64,000 nucleotides of DNA, taken from the NCBI GenBank assembly GCA_964187785.1, contig OZ076409.1, positions 68,016,001-68,080,000 of the forward strand, written 5' to 3'. The stretch is from Amphiscolops sp. MND2022. Its lineage: Eukaryota. Below the pieces are notes generated by a model. It had not been told where the DNA came from and ran no database searches. It worked only from the letters and a program-made list of their open reading frames with translations. Shown here piece after piece: positions 1 to 64,000 of the stretch. A program made the translations under genes and the position numbers. Within the stretch, counting starts at the first letter, position 1; each line of letters opens with the position of its first letter.

Positions 1-117
1 ATGATTAAACAGGAGTGTATTGGTATTCCAGATATGATTCTTTTATTAATGATTTTTTGTTTTAAAAAAATAAAGATTAAAGCAGAAATAGTACTGAGCC
101 CCGGAGGGGCCTATTTT
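1..117 (+). repeat. 3' end of Helentron-like non-autonomous repeat family A (cut by window edge)
   Basis: Identical to 742-858. Ends GCAGAAATA..GCCCCGGAGGGGC hairpin..TATTTT. Confidence 0.75.
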
Positions 118-377
118 CATAGTAAACCGCATCCTTCAGCGAAAATTAAATTCGGTTCAAAATGATGCATCGATGTTTTTTCTGCACATATTTAACATGG
201 GAATGCAACGCGTTCAACCCCTCCTTAAGTTTTGCTGTTTCAATTTGATACTCAAAAGTTCTTCCACAATATTCTACGAAGTGCAATTTTGATCCGTATA
301 TGTATCGTAAGATATTTGAATTTTTTTCGTAAAAATATGAACTAAAATATAAATATTACTAAAATGATTTTTCCCGT

Positions 378-858
378 TTTTAATATTTCTGCTTTAGCAG
401 GAATGTTATTGTAACCTCAAAGTTGGTCCTTTTTTTTTCAGTCGTCAAATTTCGTCCTACTGAATAATTCAGATATTTTGTTCGGCAGTGAGTGTAAGCG
501 TGGGAAAGCTGCCGACAACAATTCAATTCTAGTGCGATAGAACGAGCGAGTGGTAATTATCCATTCGTATGCTGACGTCATTGAGATGAAGCGAATGAGT
601 GTTAATTATTCGTTCGTTGAGAGCTTCGCCTGCATTCAAATGCGAATGCGAAACTTCGTCTACGCTTAGTTATATTTTCTTTAGTCCGAGAAGAATTAAA
701 GGCGGTGTAAACTTGTACAGTGATTAATTGTGCTCTAAGTAATGATTAAACAGGAGTGTATTGGTATTCCAGATATGATTCTTTTATTAATGATTTTTTG
801 TTTTAAAAAAATAAAGATTAAAGCAGAAATAGTACTGAGCCCCGGAGGGGCCTATTTT
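378..858 (+). mobile_element. Family A non-autonomous element (Helentron/DINE-1-like)
   Basis: Dispersed ~500 bp repeat. 5' TATTTCTGC and 3' GCAGAAATA subterminal inverted repeat, followed by a GC hairpin and a T-run. Confidence 0.7.
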
Positions 859-986
859 ATGCAATTTTGTACAAGTTTTGAAAGCTTCCGTGAGTATGAA
901 TACCCACATAGTTAAATGACAAACTACTTTGCTACTTAACATGGAACAGTGTCTCAGAAAGAGCCAAAAATGTGAAAATGTTGTAG

Positions 987-3900
987 ACAAAGATGAATGT
1001 GCTTCTAACAATGGTGGCTGTCAGACAGTGTGTACTAACACAGATGGCTCTTTTAATTGTGGCTGCAGCACCGGCTACGAGGTTCATCCCAATGGGTTTG
1101 CATGTATAGGTGAGCTGACTCAACATTATTTGGCCAATATCTTCGAAGCAACGAAACGTGCAATTTTGTCTGCAACTGTAAAACAGTTTCGCTATGTTAT
1201 TGATGAATATACAGAATTTAATTGCTTGTTAGTCCGCATCAAACTATATTACTGACTTTCTTAAGACCACGAACTAACGGATTTTTATAAACTAGTTACT
1301 GCCGATCGTCCTGCCACTTGGCCTAGTGGGAAGCGTGGTTTAATAAAAAGCAGGAGTAACTTGGATTCGAATTTTGTGTGGGGCTAAAATGAATTCAAAT
1401 TTTTATTATTTCTGCGATAGCAGGAATAATATAGAAATCTGAAAAATGAAACTTTTCAGTCGACTTTTGTTAGCGATCCGAGTACTTACTAGAAAATTCA
1501 AATTTTGTTCGGCAGTGAGTATAAGCGTGAGATTTAAATTTCTCAAGCTGTCAAGGACACTTCATTTCTCGTGCGATGAAACGAGCAGGTGGTAATTATG
1601 TATTCGTACGCCGAATTCCTTAAGGTGAAGCGAGCGAATGTTCGTAGTTATGCTTTCGTACGTCGAGGTATTGGAATGAAGCGAATGAGTGTTAATTCGG
1701 TATTCGTTCGCCGAGAGCTTCGCCTGCATTCAAATGCGAATACGAAGCTTCGTCTACGCTTAGTAGTGATATATTCTTTAGTCCGAGAAGCATTAAAGGC
1801 GTTGTAAACTGATACAGTAACCATTGTGCGCCATATAATGATTAAGCAGGAGTGTTTGGTTTTTCCAAATATGCTTCTATTATTGAATATGAAAGCCTAA
1901 AAGCAGAAATAAAACCGCGCCCGCAGGGGCCTGTGTTCAAAACTAGAGATGAAATATTATTTCTAGAGGTTTTCGGCACTGTGCGACTTCTTTGGAATTT
2001 TCTCTCCAAAAGGTCAGTTAGGGATAGATAGCGTTTTTCGAGCCTAAAGAGCTTCCCTTCGGGTATTTTTTGGCATTCAGATGTTTGGGAATTATCGCAA
2101 TAATTGTCACGGAGCATGTATAAAAACTCTTATTCAGCCTCAAACGGGCGTCATCTTGGGTCATTCCCGATTTGTTTTTCTTTCTGTAGCTGTGCATACT
2201 GAAACTTAAACGTAATCGATGTTTTGCTTGCTGCATTTCATTTTCGAATACTTGCTGTCGTAAGCAAATTACAATTATTTTGTTCAGTTCATAGAAACTT
2301 TTAGTTTGATCTTGCTCGTAAAACCTCCAAACTGGTTGATATTTCAACCGATTCGCTGGTGCGATATGTGGACAAGTTGACAGAACGTGTGGAGCAAAAG
2401 ATCGCACAGGGGCTTCCAGACAAATTCGTTTTGCTATTTGACGGTTGGACATTTCAAGATGCACATTATTTTTGCGATATTTGCATCATATTTGTTCGCA
2501 AATACTGAAGCGCAAAAAACGGTGCTGTCACAGTTGGACAAAAATGCCTATATTGTCATGTGGAATGATTTCGAAAATGGCATCGCTAAGTGCGTTGATG
2601 GACAAAGTGTTAACCTAACCCCATCTGAAAAGGTAGCACTAAAGCCATTAGAATGTTCATCTAGTTTGGATGTCATGCCAGACGACAGCCCAGAAAATTT
2701 TGCGAAAAACCTGCTCGCTAAAAAAGAGAAAGACGGAAAATACAACGAACATAAATATGCACTGGATTCCCTGGACGTCTAACATATGTGAGCGCATCTT
2801 CAGCAGAGCAAAAGTAACACTTGGGACCCTTCGCCAAAACATGACACCAATGCATCTCGAGGAAACGCTGTTTCTTCAAGTAAACAAACTTTTGGGGTCC
2901 CGAGGTTGCTTCACGTATAGCATAAGTTTGGAGTTTATTATTGTACACTCCATTTAATGACAATGTATTATTTATCCGTATTCATAAAAACATTTATTCT
3001 TGAGATTCAGTTTTATGACATAGTTTATGGACATGTTTCCATAATATGGACATTTTTTTACGGAGTCCCTGATAGAGAGACACCGGACAACAATCTCGAT
3101 ATATTTTGGTAACACTCTTAAAATGTGTTGGAAGTGTCGTTATCAAAAATATATCATGGCAATTTTTCGCTTGATTTTTTTTTCAAAAGTTAGTTTACTG
3201 TTGTCACATCCATGCTCCAAAACCGGAAGTGTGATTTGTAATAAGTGCTATAAGAAAATTAAGTTCGTTGCTTTTTGTATTCAAAAAGCTCTGGAATTTT
3301 ATTCAAAAAACTCCCTATTTACATGGAAGTGCAAAATGTTATTTGAAAATATTTATTATTACGGCAGACATAGATGAATGCGTGACTGGAACGGATACGT
3401 GTGATGCTGTCTCATCTACGTGTAGAAACACAGTGGGCTCATTCGAATGTGACTGCAACGCTGGCTACGAGGTTTCAGCTCCCAACACTTGTATCGGTTG
3501 GTTCATATCACTAAAGGGTTGAAAATTTCAAGTTTTGTCATGAAATAACTGACCTTGAGAGCGTGACTTCTTTGGTGCTATTCAATCCCAATTAATCAAA
3601 AGTGCACGTGAATCAAATGCAAATTCAGTTTGTTTCTTTGTTTTGATGAATAAATTGAAGCGATCTCGTCCCTTAAAGTAGTAGATTTTCGCGCAGCTAT
3701 TGTTAAGTAAATTTACTGGAATGGATCCATTGGAACCAACGTATGCTTAGGTGGCGGACCCAGAGTAGTTCAGTCTTTTAAATTAGCAGCAACCGAAAGG
3801 GCTGCAAAATCAATGGTTTCCATGATACTTTCTGTGTGTTTAATTTTCAGATGATAGAATTTAAGTCCACCGTCAAATACAATGAAGGCCGCCTCCAATT

Positions 3901-6900
3901 GAAAGTTGCAGTGGGCTATTGTTTCGATCAAAAAATGAAGACGCGGCGTTTGCTCCGATAAACGTTGTTTTTTGGAAACTTTGTCAGCAATTTTAGTGCT
4001 GTCTAATTTGTTGAAAATTTACCTGAAGGTATTTTCCTGTAAAGAATTCTGTGAGGTGAAATCGTGTTGGAGTTTCTTGTGATTTTTTTCTAGACATCGA
4101 CGAGTGTGCACGTGGCACTGACCTGTGTGATGATTTTTGTGTGAACACAATTGGTTCCTACGTCTGCTACTGTCTCGATGAATCTCAGCTGCTACTGCAA
4201 GACGAAGTCTCCTGTTCCAGTGAGTACAGAAAATTTTTTCTGCTATCATCTGCTTGGGTCTAGAAGTACGTACCGTAATGTCCGGCGTATAAGAACCAAC
4301 AACCCCCACAATCTACAATTTCACCACCCACATTATAAAATGGGGGGCTTATACGCCGGGCATTACGGCATATCTAATAAAATGTATCTTTTACGCGATG
4401 TCAATTATCGGTCGATTCATAAAACTTTGAGAGTTGCTTCACATTTAGAGCTCCAAACGTTTGTTTCATTTTTTCAAATGCTATGGTGTATGTTAATATT
4501 GATTCTAAATGAAGTGGTTTGTAAAAGAGTAGGCGTTGGGGATATTCTAGTTTTTTTTGCGATAACGAAGTTGTTGAAATGCTGCTGTTGGGTCAAGACA
4601 AAATGACATCTCAATTAACTACGGTATTTGATGCTAGTTGAATTCCTGATTCTATGCTCTAAAATGAAGTGCAACGACTGAAAAAGCGTATGGATTTTCG
4701 TTTAAGAAAAACTTGGTTTGGAATGAGTCCAATTCAGTTAAAATGGTAACTCAGCTTCACCTGCTGCTTGAAACAAAAAATCATTGAACCAACCAGTTCA
4801 CTTCAATTAGTGCCGAAAATTTGAATGTGCTCCATTAAAGATTCAAGTAAATCTTTGTGTCTACGTTTGATAGAATAATGCATCATTGTCTTTTTATCAG
4901 TAACATATGTCAAAACTTTGACTGACAACACATGCAACTTCTGCAAAGTAACAGCTCTGCCTTCAGTTCATTTGATTTCTGGTTGAAAAACTTCAGTCGT
5001 TCTTCAACATAATCTTCAAAATCGTAGCGTCACAAAGGTTCCCGGCGTGATTTTTTTGTAAATGATAATAGAGGGTGATTTTATACAGTGTGTGATTTAA
5101 TTAATGAGAATCAAGACGGCAACGTCTCAAGTCGGGGCGCCCATGTATAGCTCACAAAGTGCTGTCTTATGAATGTATGAAAATGCTGTTTTTGTGATGA
5201 TATTTCCCAGTCTCACAGTGTCGGAAAAGTTTTTCTTTACTGGAATAATGAAAAAACTCCAAAGTGGCACTTTGGTGATAATAAACAATGTCCACTGCCG
5301 AAACGTGCTCTTCTGCAGCCAGCGAAAATGGTTTTTTGATGAGGACGGAAAATCCATGTAGGTTGCATTGAGAACATCTTCACTGGGTGTCCGGACGTTA
5401 CGCCCAATGATTATGCATACTGCCATTTTTGTATATTCAAATATCGAAAATAATACTTACAAAATTTAGCTGTGAAGAAATTACTTTATATCGTCTTGTA
5501 ATGTCTGGTTGGCATAAAAAGTCTACACTTTTTACGTTTGAAAATTCATCTAAAACTTTCTCTTGATCATAAAGGAATCATGGTGATCAATGCGTTAGGA
5601 AAATGTTAGAAAGTAGAAAACATTACCTGACCGATACTTGAAAAAATCTGAATTCATTAAATTGTTAGATGTTTTCTCTATCAAAAATCTGGAGGTTATA
5701 ATTGAATTCATAAGGGCCATATTTTTTTTACTGTGCTAAAACCACAGTGGCGCTGCGTCCTTTTTGAGCATTGCTAGAGAAGCTTGAAGCCCCTCTGAGC
5801 CAAATGAACTGAAAATTAAATCAAAGCTTTCATCGTGCTTGATTGTTAATTCAACTGACAAATGACACTGATGAGAAGCATTAGAAAAGTTGATTAATTA
5901 CCAGAGATTGAAACGATGCTTCAGCTCGCTGTTTCCAATTATACACATCAAAGACTTTTGAATAATACCAAAATATTTCAACCAAATACGAGCTTAATTG
6001 GCTAAAATTTGAGTTCTTCAATGTATCGCCAAATTAAAAACTTTTTTTTACTTCACTGAGCACAAGAAAACCTTCAGTGTATACTCTTCGAAGCATTTTG
6101 CTTCAAAGTATATCATCTTTCATACCTTGGTTCACAACTTAAAATTTGTTATCAACCTCATAACTTACAATCAAAGAACCGACTCAGCTTCTGCTGACTT
6201 GAAGACCCATATACTCGCCTTTTATGGTTGACTTGAACCAACGCCCTTTGTCATTATCAATCATCGACATCTGCTAAAATGGCCGATTACACAAAAGTGC
6301 CGAAAACTCTTACAGTCGACAACATTATGGCTAGAGCTCATACCCGATCGTCTGTCAGGTTAGTGTCATTTTTAATTGTTAACTCTAATGACTAATCTAA
6401 AATCATAATCAAGTTAGTATCAGCCAAGTTTCAATAAGTTTATTTTCTATTTCAAACTGTGCTGCAGAAGTATGATCAGAACTGAGAGTCCGTTGTGGCG
6501 TGATGCAACGTTCAGCAGCCGTATCAAAACAAGCCATGTTGGTATCAAACCAGACGACGCCTTCGCTGATTTGACCTCCCGGAGGTCAAGTAAAGCTAGC
6601 ACCCTGCCAATGGCGACTCCGTCGGATGGCAGAGCTATCTCAAGGTCTGAATCAGCCAAAGCTCCAACTTGCACCCAAAAATCTACAACTGCTACCTCGA
6701 TTACAAAGTCTTCCCAAACTGCCATCGAGAAAAATGATGGTTCAAATGGCTCAGCTCAGGAAAATAAAGAGAAAGAAGTCACAGACGAAGAGTGGATTGA
6801 ACAGTTGGGTAAGAAATTGAAGAAAACAGAGAGAGTTAAGAAAGACCATGTTGATGGAATCCTTGATCATTACAAAGGAGAGCGGACAGAGAAGTTGATA

Positions 6901-9900
6901 AAGCACGGATTAGGTATCAGCTACAGCCCAACTGTAGAGCTCAGTCGAAAAGCATTTTACAAAATTGTGAGGTGAAGCTTAGATTTCTGTGGAGCCTCTT
7001 TTTAAGCGGTGTGAATTTCTCTTCCGGTGAAATTGGCAGATCTGAAATCAATTGTCCAAAATACATATTTTTAGTAGCCAATTATCATATGCCTTGATAG
7101 AATCAAACTTTCGCCATGAATAGCGTCCATTAAATGAAAGTTGAGCTGTAACTGAACTAAAGGTAACTACACTTACAAGAACAAGTTTTTCACTTACGAA
7201 GGTGAGTGGTTTAACGGCGTGAAACATGGCAGAGGCAAAATTACGATGAAGGATGGATCTTTCTATGAAGGGACGTTCCGGAAGGGAGAAATGACAGGCA
7301 GAGGAGTGAAAGTGTGGGAAAACGGCACCAAAACTTACGTGGGTTACTTCAAGCAGGGCAAAATGCACGGTGAAGGAAAAATTATGTCAACAAATGGAGA
7401 CTTTTATTCGGGCGGTTTTGCGGAGAACTTGAGACAAGGGTATGGAGAATCGAAAGACATGGAAGGACTCTATAGGTGAGGGTTTATATTATATATACTT
7501 TTCAAATGAATACGCATTTTATACCTTACAGATTCGGGCAGTTGTAAGTTAGCGTTTTTTTGTGAACAGAGCCCTTTTGCTGATTCATGGAAGCAATTTT
7601 GACACAAAAAATCCATTTTGAGTATCCGAAACTGATTCGACGTTTGGATGAGTAAATTTTGTAACTATCACAATTTCCATATTTGCTTCAAGGGGAATGC
7701 ACGAGAAAGGGCTACGCCAAGGACAAGGCATGTTTATATACGAAGACACTGCGACCTACGTTGGAGATTGGCTGAAAAATAAGCCACATGGCGACGGAGT
7801 CTTCAAGAACAAAGATGGCTTCGTCATAACTGGACAGTTCACGGACGGAAAACCGTCTGTCTGGCCAACAAAGATCGAAATAAACGAAACTGGGCCAATT
7901 AAAGTGTTCAAAGGAGAATATTTTAATCTGTCGTTCCGATATGTGAACCAAAATGGGGAGTCGACACAATGCTACGAAGGAATGCAAATATATGTTTTTC
8001 AGCCACGGAAATTGTGATTTTGTCAAAAATATTTTATAGAAGGTACTCAAAAATAAATCATTATTAGCTCTACCACAGAAACCTATATTTAACCCTATAT
8101 CTAACTATAATTTTGAATTGACCTTTTACCAACTTTTTCAAAATACTGTGTTCCTTAACAGGTGACGTCTAGAAAGCAAATTTGAAAAAAGATCACTTCT
8201 TTTGTGAGATTTGCATTTCTCATTCAGGCTTCAAATGCAAAATGACTGGTTTCTTCAAGAAACCATCTCTGCCGAAGTCTAAGAGAAACAACCTTCCCGA
8301 TATGGTCAAAATTGAGGAGAACCTCCAAATTGTCAAAACACCCTTTTTCAAAGCAATCTCATACCCTATCTGCAACTTTGCCAACTATGTGCACTCTCTA
8401 CATTACCCCTACAACCTTGTTGACGATGAGTCATTGAGGATGAAAAATGAACCTTTGCAAAATGCTTTCGATGAAATCGTTTCTCTGAAGTATTTTTTGA
8501 GTTCATTGGAGAACTCGGATACCCAAATGTTGATGGATAAGGGATTGAAGTTTCCTGAAGACGCTGAACATGAAAGCAACAAGTGGCCCCTGCCCATTGT
8601 AGACGAGTACGTTGTTGATACTACTGGAAGTGGTCATTTTTCAAAAATTGCGTTGCCCGATGCCGATCGTCCTGAAATGCCATACGAACCCTTCGTCATA
8701 GATTCATATCTGCAGGAATATGAGAAAAACAAGAGGAAACATGGTGTCTATTTCGGGGAGAAGCCCAAAGATGTCACCTATGATGCCTTAGGTTGGATCA
8801 TTATTCTACGGTCTTTTTACACAATGTTTGGTTTTGTATTTTTTGGCATTTCTTGTAAAAGAGACCTTCACTGACTGTAAAAAAAAATTGAGCAAGGGAG
8901 GTTTTTCTCCGGAACGCTGACTCGCAGTTGAGCATGTAAATGTATACGTCGTTGAATATATTTTTGTTAGAATAGATGTCAGTTGAGTATTGTATAACGT
9001 GATACATGTTGGTTCATTTTGAGCACGATATGAAAATCAGTTTTTCAGACACTTACTCTGTGGAATAGTGCCACACTGAGCATCAAATACGAATTCGACT
9101 CATAAATCTAATGGTGTTTCAAAAATTTATAGTATTAAATTGCGTTTTTAATGAAGCTTGAGATTTACGAATCAGATGACTTACTCCTTTCAAGTTGGCC
9201 ATTTTCAAGAAAATTTTCTGGAAAAATGAACGATATCGTCAGACAATTCCTTGAAAAATCACGCTAGGTTGCCAAGGTAATATTTTGATACCATGATATT
9301 TTTTCAGGCCGAGCAATCGTGGACGACTCCGATAAAGAGGAGGAAGACGAAGAATCGATATATCCAGGATTGACTGTTGGAGATTTGGAACTTCCTGTTG
9401 AAAAACAGCTGATCAAAATTCTGTTTAACGGCTATGCTCGAAAGGGCCTGTACTGTATAAAACTGGAAGACATAGCCCCCGAGTCAGTGTATACATGGTT
9501 CTCGTTACCGAGACCCGAGCCTGCTTACATCCAAGTAAAAGTGGTCGAATATGCCAAGCGAGTCAAGTCCAAACACAGATCTAGTTCTAGAGGGAGTGGT
9601 CGCCAACGTACAGACGAGGCTGCCCCAACTGAACAGTCGAATACTAATATATAAACCACAAATTTCTAAAAGAGGACAGTGGGTTCTCAGATCTACTGTA
9701 TTTATCTGGACCTTAAGTAGATTTCCATATCTAAAGTTATCTATTAACAACTTTTTATTGCGAGAAGCAAAATTTCAAAGATTCCACTCGTTTTCAGGCG
9801 AGTTTTGAACCAAACAAGTTACGCCATTTTGTTGAAAATCAACAGAAAAGATATGTATAACTTTTTGTCATAACCCTGAACCATTGACATATTTGCGGTT

Positions 9901-12900
9901 ATTTGAGAACCTACTAAATAATTTTCATTCTCACAAAACAACTCTGAAGTTAAACTGATTCGTGAATTAGACTTTAGAACTTTATCATTTATCATGGATG
10001 TTTAAATAAAAATCTGTGACTTCGAGTTTTTCGAGCCTTTGGTCTTTTAAACAAGTTTCTATTCAGAATTTTTGATATTGAAATCTCTGTGGTTCTCAAT
10101 GGGAACCAATCGAGAAACTGTCTAATATCACGAAACGGTGGCAATTAAAACAAAATAATTGACGTACAGCCGACAGCTGTGAAAAGTGGCATTCGAATAC
10201 GCTCCATTAACCTTTCAGCCACAAGTGAACTGTCAGTGTTGCAATTAAGAGCAACTTTTGGGACCCTTGAAAAAGAATCAGCTATCAGTTGATGCAAAAG
10301 GCTCTGATGAAATTGGACTTTGTTAATGATTATTAAATCAAGTGAAGGTTTTCTTGTCTTGTGCTACTTCAATCGGTTGAAATATTTTTCCGGTGACTTA
10401 AAAATTACATCTTACATTTTAATTATCGGGGAAGGACGAGGAAGCGATTTTCGGCTCTTCTGAATCCTTGCTCGGAGGACCAAAAATTGTGATCAAATGA
10501 TCTTTTCTCGGTAGAAGACATATCAAATAGAAGGTATGAGCAATGATTGTGCTAGCTATTCGAAAAGAATAGAATTGAAGAACTATCATTGATTTAAAAT
10601 CGATCGCTTCAAAAAAATACTTTGTTTCAGCTAATTGCGCCGTGGACTCTGAATGCAATGGACCTGCTAACGGGGCATGCTTGAATGGCAATTGCAACTG
10701 TGTACCTGGTCGTCAAGGAGTTGATTGTGCCATTGGTTAGTGAAAGTTATTGCATTATGTATGGCTCGTAAAATAGCACTCTAGAATTGATCTGTTTTAT
10801 CATAGTGAAGTCATGAGTCCAATTAATTGACGCTTCAGCTTTTTGTCAATGAGAAATTTTAGATAGTCGTAAGTTTTTCAAAAGTTGATTTCAATGTTGG
10901 TATTTTTCCTTTTTTATGACTACTAGCCTTGAATTGAAATTTTCTCGGAACTCTTCAAAGTAATCGTGTTAGGTCATGTCCTGGTATCCTTGTCTCAATG
11001 GGCGAAGTCACATCCGCTGTTCCAAAATCATGTCGGTAACTCACTTGTTTGAAAGTGTCCTTGTCTTCTATTTGTTTAGATGGTAGACAGTTCAAACCAA
11101 GAAACGTTCAGTCGTTTTTTTAAAGTAATTTATGCATATCTCCACTCGAAACATGAAACTCTTTCGTAAAGTTCAGGAAAAATCCCAGTGCTTATTCAGT
11201 GGGCGTTTTTTGTCTAACTTATCTCTGAAAGAATCAAATGATCAGTTAGTTTTTAGTGATGATTGTTTGCAGATATCGACGAGTGTACTTCTATCAACGG
11301 TGGCTGTCAACAGAAGTGCACCAACTTGGCTGGTTCCTTCGAGTGTAGTTGCGACACAGGGTACAGCATAGATACCGTCGACCCCGCGCTCTGTTTAGGT
11401 CAGAAAAAGACCGCTTTTTCCATCATTCCTTGCTACCTTAAGTGTGCGCAATTCTTGGATAACGTTAAATAATTAGTATCATTTCAATGTATATTGATCA
11501 AATGCCATATATTGATTAGTAAGTATTTTTATTATTGCTGCGATAGCAGGAATAGTATTGAAATCTGAACTTTGCAATTTTTTTCAGTCAACTTTTCGTA
11601 CGCGATTCGAGTACCCACTGAAAAATTCATATTTGTTCGGCAGTGAGTATAAGCGTGAGATTTGAATTTCTCAAGCTGCCGATGACAATTCGTTTCTTGT
11701 GTGATGAAACGAGTGAGTTGTATTTATGCATTCGAACGCCGAATTCATTGAGATGAAGCGAGTGAATGTTCGTAATTAAGCTTTCGTACGACGAGTTATT
11801 GAAATGAAGCGAACGAGTGTTAATTATTCTTTCGCTGAGAGCTTCGCCTGGATTCAAATGCGAATACGAAACTTCGTCTACGCTTAGTATTTGCTTTAGT
11901 CCAGATTTCAAGGCGGTATAAAATGGTACAGTGATTAATTGTGCGCTATATAATGATTAAACAGGAGTGTTTGGTTATTCCAGATATGCTATTAATCAAC
12001 ATGAAAGCCTAAAAAGCAGAAATAATACTGTGCCCCGCAGGGGCCTATTTCAGATAACCGGAAATGTGTTCATGCCGAGTTTAAACGGGCCCAGTTCAGT
12101 GAAATGGTTTTCACGGCATTGGCTTCATCTGATTTAAGTGTTTTTTGTAACTCAAAAAATGTTTCACTTGAGTCGCTGTTTGTCTCAGACTATAGCTGAT
12201 CATCGCAAATAGTGACTTCGATAATCCAAATTCTTGTTCATATCATAGACTACACCGTTTCCTTGTTCAGTGAAGCATATCAGATATTAAGTGAACCGTC
12301 TCGGCTATCGTTCTAAAATTTAGCCTATCACTGGCTTCCAAATTGAAAGCGCTTTACAATCACAAGCTATGTGAACCATGCATGTATTAGCCGTCAAGTG
12401 AAACAAAGTATTGTTGGAAATAAAAGAACAACACGCGGTCTAAAGTAACAAAAGCGGGAAAAGAGACTTATTACATCAATTTCTAATTAATTTCTATTGG
12501 TTCTTCATTTAACATCTGATATGCTTCACCGAACACGGAAACGTAATTGTTGAAATATGCATGTTCAATAAGCCGGCAATTAATATTTCGATTACATTTG
12601 CTGTTCAAACAATTCTTCATTTTCATTTAAAGTCGAATTGATAATTATTATTTAAAAATTTAGTTTTTCGAAAACCACCCATTTCAGTTATGGTTAAAAT
12701 CGCAGTAGGTTTTCACTTGAAAGTGAAGTCATTCAGTCAGGTTTCAGGTACTGTTGATAACACTAACTGGGACGGTGTTTCATAGCAAATGATGTTTTTT
12801 GTGTCTAGATGTGAACGAATGTACTGGTGCCAATATTTGCCATGAGGACGCCCATTGTATCAATGCAGTGGGCAATTATCAATGCGAGTGCAAGGCTGGC

Positions 12901-15900
12901 TACACGGGCAGTGGCATCCTGTGCGAGGGTTCGTTTTTGAAATTCAGTCTTGATTGTTAAAACAATGCGTATAAAAATATTTAACAAGATGGGAACGTCT
13001 AATGTCTGCTCCCTGCTTAAAGCTCAAGAAGCACAGTCTCGTAGTGCTCAGGGTGGCTTTCAGGAAATTTTCATAACTTCCAGAGAGTTGAAAAATATCC
13101 AAATGCGTCCTCGAAAAACGCTTTCATCGTGAATAAATCATCAAAAAAACATTTTCTTCACACGACGAGCGCTCTAAACAGCTAGTGAGGTAGATATTAA
13201 TGATAACAGTGAGCAGTTATTATCTTAAAAAACAGGGTTGCTCTGTTTTAAAACGGGGTGTTTTTAAACGGTTTTAAAACAAGGCCATTTCTTAGTAATG
13301 TTTTAAAACAGTTGTGTGTATCATAGACAATTGTAAGTGCGCAACTTTGTTCAGGCTCAGGTACTTCTCGGCAACATTCCAGCACGATTAGGCCAACTTA
13401 TTGAAGAGTTTATTGCTATGGCGCCATCATCTGCTTGAAAGGCTGTTCTCGTCCATGGGATACGTGCATTCCGATATTCGGAATCGACTGGATCCGGAAA
13501 GAGTCCGGAAACGTGCATTTTGCATGAGATTGTTAAATAAAAAAAAAGTTCTTTTTCGGAATAAAGTTTTTCAATCTTCGAATGTGTTTTAAAACGGTTT
13601 TTAAACGTTTAAAACGTTTTAAACGTATAAAAAGACTTTTATACGTTTTTAAAGCAACCCTGTTAAAAAATATTCCCAAAGAAGTGGGTTAAAAAGGTGA
13701 TTATCACTCATGTCTTTTACTGAGTAGTAAATATATTTGTTCAAGATTTTAACCCATTGTGTTTTCATTTCTGGATCTTGGTTGTTTCGCAGAAAAAGGT
13801 TATCCCGAGAAATCTGCTTCGAGATTATGAAATGCATTTTATTTCGTCAAACCTACCTGAGTGATGAAGATACTTGATTGAAACGTTTTGGATGTTTTTC
13901 CAGTTGTAAAAATGTTTTCAAGCCCCGACTTGTCGATTTCGAAAATCAATGTCTTTCGTTTGTTCTAAAGTGGCTTGTTTTTGAGAAAGAACACCTGTAC
14001 GCTTTTGCGTGCAATAAAAATTCTCCAACGCGCACATGTAGATTGATTTTTTGTGCATTTGTTTTATTGATAGAACTCATCAAAATTTAACGAGATTCTC
14101 AATAAAAATTGACTGTAGGATGGCGTCAAATGTATTCCGTTTGGAAGAAGTAGTCTCATTTGGTTTTCTAAGTCACCATCAAATGAAGTTGAACATTGCT
14201 TGACATTGTTTGATTTTTGTGTGTCAGATTTAGACGAATGTTCAACTGACACTTCGGGTTGTGAGTACTCATGCTCCAACACTGTGGGCTCGTTTACCTG
14301 CGAGTGTCCCTCGAACCTTACTCTGGCCTCCAATGGGCTAGAATGTGTCTCACGTAAATGATTAACTATTCAATCACTTAGTAATAGTTATAACAATGCA
14401 ACCATGTATATTTTAGAGTCAATTCATATCACTTTGAAGTCGTGTAGAGAGATCATAGAAATAATAGTTCAAAAACCGTCTTCAGATGAAAATGATATAT
14501 ATATGTTTTATAGCTGTATGTTTTATTGACCCTAATCAAACGCTTCTATTTTTGCATTCTAACAAAAGAAAAATCAATGTTTCAACTATATACTGTATTG
14601 AAGATAACAATAGTAGTTCGTCCAGGAGTTGAAAGTTGATTTTCATAACACAAATTCATCTATAGCTTGCTAGAATTCTTCACATTGGCCTTTCGTGGCC
14701 CCATATGCGCTCCGAAATAACCGTTCAGCCTAGCTGGTGTGTGAAAATATCAATCTCATCGTTGGCACAAAATTCAAGCTAAAAAATGTTTTTACGTCAA
14801 TCGATGTCTTTGTCTAATCATACGTTTAAGTTTATCCGTTTTAAGTACAGAGCGTTCATGGCAATAGCGCTGTTTCACACTCCATGTCAATCCCTTTTTC
14901 TTCGAGTCTCCCCTTCTCTGAAAAATTCTACGCATGTATTATTGCGCTTAAAAGGCCATTCAATCGAACCCGATCATGTATAGCATCGTATATTTCAAAT
15001 TTATTCACAATTGCCACTCATTGGTATTTGACGCATCCTTCATTCTACTGTATTTACGACCGTTCTCTGATTAGGTGTCCATATTGTGACCACGTCGATG
15101 ATCATTTGACCATGAAGCATTGTTTAAGCAATAAATTTTATCGCTCCTTGAAAATGCAAGCTTCGATCTTTGAAGGAGCGTTTGCCACGTCATTTTAAAA
15201 GAATGGACACGTCATTTTACTGCATAAGCGTTTAGTTTCTCTTCCAATTGGATGTTTTTGTTTCCATATTCACATGTTTTTGTTCATCAAAGCATGAAAA
15301 AAATATCGTCGCTCTCATAGATGAACAAAAGCTTTTGCCGTGAATACAAAAACTCAATTATTACTCCTTGGATCAATGAATAGGTTCTTTATTCGATTGA
15401 GCATGTCTAATCTTTTTTCCAAACATTACCTCATCTCAAAAAGGACAGCCTCATTTGAAGAACTCAAAATTTAGCGAATCAATATTCATGGCTCAAAAAA
15501 TCATGTACAAACGATGTTTAGTTCCAACTTGAAATGTATTAGCCAAGCTAAGTGATGTTTTCAATTGAGGAGTTCAGTTCCGTGAGAACAACTGAAGTTG
15601 ACACGAAAATTTAAGTTTTTGTCTCCCATTAAAAAGGAGCGATGAACAAGTTTGACTATAGTAATGGACTATATACGTAGCATGATCAAATATCATTTCA
15701 TCAATATTAGAATTTAATTTCATCAGACTCAAATACCATATATGTACTTCTAATAATGTAGATTTGATTCTAATTACAATTGATCTTTCATTTGTTTTCT
15801 AAACTAACTGTTTGAATTTTTTTGTTTCAGCCGTGAGGCCGCCAGATATGATGAAACACGCTGGCACTGAGCAAATGAGGCCTTTCTGGACAGTAGCTTT

Positions 15901-15943
15901 TCACACTTTCGTTATCCTCCTCGTCATCCCTCTCCAATTGTAG
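987..15943 (+). CDS. Multi calcium-binding EGF-domain extracellular protein, 3' portion, with hydrophobic (GPI-signal-like) C-terminus
   Basis: Phase 1-1 GT-AG exons 987-1109, 3368-3496, 4094-4219, 10631-10735, 11273-11398, 12809-12928 and 14228-14353 each encode one EGF (DIDEC..C..NT.GS..C.C; 10631-10735 is a non-Ca EGF). Terminal exon 15831-15943 reads [37 protein letters not shown]. All junctions keep frame. The 5' end lies upstream of the window. Confidence 0.85.
1400..1935 (+). mobile_element. Family A non-autonomous element (Helentron/DINE-1-like)
   Basis: TTATTATTTCTGC at the 5' end, GCAGAAATAA..CCCGCAGGGGCC at the 3' end. Homologous to 378-858. Confidence 0.7.
2380..3071 (+). pseudogene. 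Degenerate, internally deleted hAT transposase remnant
   Basis: Frameshifted peptides [35 protein letters not shown] and [21 protein letters not shown] align by eye with the transposase at 27754-29256. Possible right TIR ending CCCTG at 3071. Confidence 0.75.
4273..4368. mobile_element. Small pogo/Tigger-type MITE
   Basis: 21-bp TIR CCGTAATG(T/C)CCGGCGTATAAG at both ends, TA on the left flank. Confidence 0.65.
6279..9654 (+). CDS. MORN1: MORN repeat-containing protein 1-like, nested in an intron of the EGF gene
   Basis: Exons 6279-6358, 6468-6913, 7163-7475, 7693-7979, 8228-8791, 9308-9654. Tandem MORN repeats ([48 protein letters not shown]) plus a C-terminal [23 protein letters not shown] segment resembling the MORN1 C-terminus. 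Intron 4 needs a GA donor. AATAAA at 10005. Confidence 0.8.
11526..12050 (+). mobile_element. Family A non-autonomous element (Helentron/DINE-1-like)
   Basis: Full-length copy with the same sub-TIRs and a GCCCCGCAGGGGC hairpin before TATTTT. Confidence 0.7.
12256..12543. mobile_element. MITE with ~40-bp terminal inverted repeats
   Basis: CGTTTCCTTGTTCAGTGAAGCATATCAGATATTAA is mirrored by TTAACATCTGATATGCTTCACCGAACACGGAAACG. Confidence 0.6.
13233..13662 (+). mobile_element. Non-autonomous hAT deletion derivative
   Basis: TIR CAGGGTTGCT / AGCAACCCTG, 8-bp TSD TTAAAAAA. Retains an hAT dimerisation-like peptide [18 protein letters not shown]. Confidence 0.85.
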
Positions 15944-16938
15944 TGATACGGCTTCAATGGACATATCTATTGCCACCATAGCATCATGCTCCTGAATGAT
16001 GAAAAACCGTGATTTCGTCCACACGCTGATCGCGGCCAATCCAAACTTTCATTGGCCCATGCGAGTTGTTGCTGAATATAACAAGAATTTTGCTCAGATA
16101 GCTTCCTATCTTATTAGTGCATCAGATGCATCTTCAAATGAGAAGATCAAGGGGGAGGGGTATTAAATGAATACATGCCAGATTCCATCAAATCATAATT
16201 TTGAGCTACTTGTTACTAATCGATTTCAATCCTAGATGTCAAATCCCTAATTTTCTTCATTTTTTTCGATACTCAGTGTCGAAATGTGTTATGTTGCGGT
16301 CTTTTTGACTACTGTGACTCTATCACGTGAATTTATAGCGGCCCTGGATAGATTTCATTGGTCATGTTTTAGCTGGCAGGTCATTTTACGATAGATTACA
16401 TAGAATAATTTGTGTTATTCACTGCTTCACCCCTTGTTTGACTATGTGATTGAATACAATCGTAATTTATTTTTCCACTTTAAATCTGTTTCAGTTCTTG
16501 TTTGCTTGTCTAATTTGATTTCAAGTCCAAGCTCCCAAGTTACAATCTATTAAGTTGTCAAATTCTGAAATATTACGTTATAGAAGTATTATATTTTACG
16601 AATATAATTAACCTCAATTGGCTCAGTATAATTATCAATTGGCACAGCGTGAACATGTGACTGCTGTGAATGAAGTATTAATTTTTCAAGAGATCAGGTG
16701 AATCGTTTTTTAAAAAGTCACATGAGGTCTTCATAACTACAGTAGAGATTCTAAAATATCGCAACTCCATTGCCTAAAATCGCAAAACTCACACCAGATA
16801 TCTCGTAAACTGACACAACTACAAAATTTTGTCAGCTACAAAAATTCCTCAGAATTTAATCTAGTTTTTGAAAATGTTTGAAAGTTCTGCAAGAAACGTA
16901 CACGTACAAAAGTTAGAAATTGTGAATTTTGACAACTA

Positions 16939-18658
16939 CACTATGGTAGCAAAAAGCTACGTACAGCTGAAAATTAAATCTCAGTCAGTTTGTGAAGAAC
17001 TTTTCATTTTCATTCTCAACCGGAAGTGAAATCAATCACTCTTGGATTAAACATTGTTGAAAATGGTCAAACCTTTGGATTCATACGTTGTTTGCAAAAT
17101 CGTTACACTTCGCGAAATGGGTTTATCATACAAAGGATTTAAAGAAAAGTTGGGTCTTAAATCTCGATCGACAGCTCAAACAGCTTATCAGCGTTTTTTG
17201 AGAACGAACTCTTATGTGGCGAAAAAACCTCCAGGCCGGCCAGAAAAGCTCAGCGAAAAAGAGCAAAGACTAATAGTTTGAAGAGTGGAAAAAGACCCAA
17301 AAACAACATTAGAACGAGAAAGAGTACTGCAAAACTCTTTTTCAACGTCAAAGACAGTTTCTAAATGCACTATTCGAAGAATCCTGAAGAAGTACGGAAT
17401 TGTTTCTAGAAAAGCCGCAAAAAAGTTTAACTTGAACAAAAAACAAAGGCTGGTCAGAAAACGCTGGTGCTCGAGAATGTTGAAAAAGCCCCTTGGTTTT
17501 TATCCAGCGTCAATTTTCACCGAAAATGGGAAAAAGTTATGGAATTTTTTGAAAGAAAAAATATTTGAGAAAATTCTCAAAATGCCGAAAAAACCAAAAC
17601 GAAATAAAATATTTTATCAAATCAATCACTTTGGTAGAGTGAACTAATAGCGCTTTTGATGGTGCTGTCAATGATACAAGACGAGAACATCTAAAGTCGG
17701 CGCTAAACCTAAGGCTCAAAAAGCGCAAAGTGTAGAAACTCTGCTCAGAACTTTTATGAAAAGACAAAAAACCTCAAAACACCAAAATATCATAAAGTTT
17801 GAAAGGGGACCCTTTAGTCTCGTTCGGTTTCGTATGTTGCGTTAAAAAAGAGAAAATGAGAGGGGGGACCTTCTGCACTACCTTAGATGCATATTCGCTG
17901 GCCAGATTTGGGTGTTATTGTAAGCTTGAAGAAGGTTGTTTTTGTTTCACTCGAACTTTTGCATTTTTGTTCTGAAATTCGGCTGGATGGAAACTAGGCT
18001 TCTGGGAAAACGTCGTATTCTCAGACGAAACCCGTGTGCGCTTGAATAGTGATGGCGTTGTGCGGGTGTTCAGGAAAACTGGTCGTCGCTTTTGCCCGAA
18101 AAACACACAGGGAATACGCACAGACAAAAGATCGATGATGTTTTGGGGGGCCATCAGATCAGATGGTAGAAAAATGCTAATTAAATGTCCCGCAACACTC
18201 AACAGTTACGGATATTTGGAGATTTTAAAGCAATACGATCGACATTTGAATATAACGGATTTGGTGTTCCAGCAAGACAACGCCCCAGTACACAAAAGTG
18301 AAGTTGTTCGCAATTTTCTGGCCCAAGAGCAATGGGTGGTGCTGGATTGGCCAGCTTACAGTCCTGACCTGAATCCTATTGAAAATATTTGGGCTATTTT
18401 TTAAAAAAGCTTGCGAGGTCAGATTGTTACCTGGGAGAATTTAGAAGAAAAGGTTATGGAAGTGTGGAACAACATAAACCCTGATGTTGTTCGCAACTTG
18501 TACTCATCGTATGAGAATCGTCTGGTGAAGGTAATCAAAAACCATGGTAGTTTGACGGGATATTGATTTATTATTTGTTTCAACAGTTGTTTCAAATTTT
18601 ACTGTTCTGAGTTTTTTTTAAAAAATGTTGGTGTACGTAGCTTTTTGATACCATAGTG
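16939..18658 (+). mobile_element. Tc1/mariner DD34E transposon, disrupted
   Basis: 27-bp TIR CACTATGGTAGCAAAAAGCTACGTACA (1 mismatch), TA TSD. Transposase about 17063-18566 with FSDE, QQDNAPVH and SPDLNPIE (34 aa between D and E). In-frame stop at 17279, a ~500 bp insertion and a frameshift near 18400. Confidence 0.92.
17489..17998. mobile_element. Insertion interrupting the Tc1 transposase
   Basis: Splits ..MLKK / FWENVVFSDE. Imperfect terminal IR (TTTTATCCAGC / GCTGGATGGAAA). Contains family B-like sequence. Ends are approximate. Confidence 0.6.
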
Positions 18659-19498
18659 TATTTCAAATTTGCACCTTTCCTGTTTTCGAGTTGAAAAAAA
18701 AATCATTTAAAAAAGCTTTTAGCCAACTAATTGCCCTCGAATCTCCCAAGGACGCTGAGATAATTTGATTGAAAAACTTTTTCGATTTCAAATAAAAATC
18801 TTCAATTTTCTCAGTACAATTTTCTTATATCCTTTATTAATACATATATTGCAGTACTTATAGACACAAAATAGAGTATATTTTTTCTGCTTCAGAACAA
18901 AGACAATTTAGTTGTTCGGAAAATTATGAGGAATCTCCTAATAAATAAAATTTCCAAAAGTTCCTATATTAAGACACTCAAGTTTCGAAAAAATTACAAT
19001 TTCTCAATATAGGTCAGAGAATTTTCGAACGAACGTTTTTGTAAACTAGGTGAAATTCGAAGAAATTTTTGCAGCTGGCGATTTTTGTATTTTTGGCAGT
19101 TTTCAGGATATTTGGATTTGATAGGTATTTTAAGCAATGGAGTTGCGATATTTCAGAACGCTACTGTATACAGTAGTGATATTTTTAAAAGCAACAAAAG
19201 GCAAATCTCAAAATCGAATATCTCTAAAACAACAGCGATTTTTGAAAAGTGATAAAGGTGAAAGTTTCTTGGATTTTTATCTAGTTTACAAATATGTTTA
19301 TTTGGAGGTTATGCGATGAAAATTGTAGAAGTTAGGATAGGCCATTTTAAACCGAATTTAGGTCAAAATTGAGATTTTTCTCACTTTTAGTCAAATTTTC
19401 TTGAAATTTTGGAAGTTTTATGTGCAATCGACTCCCCTGATTTAACAAGCCCCTGATATGTTTTGATTTAGAAATGATCCTAAAATGGTAGGAAAAAT

Positions 19499-19836
19499 GG
19501 TGTTCGGACATTACGCCCAAGGACATTACGCCCAAAGCGGACATTACGCCCAAATGTAAATTACGCACAAAGAAATTACGATAATGTAATCAGCTATGCT
19601 CACATACCCCTAGTGCCCTAAATGCAGGAGCGAAGCGGAGCGACGTGCCAATATGGCCATGCCTCAATGTTGCTACTTGGCGAAGGGAGCGAAGCGACCG
19701 AGCCATACAACAAACATGCTAACCTCTTCAAATAATAACCTGAAAAAAATCGCTGCTATTCTCTTTGAATAGCTTAATTTCCTTGGGCGTACTTTCCGTT
19801 TGGGCGTAATTTCCTTGGGCGTAATGTCCTAGAACC
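19499..19836. mobile_element. Mutator-like (MULE) MITE
   Basis: TIRs built from repeated GGACATTACGCCCAA units, perfect 9-bp TSD AGGAAAAAT. Confidence 0.85.
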
Positions 19837-21640
19837 AGGAAAAATACGCTGTAAAATTAGACTTTTTCAAAAATACATGTATTAAGATATGATTTTGAAC
19901 TTAATCAACTTAAAACAAGCTCATACTAATACAATTTAGAATATTTTCGAGAAAAAAATATATTGTCAGATTCGAAATGTTTGAGAGAATTTTTCTGTCT
20001 AAATTATTTTGAAATCAAAAAATTGTAAGTGGGTCAAAAATTCAAAAAAACTAAAAAATGATGTTTTGGAAATCGCTCTCGACCAATGAAATGAGCGCGT
20101 GAGACCTTGATCAGCCAATGATATTTGTTTATTTGCTTCTTCTAGAATCACTAATGTATGCCCAAACTGCGAAATATTGGCTCGCTCTTCAATGTTTCAA
20201 ATTCGTGACCTTTAAGGGTCATTTTATCTTGGAATAGAACTGCTAGTTTCGTATTTCAAGTCTAATTGGGAACGATTGAAGTTACTATAAAAAGGAAGAA
20301 GATATAAATTTCATTAAAAGGCGAAGAAGTAAAGGCGGAAAGTGTTTACCATGAAAAGTCAGTGCTTTGTTGCTTCTTCTAGAATCACTACTGTACATCC
20401 TGTGTAGTCTGTTAATTGACCATTAGAGCTCACTCGGAAATTATTTTACTATCGGAGAAGTATGGGGCATACTTCTTCATGAGCAGTAATATGATGCAGG
20501 TTGATGTACGTGCATGCAACGTGGTAGGTGGTATACATTCATTTGTGAAAAATGAACGGGACATGAAGTCAAATGATTTGTTTTCAAGTGCATAAAAACT
20601 TAAAAAGCACCGAAAATTGTTGAAATGAGCCACAGTATAGTTTCTTTGAAATGTTTGTTCGGATATTCACACCAGAAAAACACAAATTCTGAATTTTTGT
20701 TTGACATGTGATATTAAATTTTGTTTTGACGCCTCATTGTTTACATTTAAAGTGTTTCAATTTCGGGGAGTTACTTCTCTACTTAATATCAATACATGTA
20801 GAAAAGCGCATGTATATTTTCTATAGAGCAAGCAAAAGACTACAATCCTTACAATTTTTTTTAGAAAATTAACAATTTAGAGCTATAAAAAGTTTTGATC
20901 TGAAAGCTAACCCTCTCTTGATATATTTGAGAATATCTATTTGGAACTTAGTCATAATTGCTCACAGAAACTTCTAGCAACGCTTTTTCAAAATTACATG
21001 AAATTCTAAGAAGTTCTGAATTGTTTTTGAGCAACTTGAACAAGAATATTTCTCATCTCTTTTTAGTCAGCGCTTTTTCTTGGAAAACGCAGGCTATAGT
21101 AGTGGCTTTTTCAAAACCATTCGAAATGACGGATTCAATAAATTTTTCTATCTTTTTTTTCGTTATTTTTCCGAATCACTTGGTCTACTGTGTAGGAGTG
21201 TGTAGAATTCGTGTGTGTAGTGAGTTCGAATCTTGGAATGGACGACGAATTTTTAGGAAAATTACCAGATTGCACGAAACCAAAGGGTGACTTTTTTCGA
21301 TTTTTTAAGAGAAATTTTTCGCTTTCTGTTTTCGGTTTGGAAAAGCGTTTTGTGAGTCTAATTGTCCCCTTCGTGTTTTTCGGCCTTATATGACTTCTTC
21401 GGAATTTTTTCTCGCAAATTTACCATTGGATGTTTTCAATTCGGGAAGGGGCGGTTTTCGGGTCTGAAGTGTGATCCTTCGAGTCTTTCCCACTGTACGA
21501 TTGATGAGAATTTGACGGTAGTTTTCCTTTTGCATATTGAAAGGACTGGATTATTGAAACTGGTGAGGCCTAGTTTTGTCTGGTGTTTACCCTCAATGCG
21601 TAATTTTGACGCATGAGTCTCCAAAGGAGTGAGTCCAAAT

Positions 21641-22105
21641 GAATAATATAGAAATCTGAAATATGTAACTTTTTTCAGTCCGACTTGTATTTGGAATCCG
21701 AGTACCTACTGAAAAATTCAGATATTTTGTTCGGCAGTGAGTATAAGCGTGAGATTTAAATTACTCAAGCTGCCGACAACAATTCGATACTCGTGCGATG
21801 GAACGAGCGAGTGGTAATTATGCATACGTACGCCGAATTCATTGAGATGAAGCGAGCGAATGTTCGTCATTATGCTTTGGTACGCTGAGTTATTGAGATG
21901 AAGCGAACGAGTGTTAATGATTCGTTAGCCGAGAGCTTCGCCTGCATTGAAATGCGATGCGAAACTTCGTCTACGCTTAACAGTTATATTTTCTTTAGTC
22001 CGAGAAGAATTAAAGGCGGTGTAAACTGGTACAGTGATTAACTCTGCGCTATATAAATGAGTAAGATATGCAGAAATAATTTTGTGCCCCGCAGGGGCCT
22101 ATTTT
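21641..22105 (+). mobile_element. Family A non-autonomous element, 5'-truncated
   Basis: Homologous to 1400-1935. Ends GCAGAAATAAT..GCCCCGCAGGGGCCTATTTT. Confidence 0.7.
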
Positions 22106-22959
22106 CTCCAATAATGTTTCATCTGGATTTTTCAATATTATTCAAGATTTGGATGCTTTGCATTCAGATTCAAGATGTGGATTTAGGGTTTGCAATTGCT
22201 TTGCAGAAATCAAAAATGAAAATTCTGGAATTTCACGTATACAGTGCAAGCTCGTTATCTGCAAATCGAAGAAATGGAAATTTTGGAATTCCTGGGCTTG
22301 CCGAGCGTGATTTTACCTACTAAATTTTTTGTTGGCGCTTTCATTAGAAAAATGTTCCATTTTTTCAACATTAACACTGTTATTTGATTTTTTGCTTCTA
22401 TTTCTAGTGAAATGAAATACTCCGTTTTCCATTTTTTTCCAATTTTTTTCATTGAAATTTTCGACGTTGAAAATTTGATGATGATAATTGCATCTCAAGA
22501 ACAGACCGTTTTTTAAGAAAAATTGCCTTTTTGGTATTTTGATGTCCTTTTGTTGCTGATAAATCCGCTTTCAGTTGTATAAAGTATGATTGTCTTACGG
22601 ATAAAATCACTGTCGAGGATAGAAGCAAGATGCTACTTGTAATGTCAGTTAGTGTTTTATGCCGCTCTTCTATAAGGAGTGCATCGAGTCCTTCGGCTAT
22701 ATTATTTCATATATGATGCCATATCGACCTGCCATAAGCAGTCTTCATATTCGCATTAGTGTATACCCCGCAGTTACTATTAAGATTCGCAGTTTTGTTC
22801 AGAGTTTGGGTCCTACTGAAACTCGGCGACAATTGAGAGGGGATTCAAATTGCAGTTGGCTTAAAATTTTTCCGGTTTGATATATTTTTCTAATAGAAAC
22901 TGTAGTGTACTTTTACACAATTTTAGTGATGTAACTTTTGATTTTCAGGTAGTTCATGC

Positions 22960-25900
22960 ATGCTGGGCTATCTTTCTGTTCCCAGGGCCTCTTTGAACCT
23001 TGCCTCCTCCTCATCCAAAAACCAGTTTGTAAAAAAGAGGACGAAATGGCTGGACAGCCATCATCGTTTTGTTCTTTTTGTTCTTTGTTTACACTTGATG
23101 CCTCTCACCTTAGCTGCCAAAAAGACAACAGATGACAACAAGAAGTCTTGTGATCATTGTAGAGAATTAGTTGGCAAATTTATTGACGAGTTCAAACTCA
23201 CAGACAGGCACGATTTCCTCATATGATAACATTTTATTGGAATGAAAGTTAAATACAATGTGAATCAGTGATTTTTGTGTGCAAATCCCAAGGCACATTG
23301 TCGAAAAGCACTTTGCGATTCGGTGTTGTATTTTACATATAAATTAGTTCTCCACTTGCCGAAGTGTCCAAATTTATCTCTAAGGGACTTACACTGGGTT
23401 GGAGCTCTGCAGCTTGCAGCGTACACCTCAACACGGGCTACATATTTAAATCATCGCCCTTTTTGGTAGAAAGCAAGGGAAGAAAAAGACAAATAATTTT
23501 TTGAAAATGCGTATCGTTTCGCATTTCGTCATCAATTCAAATCACACTTGTTCCATCTTTATTATTATGATACTGACTGTGCTCTAAAAGATTCATTAAA
23601 ATGAAAGGTGTAACAACGGTAGTGAATAAATTGCGAAAGTGGTCGCTGGATCAAAGATCGTTATCTGAAAAGCTATATTGGATCAAATAGTGACGCAATA
23701 ACGAACAACTCATTAGTGCATGTGTGGCGTTGCTAATTTGTCGAAACTCAAGTTTAGACGGTACCTTCTAAACAACTTTGAGTCCTAATTATTCAGTTAC
23801 ACGTTTTTATTTTGCTATAAATATTGCAAAAAAAGTTTTTTCGACATAAGAGAATTCACCAAAGTTCTAGTTTTTTTTTCATTTGAAAACAGTGAGGGAT
23901 GAAATAGCCATAGCTATTGCTGCAGCGAACTAACGAAAATAGCGATTTTAAACTGCACATGCTCGTGAATAGCGGATCTAACCTCTGGTCAAAATGCTTT
24001 TATTCCTTTCCGACCGGAAGCGTAAAAGCATTTTCCAAACTGTAAATCACTATTGCGGACATGAATTTTCACCGTTTCAATTTTCATATTCGGCAATGTA
24101 TAGCGTTTCATTGAAGACATGTACTCTTCAGGTAAATTTCGAATTGATGAGCGCCCAGAGATCAATGAAAAGTAAATTTCTTTGAATTGGACGATAATTT
24201 AATATTTGCCGAAGGAACTGTAGATCGACCCTCCGTCGACCAGCTAGGATAGAGGCCTCTGTAAATGTCATAGTCTAAGAGTAAGGACTATTTTATCCTT
24301 GACAAATTTTCTGGAGCAACTAATCGTGTAACTAATCCTTTTCTGACGATTTGTAAAAGTGTGATACTTATTTTATAAATTAGCGCCAGCCAATGTCCAC
24401 TAGCCAATGTTTCAATAGGACAGATACTGACACCTTAAGGTGGGCTCTGCGGCTTGTAGCGTATTGACACCTGAGGAACTTCACGGGCAAATGCAAGTTG
24501 CTTTATCATTTCACCCTGAGGTTTTGAGACACACGGTCCCCTTTCTTTCTCGATTCTAAAGTAATACGTACTCTAAGTTTCAACAGTATTACATCATCAT
24601 ATGAGGAAACTACGACAGGGGACTATTTGAGGGAGGGGACACTGACTGGGAAATCAAAAATTTGAAAGATTACAAGAAGAGCGAAGTGCGATTTATTGAA
24701 ATTACAGAGAAAATATATAAATGTAAAGTTGATCACGTCACACGATTACTTGAAGAGGTGAGTGAGTTTCCTTTTCATACTGTGTTGTATTACAATGAGA
24801 GCCACCTTATTTTTTGAATGCTCAGTTGAAGAACCTGCTGCGTTTTTGTCTATATAAACTTTCGATAAACTATATAAACTTTTCCTATGCTAATTTTAGT
24901 CGACGCTGGATGAAATTTAATAGAGCGCGAATTTTTAGTGGTTTTTCATCGTTTTCTCAACTGGATCGAAATGATCACAATAGTTCTACCAAAAGTTCTA
25001 CAGAAAAACATCTTCGGATTATCATAAAGAAAACGTTCAAAATGTCCTTTTTTATTTTAATGTTTTCAGTTATAAAGCTTTTTTGAGCCCAAAAGAGCCC
25101 CAATTTGGTAACATTTTTTTTCAAAAAGTCCCTGAGTATTTTTGAGAGACTTTCCTTTTTTGGATCCTAAAGGGAGGCACCGACATGTGCCGTTTTTGGC
25201 TTTTTAATAGTTTTTTGTTTTCTTCAAAACATAAGGTCGTCTGGATAATACACTGTAATTGTCCACGAGTTGTTTCAACTTTATTCATTCCTAGCACGGA
25301 ATTTCCATGCACCGTTATTCGACAGTAACTTTTTGTTTTTACCTGCACGAAATTTCAGGTTGAAGAAAACCTCGAAGATTTTTGGCGCGACCACTGGCAG
25401 CACGTGGGCGACTCAAACGAACTTGACAGCTACTTATGTGTGTCTTTGAAGAAGGTCTGTTGTCCTTATGGCTTCTTCGGTGCTGAGTGCTCGCCCTGTC
25501 AGAGCGGGGAAGAAGCCACGGCCGGGTGTTCTGGACATGGATCATGCAATGGAAATGGCACTAGGGGCGGCACCGGTTGGTTTCACAGCTCTTTGAAAAT
25601 CAGTTTGGTTGCATCAGTTCTGGGAAAACGTGGTGCGGTTTTGTATATTTGACTCGTATTGCGAAAATCTTACAAGTTGCATCTCAGTTTCATCTGTGTG
25701 CGCTGAAATTGTTTTTTTTTTAAATCTGAAACTCTTTTCTTGATAAATAGATAAAAACATCAACTTAGAATTGAGATGAACAAAATTTTGAGCATTCATG
25801 AATTTGACAGTTTTTCCTCAATTTCAAATATTGTTCAGGAAAATGCAAATGTGACGAAGAGTATCGTGGGTCGTTCTGTGAGGAGTGTAAGAAGGGCTAC

Positions 25901-26794
25901 CAACGCGAGGAAGAGAACCAAACATGTGTCGACATCGATGAGTGTGCCCAGAAAGATAAGCCCAAGTAAGTCATCTCTCATAACCTTACCAATAATCATG
26001 AGTTGATTTGAACACTTCAAATCGAAAAGCTGGTTTGAGTATTATGGTAACTGAGCATGTTTTTGAATGAATATCCTTGAAACTATTGCCTCTGGGAATG
26101 TACCTGCTTCTCTCGCTTTCAGTGCTTCTAGTTCAATTTAATGTCTTTATCCGAATGCACGAGTAAAATTGGTAAGGGTGCGAATAAACAATTTTAATTG
26201 ACTGACAACGACACGCTCGGGGTCGATTCCGTAATCACTACTGTATTCTCGCCATTCATGAAAACTACTTTAATTTTTAGTCTGTGTGAAGACGGGAAGT
26301 ACTGCGACAACAACCCCGGTTACTACTCTTGCAGAAAATGCCACGAAGCCTGCAACAACCTCACTTGCAACGGACCTGAACCCGAGAACTGCACAGGCGA
26401 CTCGTGTGCCGAGGGCTACTTAAAACTACTGGACGGTGACTCGGTTATCGGGTGCAAGAAAGACGAGGAAGAGGAAGAAGAGGAAAATTTAGGTGAGGGT
26501 GATGATTTAAATGCAAACGTTTCTTCAGATGGTGCAAATGGTACTGATACTTCAGTACCTGTTGAAGTAATCAATACAGAAGTTGGTTCTTCTGGTGAGA
26601 GCGTAAATGGTAAAGAGGTAGGCGAGGATAAAGGAAACGGGAATGGGCCATCGCATGAGGAAGCTATAACTGAAGCTACTGCCGACGATCATGGTAATGA
26701 GAATGATGATACTGTTGTGTTGAATTTGGAAGACAGTTTGGAAGATGTAGAAGCAATATCCAACCCCGAAAGACCCAACAATATTGAACTCTGA
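22960..26794 (+). CDS. CRELD: Cysteine-rich with EGF-like domains protein, soluble ER-type isoform (acidic tail ending NIEL)
   Basis: Exons 22960-23207, 24619-24757, 25359-25575, 25839-25965, 26281-26794. Hydrophobic signal, CDHC motif, FEGGDTDWE..YKKSEVRFIEI (WE domain), LCV..LKKVCCP.G.FG..C, CSGHGSCNGNGTRGGTGKCKC, DIDEC, CHEAC. Confidence 0.9.
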
Positions 26795-27642
26795 GGCGGG
26801 TGCATTATAATGTAAAATGTAACGTGTGTGTGTGTGGTGTAGTTGGACGTCATTGAAATCTTTCTAGGTGTTGTGCCTTTTTCAGTTTTTAAAAAAATAG
26901 CGGTTTTTTAACACCTGAATTTTCATTTTTAAAAGTCAGGCTTGGTTTGGAGTTTACGAATGTTTCAACGAAACGGCAACTTCTGTTCCATTTGCAGGAA
27001 ATAGCTTATTGGCATTTTCAATCAATAGTACCAGCTTTATCATACAAGTTCGACATTCTTGACTCAGTGAACATACTTGCCGGGATACAGTTTTGTTTCG
27101 CGATATGTTTTCTTGGTTTTAGCAAAATGCTATAGATCCAAAATTTTGGGTTTTCTCTCTACAGAATATGACTTCAATGAAGTCACCTTCCAAGATTGGT
27201 GTTCCGTCACTTCTTCTACTCATTGAAATATTCAAATTATACCTATTTGACATATCCAAATCTGGCGGATATGATACGAACAAATACTTATTTAGTGTTT
27301 TTATTGTCGAAGGTTTGATTCATAACCTCTAAATGTTGATTTTATTGTAATTTATTTCACCTTTAAGCGATATCGAATTCATTGTTTTCGCCTCATAAAT
27401 GTTTTAAATCGGTTACAATATTTTAAAAAATGAATTGGCCAACCAGAACATGGATCCAAACCGTGGAGAAAAAGAAACCGTGTTTAATAAATCAATCATG
27501 AAAAAAGTATCAAAATGTCAAGATTGGATGAATACGACGAAGTAATAGAAATTTGGACTTCAAGTACCAAAGCTCATGTTTATACAGTTTTTTGGAGATC
27601 AGTTTTAGAAACTGGCGCCTTCATTAGGAATGCAGTCAGGTG

Positions 27643-29565
27643 CAGGGGTGTTCAAAAATTGATTTTGAAGAAAACAATCAATTATTTCAAAACAATCAAT
27701 TAAATTGATATTGCAACCGTAACAATCAATTAATTGCAATTAATTGGTATAAACTAACATATCCCAGACACTAGTTTTTCGTCCCAAAATTTATTGTTTA
27801 TTTTGAGAAAAAGTTGCTCTTCGAGGTGAATGGGTAGTAGTCGTTGACGATGATCGTCGAACGCAAATGTTGCGCTACTGAAGAAACGTTCAATGATGTT
27901 CGATGTTGGAAGTAGAAAGTTTGTGTTCATAAACTCTTCTTTCTTGGTGGAACCCAGTCTGCGCTTTTTAATGATATCCATTGCAAAATCTTCCTTGTCT
28001 GATTCCAAAGGTGCGTCTGTTGGTGTCTGCAACAACAGATTTGAAGAGACAGTTCTCTCTTCAATGGTCAAATTTGAAAATTCCTTGTCTTGAATTTTCA
28101 CCACAGCGCGTTCAAAAGCAGAAGAGTGCACAATCTTAGCATCTGCAGCAATGTATCCGGACATGTCTGGATATTGTTCAATAACTGAATCAAAAACAGC
28201 TCTTACTTCTGCCATTGTTACATCATCTCTTTGTAGAGCTTTCTGAACGCCATTAAACTTTGCCAATTTTTTTTCCAACTCGGCAATATCTGCATTCTCT
28301 CTTGGTGTTGGAATGAAATCAATGATGAGCTTCTCACGTGAAAATTCAGGCTGGGATAAAATTTCCCGAAATTTTCCATACCGTTCCACCATAGCGTAGG
28401 TACTTGACCAGCGCGTATCGTTTCTCTGAACTGGTCTGAGATCTGTGTGCAAACGTAACATTAAGTTGTTGATCTTTTCAAGAATAGCGCATTGAGGTTT
28501 CAAATGTTCTTTCACGGCAAGATTAAATCTATGTGACGCGCACCCAATCAAGGGGAGATTGCACTTGGTCGATAGTGCCTTATTGACTGATACGTTATCA
28601 CCAATTATTGCTATGACATTTTCAAAAGTCTTACCATATACACTGAGTACCCAACTAATGAATTCATAATGTTCATCCGCGCCAAACTCAGTTTCACAAA
28701 ACATTGGCGAGAAAGCAAGCATCACGCTTTCGTAGCCTCCAACTTTCCCCAGGTCAGGATAGGTGGCAAATACTCCGACAAAATGCACAGACGCCTTTGT
28801 CCACCCGTCAATGACCAAAGCAATTTTCTCTGGTAAAATATGAGAAATCTTCTTCTCAACCTCCTTGGTAAGAATACCCATATATTTTCGCAAGGTATTT
28901 TCGGAAATACTCTCCAGCCTTATGTACTCCCGGATAGTTGTATCCTCCACAAAACTAAAGGGTCTCATTCCATCACAGATAATTCTTATCCAACCGTAAA
29001 TATTCATCCCTTTTCTTGAAGTTTCATCCACGGCAAATGCGTTAATAACACTTGGTGTATTGTTTACGGCGTTCGCAGATTCTTCTGGATGTTGTCGCTT
29101 TACATGATTAAGCAAATTACTCCATCCAGTGTTTTTCTTTTGCACGAGAACTTTTCCACATTTACATTTCCATGTACCAGCACTAATGTCGATCTGCTTG
29201 AAATATTTCGAGCACGTATCTTTTGGTAAAACTGGCATGGTTAAATTGTCATGCATGAAAAATAACCTGAAAGTAAAGTGAAAGTGACTATAATAAAGTA
29301 AACACAGCTGTGACGTATTATTTGCTCAGAAGTAGGCGGCAGCGTCACTACTCACTACATGTACTCACTCACTGCGTACTGTACACCACTGCCCTGGAAA
29401 CAAATTAATGCCGTGGCAAACAAAACAAAATGGAGGCAAAATATAATTGCAATTAATTGGTCCAAAACAATCAATTAGTTGGTATTGCAATGTACGAAAA
29501 ATCAATTAATTTAATTGCAATTAATTGCAATTAATTTAATTGCAATGTAATTTTGAACACCCCTG
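27643..29565 (-). mobile_element. Near-intact hAT DNA transposon (1923 bp)
   Basis: 15-bp perfect TIR CAGGGGTGTTCAAAA, perfect 8-bp TSD GTCAGGTG, subterminal AATCAATTAATTGCAATT-type repeats. Confidence 0.95.
27754..29256 (-). CDS. hAT transposase (BED finger, DDE, dimerisation domain)
   Basis: 500-aa uninterrupted ORF with WKCKC..NLLNHV..H, VIDGWT, IGDN, CASHRFNLAV, TRWSS and TSNIIERFFS. Confidence 0.92.
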   Translation of the reverse strand: MHDNLTMPVLPKDTCSKYFKQIDISAGTWKCKCGKVLVQKKNTGWSNLLNHVKRQHPEESANAVNNTPSVINAFAVDETSRKGMNIYGWIRIICDGMRPFSFVEDTTIREYIRLESISENTLRKYMGILTKEVEKKISHILPEKIALVIDGWTKASVHFVGVFATYPDLGKVGGYESVMLAFSPMFCETEFGADEHYEFISWVLSVYGKTFENVIAIIGDNVSVNKALSTKCNLPLIGCASHRFNLAVKEHLKPQCAILEKINNLMLRLHTDLRPVQRNDTRWSSTYAMVERYGKFREILSQPEFSREKLIIDFIPTPRENADIAELEKKLAKFNGVQKALQRDDVTMAEVRAVFDSVIEQYPDMSGYIAADAKIVHSSAFERAVVKIQDKEFSNLTIEERTVSSNLLLQTPTDAPLESDKEDFAMDIIKKRRLGSTKKEEFMNTNFLLPTSNIIERFFSSATFAFDDHRQRLLPIHLEEQLFLKINNKFWDEKLVSGIC

Positions 29566-30908
29566 GTCAGGTGAGACGTACATGTAACTACTACTGCCAG
29601 TTTTTATTTTCTAGAATACAGTTCTCAATGTTTACTAACGGTAGCGAAATTTTCATATAGCAACGTTTTAGTTTACAAACAGCTTCATTCTGTTCAATTG
29701 TGCGCTGTTTTAGTCCTCAACTGTTAGTTAAAAACTCTCGTGTTCAAATGTTGACTGTTAACCTGTGACATGAGTTGTTGATTTTGGTGACGTCAGTGTT
29801 TAGAACGTGCCTTTTGAACTGTATCTTTCTGGGGTTCATGAAAGTTTTGCTTGTATCTTAATTCTATCTTGAAAGCCCTTCAATTCTATGTCTACAATTT
29901 GTACATGCCTTTCGTCAGTTGTGTTTTCTGACGGCCAATTTGCAAAAACACTCTCTCAAATGCTTTGGTGTACAGGAATATTGTTGTTTTGGGTTGCATT
30001 TCTCTACGACTAAGTAATTCATGTATATAGTAGCAAAAAAGGAAACATTTCCCCCCTCAGAAACGATCTTGAAAAGCCATAAACATGTATTGTTAGATGG
30101 CTAAAAAACGTCTAGTATTTTCATTGCTTACTGTGGTCTCACTATATTCACAAAACAATATTTCCATGATCAAGATCTTAATATATGTTACCAAAGAAAT
30201 CTGCCGAATTAAAAACCGTATTTTCTGAATCCGCCGTTTTTGGGCTTCAAGTTCATGGACAAGGGTAGCTAATTCGGAACAAGACAACGTCTCAAGTCGT
30301 CACTCTCTAATACTATAGTTTTTTAAATATGCTAATGCTGTTTTTCTGGAATGCTGAAAAATAGCGCCGAAAAAAATATAAAGGGGACTTTTTGTCTCAT
30401 GTATCTTTGCAGTTGAAGTAAAAGGTATGATGACCAAAAGGCGGACGCTTTGGGTTATTTGGGTCGTTTTCGGATCCTAAATTAAAAGTCTGTGGCAAAG
30501 TGGACCGTTCAGGTCATTCTGTTGTCTGGAGAAAAACTTGTCATCTAACTTTAACCCTTGTCATCTAACTTTAAGTTGTCGGTTCAGTCGAGCCGTTCCT
30601 TGTCGAGCACGTTGCATTCGAAAATGCCTGACTAAAAATACAGGGAGTGGATGGTGTTTCATATAAATCAAATTTCAGCTGCAAGTTGATTAGTGAAATA
30701 TTAATTTTAATGCATTTGTGATCAAATTACATCAAATAAGTGATGGGAAATTGCCTGAAAAACGACTGATGGTTACAGGCTGGAATCCAGTTACTCAATT
30801 TTTGCCATTCCAAGGATAGATTTTTTCTCTAATAGGACGACTGACCTAGATGAAAGGGGAAATTTCTCATTTGTTATTTGGTGAATGGTGTAGCCTTCTT
30901 CATTTCAG

Positions 30909-31123
30909 CCTTATCCAAGTTAAATCAGTTCGTGGAAAACATCCCCATGGAGGTGTACACTGTGGGCGGCTACATATCGCTCGTAAGTCTGGGCGCTGTG
31001 GCTCTGTCCCGTTACAACCCCATGGTTGCTCTTACCATGGTCATGGTATCCATGCTCTTTGGAATCAGGCACTACAACTTGATGTTCACGACCGTCAGAA
31101 ACGTGGAACAGAAGACCGACTAG
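30909..31123 (+). CDS. CRELD: Alternative terminal exon of CRELD encoding two transmembrane segments (CRELD1-like isoform)
   Basis: Phase-1 acceptor TTTCAG at 30908 is in frame with the internal donor TTAG|GTGAGG at 26492/26493. Encodes ..VGGYISLVSLGAVALSRYNPMVALTMVMVSMLFGIRHY.. Confidence 0.72.
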
Positions 31124-32020
31124 TAAAACATTCAAAAACTTTTGCTGTTTTTGATGTTTGCAGACAAGTTTTTCTGCTATAAACGTGTAACTGTAACCTT
31201 CATACCAAGTTTTCTCTCAGGGCTCATTTGATCGAAACTGGAAATCGAAAATAATAACCTTCACACTGTCATAAAGGATTGTTTCAAAAATGCAATTTGT
31301 TCAGCATTATGAAGGAAAACTTGTTATCTTTGAATGTTGGTGGTGACTCTATTTGAGGGTTTTGATTTTTTAAGCAGCAAACTAGCGGTAGAGTTGATAG
31401 CTGTTGTGCTAGCGGCAACCAAAACATGACCAAATATGGATTGGATAATTCGTTTTATTATGTTCCTCCTATTTCCTAACATACAAGGCAACAAAAAGTT
31501 ATTCTTGTCTTAATTAAATTCACAAATTATGAAATCCTTCTAACTTCTCATGCAAAAAGTTTTTTCTCATTTCACCAGGGAAGGCGTCGAAGACATGTCA
31601 TTGATATCTCAAAACCCTGTTCTGTATACTTTTCCACAATAGTGTTTTGTGTTCTGCTCCTGCCTTTCGACTTGCAACGGAATTTCAGCTCAATCCATTT
31701 TTGATTTCACTATGGTACAAATTAATGATTATCTGCAGAAATAAAGCCCGCTGAGGTTTGGCTTTGAATTTAGCAAGTTCAACCGAAGTGATATGCAAAA
31801 ACTGTGTCTGACATAGTCTATGAATCAACATATGTAGTACCATAATCGTGAAAAGTTGTGAAAATTTTTTGATGATTGGGATGATCTGCAGCCAATTCCG
31901 TTGCATGAAACAATTTTTAGCACGTATAGCTCTGTGTAAATAGTAAATTATTCTTTATTGTATTGTGTTTGTAAATTATAAGAAAAACTATTTGTTGGCA
32001 TCTTTTTAGCATCTTAGCTA

Positions 32021-33656
32021 CACTGCGTTCCAAATTATTAGGCAAGTATCAAATTACTAGTAAACACCAATTTCAAGTTTCGCCGGAACAATCCAGCTAT
32101 ACTAGCGTTTTTTAAGTTTTTTTAATACTGGGAAAGTATTGCGAGAAACGTGGTATCTAACACTATTCAGATGAAAAGAAACAGTCGAATTTTTTTTCAA
32201 GTGTTCCGATTTATTAGGCAAATTGCGAAAGTTCAACAGATTATTTTATCTAAACGAGTTGAAGTTTGATCTACTGATAGACATAGATTCCCTTGTTCTT
32301 GAGTATTGTAACAATCCGCTTATTCATTGATTTTGTAACGTTTTGAATAGTATGAGGTTCAATATTGGAACAAATAGTTTTGATCGAGTCCAAGAGATCA
32401 TTTTTTGTTGTACTGCTTTCCACCTTCGTATAATTTGGCTTTTACGATAGCCCACAAGTTCTCTTTTGAATTGAGATCTGGAGAGTTCGCTGGCCAATTC
32501 ATTAGACGCTTTCCCGCCAAATTATGAATGCGTAGAAAAACTCTAGCCATGAGGGACAAGTGGGATGGAGCATTGTCTTGCATGAATACAAAGTTGTCCT
32601 GAAGGCCAGGTTCTAGAAGATGTATTTCAGGAGTCAAATTTTGTTCCAGAAACTCGATGTACGTGAAAGCGGTCATTTTCACGCCATTACGATACAAGTG
32701 CCGCAAAAGTGGAGTTTACCATTAAGTGTAAAGTGTATTTTCCGTAAAACGAGAGCGAACCGTATTTTAGTCAAACAGTGCATTGTGTAAAGTTCACTAC
32801 ACTAGCGTACAGTGTACAGTGCGTAGTGTACAGTCCTAATCACACCGTGTAACGAGCAGAACACGTAACGCGTATTTGAAATAATGACGCGTTTTTATTG
32901 GCTGTTAATTGAACTAGCAAAATCTTGCTAGTTCGTTGCGGCATATGTATCGTAATGGCCGTCCGGTACCTTGAAAGGGCCTATGAGTTTTGACCCAAGA
33001 ATAGCTGCCCAAAACATGACCCCTTCGCCTTGCTGTCGTCGTAGCCTAACTGGGATATCCAGCTTGTTCAATACCCAATCTCTTGAGAACCCATCTGGGC
33101 CATCCAAGGTTGCTCGACATTCGTCAGTAAACATAACTTTATCAAAATCTTGTTTCATGTCTTTAACTGCAAATTCAACTCTCCTTTCTTTATGGTTCAT
33201 AGTCAATGGAGGATTTTTAATCGCTGATTTCATTTTGGATTATCCTCCAGCGGCTAGTTCTAGATTCAACTTGAATATTGCTTTCATTGAAATACTTTCG
33301 AGACGTAGTAAGTGGGTTTCGAGCAATTGTCTTCTTCAAAACTTCAATTTCCTTTTTCTTGATTATTCTAAAGTGGCCTTTGTCGCTTCTACTTCTGACT
33401 TTGGATGCTTTCTGAACAAAATTTTTGATTGTTCGGTGGTCTAGAGATAACATTCTTGCTATTTTAATTGTACTTTTTTGATTAGACAATAATTTGACCA
33501 TCTGATCTTTTTCAATTGTTGTCAAATCACGTTTCCTCCCCATAATGTTGCCTGCATACAAATGCGAAATTATAACAAATTAATCCCATAAAATCGATGA
33601 AAGTGCAAGTATTTACTTTTGTTGAAAATCCTGTTTCTTGCTTAATAATTTGGAAC
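32021..33656 (-). mobile_element. Tc1-like DD37E (TRT-type) transposon, disrupted
   Basis: TIR CACTGCGTTCCAAATTATTAGGCAAG after TA; the other TIR lacks its outer ~6 nt. Peptides MGRKRDLT..DHRTIK, FTDECRATLDGPDG and FMQDNAPSH..SPDLNSKE (37 aa between D and E). Frameshifts and an insertion. Confidence 0.9.
32685..32957. mobile_element. 273-bp TIR element with 2-bp (GC) TSD inserted in the DD37E transposase
   Basis: TIR CATTACGATACA..TGCCGCA. Removing the element plus one GC restores codons P-D-G-V-K-M-T. Confidence 0.8.
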
Positions 33657-33934
33657 AGATTTGTGTTTGTCTAATGCAGGTAATGTTTGAATACAGTTTG
33701 AATGAAACCGGAAACTGGATGTGAAAAGATTATGAATGAAACTTTTGTTCAAATCATTCACTTGCTTAATAGTTCGGAACGCACAGTATTTTGGTGTTTT
33801 TCGAACATATACCTGCAGTTGATGAGTTTCTCGCATCTAGGCTCTTTTCCATGGAAATTGTCATTCTTCAATCGCTCAATTTTCTGTTGAACGGAGTTTT
33901 CACAAACTGAAATCGTATTGGGAGCGGCTCACTA

Positions 33935-34411
33935 TCCTCGACAGTACACCGAGTTGAAAAAGTAGCGAAAAAATTTTCAAAGCCTAATTTCTCCACGCAA
34001 AATAGCGACAGCTCAAATCGGTTTTCTGCTTCGCCGCGCCTTTCAAATGACACTCGAAATTTTCGCTGAAGCTTCATTAAAAAAACTTCTGTATGCGGTT
34101 TCAATGGTGGTAAACTGTGTTACTATAGTGTGACAGTAACTTAGCAAACAGTTGCTGTGTTATTGAGAAAAAGGTAATTTTCTGAAAAGTATTTTTTTGC
34201 AAATTTTCACTTTTTTCTAGTTATCTTTTTGCCGGTGTTTCGGAAAACAAACTAGATTGACACAAATAACAACTCGCTCCAGGTAGTCCAATAGATTGTT
34301 GATTAGAGAAACAAAACTTCGTTTTCCTATAAGCTCTTTGCGTTTCGTAATATTTTATTGATTGTGAAAAAAATTGCTGTCCCCATTTGGGGACAAAAGC
34401 ACTGTCGAGGC
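33935..34411. mobile_element. MITE family C
   Basis: TIR CCTCGACAGT / ACTGTCGAGG flanked by TA. Near-identical copy at 42821-43246. Confidence 0.8.
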
Positions 34412-34417
34412 TATGCA

Positions 34418-34775
34418 GACGGTTCCCTAAGCCAACCAAATAAATTTATTCTCAGCGCGTGATTAAATTCATTCTGAACGCGCGATTAAATTCATTCTCA
34501 GGTTTGATTGGACAAATACACATTCCAAATCATAGTACATGTAAACAAAAGAGCGTCAATCGAGCATTACGATAACATAGTCAGCTCTGGTTAGATACCT
34601 CTAGTGCCCTAAATGCAGGAGCAAAGTGAAGCGGAGTGACGTGCCATATGGCCATGCCTCAATGTTGTTACTTGGCGAAGGGAGCGAAGCGACCGAGCCA
34701 TACAACAGATATGCTAACCTCTTTAAGGAAATGAATTTATTTAATGACCTTTTTTGGTCGCCTTAGTGAACCGTC
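34418..34775. mobile_element. TIR element sharing an internal module with the MULE MITE at 19499
   Basis: TIR GACGGTTC.CTAAG.C.ACCAAA. Internal about 34582-34721 matches about 19590-19728. Confidence 0.65.
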
Positions 34776-35278
34776 GGCTTTGTGCACCGCCCCCATCGTA
34801 TTGATCTTTTGTTTGTATTTCAGAAACATTCAACTTGACTCTCATATAATGTGCAAAAATGTCACAGTGACCACAAGCCGAAGGCCATGAAAGGCGAAAG
34901 AAACAATTGGTTTCTCACTCCGTTAATCATTTTATTCCAGCTTGTATATGATGTTTTGAGATCTTATTGGGTAGTTTCATAATATTAATTTTCATTAGAA
35001 ACCTATTTTCCAGTGAGTGCTTTTTTACAAGGTGTTTGATCTTTACAGTGCCTCCTTTTCATACAGACCACTGACCTCACGTAGTAGTCAGCGGTGTATA
35101 TATAGATTTTTACTAGCTTCCGCCTTAAATTCCGCAGCGCACCCAAGGGTCCTCCCTTTGGTGGTTTTTCAATTCTAAGTAATAGCAAAACTGCACGAAA
35201 CCAAAGTCATCACTTTGGGTTTTTCGACACTGACGTTTTTCGTCATTCAATCATTTCACCTTAGGAGGATCCCCTCGA

Positions 35279-35624
35279 TTTTTAGTCGGCGCTTGTGGTA
35301 GAAAAACGGAGACTATAGTAGTGACTTTTTTTAAGACCAACGAAGTGACAGATTTTATAAGCTTTATAAGCTGACTTTAAATAACACTAAATGCCACACT
35401 ACTTCTACCGGCACTTGCGATAGAGGTTAATTAGGCTTTTTTGAGGTCCCCTTTTACATTTTTCGGCACTATGTGACTTACGTGAGACCAAAAAAATTGA
35501 AGAAAAAATTCGAATTTTCATTTTTTCCCTCATACTGTAGAAGAGAATACTTGACACTTTGAAGTCCTTTTGCTATTTTTGAGCCTTAGATATGGCGCCG
35601 ATTTGGGCCGTTCCCGGCTTGTTT
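35279..35624 (+). mobile_element. Family B non-autonomous element (Helentron-like)
   Basis: 5' TTTTAGTCGGCGC, 3' GGCGCCGA(C/T)T followed by a GCCGTTCCCGGC hairpin and TTGTTT. Confidence 0.7.
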
Positions 35625-35914
35625 GGTATTGTAAAACGGTCTGGAAAAAATCATCACTTAAATATGAATGAATATGGTGCATTTGCAGCTTTGATTGGGC
35701 GCTGACTTGGCCTGTTCAATTGGCCTGAATTTCTGAGCTTGTTCAATAATCCTATGGGGTGGAAAGTTGAATTGATTTTCGAAATCCGCCTATGACAGTC
35801 CTTGTACGGCTCGGCTCTCTTGGTGTTTCGGGTGAAAGTTTTGATGTGTAGGCCTTGCTGTGATTTTTTTATCGCCAACGTAGCTTCTACTGGTGATATG
35901 CCTTTTCAGTTGAA

Positions 35915-38900
35915 ATGACGAGTGACTCTTCTGGAGGTGGTATAGGTGGCCCAGTTGGTGATATTCTGATTTACCCCGAAGCAGAGGCGTACGTCACTTC
36001 TTTCTCAAAGGAGCCGTTTACTATCAAAGATATTGGATCGCCAAAGTTAGTATGAAGAGCGAGTCGCTTTGACTCAATGGCTTTAATGTGATAAACTCAC
36101 TGTAAATGTGGCAAAATGTGAAGCTATTTCGTTCGAGGGCACGTAAACCTGACTTCGTAGCTATTTTTGAAGAACAATTACCGTACAAACCATTTTGCAA
36201 ATATTTAGGAATACGCTTGAACAGTAGTCTGAAATTTAAGAGCATTTTGATTACGTTGTGAAAGTCACGGACTGTTGTTACGAGCGCGTCATTTATATCC
36301 ACAGAAATGTCTTAATGTTCTACGGTTCTTTTGTCAAGTCTGTAATTTGCTATTTACTATTAGTTTATAAGACAGCTGCAAAAAGTAATTTGAAAAAAAA
36401 TTGAAAGCGCACACAGACGAATCTCGAGGGCATTTTTAAAGCGAAATTTGAAATAAACTCTTACGGTTTTTGAGCAGTAGATTGTAGCGCTTGGTAAAGA
36501 TTTTTTTAGCAATGTCGTCACGAAGCGCCCATGTCATATATTTCGAAATTGAACACACGAACGGATGTGTTCCCGACTTGGTGGAATTCGGAAGATCTTT
36601 TTTGATTCAATGACATGTAAGTTTATTGAAGATCTATATGCCGGGTTTAGTTCTCGGGGCGATGTCTAGAAGAGCACTAAAGCTCATACCTGCTCTTTTT
36701 TGTATGTTTTAAATTAGAAATGAATTGACGGTTTGTATTATTTTATACTTTTGTATAATATGAAACTAACTGTTTTTCCTTATACAGTGGAATCCGCCTT
36801 ATTCGTATCGCTAGGGACCGAATAAAATAGTACGAATAGTGAGAAATACGAATTCACCGAATGATATTACTTTGATCGTCACGAAATGGGGGTCTCAAAT
36901 CCATACGAATTAGACGATGATCCGAATTATCCGGATACGAATTAACCGGAGTTGACTGTAACATCCAATCCAAGTTAATGAACTTTTCTTTCGCAAATAT
37001 TTCGTTTGATTTATTTTCTTTGCCTCGTTTCTCCTACTGGGGCTCTTATGACGCTGTAGTCAATAAGTAAGTAAATGTTCATGCACCGTTCATTTTGGAA
37101 ATCGTATTCCAAATTGTTTTGTTGAAAAGTTTTACCCAATGTGTGTTAAATGAGCAAAATCAAAAAGTTGAATTTGGCATGAATTATCTGGCATCCAGGT
37201 ATGTATGGATGTCACGAAAGTTGCGTCAGAAAAGCGTTGGAAAGAATTCGGAAGTCTTCATAATAGTTTGGTTTTCTCACTTGACTGAGAATGATCAATT
37301 ATCGCCCGCCACTCGTTATGATTGAAATATTCGCTAAGAAATCGAACGTTATTCACTCTGATCGGTGTTCTTTCAGATGGCTGCAATATCACGAATACGT
37401 GGAGAAGTTGAGTCAACAGGCAGTTTTGTCTGCGACCACTAAACAAAACGAATTTGTCATGGAGTTACTCGTTGAACATGAAAAGGTTGCTAATATTTAT
37501 CTAGTCTCTCGAAACTAATGAATACTATTTCACAGACAAGCTTCCTCTGTAATATGGACACTTACAACATTTGGTTCCATGGCATTGTCATGTGATATCA
37601 ATACTCACGGTCTTTTTAGTCGGCGCTTTCGTAGTTTGATAAGCTGTTGCTTAGTAACTTGTAACTTCTACTGCCACTTGGCAGAGATCCGATTTTTTAG
37701 AATGGGTTTTTTGTTGGTTCCAGTTGGGAAAAAAGTGGTTTTCGAATCTTATGCGTATCCCTTCGGGTATTTTTGGCACTGTGAAATTGAAATTTTAACA
37801 ATAGTGTCCTTTTGCATGCTTAAAAAACTTTACTCTGTTGAACCTTGAGTGAGACGCCGACTTGACCCGTTCCCGGCTTGTTTCATTTAGAAACATACAT
37901 TTTGAACGCTGAAATGAAATTCGAAAGTTGCAGTAATTTATGGGACATAAAGCGTACAGGGGACGCCCTTTAATTCTCGTTGCTCTTAAGAAATTTTTGA
38001 TCCTTATTAATTTTTGTTGAAACCTCTTGAATGCCTCTATGATCCTAACCAAACTTCACTGCTTTTCAAGTGATAGAAAGGGACTTTTTTGAAACGTATA
38101 TTCTAACTAAACTAGCTAATTCTAACCCATTAACTAAACTAGTGGAAGCTAATATGCCGAATACAGAACCTTCCGTGTTGAGAAAATAACAGTTTTGTGT
38201 TGAAGTTTCCATTCTCTGTCTTTAGCATCCATTTGGTCCTATTTTTGTTCGAGAAAACGGTCAGTTGTCAACGTGTATAGTTAGTCGAAACTTTTATTCT
38301 AAGGTCAGCTCTTGGCGAAACTATTTTATGAACCTGTTGACCTTCAAAACTTGAAAGGCATGTTTTGCACCCTTTTGATGACTTTTAGCTAGGGGTCCTC
38401 ATCGCAGATGTCATCAGTGTGGAATTGTGGAGGGACAAAGTGTTCCATGCGTACATTGCGCGCATGGAGAAGTCACAGTTCAACCCTAAGAGCACTCTTC
38501 CTCTCTACATGACTCTGTACCACGAAGCGTGTGTCATGAATCTGTTGGAGACAGTATTGTATCACAGTGTAAGCTCCTAAATTGATCATACTAGTCCAGG
38601 TTGACTGCCGAGAACTTTCAGAATTGTTGAAATGCTATTATCAAAGATTTGTCCGTGAACTTGAGATGGAGTTTTTTACTGACCTTTTTTTCTACGTACC
38701 AATTGGTCAACCGCCATTTTTAGGGTGTGCACGAATTTCATCAACTCTAAAAGTCTCGTGTAATAAAGATCCCATGCATTTGGACAATATATCTACAATT
38801 TTCTCGATATGATGTTATTTACTCTCTAAAAAGTTGTTCTCAGGCTGAAAATCAGCATTAGGAAGCATTTCCAGAGTTTTGAAGCATGATTCATTGACAG

Positions 38901-41900
38901 CTATAAGTAAGGACTGCTTATTAGGACGCGATGGAATGTGCGGCAGAAAGCGGAGGGTTGCTGGACTTAGCTGACTACTGCCAAAGGCAACTTGTCTTTC
39001 TTTCCACATGTTCTTCCGCTTCGTCCTCTTCAGAAATTCTCGATTCACTTTTTGATGCCAAGTTATGCTCCCAGGGTGAATCGGAATCTGATTTGGAGGT
39101 TTGTATAAGCAATAATTTAATCTTTTTTACGTTGCAATCAGTAGCTTCCATTAATTAAAGCGATTGTGTTTATTTGATAGCAACATTTTTTCCGAAAGCT
39201 ATTCTCCTTTTATGAGTAATTTATATATGATATAATTGAGTCTTGTTCGACATTCAATTTCAATCCGGTTTTTCAATTCATGTTTTTTAAACCCAATTGC
39301 CCAATTGTTTGGAAATTTTAGTCATGACTTACCAATATTTTATGAAACTAGATGATTTGTTGAATGGTTTCAGTACCTGTCGAGACAAGCAACCAAAATC
39401 AGATTCGAGGCTGCCCTGAAGTGCATTAGTGTTGTTCGATACTTCACCGACTATTTAAATTCGTGAGTTCGCTTTCACATCTGCCTATTTCTATGGGGCA
39501 CTAATTACAGCGGAAGTGTCATTCAATGGTTAAGAGGGATCTGTAGGTCCGCTACACTTTGCGATATTGCCATTCGAGGCAAGGTTCCATCGATACTAGA
39601 AGGTCCTAATTAAAGGAGGCTGACGATTTTCACCGTCATAACATTTGACACACAGCAAGAAGCAACACTAGAGATTTGACAATTTTGAAATTAGATTTTT
39701 TTTTGTATTTTTGATTTTTTTTGTAATATCGCTTGAGCAAGGTTGTGTTTCAGTCTTCCAATCAGTGTGGTGACGCGGCTGTTCAAAACAAATGATATGC
39801 CATTGTTACTTGTTGAGTTAGTGCAATCATCTCCCTGGATGAAACGAGATGCCAAATCAGGTTGGATTTTTTTCGTGAAAAAGTTTCATCGCGTTGCAAA
39901 ACTGTTTCGACAGTTTGTATGAGCCAGACAGTCATTTCCACGAGTTTGAAAAAAGTTGGATCTGGACTTGTAAATAGTTTGACAACAACACATAAACCCA
40001 CAGTGACTTCCCTTGTCTATTCAGTATTTTCGATGTCATCCAATGAGTTCTTTTCATTATTGAAAAACAAATTTAAATTTTTAGATGAAGTTTCGAAATA
40101 CAGTGGATCCCGGATATAAGAAACTCGCTTATAAGAAATGCCCGCTTATAGTCAATGCGTATCTTGGCCCCGACTGGAAATTTCATTCCTTTCAAAACCC
40201 GGATATAAGAAAGTTCGATTATAAGAAACACCACTGTCGTTCCCCTGACGTTGATTATATCCGGGATCCATTGTAGTATTAAAAGGTGTCATGACTTTCA
40301 GGAAAGATTCTGAAGCTGATAGATCAGAAGTGGGAAGTAATTCCCCCAAGTGACATTCACAAGCTGACTAACATTGAGGGTCAGATTTGGTTGTCTCTGT
40401 ACCAGTTTGTGTTCAACCCAGAAACCAACAGAAAATACGAAATGACCAATCACTCCAAAGAGCAGTTTGCAAAGGTTAGTAGTGCCCGTGATGTTCGCCA
40501 TTTACGAAACTCGGATATGTGGCCAAGATAGTGAGCGTTTACATTAGGTATGAATGACGCCTTTACATTTGAACCCCCATGACTAGTAGTGTGCCACTTT
40601 CGAAAATTTTCCCTTCAATTTTTCCTTCTCAATTAGTAAAACACGTTTTCCGAGCCTGAAGCTTCCTCTTTTAGGTTTTTCGGGGGAAATGTGCGTCTTT
40701 TTCGATGGTATTTTTTTCAAGAAATATTTTTTGATGCTTGAGACGTTCTCGTCTTGTTTGAATTCATTTACAGATGCTCAGATTCAAAAACTTGTCCTGA
40801 ATTTCAGTTGATCAGTCACTTGAATGATATAGTGATTGACCAAATTCCTGCTCTCGGTCAATTGAAGGAATTCCTTCTCCGGATGCAGATGCAAAACTTT
40901 CCAGACCAGCTCAGCTCGCAGCCAATCATCGAACAGCTGCCCGAAATCAGAGACAGAATGGAAAGCGCTAATTCAGGCAAATGGGCCTCAATCGCCAAAT
41001 ACCAAGTTACACACTATTTCACACCCTCGGAAAACGACCTTAAGAAAATGGCTTCGAAGTTAGTTTTTAGTCGGCGCTTTTCTTAAGAAAAGAGCCCGAC
41101 TATTACAGTCACTCGTTTTTTTTTTTATTTAAGACAGACTCGAAGCGACGAACGTTAAAATTAACGTTCAACTACTAAATAAGTACTAAACTACTGGACC
41201 GCTAAAGGCAAACGGGGAGCGCATTCATTTACTTTTTCAACGTTACATACAAGCCCGGACGGGACTAAAGTTTCGTACCCCCCCCCCCCCCTTTCGATTT
41301 TTTTCGGCGCTGTGAGATTTTTTTTTCGAATTTTTTTTAATGTCCCCAAAGGGTCCCCCCTTTGAGTTTTTTGTTATTTTGCTACAGAATGCGTGTTTAT
41401 AAATCAAAAAGGGTCCCCCCTTTTACATTTTTCGGCACTGTGCGACATTTTCCGAAAGAAATTTTTTTTTCGAAAATTTCAAGTTTTTTTTCCAAAAAAA
41501 TGTTTTGCGCTTTTTGAGCCTTACATATAGCGCCGACTTGAGGCGTTCTCGTCTTGTTCACTTTAGATCTGTCTGTAATTAGGTTTAATGTGATGATCGA
41601 ATGTTTTCATCTTGAAATGAAGTGTTTTTATTTTTCTAGTCAGCGTATTTCGTAAGAAAACGTGCCCGGCGATCACAGTGGCTAGTTTTTTCTCCAGACT
41701 ACCAACTGTCTGAATGGTCTAATTTTTACATTGATCATTTCACATTTTAACAAAAATTGCAAAGCTGCAGTATACCGAAACTGGGACAGAGGACGCTTTG
41801 CTCTCATGTATTCTTTCAGTCAGAAAAAAGTTTTGTTTGAGCCCAAAAAATCCTTGTCAATATTTCGGGCACCGAGATTTTTTACAGAATACCTTGAGCA

Positions 41901-42472
41901 TATTTCAAAAAAGTTTTGACTGTTGAGCATTGAGATGCCGGCTTGACATTCCCGTTTGTTTTTGATATTTTCCTGAACATTCTGATTCGCTCGGTGACTG
42001 AGAAAGGAAAAAGCTGAGGGAACTACCAGAAAGATAGTTTGAATCATCCCTTTTCAGTAGCCATGAAATTTTCAATCACTGGTTGTACCAGGTAGCTAGC
42101 TAATTCATTGAAAATTGGACCATTTACTGTTTCAGTTTTGCTTCTCTGTATGACTCAGAGGCTCTGGACGTGATTCTCCCAGGGGTTCCCAAATGTTTCT
42201 TGTGTGGTCAGGACGCCACCAAGCGGTGCAGTAAATGCAAAATCATCTGGTACTGCTCTCGGTTGGTATACTTTAATCATCTTGCCGCTTGTTTAAAATC
42301 ACTGTTTAGTGCTTTCAATGTGGCGTCATCAGCATTGTGGTTATACACATAATATTAAATACGAAAATGTGGAACTTTTCATGCTTACTAAGCAATTATT
42401 TTTGTTTCCAGGGAATGTCAAGTTTCTGACTGGAAAGAACACAAAACCAAATGTGCCTCAATGGCGAAGTAA
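35915..42472 (+). CDS. ZMYND10: Zinc finger MYND domain-containing protein 10 (dynein arm assembly factor)
   Basis: Ten GT-AG exons: 35915-36045, 37377-37485, 38389-38568, 38925-39098, 39374-39462, 39754-39860, 40302-40474, 40808-41058, 42136-42261, 42412-42472. Motifs EAEAYV..DIGSPKW..HEYVEKL..QA, LYHEA..NLLETVLYH, LLVELV..SPW, EGQIWL, DQIPAL and the MYND finger CFLC..KRCSKC..WYCSRECQ..DWKEHK..C. Confidence 0.95.
36785..36958. mobile_element. Tigger/pogo-type MITE
   Basis: Imperfect TIR CAGT..TCCG..ATTCGTATC at both ends, TA flanks. Confidence 0.7.
37613..37883 (+). mobile_element. Family B element (short copy)
   Basis: Same TTTTAGTCGGCGC start and CGCCGACTTG..CCGTTCCCGGCTTGTTT end. Confidence 0.65.
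40101..40273. mobile_element. Tigger/pogo-type MITE
   Basis: TIR CAGTGGATCCCGGATATAA / TTATATCCGGGATCCATTG, TA TSD. Confidence 0.8.
41064..41558 (+). mobile_element. Family B element inserted 5 nt after a ZMYND10 splice donor
   Basis: TTTTTAGTCGGCGC .. GCGCCGACTTGAGGCGTTCTCGTCTTGTT. Confidence 0.7.
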
Positions 42473-42820
42473 ACTGGAAGAAAGTATAATCTAAACTTGC
42501 CCGAAATATGCTGTGAAGGAGTTGCTTTCTCTATAAATACATCATTCTAATGTTCATATTGTGCAGAAATTGTAAATAGAGACTAAAAATTTAAATGAAC
42601 TTTCTGTTTCTTTTCTACTAGAAAAGATCTAGGCTTCGTCCGATGTTTTCAAGTGAATCCTTTTCCAAAGACGAGATTTTCAACTTGGCTTTTAGCGTCA
42701 AAGATCAGTTGTAAGATCAAAGAAGCATCACCAGGCCACCAGAGCGTGTCAAGAACCAGAGGAACCTTTAAGTCTGAGGCTCATGATATTGCCCGATATT
42801 GAATACCTTCTTGTAATATA

Positions 42821-43246
42821 CCCTCGACAGTATACCGAGAAGTTGAAAAAGTGACAAAAAATAGCTTCGCCGGGCCTTTCAAATGACACTCGAACTTTTC
42901 CCTGAAGCTTCATTAAAAAAACTTCTATATGCGGTTTCAATGGTGGCAAACTGTGTTAAGAGAGTGACAGTAACTTAGCAAACAGTTGCTGTGTTATAGA
43001 GAAAAGGTTAATTTTCTGAAAAGTATCTTTTTTGCAAATTTTCACTTTTTTCTAGTTACCTTTTTGCCGGTGGTTCGGAAAACAAACTATATTGACACAA
43101 ATAACAACTCGCCCCAGGTAGTCCAATAGATTGTTGATTAGAAAAACAAAACTTCGTTTTCCTATGAGCTTTTTGCGTTTCGTAATATTTTATTGATTGT
43201 GAAAAAAATCGCTGTCCTCATTTGGGGACAAAAGCACTGTCGAGGA
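42821..43246. mobile_element. MITE family C
   Basis: TIR CCTCGACAGT / ACTGTCGAGG, TA flanks. Homologous to 33935-34411. Confidence 0.8.
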
Positions 43247-43663
43247 TACACTGGTGATTGTCTGTCAATTCCCATTCGCGACTCGTCTGAAATATATTCC
43301 CAGAATACGTGGGTCTTTATTAATTGATATAATAATACTTTTCCGTTCTTCGAAAACACATATGGGCTTATGTCAAAATCTAGCTATATCCGCGTAATAT
43401 TGCTACCGAAAAGCTTCGTAAAATGAAGTTGTCTTTTAAGCAACCCACCGTATATTGGCCTCAACTTTAATCGGATGGGATAGAAAATGGGTTTTGGAAG
43501 GAATGCAGTTAGTTTAGTATGGTTGAATCAAAAGTCTGTTGTACCAGACGGGAATAGTATTGGCTCGAAAAGATAGACGTGGCCTTGAAACGAATAGCAT
43601 CCGTGCAATTGTGGAAAGACTGAAAAATTCTTTACTTGGATTGCAAAATAAATTTGAAAATAG

Positions 43664-45330
43664 AAAAGCCAGGAACGGCCGAAGTTGGCGCCATATCTAA
43701 GACTCAAAAATAGCAAAAGGACTTCAAAGTGTCAAGTATTCTCTTCTACAGCACCCAAATGAGTGAAAAATTTGAGTCGCATAGTGCCGAAAAATGTAAA
43801 AGGAGGACCTTTGGAGATAGCAAAAAATAAAAAAATTCAAGGGAGGGACCCTTTGGAGACTTCAAAAAAGGCGAAAAAAGTCTCACAAAGCCGAAACAAC
43901 ATGTACAAAAAAATTTTGGTCAAGGGCGAGATTCGAACCCACACCCTTCTGCTTGGCAGACCTCAAAAAATCCTAATTAACCTCCATGCCAAGTGGCAGT
44001 AGAAGTTACAAGCTTAGTGGCAGTTAGTGGAAGCAACAGCTTCAGCTTATAAAGCTTATGAAATCTACGAAAGCGCCGATTAAAAACTTTGAAAATGCTA
44101 TTGAACCCACAACTCCTTGACCACACGCTTCGTAGTTAAATTGCGGAAAACGCTCAGAAGTTCGGATACAGCGCGCTGAGACAAATACGAGCTTTTTCCC
44201 AATCCTTCGCCTCCTCAGTAAAGCGCAAATTATAACGTCAGAACTTCTAATATTGCGTGCTGGGACAAATGAGAGCGCTTGTTTGAACCTCCACCTCCTC
44301 TTTAGTGAAACGCAGTTTACTTCTGATATTACGCCAAAAATTCGACTAGTATTGAAATTAGTGGTGGATATTTATTGAATTTCTAAAATCAGACGAAAAA
44401 ATACTCTTTTCGACAGTTGAAAGAAAATGAAAAATATCAAAAGGGCCTTTTCGTGATTGGAGATATGAAAAATTAAAAGGGAGACCCCAAAATGCCGAAG
44501 AAGTAGCTCAATGCTAAACAAGCCGGGAACGGCCCAAGTTGGCGCCATATCTAAGGCTTAAAAATAGCAAAAGGACTTTCAATTATTCTTTTCTACGGAA
44601 AAAATTGAGTTAAAAATTCCGAATTTTTTTTTAATTTTTTTTCGAAATTTTTTTTGGTCTCCGGTAAGTCGCATAGTGCCGAAAAATGTAAAAGGGGGCC
44701 CTTAGGGAGTTTTTGAACATCCATTCTTTTGTAAAATAGAAAAAAAAAGGAAGGGGGACACTTTGGAGACATTAAAAAAATTTGCGAAAAAAAGTCTCAC
44801 AAAGCCGAAAAACCCTCCACAAAAATTTTTGGTCCTGGGCGGGACTCAAACCCGTCCTTCTGCTTGGCAAACCTCAAAAAGTTGAAGCTACATTAGTGTG
44901 GCAATTAGTGGAAGCCAGCTTATAAAGCTTATAAAATCTGTCACTTCGTTGGTTTTAAAAAAAGAAAAGTCACTGCTATAGTCTGCGTTTTCTACGAAAA
45001 GCGCCTACTAAAAAACGCAAGGTTGATAGTTTGTGCTTTACTTTTATTTAGTTCACGACTTTTAAAACAAGCCGGGAACGGCATGAATCGGCCCCCCTCT
45101 TGAGGCTCAAAAATAGCAAAAAGGGTTTCAGAGTTCATGTATTCTCTTCCACGTACCCAAAAAACCAAAAGGGGAACGGCTTTTTCAACATCCAGTCTGT
45201 TGCAAAAAATCGAAGGGGGACACTTTGGAGTCATTTTGGAAAAGAGAAATTTTTGGAGACAAAATTTTTGAGAAAGTCTCACAGATGCCAAAAAATCGAA
45301 CGGGGACCCTTAAGTTTTGTCGGTATTGTT
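43664..45330 (-). repeat. Cluster of three family B elements (43664-44086, 44516-45015, 45064-~45330)
   Basis: On the + strand each begins with an AAGCC(G/A)GGAACGGC motif. The first two end GCGCC.A.TAAAAA. Confidence 0.7.
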
Positions 45331-45341
45331 ACACTAAATTG

Positions 45342-45687
45342 TAGAGGTGCGCCTGATAGGAAAATTTCCGTCCGCCCGGGCAACCGGACAGGACTGATTG
45401 AAGCCGGAGACCGGCCGAACCGGACATTATCCTTAATTGTAAGCGATGAAGGGCTGTTTTCAGAATTGGGCAATGAGGATTATGAAAAACTATTTCCCCG
45501 CCATAATTTCATGAATTTTGATTCAGGCACAAATTCAATTTTTCGATGCACATACACTTTTTCTAAGTTAGATATTCCAACTATTTAAGATTATTATTTT
45601 AAGATAATATCCGGCGGATGCCGGACAGGACATTTTCCTGGAATCCGGCCGGATACCGAACCGGACTTGTTGTCCGGTACACCTCTA
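45342..45687. mobile_element. hAT-type MITE with CCGG-rich subterminal repeats
   Basis: TIR TAGAGGTG / CACCTCTA, imperfect 8-bp TSD CTAAATTG / CTAAAAAT. Confidence 0.65.
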
Positions 45688-46671
45688 CTAAAAATGAAGC
45701 TATTATAGTTTCTTGGGCCAAATGGTTTAATTAGGCACCTTAAATATCTCAGTGCCGAATTGGTTCGAATTTTATCGGCTCGAAATGACAACCCTATCAA
45801 AACCAACTTACATGCACTTCTTTTGTGACAAAAGCGACTGAGAGACTTTTTAAACCTAACTTGCTGAGGTCAATTAGCAACAGCTAAAATTTTGATTTAA
45901 ACAGTCAAACTTTATACCGATTTTCGAGTGTTTGAACATTAAAAAGTCAATTAAAAAAATGTTTCCACCCTGTTCTGGCATTTGTGAACTAGGACGCTAG
46001 GGGTGCCAGTTTTGCTGTTTTTGAGACCATTTCAATTTAAAATAAAAACGTGATCAACCTAAGCAAACTGCAAAAAACAGCACATTGAACTCCTATTTAA
46101 TAAAGGTGAACGTCTGGATTAAGAATTTGTTGAGAAACAAGCACCGAATCATGGATTTCTACAGAAACTGTTTACAGCTACAATTGTGGGAAATCTACGA
46201 TAGACTAAGTGTGTTAGAAATGTCGAGCTAGATTCTTTCAAGTGTTTGAAAGAAAAAGCATACAATGAAAAGTGAACTAACCTGCCTGACTCAAGCCGCG
46301 TAACAGTGTAAATGAATTCTCAACGAGAGTGAAATTGGACAACAACAATTGATTGACGTGAATTTAAATTAGAATGCGCCTTTTCGGTCATTTCGCAGAA
46401 CTGCTGTCAATTTCACTGAAAGATACTACGTTTCATAGAATCATGTTACGTCATCACCATATATGGTACGACTCACGTCATGGACTTCTTGGAATTTCTA
46501 TGCATTTCAAGGAATCTGGCGCTACTAGTATTTTGTATGTAAATTAACCTGTTTATAGCCTTTATATACGGGGTGCTCAACCTATTATGCATCAATTCAG
46601 ATCAAATAATATTCAATACAATATTCACTTCTACAATCATCTTCAATCGCAATCCTGCTCATAATCCTAGA

Positions 46672-46685
46672 GGTTATGGGCCCAG
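46672..46685 (+). promoter_or_regulatory. Primer binding site of the half-tRNA-iMet type
   Basis: GGTTATGGGCCCAG directly abuts the 5' LTR; this is the PBS type known from Drosophila copia. Confidence 0.8.
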
Positions 46686-46757
46686 TCTAACAACTCTCAG
46701 ACGTGCTCAACTTGTGGAAGACGTGCCTGGCTCAATCTAGACGAACTAGCTTCCAAG

Positions 46758-49700
46758 ATGGATTTCAAGCTTGCCCAATTCAGTGGAAAGGCAGAGGACT
46801 TCCCCGCTTGGAGCACGAAGTTTGTGGCACTCATGCAGACGAAGGGACTGTTCAGTGCTGTGATGGGTCAAGACGATACTCCAGATGAATTGGAGCAACT
46901 GGTTGACGGGGCAACTGCAGAGCAGAGTTCAGAACACGAAACCAAAGTGGCTGAGAGGGAGAAGATCATGAAGGGCATCAAGAATCGCAACAATGAAGTC
47001 TGGTGCAATCTGGTTCTGGTACTGGACAACACTACTCTGATGTGCCTTCGCAGTGACTGCTTCAATCAGAGGACTGGTTTTGGAGATGGGGCTCTGGGGT
47101 GGAAGATGCTATTGGAACGCTTCAACTCTTCTGAGAGGCCGACAGTGGTCAGTCTTGTGGGACAGCTGGCCAAACTCCGCCTGGGTCCAACCGAGAAGCT
47201 AGATGACTACTTCGTCAGAAGTCAAGAGCTGATGACCAGGCTTAGCGATGCTGGTGAACGGGTCTCGGACACACTCTTCAATGCTCTGGTGATCAATGGC
47301 CTCCCCGAGCAATACGAGCATTTTGTGGTCCAGGAGAGCTTCCAACCTGCAACAACGTTCCAAGAGCTCAGAACGAGGCTACGCAACTTCGAAGACGCGA
47401 AACGGGTGAGGCAAGAAGAGCAGCAGACTGGCAATCATGTGGCGATGCATGGGCTGAGGAGGGGCAATTCACGCGATGCGAAGAAGGGTGGTGCTGGACA
47501 CAAAGCTCAGACGAAGAAGGGCATTGACCACATTACACGCTATAGATGCAAGAAGAAGGGGCACTATCAGCGGGACTGCAAGGAACCTGAGAGCTCAAGC
47601 AGTGCAAAGACGTTTTCAGCCTCAAGGACTGGCTGGCAACGGCAACTGGAGTCCTCTTTTGTAGTGGACTCAGGTTGCACTGATCACGTGGTCTACGCTA
47701 GGTCTTTCTTCACGACGTTTGAGGCATCCAACACTGGAGAGGGTGTGGTCAACCCGAATGGCTCTCTGGCAGACGTGAAGGGCAAGGGAACTGTGGAGGC
47801 GTTCATTACTGATGTCAACGGCATTGAGCGAATGTACAAATTCCACGACGTTTTGTTCGTCCCAAGCTACAATGTGAACCTGATGAGTGTCAGTAGGGCG
47901 GAGGCGAAGGGCAACACTTTCATCTTCAAGGGTGACCAACCGGTCATTCAATGTGGTCAAGACGAAGCATTGCCGATGTGTCTTCAGGGTCAGCTCTACT
48001 ATCTTCAATGCAGATTCAGTGGCCTGGCTCGAGCACACTCAGCGAAGGAGACAAGGGATGCAACGCTCTGGCACAGACGGATGGGGCACCTAAATTTCAA
48101 CGATGTCAAGAAGGTGCACTCTGACCTCAACGGGGGCCAACGCGAAGTGTGTGAAGTGTGTTCGATGTCCAAGCTTCATGAACTACCAGTTCCAAAGCAA
48201 ACCCAGACGAGGAGCAAACACAAGGGCGAGCGGGTCTTCAGCGACATTCAAGGACCACTCGAGGTGCCCAGTTTACATGGGGCACGGTATGCACTGACGT
48301 TCATTGACGATTTCAGTCGGTATGCAGTGGTCAATTTTGTGGTGCGCAAAAGTGACACCCTTGAGTGCTTCAAAGAATACGTGGTTCGTTACGGGGCACC
48401 AACAGAACTTCGAACTGACAATGGTGGAGAATACACGTCAACAGCATTCAAGAACTACTGTAAATCAAAGGGCATACATCAGGAGCTGACGGTGCCGGGT
48501 ACCCCACAACAAAATGGAGTGGCCGAGAGATTCAACAGAGTCAGTATTGAAATGACAAGATGTTTGCTGCTTGAGGGAAAGCTGGGCAAACAATTCTGGG
48601 TCAGGGCCATGGCAACTGCCGTTTACCTACGCAACCGATGTCCAACAAGCAGCAACGATGGAAGATCACCATACGAGGTCTATTTCGGTAACAAACCAAA
48701 ATTAGATCATGTTAGGGTTTTTGGCTGCTTAGGTTATGTTCTCAAGAGGTCTGCAAAGAGGTCCAAGCTGGACAACAAGGCAACGAAGGCCAAGTTCATT
48801 GGGTACGATGACAACAGCAAGGCCTACCTCATGATGGATAGTGTGACACAGAAGGTGATCAAAGCCAGGAGTGTGACTTTCGACGAGAACAACATTCCAC
48901 TTCTGGGTGGAGGTACACCGAACGAGGAAAGTGAAATCTTCATTTCATTGAGTTTTCCTCCAAGGTCTCACGAGGACACAGTGGGGGACAACACTAAAGA
49001 AAGCGCAGAGGCCCAAGCTGCTGCAGAGGTCACTGGTGATCAAGACGAAGACAATGGTCAAACAGTTGAGGTTCAACCAGCCAACACGCGACCGAGAAGG
49101 GAAATCATGGTCCCAACGCGCTATGGTCTAGCGTACTCGCATGCTGCTGAGGCAATCTACCCTTACGAACCTGGCAGCTACAGAGAGGCAATGGCATCTC
49201 CAGAAAAGGAGAAGTGGCAGGCTGCAATGCAAGACGAATTGAATTCGCTCAACGATAATTCAACATGGACGCTAGTTGACAGGCCAAAGGATAGAAAGGT
49301 GATCTCTGGGCGATGGGTCTACAAGATCAAGACAGATGAGCAAGGAAACATCGATAAATTCAAGGCTCGCTATGTCGCGAAGGGTTTCATGCAAGTCCCG
49401 GGACTGGACTTTCACGAGACGTATGCTCCAACGTGCAAACCAGAGACGATGAGAACTTTGTTCGCACTAGCTGCTCAGTGGGGCCTAGAGCTTCATCAGA
49501 TGGACGTCAAAACGGCCTACTTGAACTCACCTTTGACAGAAACGGTCTACATGGAACAACCAGAAGGGTTCACAGAGAGCAACGACAAAGTGTGTTTACT
49601 TCAACGCAGTGTTTATGGTTTGAAGCAAGCAGGACGAGACTGGTATCAAACGCTAAGTTCTTTTTTAGAGGAAACGGGTTTCATTAGAAGCAAAAATGAT

Positions 49701-50795
49701 TTTTGTCTATTTACAAGCAGCGTGGGAGACGAATTGTGCTACGTACTGGTGTGGGTAGATGACATCATCATTGGCTGCAAGAGCAAGGGCCGCATCAACA
49801 AACTGAGAGACGACTTCAACCAACGTTTCAGAATGGACGATCGTGGGCCATTGGCGTGGTTCCTGGGCATGACAATCAAGCAACAATCCGGTGCTGTGAC
49901 TGTCAGTCAAACACAGTACATTGATGAGTGCCTCAGACGATATGGTCTAGATGACTGCAAGCCTGTGTCATCACCGGCAGATGTGAACAGTTCATTCAGT
50001 GAAGCTGATTGTCCAGAGGGTGGTTCAACAGAAGCAGCAGAAATGAAGGGCTGTGATTACCGAGGAATAGTGGGTTGTCTATTATACATAGCCAAGCAGA
50101 CTCGACCTGGAGACCTGGAGAATCCTGGCAAGGTTCACTGGATGGCTGCGAAGCGAGTGCTACGGTATCTGAAAGGAACCCGGGAGCTTGGTTTGACGTT
50201 TCGACGTGATACTAACGGGCTTCAACTTTTTGGAGCATGCGACGCGGACTGGGCCAGTGACGTCGATGACAGACGGTCAACAACTGGTTTTGCATTCATG
50301 GTCCAGAAGGAAGGGGCGGCGATCAGCTGGAACTCGAAGAAGCAACCAACAGCAGCTATTTCGAGCAGCGAGGCAGAATATCAAGCAATGGCAGCAGCGG
50401 TGCAAGAGGTTCTCTACCTGAGATCTTTATTGGAAGAGATGGGCGTCAAGTCAGAGGGAGCCACAATCATACAAGAGGACAACCAAAGCTGCATCAAGAT
50501 GTGCAAGAATCCTGTAATGCAGAAGCGAACTAAGCACATAGACATCAAACACCATTTCGTCAGAGAGAGGGTAGAGGACGGAACTGTCGAACTCCAATAC
50601 TGTGCAACGGAAGACATGTGTGCAGACCTGATGACCAAAGCTCTGGCTAAGCCAAAACTTGAAAAACACAGGGATCGACTTCTTGGCGGATACAGTCTAG
50701 AACTTCAGGAGAAGGTCAGACTGAGTGGGGGTGTTAGAAATGTCGAGCTAGATTCTTTCAAGTGTTTGAAAGAAAAAGCATACAATGAAAAGTGA
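46758..50795 (+). CDS. Copia Gag-Pol polyprotein (Gag, protease, integrase, RT, RNase H)
   Basis: 1345-aa ORF. VDSGCTDH protease, LWHRRMGH..CEVC, RTDNGGEY..QNGVAER integrase, KARYVAKGF, QMDVKTAYL, WVDD, DADWA, RTKHIDI. Copia domain order. Reads into the 3' LTR. Confidence 0.96.
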   Translation: MDFKLAQFSGKAEDFPAWSTKFVALMQTKGLFSAVMGQDDTPDELEQLVDGATAEQSSEHETKVAEREKIMKGIKNRNNEVWCNLVLVLDNTTLMCLRSDCFNQRTGFGDGALGWKMLLERFNSSERPTVVSLVGQLAKLRLGPTEKLDDYFVRSQELMTRLSDAGERVSDTLFNALVINGLPEQYEHFVVQESFQPATTFQELRTRLRNFEDAKRVRQEEQQTGNHVAMHGLRRGNSRDAKKGGAGHKAQTKKGIDHITRYRCKKKGHYQRDCKEPESSSSAKTFSASRTGWQRQLESSFVVDSGCTDHVVYARSFFTTFEASNTGEGVVNPNGSLADVKGKGTVEAFITDVNGIERMYKFHDVLFVPSYNVNLMSVSRAEAKGNTFIFKGDQPVIQCGQDEALPMCLQGQLYYLQCRFSGLARAHSAKETRDATLWHRRMGHLNFNDVKKVHSDLNGGQREVCEVCSMSKLHELPVPKQTQTRSKHKGERVFSDIQGPLEVPSLHGARYALTFIDDFSRYAVVNFVVRKSDTLECFKEYVVRYGAPTELRTDNGGEYTSTAFKNYCKSKGIHQELTVPGTPQQNGVAERFNRVSIEMTRCLLLEGKLGKQFWVRAMATAVYLRNRCPTSSNDGRSPYEVYFGNKPKLDHVRVFGCLGYVLKRSAKRSKLDNKATKAKFIGYDDNSKAYLMMDSVTQKVIKARSVTFDENNIPLLGGGTPNEESEIFISLSFPPRSHEDTVGDNTKESAEAQAAAEVTGDQDEDNGQTVEVQPANTRPRREIMVPTRYGLAYSHAAEAIYPYEPGSYREAMASPEKEKWQAAMQDELNSLNDNSTWTLVDRPKDRKVISGRWVYKIKTDEQGNIDKFKARYVAKGFMQVPGLDFHETYAPTCKPETMRTLFALAAQWGLELHQMDVKTAYLNSPLTETVYMEQPEGFTESNDKVCLLQRSVYGLKQAGRDWYQTLSSFLEETGFIRSKNDFCLFTSSVGDELCYVLVWVDDIIIGCKSKGRINKLRDDFNQRFRMDDRGPLAWFLGMTIKQQSGAVTVSQTQYIDECLRRYGLDDCKPVSSPADVNSSFSEADCPEGGSTEAAEMKGCDYRGIVGCLLYIAKQTRPGDLENPGKVHWMAAKRVLRYLKGTRELGLTFRRDTNGLQLFGACDADWASDVDDRRSTTGFAFMVQKEGAAISWNSKKQPTAAISSSEAEYQAMAAAVQEVLYLRSLLEEMGVKSEGATIIQEDNQSCIKMCKNPVMQKRTKHIDIKHHFVRERVEDGTVELQYCATEDMCADLMTKALAKPKLEKHRDRLLGGYSLELQEKVRLSGGVRNVELDSFKCLKEKAYNEK

Positions 50796-51270
50796 ACTAA
50801 CCTGCCTGACTCAAGCCGCGTAACAGTGTAAATGAATTCTCAACGAGAGTGAAATTGGACAACAACAATTGATTGACGTGAACTTAAATTAGAATGCGCC
50901 TTTTCGGTCATTTCGCAGAACTGCTGTCAATTTCACTGAAAGATACTACGTTTCATAGAATCATGTTACGTCATCACCATATATGGTACGACTCACGTCA
51001 TGGACTTCTTGGAATTTCTATGCATTTCAAGGAATCTGGCGCTACTAGTATTTTGTATGTAAATTAACCTGTTTATAGCCTTTATATACGGGGTGCTCAA
51101 CCTATTATGCATCAATTCAGATCAAATAGTATTCAATACAATATTCACTTCTACAATCATCTTCAATCGCAATCCTGCTCATAATCCTAGAAAGTGTGCG
51201 TAATTTTTTGGTACCTTACTGTAGACTAGATGTAGTAGAATACAAGATTTTTAATTCGGGAACTACCTCA

Positions 51271-51806
51271 TTAGTCAGTGCTTTCGATAGTAAACGGTAA
51301 ACGCAGACTACAGTAGTAATTTTTTAAATTTCTAGGGCCAGTGAACTGCCATATTTTGATAAGTTCAAACCTGCTTTTGGTTTTTGAGCTTTTCTGTTAA
51401 AAAAACCGTTTTCCGAATTTTAAGGGTGACATTTTTGGTTGCTTTTGGTCCTATGGGACTGATGAGGGTTTGATCCATGATAGTGGAGAAGACCTACGGC
51501 TTTTCCAGCACTGGGATTTTTTCAAAAAGTTTTTGACTTTGAAAGAGCGCTTTGCGAACTTAAATGGTCTCCTTCTGGAGTTTTTCGCCACTGTGAGATT
51601 TTCTGCAACAAATTTTTGAAGTTGTTTTGAAAAAAAAATGAGTTTTTTGATGTTTCGAGTTAGGGAAAAACTGTTTTTGAGTCTTCGGGTATTTTTGGCA
51701 CTTTAATTTTCATGATAATTTTCAGAGTAGTGTCCCTGCATAGTTATAACACTTTTTTCTCTTTGAACCTTGAGCGGGGTCGACTTGGACCAATCCTGGC
51801 TTGTTT
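51271..51806 (+). mobile_element. Degenerate family B element
   Basis: TTAGTCAGTGC start and CGACTTGGACCAATCCTGGCTTGTTT end. Confidence 0.55.
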
Positions 51807-52115
51807 TTTAACGTCCCCTGCTGACGATTAGAGTTTTTATTTTTCTTTCAACCAGTATGATGACTGGTTTCAAAGAAATTCTAGAACTTTGTTTCTGTTG
51901 GGAAACAAAAAGCATATAAATTTATTTTTAGTTTCAGAGGTCAAATCTGGAAACTGATCATAGCATTTACATTTTTCCAACTTCAATAATTCCATTATAA
52001 TGCAAGCAACCTTTGAGCTGATATTCAGGTAAAAAAATTGTAAAAATGATTTTTTGCAATAATGACGAACTGTACAGATATTAAGTGTATGAACAATTCA
52101 TTTCCAAACATTTCA

Positions 52116-55100
52116 TTAGTTGATTAATATGTACAAAGGTGGACATCGTGGAGAAAGTTGGTTTCTAATAATCCGAAGGAGGTGCTGCCATGGGCGGGAT
52201 CCCGTTGCACGTTGAGTTCTGAAAAAAACATTCAGGTGATTTTATTTCAGTTTTGAGCGACTCCTTTCAAACTGTCATTGTTAGTTTACATCAGAAGAGA
52301 AAAAGGTACACGTAGTTTAACAGACGAATCAACTTGATTCATTGTTAACAAATTGAAACTTTAGTTCGATTTCTCGAAATAATTAAACCCTAGTCGGTAA
52401 AAATACGATCTCAACTGGTCCAATTAGTAATTTACTGACGATTTTTACTTCGCTCTTTTTTCATTCAATTCTTCATTTTTTTTCACCGGAAAATCCTCTT
52501 CTAAAGTAGTAGACTTGCTGAGTTGACCAACCATTGAAATCGAATGTTTGAGTCTGTTGTTTTCGTCCTTCAGTGAATTCACCCTATCCTGTAGATGACG
52601 TAACAGCTGGATAGATGTGGCTGAATCTATGACACTGTTAACAACTTGTTTCTTGGCTGCCGTCTCGGAAGCTTCACAACTTTGATTTTGCATCGTCATT
52701 TTCTGCAAGCTGGCTTTATTAGAGACCGATTGTTGCTGGCTCTTGATTCTTTGGTGGACTTCTTTTTCAACCTAGAAAAGACATTTTAGGTTACGCGGAA
52801 AAAATCGGAAAGGAGAAACTCTTGAAAGATATGCACAGTGAGGTTAAAGTTGAGAAGTTACGCACTAGGACAAAATCAAAGCTACAGGGAGGATATAAGC
52901 AACATTATTTGGAGTTTAGAACATTTATTGGGTTGTGCTCTTTTATCTGTCATTAAGTATTGGTGTCTAAAATCCAAAACTAATTCCAACAGTTGGTAGA
53001 TTTGAGTGACAAAAATCCTGCGCTACAAATTTGAGGTGAAAGTAACAGGATTTAGGTGAACCAGTTATACAGTGAAAGTGCTCAGGGAAAAGTGATATTA
53101 GACATTACCTCGCTCATATAACCGTATTTCTGTGAAAATTAACAACATGAAAAGCAAGTTCTAGCAACCAAACCAATTCTTTCAAACATGACGCAAAACT
53201 GGTTACATACACAAGGATACTAAAAAGCTACAGAAAACTAATATCACCGGCAATCATTCTGAAAGCAAAGCGCGAAAACTTAAAGTACTGAAAGTGCGAA
53301 AAAAGTACAAACTTGCGAAAAACGTTGGCTAGACTAGAGCATTTGACACTTTTTAGTTCATTTGTTTTACTCACTTTTGAACAAAATTAAAAATTATCAT
53401 TTCCCCTATACAATCGTATGATAAGTACATAGTTGTATAATATAGAGGAATCTGGATACCCATACCCACAGAAACATTTCAAGGCATGAAGACAGAAGAT
53501 TATACAAAAGATATGAAACTAGAAAAATGACAATTTCAAACATTTTTAGCACTTTATTGGGCTATTCTCAACTTTTAAAAAAGTGTAAAAAGTAATTTGT
53601 TCGCGTTCGAACTATGTGGCTATACATGCCCACCAAAAAACGTTTAAATTGAAAATTGTTGAAATGGAAAAATGGAATTTTGGGATCTTTTCCTCGGGAA
53701 ATGAGAAACAAGACGGGAACGTCTAAAGTCGGCGCTATATCTAAGGATCAAAAAGCGCAGATTTTTCTAAATATGCCCAGGATGTATTCATGAAAAGCTT
53801 TGAAAACACTTTCGAGACACCCAAAGTGTGCCTTTCATGCTCGATATGACTGGAAATGTGCCCAGGATGTATTCATGAAAAGCTTTGAAAACACTTTCGA
53901 GACACCCAAAGTGTGCCTTTCATGCTCGATATGACTGGAAAATCACTTTTCCCGACTGGAAACAAAAAAAATTTGAAAATTTTTTTGAAAAAGATTTTTT
54001 GAAATTTTTTTTTGAAAAAAACTTCGAAAACGTCGCATAGTGCCGAAAAATGAAAAGGGGGACCCTTTGGGATTCATTAACATACTTTCTATTGCAAAAT
54101 ATCAAAAAATCCGAAGGGGGGACTCTTTTGAGACATTAAAAGTGTTCGAAAAAAAATTCACACAGTGCCGAAAAAAAATTGAAAGGGGGGACCCTTTAGA
54201 GTCTTCCGGTTTTGTAGGTTACGTAAAAAAGTAAAAAACGAAAGGGGGGACCCTTTGCAGTAAGTTTGCATTGGTCGAACTTGGCCTGAGTGAACTTATC
54301 AGTTTCTGTAAAAAGTGGTACATACGCGATGAGCTCTGTGGTCTGACGAAAAAAAAACTTGCCACTGTAATAGTCGGGCTTTTTTCCTTAAAGGAAAAGG
54401 CGCCGACTAAAAACACGTAACAGTAATTTTCCTTTCCCATTTGAAAAAATGGGCGGAAAAATACCGATATTTACTTCCTATGTAAGCAGTTTGACGATGA
54501 ACAGTTTCAAAAACGTCCTGAATTGGCTTTTAAAGAACATTTGCGAGTGATAACCAATCTAAGAATACCTTAGAGTTAAATTAAATGTCATCAGACATAT
54601 CCGAGTTTTTTTGAACAATTTTACACCTGTAGCTATCGGTGCTCTGTCTTTAGATCACGGTAGAATGTCAACACGGATAGCAGTTGCCAATTTAGTGTTT
54701 CAAACTAAGAAAACGCTAAACTCCACACTACTTCTGAAAATCTTTAACTTGAAAATCAACAGCTACAAACTAATACTTCTGTTGAAACTATTCTCACGAA
54801 GTAAAGTGTGGAAAATCAAAGTTAGTAAACACAGTTAAGGCTACAAATTCAGTGCATAATAAGTATTGAAAAATTCCATCTCCGAAAAACCAAAGTAATT
54901 CAAGTTTTTTCATTTTGTTCGATTTCAAAACAAAAGTTTCATTCCAACTTTGATCAAATTCATGGTGACTTTTGTTTCTGTGGCTTTCGTCTTATGGCTG
55001 ACAAAATTCTCGCCTCCGATTTCAGCTTTCTTGAGCTTTTGCAACCAAAGTGTATAAATGAATTCACGATCAAGCTTCAAAAATCAATTTCTGATCAGAA

Positions 55101-58100
55101 CGCTTCACGAAAATGCTACTTAGGATTTTTTTTCAGCCAGAGGAACAAAAGTCACCCTGAATTTCATCACAGTTGGAATGTTCCTTATTTCTTGAAATCC
55201 AACAGAATGAAAAAGTTATAATACTTTGCTATTTCGGAGAGGTTGGTCTTTCATGCGATAAATTTGTAGCCTTGACCATCAGAAAGTGTCAAAAAATGCG
55301 CGCGAACTCGAGCGCGAGCCTTCCAATTCTTACCTCTAGTTCGAACTGCCTGGCAAGTCTTTCGGCAGTGTCTTTCTTGAACCTCGACATTTCTGCTTTC
55401 AACTCTGAATTCGCTTTTTTCAGATCTCGGATTTCTGATCCCATATCTTCGTCGATAAGAGCCTCCTGTTTGACGAAAAAGTGTTTATTCAACAAGCTAT
55501 TAAAGCTGGCTAAAGTTTTGCATTCAATAATTACTCGGTGCTCTAGTACTGATATCAATCTTTAAATTGTTTGTACGCCCTTGGGCAACAAAAAATAATT
55601 CAATTCATTCTTAACGAAAACATGCTTAACATTAATAAATACTAGAAAAAGTTTCTCGCTAATGAAAAAGTGGGGCGATAGAATGAAATTGGATTGAAAA
55701 ACAAGTTTAGTATCTGCATGCTCCTAGGTAATCAATTACAGCATCTTCCAATTCTAACAATTTCATCTCAATCTCAAGACTCGTAAATGAATTTAAATGT
55801 GTTAAGTTTTGGAACTATTGTTTGGCTTTAAAAAATCAAATCTGAAAAAAAATTGACCTACCTGCATCTTAGTCAACTCTTTAACATGCGCGTGATGAAG
55901 TTTTTCTTTCAGGTCGTCAATTTCCCGCGTTTTCTCAATATTAAGCTCATCTCTCAGGGTTCGGATGGAAATTTCGTGTCTCTCCTTCATGTGTTGGTTC
56001 TTTAGTTTTTCGTTCTCGAAGTTATCCTTGAGTTCGTACACGAAAGTCTGAAGTTCGCTCACGCATGCTTTTAGGTTAATCAAAGCTTCAGTGGTTCCGT
56101 TGATGAGTGCATTTGTCGAATTACCTGTTGAAACTGGGGCCGATTCTTCATTCTGATTACCAGCTCGCTTCTTTTTAATTCGACTGAAATTTATGTTGAT
56201 AACTTTACAAATTCTTCGACACTCTTCGTTGAGTTCGAGCAAAACCGCTTTCTCGTGTTGCGCAACCCTTGTTTCCATTTCAACATTTTTGCTTGTCATG
56301 TTATGCTGCTGAACTTTGGTCGTCTCTAACTCGTCCTCAATCGCTCTTAACTTCTCCTGAAGCTCGAAAACTTCGCGATTGTGCTCAGAAACCAGTTGCT
56401 CTCTGAGGTTTGTCAATTCATTGGAGTGCTCGCGTTGGGTGCTTTCCCTGGCCGTGATATGAGCATCGGTTGCTTCTTTGTGAAGTTTTCGATTCTCGTT
56501 TCTCAATTCCTCAACTTCAGTTTTCAACTCCGCGCAATGTCTGTGAGACTGTTTCAAAAGATTTTTCTCATATTCGACCGCATCTTGAAGTCTCTTCACA
56601 GTTCGCGAAAGTTCATCGTCAAAGTTATCTCGCTCTCTCCTCAGAATGGTCGCTTTTTCATCATCCCAGTTTGACCTTTCATGTGCCACAGCCGTTCGAA
56701 CCTGTTCCTGGGCTTCTAATCTTAGTCTCTCTCCCAGCTCTCTAGTTGCTTCCTCTTGGGAAGCCAGTTTATTTTTCCAAAATTCGACTTCTTTCGCTTT
56801 ATCCTTCTTCATACACTCAATTTCTGAACGCAATTCACCCAGTTTACATTCATACTTTTTGTTCAAATCGGCTAGTTTACTTTGCATCTCATCGACAGCG
56901 TTTTCTTTGTCTTTGGTCCAATCATTTTCTAAGGTCTCAATTTGTTCAGCATGTCGTACTTGCAAAGCATGCATTTCTATATTGAGGTTATCATTCATGT
57001 TTTTCAATTCTTGCAAATCATTTTCTCGATCTGCAAGAAGACTTTGACATTCAACTAGCTTCTCATTTTGCTCAATTGAATGTTTTTTGAGGTTATCATG
57101 CTCTTCTGTGAGTTGAACAAGATTGTTTTTTGTGTCACTAAGTTCTCCTTTCACGAACGAATTGATTTCATTCACACTTTTCACTTTCTCTGCAAACTCT
57201 TGATCTAAATGCTCAAGTCGCATCACCAGCTCTCGGTTTGTTTCGTCATACTGACGTAATCGTTTTTCGGCTTCCGACAACTCCATGCAGAGCTCGGAGG
57301 TTCTATGTCGGAAGTCATTTTCTTGTACTCTAAGTTCGTCACGAAGGTCTGTCACTTGACGATGCATTTCGTACCTTTCGAATTGGCTAATTTCGCCTTT
57401 ATGCAACGCTTCTTTGAGGAGATTATTTTCCTCAATAAGGTTCATTACCTGTTGGGTTCCCATTTCCAACTGGTTGTTATAGCTCTCTCGCGCTTCTATC
57501 AGATCTTTTTTGACCCTCTCAATTTCTCCCTCCATTTTCGCTTTTTCTTCTTTGAGTAACTCCAAACTATGCTTATCATTTTTCATCACCAATTTTTGTT
57601 TTCTGATCTCTGAATCATTTTCTCGAATTTCATCCTCCTGTGACGATTTCTTCACTTGTAACTCTGAAAATTCCTTCATGACACTTTGCTTTTTGCTCAG
57701 TATATTTTGCACCTCACGGTCTAAATCCTTCAGTTTCTCCATACTTCGTTCGGCTTCCCGCTGAATCACGTTGGTCGCGGGTTGATTCACGAAATGATTA
57801 CTGGGACCTTGTTGTGAGCTCCTAGGGGTACTCAAGCTAACAGACGTGTTACTACCTGCTAAGTCCTTCCGGTTTCGGTCGTTGTTGGCGTAAGAATTTG
57901 ACATGCGACTTGTTTCCATTTCAAGCTTAATCCTCGCAGCTTCCGCTTTGATGAACTCGATTTCTTTCTCAGTAGCTGACCCAACTTCGGAAGGCTCGTA
58001 ACTTCGAGGAACAAATTCCGCAAAACGGGAATTGGGGTTTCCCCCACTTTTGGAACTTCGTTTGGCGTTATTAACAGCCGGTTGACTTTGGCTTCTAGAG

Positions 58101-59982
58101 CTAGGTCCAGTTTTGTGGGTATCCCTGGCTCTGGACCGACTTCCGCTTCCAGAGAACCGAGGAGGTTCAATTTCTATTGTTGAAGCCAGTGACTCATGGC
58201 TTTGCCATTTATCCATACGTTTTGGATTTCCAGTGTAAGACAAAGCTGTCGGTGGTTCTCTGAATACCATTGAAAAGGAACTTGTTCCATCCAAATTCGG
58301 AAAAGCTCCTGATTTTTTCAAGTCATTCTGAGGAAAGCTGGAAAGATTGAAGTTTTTCAGTGAGTTAATGGAATCATGAGATGAGATGATCGAAAGTGGC
58401 GGTTTTTTAGCTTTGTGATGAGGAGCTCCAATAGTTCGTTTGGACGTGAACAAGTTTGAAGAGTTCATCTTTTCGGTCATGACCGAAGAGTTCAATGACC
58501 CATGTCCAGACATACCTTGGATGGGCTTGCTATACTTGGATAAAGCTTGAGATGCGTGAGGGTTCAGTGTTCTGCCTCTGAAACTTGGAGTTTTGCTGAT
58601 TTGGAAATTAGAAACCGATGTTCCTGGTGTTGTGAGTGGTTTTGCGACGGAAACACTAATGGACGTCAAGGAATCCAAAGACTTCTTTCTTCTTGGCTGG
58701 GTTTCAAAATTGAGATTCAACTTTTTATCATCGATGTTGAAGTTTTGAATGGCATCAAGTTTTGTTTGGAGATCTCTTGATATCACGCTTTCAATGTCTG
58801 AGTCTGAAAACATGATTTTATGTCAAAATTCTTTAAATTTGATCTTGAATTTTTAATGTTTGTTTTGACCCGACATATATTGATACAACATTGTGAATCA
58901 AATCTTGAGCTTACTGATCTTACCTGTCTCTAAAAAAAGTAAAACTCCGAGGTAATGAAAAATTTATCGATTTTCAACTTGTGAAAAATAAACCTGGTTA
59001 TCGATCGAACCTTTTGCAATCAAAAATAATTGTATGCCATATTTGAATTTTTTGCTCGAGCATACATTACAAAATATTTTAAAAATGTATTTCATTTCAT
59101 ATTTCAAAGGTGTACTTCAACAGTGGAAAATTTGTCAAAAAACAGATTCGAGGGCGTAACTTACTTCCATTGATGCGTGATTTAATTTTGTGTCCTAAAT
59201 CCAGGTTTTTGCTCATTGTCATCGCTTTGAAATTGGGATTCTCGTGTGTGCCCATCTCAGGCAAAAGGTCGTTCGTTCTGGGGGTGCTATCTGGTGACTC
59301 CTTGAGGGGGTACTTTTTCTCAATCAGCCCCTTGAGAAGTTCTTCTGCCTCCAGGGACTTGTTGTGGTTGTTCAGTCTGCCCAGGGCTGAGCGGGATCTT
59401 TGCTGTCGCTGCTTTTTAGGGAACCTAAATTTTCACCTTTCAAATTTTGCAAAATGTTAAAACTTCAGGAAGTTGCTAGAAAATCAAATAATTCTGCAAA
59501 CTTCATTTAAATATTCAAAATTTCGTGAATGACTGCGTATATATGAAATCTTTTTGAACACTAAATTCTCAATCTCCGAGCTGTTTTTGTGATGTTTTGT
59601 TGAAACGTCTACGTGAAGTGGTGACAAACTTTTTTTCGTGTTTTTTGATTTTAAACAGTGTAGTAATTTCGAATGTAATTTCTTAATCTACGATAACGGC
59701 TTGAAAAAGAAAATATTCAACATTTAAATGGTTTTTCCGAGTGAAAAAACATTGGAACAATATTTGGAAACTTTGTACCTGTCTAAGTCGGCGACAGAAG
59801 ACACGCTGTCATTGAAGTGTGCAAAGTCCTTCTCGGTGCTGAGACAGTCTTCCACACAACTGGTTGTATCCCCTATCGTCTCTGTCTCCACTGTGTTGGA
59901 TGCCCCCTTCCTGCCCTTGAGGAAGTCCCTGGAAGTGTTCACGTGCAGCTGACTCATCTCCTGGTCTATTTTGTCCAGAATT
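52116..59982 (-). CDS. Large coiled-coil protein with a Ser-rich disordered N-terminal half (possibly centrosomal/ciliary); 5' end not resolved
   Basis: In-phase GT-AG exons 59982-59779, 59424-59165, 58803-55862 (2942 nt), 55465-55334 and 52771-52449, plus a tentative last exon 52218-52116. Long E/K/L-rich heptad region. Confidence 0.78.
53706..54413 (-). mobile_element. Family B element with an internal tandem duplication (53774-53941, period 85)
   Basis: AAACAAGACGGGAACGTC..AAGTCGGCGC at one end and GCGCCGACTAAAA at the other. The duplicated unit is visible. Confidence 0.7.
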
Positions 59983-61309
59983 CTGTAAATTGAAACAAAT
60001 TCATTAGTTAACATGGTTTTGATAATACTTGTTTTTCAGTCATAAAATGCTACTTTCTTTTTGTTTTGTAGTCTTCGACGTTTTTTTTGCAGCCAAAGTA
60101 ACAAAATCAGTATTTCAAAGAAGAAACTTAAAAAAAACTATCCACGAATGATGCAAAACATTCCCAAGATTCATTATCAGTACATTTTCTATATTTTATT
60201 CGACGAGTTTTCGAAGATTAAGTAAGTAATAAAGATTTCATAAAGGAATCTCTTTGTCACTATTTTCTCAAGACATGTTTCTGTCAGAAAATTTGAAAAA
60301 ATAGCACATTTTTGCCGTTCAAAATTGCTTTTCTCTCTGATTCCAACTACCAATCGCAAACACATCGCTGAATAATTTACTCAAAGGACTCCAATGTTTC
60401 TCAAAAACTTGTTTGAAGATGTGAAAGTCTCTAGAAAAAATTCTACAGTCTCTAGAAAGTCTCTAGTTTCTTGAAAGGTAAGGAAAGGAGAGGAAAGTTT
60501 TCTGACAATAATTGCCGGAATGCATAGTAAACAATAAAGACCTTGCATTGAATGGCGCACTTTTATACAAATTTCTTACTCTTATTTGGCCATTTTACTG
60601 AGGACTAAAATCACGTAACTACCATAATCACTACTTTTTTTTATTTCTTTTATTCCTATAGACACAAATGAGACGAAAACGACCGGCATGGGATATGACA
60701 TTACATTATACATGGCAATTGGCATTATGAGATGCATATGGCGGGCATTGGCTTTGTGGTTGAAGGGTGGCGTTTGAAGCAAGTCTGTAGTCTTTAAACC
60801 TCGTAAGTGTCCTTTTTCCGTAGATTTTGAGCTATTTTCGACTTGTTCAGACGTGACAGTATACCGAGTTCTAATAGCGAGTCCTAGATTTTTTAATAGG
60901 AGGAAGTTTACATTGAGTTTCATTTTGTAAGATGATCTTCCTCTCTGAAATAACCACTTTTTACTCCTCTACCCTACAAACTAAAATGCACGAACAGGTG
61001 CTAAAGGTCGTGCTTTTAACTTTTGCTCACTTTTACATCGACTGCGAAACAGAAAAAAGTACATAAGGCCCCCATTGTTTTTTTGGCACAGTGCGATGTT
61101 TCCACAGAAGGTGGCGACATTCACCAAAGAGGCCTTCTTTGATTTTTTCCCTGTTTTACCTCCTGAAAAGACGTTTTCGAGCCTAAAGTTTCCCTCATTA
61201 GTTTTTCCTGAAAGGTTCCGACTTTTTACGCGACCATTTTCTCCAAAGAAACATATTTTCTCCCACCAAATTGTTTTCATCTGATGGTTTAAAAAACGTT
61301 TACCGGGGC

Positions 61310-61815
61310 CACAGGCCACCTCACACTGATCGGTCCACTTTTTACAGAAACTACTAAAACTACTCAGGCCAAGTCCGGCCAATGCAAACTTAGTGCAAAG
61401 GGTCCCCTTTCATTTTTTTACTTTTGTAACGTAACCTACAAAACCGGACGAGAGTAAAGGGCCCTTTCGATTTTTTTCTCGAAACTTTTGTAATGTCTCA
61501 AAAGGGTCCCCCCTTCGATATCATGATATTTTGCAACAGAATGTATGTTAGTAAATCCCAAACGGTTCCCCTTTTACCTTTTTCGGCACTGTCCGACACT
61601 TTCCGAAAGAAAAAAATGCGGAGTTTTTTTCGATAATTTTTTTGTTCTCAGTTGGGGAAAAAGTGGTTTCCGAGTCTTATCGAGCACTAAAGACACCCTT
61701 TGGGTTTCTCGAAATTGTTTTCTGAGCTTTTCATAAACACGTTCTGGGCATATTTTTAAAAACTTTGCGCTTTTTGAGCCTTAGATATGGCGCCGACTTT
61801 AAACGTTCTCATCTT
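61310..61815 (+). repeat. Family B element, 3' part
   Basis: Reverse-complement match to 53706-54330. Ends TTTTGAGCCTTAGATATGGCGCCGACTT. Confidence 0.6.
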
Positions 61816-64000
61816 TTCAATATCCGTCGAAATTTCAAATGGAAAAGAAAAAGACTTGAATCAGCGGCGCTTTTTTCCCAAAGTTTGTCATGCTCCAAAC
61901 ATGTACAAAACTGAAAATTTCACCCATAAAATTCAACTGACAACATTTATTTCCCGTGATATGTTTTTGCAGAGATTTTTGGATATTTTCTGGTAGACCC
62001 CAAAGACACCGGATTGACTCAAATATAGACCAAAACAAACAAAAATATCGAAACAGAATTTTATTCTTAGCAAATTTTCAGCAACTTTTCGAGAGATGTT
62101 GTATATTAGAACAATAAAAACGTTCAACAAGGAACAAATTTGTAGTTCAGTAGGCTTTTCAGAAAAACTTGCAGTTTGATAAAACAGAATGCTTCAAATG
62201 GACATCGAAAAAAAAACAAAATTTAATAATTTTCATGAAGTTTTTGTCAAAATTTCGATGGCGTTTGCGGATTAGAACGTAGACGTTCACCCAAGAAACA
62301 ATTTTGTCTGAAAGGAGCTTTTGGCAAGATCAATGATATTCGGTGATGAAAAATTGCCACTGAATGACTGCAAAAGTTCGAAAAACTACGAAACTTTTGA
62401 CTTTTTAACCCAATTTTTCGAAAATTTTGTGAGGTAAAACATCGCCTCCGTTCAACAACAATTGTCTTCGTTGTCTAGTAGGTTTTTTGATGGCCTGAAT
62501 TCTACTATTCATTGGAAATTTGTCTCACATTGACCACGAAAACTTCCAGTTTATGTCGTCTTTCATGTTTATTTGTGTACAATTGCAAAAATTTTTGTAG
62601 ATCAGAAGGTACATAACGTTCAAAAAAGAACAATTTGAAAAATAATGCAGTGTTTTGCTTCAAAAACACTTCGGAAACTCCCCAATGAGTCGAAAAATAG
62701 ATGAAATCCACTTTTTGAACTTTTATGCAACATTTATGGTTATTTTGAAAAGTTTCGAGAGTTGTTACAATGGTAAAAAAAACTGAACAACAAGTGGAGT
62801 CAAAATCTACTTGGCTTTTTTGAAGAGAACTTTGCCAGATTGTGATTGAAAAAAAAACCTGAAATGGACCTGAAAAACCGAAACAATCAAAATTTTCCAG
62901 TTTCAACAAGTTTAGGGAAAAGTTTCAGATTTTCAAAAGTTTCGTGAGTCAGGCGGTTGTAAATGTACTAAACGACTTATTAATCTTTACAGTACGCTTT
63001 TTAAAGGAGAACTTGGTATTTTTCTAGGTAGACTTTTATCTGAATAACACCAACTTCTTTCTTCCGAATTGAGAGTTTTTCAAGAGGAAATGAAAATTTT
63101 TGTGGAATTTCGTTTGTTAGAAAAAGTAACAGTTAGAAAGAACTAATTTAGTAGGATTTTTGAAAGTGAATTACAGCTTTACATTTGTGTCTCAAAATGA
63201 CCTCGAAAACTGTCGAAAAACTCAATGTTTCTTCACATTTTTAGAAATTTTAGAACAATTTGAAACGTTTCTTAATTTAGGTTGTTTGAAAAATTGAAAA
63301 AGAAGAAATAGCTATGCAGTTTGCATTTTGTTGCAAAAATTGTCGCTCTGTGCGTAAATATCCGAATGAACGTAACAAATTCTGATAAGTTCAAACTTCT
63401 CTTTATGAAATTTTTGTGAAACTTCAGAGATTTCGTGAATCAAAGTCTTGAAACACTCAACGACGATTGGAACAGCTGCTATCCTGTAGCAATCTCTGTA
63501 GCGATACTTGCAGTATCAAAAAATGCCTCAAAAGGCCTCCCGAAGTAGTCGAAAAAGTCGAAATTTTCCAATTTTTCGTAATTTGGAATGTTTATAATAA
63601 AAATTTGAAAAGTTGTGTAATTGAGGAGTTTGAAAAAGCTCTATACGATTTAATTAGGTTTGCAAAAAAATGGACTTGACAGTCTTGTATCTAGAAGTTC
63701 CGCATTTTGACCCAAAATAATCGAAAATCGAAAGTTTAGACAGTTTTTGCAAATTTTGGCGCAATTTGCGAGCTACTCCATGAGTAAGAATGGTGTAAAG
63801 ATTCAATAACCACCAAAATTGTTTTCAAGAAGGCATTTCGAAAAAGGTATCTACACTTTCACTAAAACGTGTCTCAAAATGACCCCAAAATAGTCGAAAA
63901 GATCAAAACATTCCGATTTTTGACATTTTAGTATCTTTTGTGCTAAAAACATGGTATGCTAGGTACTGGCATCCCCACAGTTTGACTACATACAATTGGA

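Follow-up and report, generated by a model that had tools for sequence, protein, structure and literature searches.

A likely GA-AG intron in an acoel MORN-repeat gene and a class of GG/GA donors apparently built from hAT transposon ends

Known introners and noncanonical donors

Introner elements are MITE-derived spliceosomal introns known from Micromonas and Aureococcus, in which, according to the available portions of the sources (PMC9860276, PMC12130899, PMC11282704), a DNA transposon gives one splice site, the target or neighboring exon gives the other, and the length of the mRNA stays unchanged. The intron class that we describe here from the acoel Amphiscolops appears to work likewise but differs in that its donor, GG or GA, sits inside the hAT inverted repeat. 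hAT-type introner families have themselves been listed (PMC12130899, supplement 8), and the part of that list available, families 1 to 32 of 63, is labeled mostly GT or GC, with few GA and no GG. The accessible part of the species table in the same paper contains none of the acoel genera looked for.

GA and GG donors have also been described for Eurytemora affinis as well as for Oikopleura dioica, where, in the text available (PMC5714493, PMC7072748), they likewise combine an obligate AG at the exon end, an A at +3, and a normal AG acceptor. In the same partial text, the Eurytemora introns are described as recently gained, make up about 10 to 12% of the sampled introns, and are mostly GA, whereas the acoel class comes to about 2% and is mostly GG; for E. 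affinis, a variant form of U1 has been put forward, while none was found in Amphiscolops among the scored candidates. The acoel class thus has the exon-end AG and the +3 A but lies below the 3 to 12% frequency of the Eurytemora/Oikopleura type. It adds a fixed ATG at +3 to +5, a complement of the donor near the acceptor, and a traceable hAT source, and the available text on the two species (PMC5714493, PMC7072748) mentions neither such pairing nor such a source.

Transposon-derived inverted repeats occur at noncanonical introns elsewhere. Fritillaria borealis and Amoebophrya carry MITE-derived noncanonical introns with inverted repeats, target duplications, and an adapted spliceosome, and the parts of the reports available (PMC11282704, PMC13326754) describe most introns as noncanonical and both ends as changed; in the acoel, by contrast, only a small share of introns is of this kind, their acceptor remains AG, and both U1 and U6 appear canonical. 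In the nonconventional and intermediate introns of euglenids, a stem derived from inverted repeats likewise joins the intron ends, although the borders are variable and the mechanism of removal is given as unknown in the text available (PMC11282704, PMC3935182), whereas the acoel class keeps G at +1, the exon-end AG, and the AG acceptor, with a stem that covers donor positions -2 to +8. The intron studied here ends in CAG and so lacks the variable euglenid border, and the other class members were preselected for an AG end.

The hAT element Ac/Ds of maize likewise has an 8-bp duplication and the end C/TAGGGATG and can be removed as an intron; for Ac, the available text gives the end as C/TAGGGATGAAA, also with an 8-bp duplication, CAGGGATG being its start (PMC3260210). 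For the acoel class, the prediction is instead an excision that preserves the frame exactly and starts at a GG or GA donor within the repeat. Ds splicing is reportedly imprecise and uses GT donors inside the element. The splicing passages available from PMC9911081 and the preprint concern trans-splicing only, and in the literature outside subscription papers and preprint supplements we found no noncanonical donors or introners in acoels and no GG/GA class at hAT ends. Introners, hAT introners, and GA/GG donors are each already known, and the GG/GA class built from hAT ends is apparently new, in that no report of it was found.

The MORN gene and its junction at 7979/8228

The window is the whole stretch of DNA analyzed, 64 kb long (C1:68016001-68080000 within a 1.07-Gb genome). 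It contains a gene that we take to be MORN1, a name not derived from Pfam, which shows MORN repeats alone. Six exons give an open product of 663 amino acids, and the four introns other than the one at issue are GT-AG (Table 1, in which a caret marks a splice junction). All statements on splicing made here rest on DNA, homology, and folding models. For exon 5, a word search found no longer homologs, but a full HMMER search did find four relatives, among them Symsagittifera roscoffensis XP_063713275.1 (P0005 after clustering) and Convolutriloba macropyga XP_075244368.1 (P0004), which points to an acoel lineage.

Table 1. Features of the MORN gene and of its putative GA-AG intron, in window coordinates
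Feature	Position	Strand	Basis or remark
Probable first coding exon	6327..6358	+	Assumed ATG; donor AG^GTTAGT; fits the open 663-aa product; without homology support
Exon 2	6468..6913	+	GT donor 6914; matches P0005 13-164; spliced alignment
Exon 3, MORN repeats	7163..7475	+	Pfam PF02493; spliced alignment
Exon 4, final MORN repeats and unique region to ...QCYE-G	7693..7979	+	Pfam, homology, spliced alignment
Putative GA-AG intron, phase 1, 248 nt	7980..8227	+	Top-scoring enumerated join; homologs uninterrupted
Exon 5	8228..8791	+	HMMER relatives; spliced alignment
Last coding exon and stop	9308..9654	+	Homology; spliced alignment
Donor AAG^GAATGCAAAT	7977..7989	+	Fits class motif CAG^G(G/A)ATG; hAT-type ends CAGG(G/A)ATGCAAA elsewhere in genome
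Complement A (TGTGTTCCTT)	8147..8156	+	10-bp helix with 7977-7986: 8 Watson-Crick and 2 G.U
Internal AG^GT just 3' of complement A	8160..8163	+	Sequence; possible recursive splice point, would leave a 66-nt GT-AG intron
Complement B (ATTTGCATTTCT)	8209..8220	+	12-bp helix with 7978-7989, one G.U; ends 7 nt before intron end
AATGCAAAA in exon 5	8234-8242	+	Able to pair with complement B in a local hairpin spanning the acceptor

The first-pass annotation had read positions 7980 to 8227 as a GA-AG intron, and homology bears this out. With the borders GAAG^GAATGC (7979/7980) and CATTCAG^GC (8227/8228), the join is free of indels against both P0002 (NCYQ-GF) and S. roscoffensis P0005 (QCYE-GF), and it scores 462, the highest of all donor/AG pairs with an open frame, the next reaching 441. 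The GT at 7994, named there as the alternative, gives the best GT/GC pair at 420 and adds 11 residues; the best micro-exon or two-intron GT/GC solution scores 428. The other canonical candidates (GC 7971, GC 7984, GT 8014, and micro-exons) were rejected along with it on lower scores and on conserved residues gained or lost. U12-type donors read RTATCCTT, and the MORN donor, GAATGCAA, is not U12-like. Position 7980 is very likely a real non-GT donor, to judge from these alignments.

Proteins predicted from genomic contigs read through the exon end as CYEGMLS (P0006, S. roscoffensis cluster) or CYEGMQAF (P0133, a closer relative), and same-species read-through proteins end in CYEGMQIY or CYEGMQTY. 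G-N-A-T-G is thus conserved in the read-through of relatives, but GGN encodes Gly throughout, so that the +2 base (T versus A) is unreadable from protein. One same-species protein (P0131) has Ile replaced by Thr, which implies a change at +10 that would shorten the helix with complement B (helix B). In a paralog on C7, this position likewise holds a phase-1 intron, there with the donor AG^GTACGC, and the position also matches an exon end of the S. roscoffensis type. A genome search for a second haplotype or copy of the locus returned the self match alone, and metagenome contigs held no orthologous DNA; 66 loci gave generic MORN repeats only.

A GG/GA donor class and its probable hAT source

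Donor usage was surveyed within the regions retrieved for 17 dynein heavy-chain genes, which a search with PF12774 had identified. This sample was chosen by protein homology alone, from genes that may not represent the genome. Our own spliced aligner was run against profiles of DNAH2 homologs, with a second pass adding paralogs and with all 16 donor dinucleotides permitted (GT 0, GC -2, others -5 bits). It called 561 introns, of which 369 had gap-free, well-scoring flanks and 367 of these were at least 60 nt long; the other 194 were excluded from the statistics.

Donors of the form AG^G(G/A)ATG occur in 7 of the 367 well-anchored introns (1.9%; range, 0.8 to 3.9%). These seven, six CAG^GGATG and one CAG^GAATGC, stand among 23 well-anchored calls that are neither GT nor GC, and one of the six GG cases (C12_22) had first been called as CA, 3 nt upstream, and was reassigned by hand. 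Thirteen of the remaining 16 calls lack both features and resemble alignment noise, while 3 follow AG without the motif. Of the seven class joins, five take first place among all local joins and two take second; six outscore their best GT/GC alternative, and the seventh has none. The sample also holds a well-supported GA donor, CAG^GAAAGG, with neither the class motif nor pairing, and a lone CAG^CT call in one dynein; in an orthologous dynein gene, all 41 of 41 introns have GT. For three of six dynein class introns, a distant GT paralog has an intron at the same position and the closest paralog does not. The first-pass annotation had proposed counting GA-AG introns together with the pairing of their ends, and in the dynein sample a class did emerge when GG and GA were taken together, although GAATG itself accounts for only 1 of 367. 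The idea that the GA donor is a lone mutation, suggested by GA calls being as rare as decoys, was dropped once the shared GG/GA context emerged.

The elements that apparently gave rise to the class have ends of the form CAGG(G/A)ATG...CAT(C/T)CCTG and 8-bp target duplications of hAT type. Splicing after the CAG of the element to an AG 11 nt past it is predicted to restore the frame. The GG pattern, with an interior of 150 to 450 nt, has 24 matches in the genome versus 6 for a reversed control, and 19 of the 22 distinct matches join frames of at least 35 codons on both sides, compared with 425 of 3,000 random CAG..AG joins. Their duplications match at 3.9 of 8 positions versus 2.2 after shuffling (P < 1e-4), with a peak at the predicted offset of 0 (0.51 versus 0.22 to 0.37), and GT introns at large have target duplications not above chance. 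Five of the elements (L280, L281, L286, L292, and L317) are about 68 to 83% alike over parts of their interiors, L317 being a GA-donor member of this GG family. A Pfam scan of 26 exon pairs placed both halves in one family for three, most pairs having no match; continuity across the junction was exact in a kinase (126 and 128 on its two sides) and in a ryanodine-receptor repeat (185 and 187), while in L311 (ACSL-like, AMP-binding enzyme) the junction exceeds the Pfam model by about 3 residues. The element within the window itself has a different end, CAGGGGTG.

The GA pattern has 18 matches, barely more than the 13 in the control, 6 of the 18 being coding-like. One of them, L300, lies with a perfect duplication inside a frame of 315 + 148 codons that splicing would restore and belongs to a young family of 42 matches. 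Both ends were present in 18 of the 30 loci of this family that were read, and 13 of the 18 have duplications of 7 to 8 of 8. Among the loci read, L300 itself is alone, in either orientation, in having a YAG (CAG) after the duplication; L361, another copy that breaks up a long frame, has no AG. Such a restriction of spliceable geometry to L300 would follow if exonic insertions persisted only when they could be spliced out. A search for canonicalized descendants (pattern CAGGYATG) gave 21 matches versus 48 in the control, mostly repeats and without enrichment. Taken on these sequence data, we hold it highly probable that the GG/GA class is real and hAT-made; it makes up about 2% of the sampled introns and is likely genome-wide. 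Predicted GG/GA junctions include those at C11:6175952-, C11:6167176-, and C2:20468250-20468645-.

Membership of the MORN intron in this class is a separate matter. It has the donor motif and an inverted complement of the donor, and we lean moderately toward hAT descent, held back by four observations: a target duplication is lacking, with 3 of 8 positions matching after complement B; nothing else in the genome matches the intron, and its comparison with 49 element sequences gave no convincing likeness (best z, 3.4); complement B lies 7 nt from the acceptor versus 12 to 17 in the dynein class; and a GT paralog has an intron at the same position. As three of six dynein class introns share such a position with a distant paralog, this sharing does not settle the age of the MORN intron, and parallel gain at CAG sites is possible. 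Ends of the form CAGG(G/A)ATGCAAA have 9 matches in the genome, the MORN intron included, versus 6 in the control. The MORN intron would then be an old, decayed member of the class or an older intron that acquired the same type of donor.

Pairing of the intron ends and competing explanations

Pairing was scored by sliding donor positions -2 to +8 along the last 36 nt of each intron. At least 8 Watson-Crick pairs are formed by 6 of the 7 class introns with their own donor, compared with 2.8% when acceptors are foreign, 0 of 7 AG^GTATG introns, 2 of 321 other GT introns (2 of 328 GT introns in total), and 2 of 9 AG^GC introns (Fisher's exact test, P = 1e-10 against all GT and P = 0.005 against AG^GTATG). 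The 3' element is CATCCC(T/C), once CTTCCCT, and it ends 12 (four times), 14, 15, or 17 nt before the end of the intron, a spacing of 12 following from an element that ends in CCTG and is succeeded by the 8-bp duplicate and then the host YAG. Bases upstream of it match positions +6 to +9 of the same intron in most class members. A terminal helix is predicted with a probability above 0.5 in 23 of 25 pattern matches, whose pairing is partly built in because perfect ends were a condition of their selection. Of the 4 dynein class introns folded, 3 also reach this level, and C12_22 shows no such helix.

Within the MORN intron, the first-pass annotation had pointed to two pairing registers. The complementarity of AATGCAAAT (7981-7989) to ATTTGCATT (8209-8217) is present as described, and the second register, GAATG with CATTC (8221-8225), is also there but spans 5 bp only. 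Helix B exceeds chance, with 9 Watson-Crick pairs and 1 G.U pair of 10 with the donor, a count of at least 9 being found in 0 of 367 foreign acceptor ends, and its duplex energy of -14.1 kcal/mol is equaled by 1 of 367; on this measure, the cruder of the two, the first GT intron of the MORN gene scores -16.7. The intron has two full 9-nt complements of its donor, an arrangement seen in 0 of 10,000 shuffles and 0 of 276 foreign intron ends, while a single one is seen in 135 of 10,000 and 10 of 276. Folding models give the donor a pairing probability of 0.86 to 0.98 with the core of complement A, a helix also in the centroid fold, and at most 0.06 with complement B, since B has local folding partners in 8176-8184 and in the next exon. 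Distal pairing of +1 to +5 is predicted at 0.87, a level above 0.8 being reached by 3 of 89 GT introns, and two other MORN introns give 0.53 and 0.62. The earlier suggestion that terminal pairing accompanies weak donors thus stands for the class in this genome but not for helix B in MORN, the helix it had named, where the donor is predicted to pair with 8147-8156.

The spliceosomal RNAs look ordinary. There are 21 U1 copies above the cutoff, and none of the 42 candidates scored is an intact variant suited to A or G at +2; a degenerate copy below the threshold (L024) starts with AATCATTCCAG. Two further pattern searches for U1 variants found none, the five CATYCC matches not being U1-like, and a variant U1 as the cause of the GG/GA donors was set aside for the scored candidates. 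All 10 strong U6 copies have ACAGAGA.

The explanation that we regard as probable, reading from sequence, is that 7980-8227 is a real GA-AG intron of the hAT-miniature-derived AG^G(G/A)ATG class and that pairing of its ends aids an ordinary spliceosome. A hAT element starting with CAGG(G/A)ATG would insert into an exon and duplicate 8 bp; where a host NAG directly follows the target site, cutting after the CAG of the element and at that AG would swap NAG for CAG and restore the frame, and exonic insertions may survive only with this geometry. The major spliceosome, its U1 and the ACAGAGA of U6 unchanged, would read G at +1, the exon-end AG, and A, U, and G at +3, +4, and +5, while the former inverted repeat would keep the donor beside the branch and acceptor region, and selection would retain the repeat as the target duplication and the interior decay. 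We infer from the class pairing that it may license GG and GA donors, a proposal that these data support, and we incline slightly to the view that such donors functionally need it. A bolder form, which we entertain only tentatively, is that the acoel hAT end CAGGGATG is a ready-made intron that brings a GG or GA donor and whose mirror copy near the acceptor substitutes for the 5' arm of U1, as an unchanged spliceosome would require; selection would have maintained the pairing well beyond the decay of the element, and in MORN it would have been duplicated.

The same introns could be real and transposon-made while their pairing is no more than a passive leftover of the inverted repeat, or else a fixed motif, for instance a branch point, with A or G at +2 being tolerated after a strong exon-end AG, as in Eurytemora. 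Pairing in the class is by origin a hAT terminal inverted repeat and so is expected by descent and needs no function to exist; class donors make 6 to 8 pairs with normal U1, about as GT donors do (mean, 6.9), so that end pairing may be unnecessary; YTRAC overlaps the 3' repeat in 6 of 25 elements; and helix B is not predicted in MORN. Against these points, all 7 class introns still have the 3' element (7 to 10 of 10 pairs) while the duplications of this homology-chosen set retain 2 to 5 of 8, although the duplication sits in the pyrimidine tract, may decay faster than neutral sequence, and is to that extent a poor clock. Moreover, in 15 coding-like elements with duplications of at most 4 of 8, positions +6 to +8, which the search pattern does not fix, match their own donor at 30 of 45 sites versus 15.3 expected (0 of 50,000 shuffles), in a set itself chosen for low duplication (36 of 120 matches versus 31 expected). 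On balance, passive pairing appears fairly unlikely.

Two further alternatives concern the MORN locus alone. Behind the A at 7981 there might be an ancestral AG^GTATGC donor, misread in the assembly or lost in a private loss-of-function allele: a single base separates the site from a standard donor, a GT paralog has an intron there as well, the Gly codons of relatives cannot separate T from A, and the CAG^CT call is a similar lone oddity. We consider this improbable given that AG^GTATG makes up 7 of 328 GT donors, none of the 7 with end pairing, that both MORN complements include a T opposite the +2 A, and that the genome holds a GA/GG class sharing this motif. Splicing could also proceed in two steps if an element landed upstream of an ancestral GT, now at 8162, so that removal of 7980-8161 regenerates AAG^GTGACG and a 66-nt GT-AG intron is then excised, giving the same mRNA. 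This would explain the ancestral position, 5 nt separate the internal AG^GT from the end of complement A, with which the donor is predicted to pair, and 66 nt is the length of the shortest well-anchored GT intron in the sample; it is nevertheless very improbable, as 48 of 276 intron ends have a YAGGT by chance, complement B is left unexplained, and no duplication is visible.

The reading of 7980-8227 as a GA-AG intron of a hAT-derived class bears on two open questions, how animals gain introns and how the spliceosome accepts donors other than GT. One genome would show the steps side by side, from young nongenic elements through a young exonic copy with a perfect duplication to older exonic copies, GG-to-GA variants, and decayed introns, and such a series, alongside U1 and U6 that look unchanged, makes pairing of intron ends directly testable. 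The same source is worth checking for the unexplained GA and GG donors of Eurytemora and Oikopleura. If a share of about 2% is true, many hundreds to thousands of introns have been overlooked by gene finders, and acoel gene models may break at about 1 intron in 50.

Donors outside the AG|G(G/A)ATG class

Two well-supported donors in this genome (G000) lie outside the class of AG|G(G/A)ATG introns, and each ranks first among all of the local donor/acceptor joins enumerated: CAG|CTACATG on contig C7 (G000:C7:65116615-; 1 of 119), at a position where the paralogs have GT, and CAG|GAAAGG on contig C11 (G000:C11:6178764-; 1 of 104). Candidate readings of both are an error, an allele, or some other mechanism. 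The five GC-donor introns in the table, four with AG|GCACGCAT and one with AG|GCAGTG, carry long complements close to the acceptor and are possibly additional transposon-derived families. In the MORN-repeat gene itself, two acceptors are AAG rather than YAG (window 7160-7162 and 7690-7692).

Genes and transposons in the window

We take the exons at window 920-4220 to encode EGF-like repeats and the gene with GT donors to be CRELD-like; neither of the two ORFs scanned in the latter had a Pfam match. The DNA transposon is likely of the hAT type.

Features by position in the window or, where prefixed G000, on contigs of the genome (trailing sign, strand)
Feature	Position	Details
Exons, presumed EGF-like repeats	920-4220	
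DDE_3 transposase fragment	17976-18404	
Presumed CRELD-like gene	22942-26794	GT donors
DNA transposon, intact-looking	27643-29565	Ends CAGGGGTGTTCAAAA; perfect 8-bp duplication GTCAGGTG; 523-aa minus-strand ORF with BED finger
Copia-type retrotransposon ORF	46671-50795	1374 aa
GC-donor introns, complement near acceptor	G000:C11:6176735-, C11:1736140-, C11:1730246-, C11:1689178-, C11:41546312+	

U1 snRNA genes

Identical foreign sequence stands at the 5' end of three U1 snRNA genes of differing subfamilies, L015 (G000:C12:5217627), L008, and L022, and looks like a mobile element targeting U1; in L015, a short insertion has duplicated 17 nt of U1. Among the U1 variants, AUACUAACCUG (three copies: L014, L020, and L021) matches GTTAGT, the joint commonest donor (27 of 328 GT introns in the dynein heavy-chain sample), while those ending in ACCUU or ACUUG (L012, L013, and L016-L019; L010) match the exon ends AAG| and CAA|, respectively.

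Intron positions in dynein paralogs

Two dynein paralogs, one at G000:C1:36.78 Mb and the other at C11:6.17 Mb, are 76% identical. They have no intron position in common across one block of the alignment (columns 1244-1876), but most positions past that block are common to both, which suggests that introns have turned over locally.

Follow-up and report, generated by a model that had tools for sequence, protein, structure and literature searches.

A predicted GC-AG intron with paired ends in an acoel CRELD gene, probably derived from an old DNA transposon

The stretch analysed here (the window) comprises 64,000 nucleotides of the 1.07 Gb genome of the acoel Amphiscolops sp. MND2022 (G000:C1:68016001-68080000), and its forward strand holds a CRELD gene in five exons, with 416 open codons that can be aligned along the ortholog P0003. 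A protein search with exon 3 gave CRELD2-A of the acoel Convolutriloba macropyga as its sole match (51% identity), and exon 2 is found at a single place in the genome. Introns 2 to 4 are plain GT-AG introns with T-rich acceptors. Pfam recognised no domain in the CRELD exons or in P0001, and no CRELD DNA of a relative came from protein searching with exon 2 or from a metagenome scan. The gene and its first intron are laid out as follows.

22950..23207, plus strand: CRELD exon, first coding part, ending CDHCRELVGKFIDEFKLTD-R (candidate ATG at 22959, the start codon being a guess)
23203..23208, plus strand: upstream copy of the direct repeat GACAGG, its last G being intron position +1
23208..24618, plus strand: predicted GC-AG intron of 1,411 nt in phase 2, the best junction against ortholog P0003
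23208..23216, plus strand: donor GCACGATTT, one base short of the GCACGCAT(T) start common to five other paired-end introns
23214..23227, plus strand: left arm of a perfect 14-bp inverted repeat
23310..23467, no strand assigned: old dispersed repeat in the intron, 71-84% identical to other copies and unrelated to the intron ends
24002..24105, no strand assigned: second old dispersed repeat, a fragment 81-88% identical to other copies
24207..24554, no strand assigned: third old repeat, 68-75% identical to other copies, with a core in common with 23310-23467
24596..24609, plus strand: right arm, at the site where the pyrimidine tract is expected
24610..24619, plus strand: tail CTACGACAG|G; the downstream GACAGG copy at 24614-24619 provides the AG
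24619..24757, plus strand: CRELD exon 2 (GLFEGGDTDWE...), single copy
25359..25575, plus strand: CRELD exon 3, flanked by ordinary GT-AG introns
25839..25965, plus strand: CRELD exon 4
26281..26794, plus strand: CRELD last coding exon, stop included

Elsewhere in the window there is a MORN-repeat gene (PF02493) at 6400-9700, a 430-nt hAT-type MITE with CAGGGTTGCT ends and an 8-bp duplication at 13232-13664, and an intron-rich gene at about 35900-42470, presumably resembling ZMYND10, whose junctions, read by eye, are plain GT-AG. On the minus strand at 27643-29565, 850 nt after the CRELD stop, lies an intact-looking hAT-type element with ends CAGGGGTGTTCAAAA (CAGGGGTG), a perfect 8-bp duplication GTCAGGTG and a 523-codon frame with a BED finger. 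At about 46200-51000 there is an LTR element of Copia type, which has direct terminal repeats and a frame of 1,374 codons with gag, integrase and RT.

A previous, sequence-only reading placed the first CRELD intron between GACAG|GCACGA at 23207/23208 and CTACGACAG|GGGAC at 24618/24619, and these coordinates are borne out, although not as the only junction that restores the WE-domain reading: 18 GT/GC-AG or AT-AC pairs keep the frame. Six of these were scored by alignment to the ortholog, and the GC-AG junction 23208-24618 came out on top with 253, against 242 for an AT-AC junction at 23213-24623 and at most 211 for GT-AG. Across the predicted junction the Convolutriloba ortholog reads TDRGLYEGGDTDWE, or in a longer reading FIDEFKATDRGLYEGGDTDWE. 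GC donors as such are not unusual in this genome, being found in 11 of 203 dynein introns, but the acceptor is indeed without a polypyrimidine tract, as had been claimed: it is purine-rich, with 11 purines in positions -18 to -4, where the maximum among the 203 dynein introns is 10.

The perfect 14-bp inverted repeat reported previously is present at 23214-23227 and 24596-24609, but it is sub-terminal rather than at the very ends, starting 6 nt from the intron's 5' end and stopping 9 nt from its 3' end. When real intron ends of this genome are cross-paired, none of the 41,412 combinations reaches 13 or 14 perfect base pairs (the maximum is 12), and the stem formed by the intron's own ends is significant against such cross-pairs (p = 0.0005) and appears in both the MFE and the centroid structure when the 1,451-nt region is folded; inverted repeats of 12-14 bp, at whatever distance, are common within the window. 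The outermost bases of the intron ends do not mirror each other. GACAG is duplicated at the junctions, yet the direct repeat extends to 6 nt, GACAGG, and the register may be 5, 6 or 8 bp. If GACAG is taken as the duplication, the element is left with asymmetric ends of 6 versus 4 nt, so the length of the duplication cannot be fixed at the 5 bp previously proposed; the ACAGG register gives symmetric 5-nt ends, CACGA and CTACG, which are four transitions apart, and the 8-bp register gives CAGACAGG and ACGACAGG. Junction repeats of at least 6 nt also occur in 12 of 188 GT dynein introns, and exon-side repeats of at least 5 nt in 3 of 188. I rejected the three interior repeats as parts of an element, as their copies elsewhere do not have such ends.

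Related copies of the intron ends, which the sequence-only reading led one to look for, were not found in DNA searches of the genome, and both ends appear single-copy. The 14-mer arm has 16 exact matches in the genome where 17-25 are expected by chance, and none of the 14 other matches has a partner arm within 1.5 kb (at most 2 mismatches). The 13-mer of the left end has 8 matches, all unrelated; searches with each end, which skip common words, gave only an interior repeat as another match. Across 464 kb, the CRELD intron is the only one with a strict 5-bp xxAGG architecture. What it has in common with other introns is a start motif of 8-9 nt, found in five of them. Transib elements carry CAC at both termini and make 5-bp duplications (available part of PMC1131882); here the left end CACGA with ACAGG fits this description and the right end CTACG does not. 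As for hAT termini, the left one could begin with CAG at 23205, but a matching right terminus is missing, and no CAGGCAC element with an 8-bp duplication was seen in about 1 Mb of sequence (overlaps included) or in the 5 loci inspected out of 147 described below. As no genomic copies of its ends were found in these searches, the CRELD intron is not a young Introner: it would work as Introners do, yet it has no family and is not filed as a member.

As a survey of other introns, I mapped the dynein heavy-chain genes, which gave 215 junctions; 12 were dropped, the site chosen in each having a score more than 9 short of that of the best unconstrained one, and 203 kept. These comprise 188 GT-AG, 11 GC-AG and 3 GG-AG introns and 1 doubtful GA-AG intron, the doubtful calls among the non-GT introns kept being D4 23580, D4 25239 and D7 27181. 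The stem formed by each intron's own ends was scored against all cross-pairs, and at p <= 0.05 stems were found in 8 of 188 GT introns, which is chance level, in 4 of 11 GC introns and in 3 of 3 GG introns. All three other GCACG donors in this set have stems (p = 0.0003, 0.0003 and 0.006), while six GTACG donors have none (scores 10-20). Compared with GT introns by Fisher's test, the excess gives 4e-8 for the GG and GCACG classes, which were picked, and 1e-5 for all 15 non-GT introns; one GG and one GCACG case came from a second batch, after the idea had been noted. Four of the six paired-end cases lie in a single gene, and the rate of 3% is therefore not to be extended to the whole genome. 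Within GT introns, stem strength is uncorrelated with the T content of the acceptor or the match to U1. G-U outnumber A-C mismatches by 17 to 10, which is not significant (p = 0.12) and does not demonstrate selection at the RNA level.

One GG and one GCATG intron coincide in position and phase with a plain GT-AG intron of a paralog, which makes some of these positions old; a paralog-shared position is also seen in 47 of 199 GT introns. Such sharing fits a conversion of old introns as well as a later repair to GT. Two GT-AG dynein introns, L081:4148-6229 and L082:6193-6802, have 12-bp end stems and weak acceptors (p = 0.004 and 0.012), and may be repaired members of the paired class. At L110:5866-6620 (G000:C7 near 65116610, minus strand), the dynein junction MNP|GY is best read as CT-AG, one base away from a GC donor, possibly an assembly slip or an odd donor.

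The introns that the CRELD intron most resembles form a class with GC donors. Its members start with GCACGCAT, the CRELD intron with GCACG-AT; six unrelated introns start with GCACG(C)AT, and four end with ATGTGTG. A pattern derived from two dynein members has 4 matches in the genome and 0 in the control: the two source introns, an intron in a UBE2N-like gene that splits the UQ_con domain (1-77 | 80-139), and L154, which has open frames on both sides and no Pfam match. The right arm reads GTGTG in all four matches, with a G-U pair facing the G at donor position +5; a CpG lost from the free side, or selection that favours the G at +5, would each account for this pair. The genome-wide patterns used in this study were built from known members and returned only tens of matches. 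In one member the ends are symmetric and the duplication (CGTCAAGG / CGTGAAGG) is nearly perfect at 7/8 or 5/6, being 6 bp long if the terminal G-C pair is counted as element. Outside the start that they have in common, the arms match nothing but their own partners, and the interiors are mutually unrelated. The start GCACGCAT matches U1 at +1, +3, +5, +7 and +8, and selection on the donor could account for part of the similarity among the members.

No free element or transposase was found for the GCACG class, which leaves its transposon origin to be inferred only. A relaxed pattern returned 27 loci, and none of the seven inspected is an element with its own duplication of at least 5 bp. The 147 loci with CAGGCACG...CGTGCCTG were rejected as a MITE, most of them being internal matches in larger repeats; the CAGGCACG loci inspected share flanks, one family looking like the frame of an LTR element, and L159 is a long fold-back. 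A 318-bp CACACATTG family was rejected as a source for its shared flanks (2 of 14 copies inspected).

The origin of the GG-AG introns is clearer. All three dynein cases start with CAG|GGATG and carry (C/T)(A/T)TCCCT 12-17 nt before the end, and no GT junction comes near them in score. The GG pattern has 35 matches in the genome versus 1 in the control, falling in 22 distinct places. Twenty of these were inspected: 10 are candidate introns flanked by open frames (among them the known dynein case), 3 are free copies of a MITE, 2 are chance matches in apparent retroelement frames and 5 are ambiguous. The MITE has the ends CAGGGATGA...TCATCCCTG, of which CAGGGATGA presumably matches the terminal repeat of Ac/Ds, and an 8-bp duplication that is matched at 8/8 positions in free copy L141, 7/8 in L170 and 6/8 in L169; the copies are 74-87% alike. 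A G at the third position and 8-bp duplications mark hAT elements (PMC1131882, in part), and the dispersed copies show both CAG termini and the 8-bp duplication. Eight hAT-type elements were found in the sequence examined, where they are common; the BED-finger element of the window (CAGGGGTG) is different from the MITE of the GG class with its CAGGGATGA ends.

One copy provides a comparison with an empty site. The insert at L166, which shares 85% identity with free copy L141, breaks up a reading frame that is gapless in the relative P0155, which may be genomic DNA or a transcript; P0155 reads IMT-NN-YP, and L166 after its predicted splicing IMT-SN-YP. The same read-through into the element is seen in another record, P0154. 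When the 8 nt that follow the right terminus are compared with the 8 nt preceding the exonic CAG in 12 GG introns, 34 of 96 positions agree (permutation p = 0.004). Domain continuity supports the predicted splicing in the dynein, cadherin and PF06032 genes; Pfam recognised the flanks of only L146, L162 and L151 among 11 candidate loci. The first three bases of the MITE, CAG, would stay in the exon and replace the host triplet just past the duplicated target, and splicing would take place at CAG|GG, with the host AG just beyond the duplicated target as acceptor. As both ends of the MITE read CAGGGATGA, insertion in either orientation would work. The GG-AG introns, predicted to be spliced, trace to this hAT-like MITE.

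The U1 snRNA genes were searched as well, with at least 23 matches (L179-L201, on G000 C3, C7, C8, C12 and C13) whose 5' ends vary: canonical ATACTTACCTG, ATACTAACCTG in 3 copies, ATACTTACCTT in 6 copies, ATACTTACTTG and ATTCTTACCTG. GTTAG donors, which rank second in frequency (24 of 188), would be paired by the ATACTAACCTG type, and the U1 set is possibly matched to subclasses of donors. Among the 23 matches listed (42 of 17,560 candidates scored) there is no dedicated U1 for GG or GCACG donors. In three different U1 variants, L185, L192 and L199, one and the same foreign sequence adjoins at ACCTG on the 5' side, which looks like the insertion of an element, presumably Dada-U1-like, at this position of U1 genes.

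These observations suggest that the CRELD insert is probably an old DNA-transposon insertion in an exon, one that the ordinary spliceosome would take out as a GC-AG intron. A non-autonomous element starting with (G)CACG would have inserted beside an exonic AG|G, its end supplying the donor and the duplicated target the acceptor, which would leave the length of the mRNA unchanged. The element family would then have become extinct and the interior of the intron turned over. A transposon origin with a donor at the element end and an AG from the target copy, as previously proposed, is still the best reading, although the duplication need not be 5 bp long and no related ends were found; it has gained support, because there are other paired-end introns in the genome and because a MITE was caught forming such an intron.

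An alternative is that the intron is an ordinary, older one whose donor weakened and whose hairpin evolved under selection for splicing, with no transposon involved. The CRELD ends have no family, the arms differ between members and match only their own 5' ends, two introns with stems or near-stems stand at GT-AG positions of paralogs, and junction repeats of at least 6 nt are found in 12 of 188 GT introns, all of which would agree with this. I nevertheless consider it unlikely, as six unrelated introns share the start GCACG(C)AT and four the end ATGTGTG, and there is a link between the sister GG class and a MITE that has 8-bp duplications. The shared positions are explained just as well by a repair of GG to GT in the paralog, and a stepwise origin of 14 perfect pairs would be less economical than their inheritance from an element.

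Somewhat less likely still is an insert that is not precisely spliceosomal, either removed by imprecise, pairing-triggered SOS excision or part of a dead allele. Paired terminal repeats do trigger SOS splicing (bioRxiv 2025.02.14.638102, in part). However, SOS sites seldom coincide with GU-AG and indels are left behind, and the Tc1 repeats tested were 54 nt long rather than 14, with the length needed left open in that source (same preprint, in part), while the CRELD ends are an exact G..AG with an exonic AG at a conserved motif; the gene is single-copy and otherwise intact, and the insert is old. Two further readings have very little probability. The intron could be of the minor AT-AC type, 23213-24623, with the product TDRHVFEGG, which keeps frame and length and has in ATTTCCTC what I take to be a resemblance to the U12 donor consensus; yet its score of 242 versus 253 is the lower one when aligned to the ortholog, which has RGL, nothing like a U12 branch box can be seen ahead of 24623, and GCACG donors give the top alignments in dynein and UBE2N. 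The other, to which I give as little credit, is a young Introner of an active family with the same terminal repeat and a 5-bp duplication. The perfect 14-bp repeat and the symmetric ACAGG register with its CAC left end, as in Transib (PMC1131882, in part), would suit it; neither end has copies, though common words were filtered in the search, the interior repeats are 12-32% diverged from their relatives, and the right end is CTACG and not GTG. That the inverted repeat arose by coincidence in an ordinary GC-AG intron is the least credible of all, even with very many introns scanned and 12-14 bp inverted repeats common in the window, given the 0 of 41,412 cross-pairs and the stems in 3 of 3 other GCACG introns, which were found without looking for stems.

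The stem of the CRELD intron would join a weak donor to an acceptor without a tract, which may explain its persistence. I would go further only tentatively, and with more doubt than confidence: GG-AG and GCACG-AG introns in conserved single-copy genes might need the end-to-end stem for splicing, the stem replacing a strong donor and the missing tract. Such introns would then be natural intermediates through which exonic transposons, rescued by pairing, become plain GT-AG introns, and paralog pairs would show both states at one position. The sources of new animal introns are still poorly documented, and this genome appears to hold three stages side by side: free MITEs, a copy in an exon whose frame is uninterrupted in a relative, and old introns, as in CRELD, that have kept paired ends around an interior that has turned over. 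The paired-end introns are direct substrates for testing whether terminal pairing aids the spliceosome. Their old members would be missed by Introner screens that rely on families, and gene finders limited to GT and GC donors will break the genes with GG introns.

The open-access literature searched contains no report of such introns in acoels. In Introners the element end is the donor and a copy of the duplicated target supplies the AG (Gozashti et al. 2022, PMC9860276; 2025, PMC12130899; review PMC11282704; all in part), and, as proposed for CRELD, the length of the mRNA is unchanged and GC donors are known; however, Introners come as families of similar introns, and the CRELD intron has no similar copy. 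The main text of PMC12130899 does not contain the word 'hAT', and acoel names are absent from that paper and from 12 of its 14 supplements. The MITE-derived introns described for Fritillaria borealis and Amoebophrya, in the parts of the sources available, likewise have inverted and direct repeats at their ends and tolerate non-canonical sites, but there most introns are non-canonical, with AG-AC/AT or highly varied ends, whereas in the acoel GT-AG accounts for 188 of the 203 dynein introns, the AG at the 3' side is retained and there are U1 genes. In SOS splicing, transposon ends pair in the pre-mRNA, and the authors speculate that this may help elements on their way to introns (bioRxiv 2025.02.14.638102, in part); that process is independent of the spliceosome and imprecise, in contrast to the exact G..AG ends of the acoel introns. 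The copepod Eurytemora affinis has GA and GG donors, with an obligate exonic AG and an A at +3, that are thought to be recent gains (PMC5714493, in part). The acoel GG class resembles these donors in both respects, but the available part of that paper describes no inverted repeat or source element, whereas in the acoel a MITE's terminal repeat forms the GG donor, which offers a source for donors that are very rare and, in that part of the copepod paper, unexplained. Finally, a hAT element turned intron is known from maize, where Ds is spliced (Giroux 1994, cited in PMC3443670, in part); that is a single laboratory case, whereas the acoel introns form a fixed class in conserved genes, with the GG donor inside the repeat.
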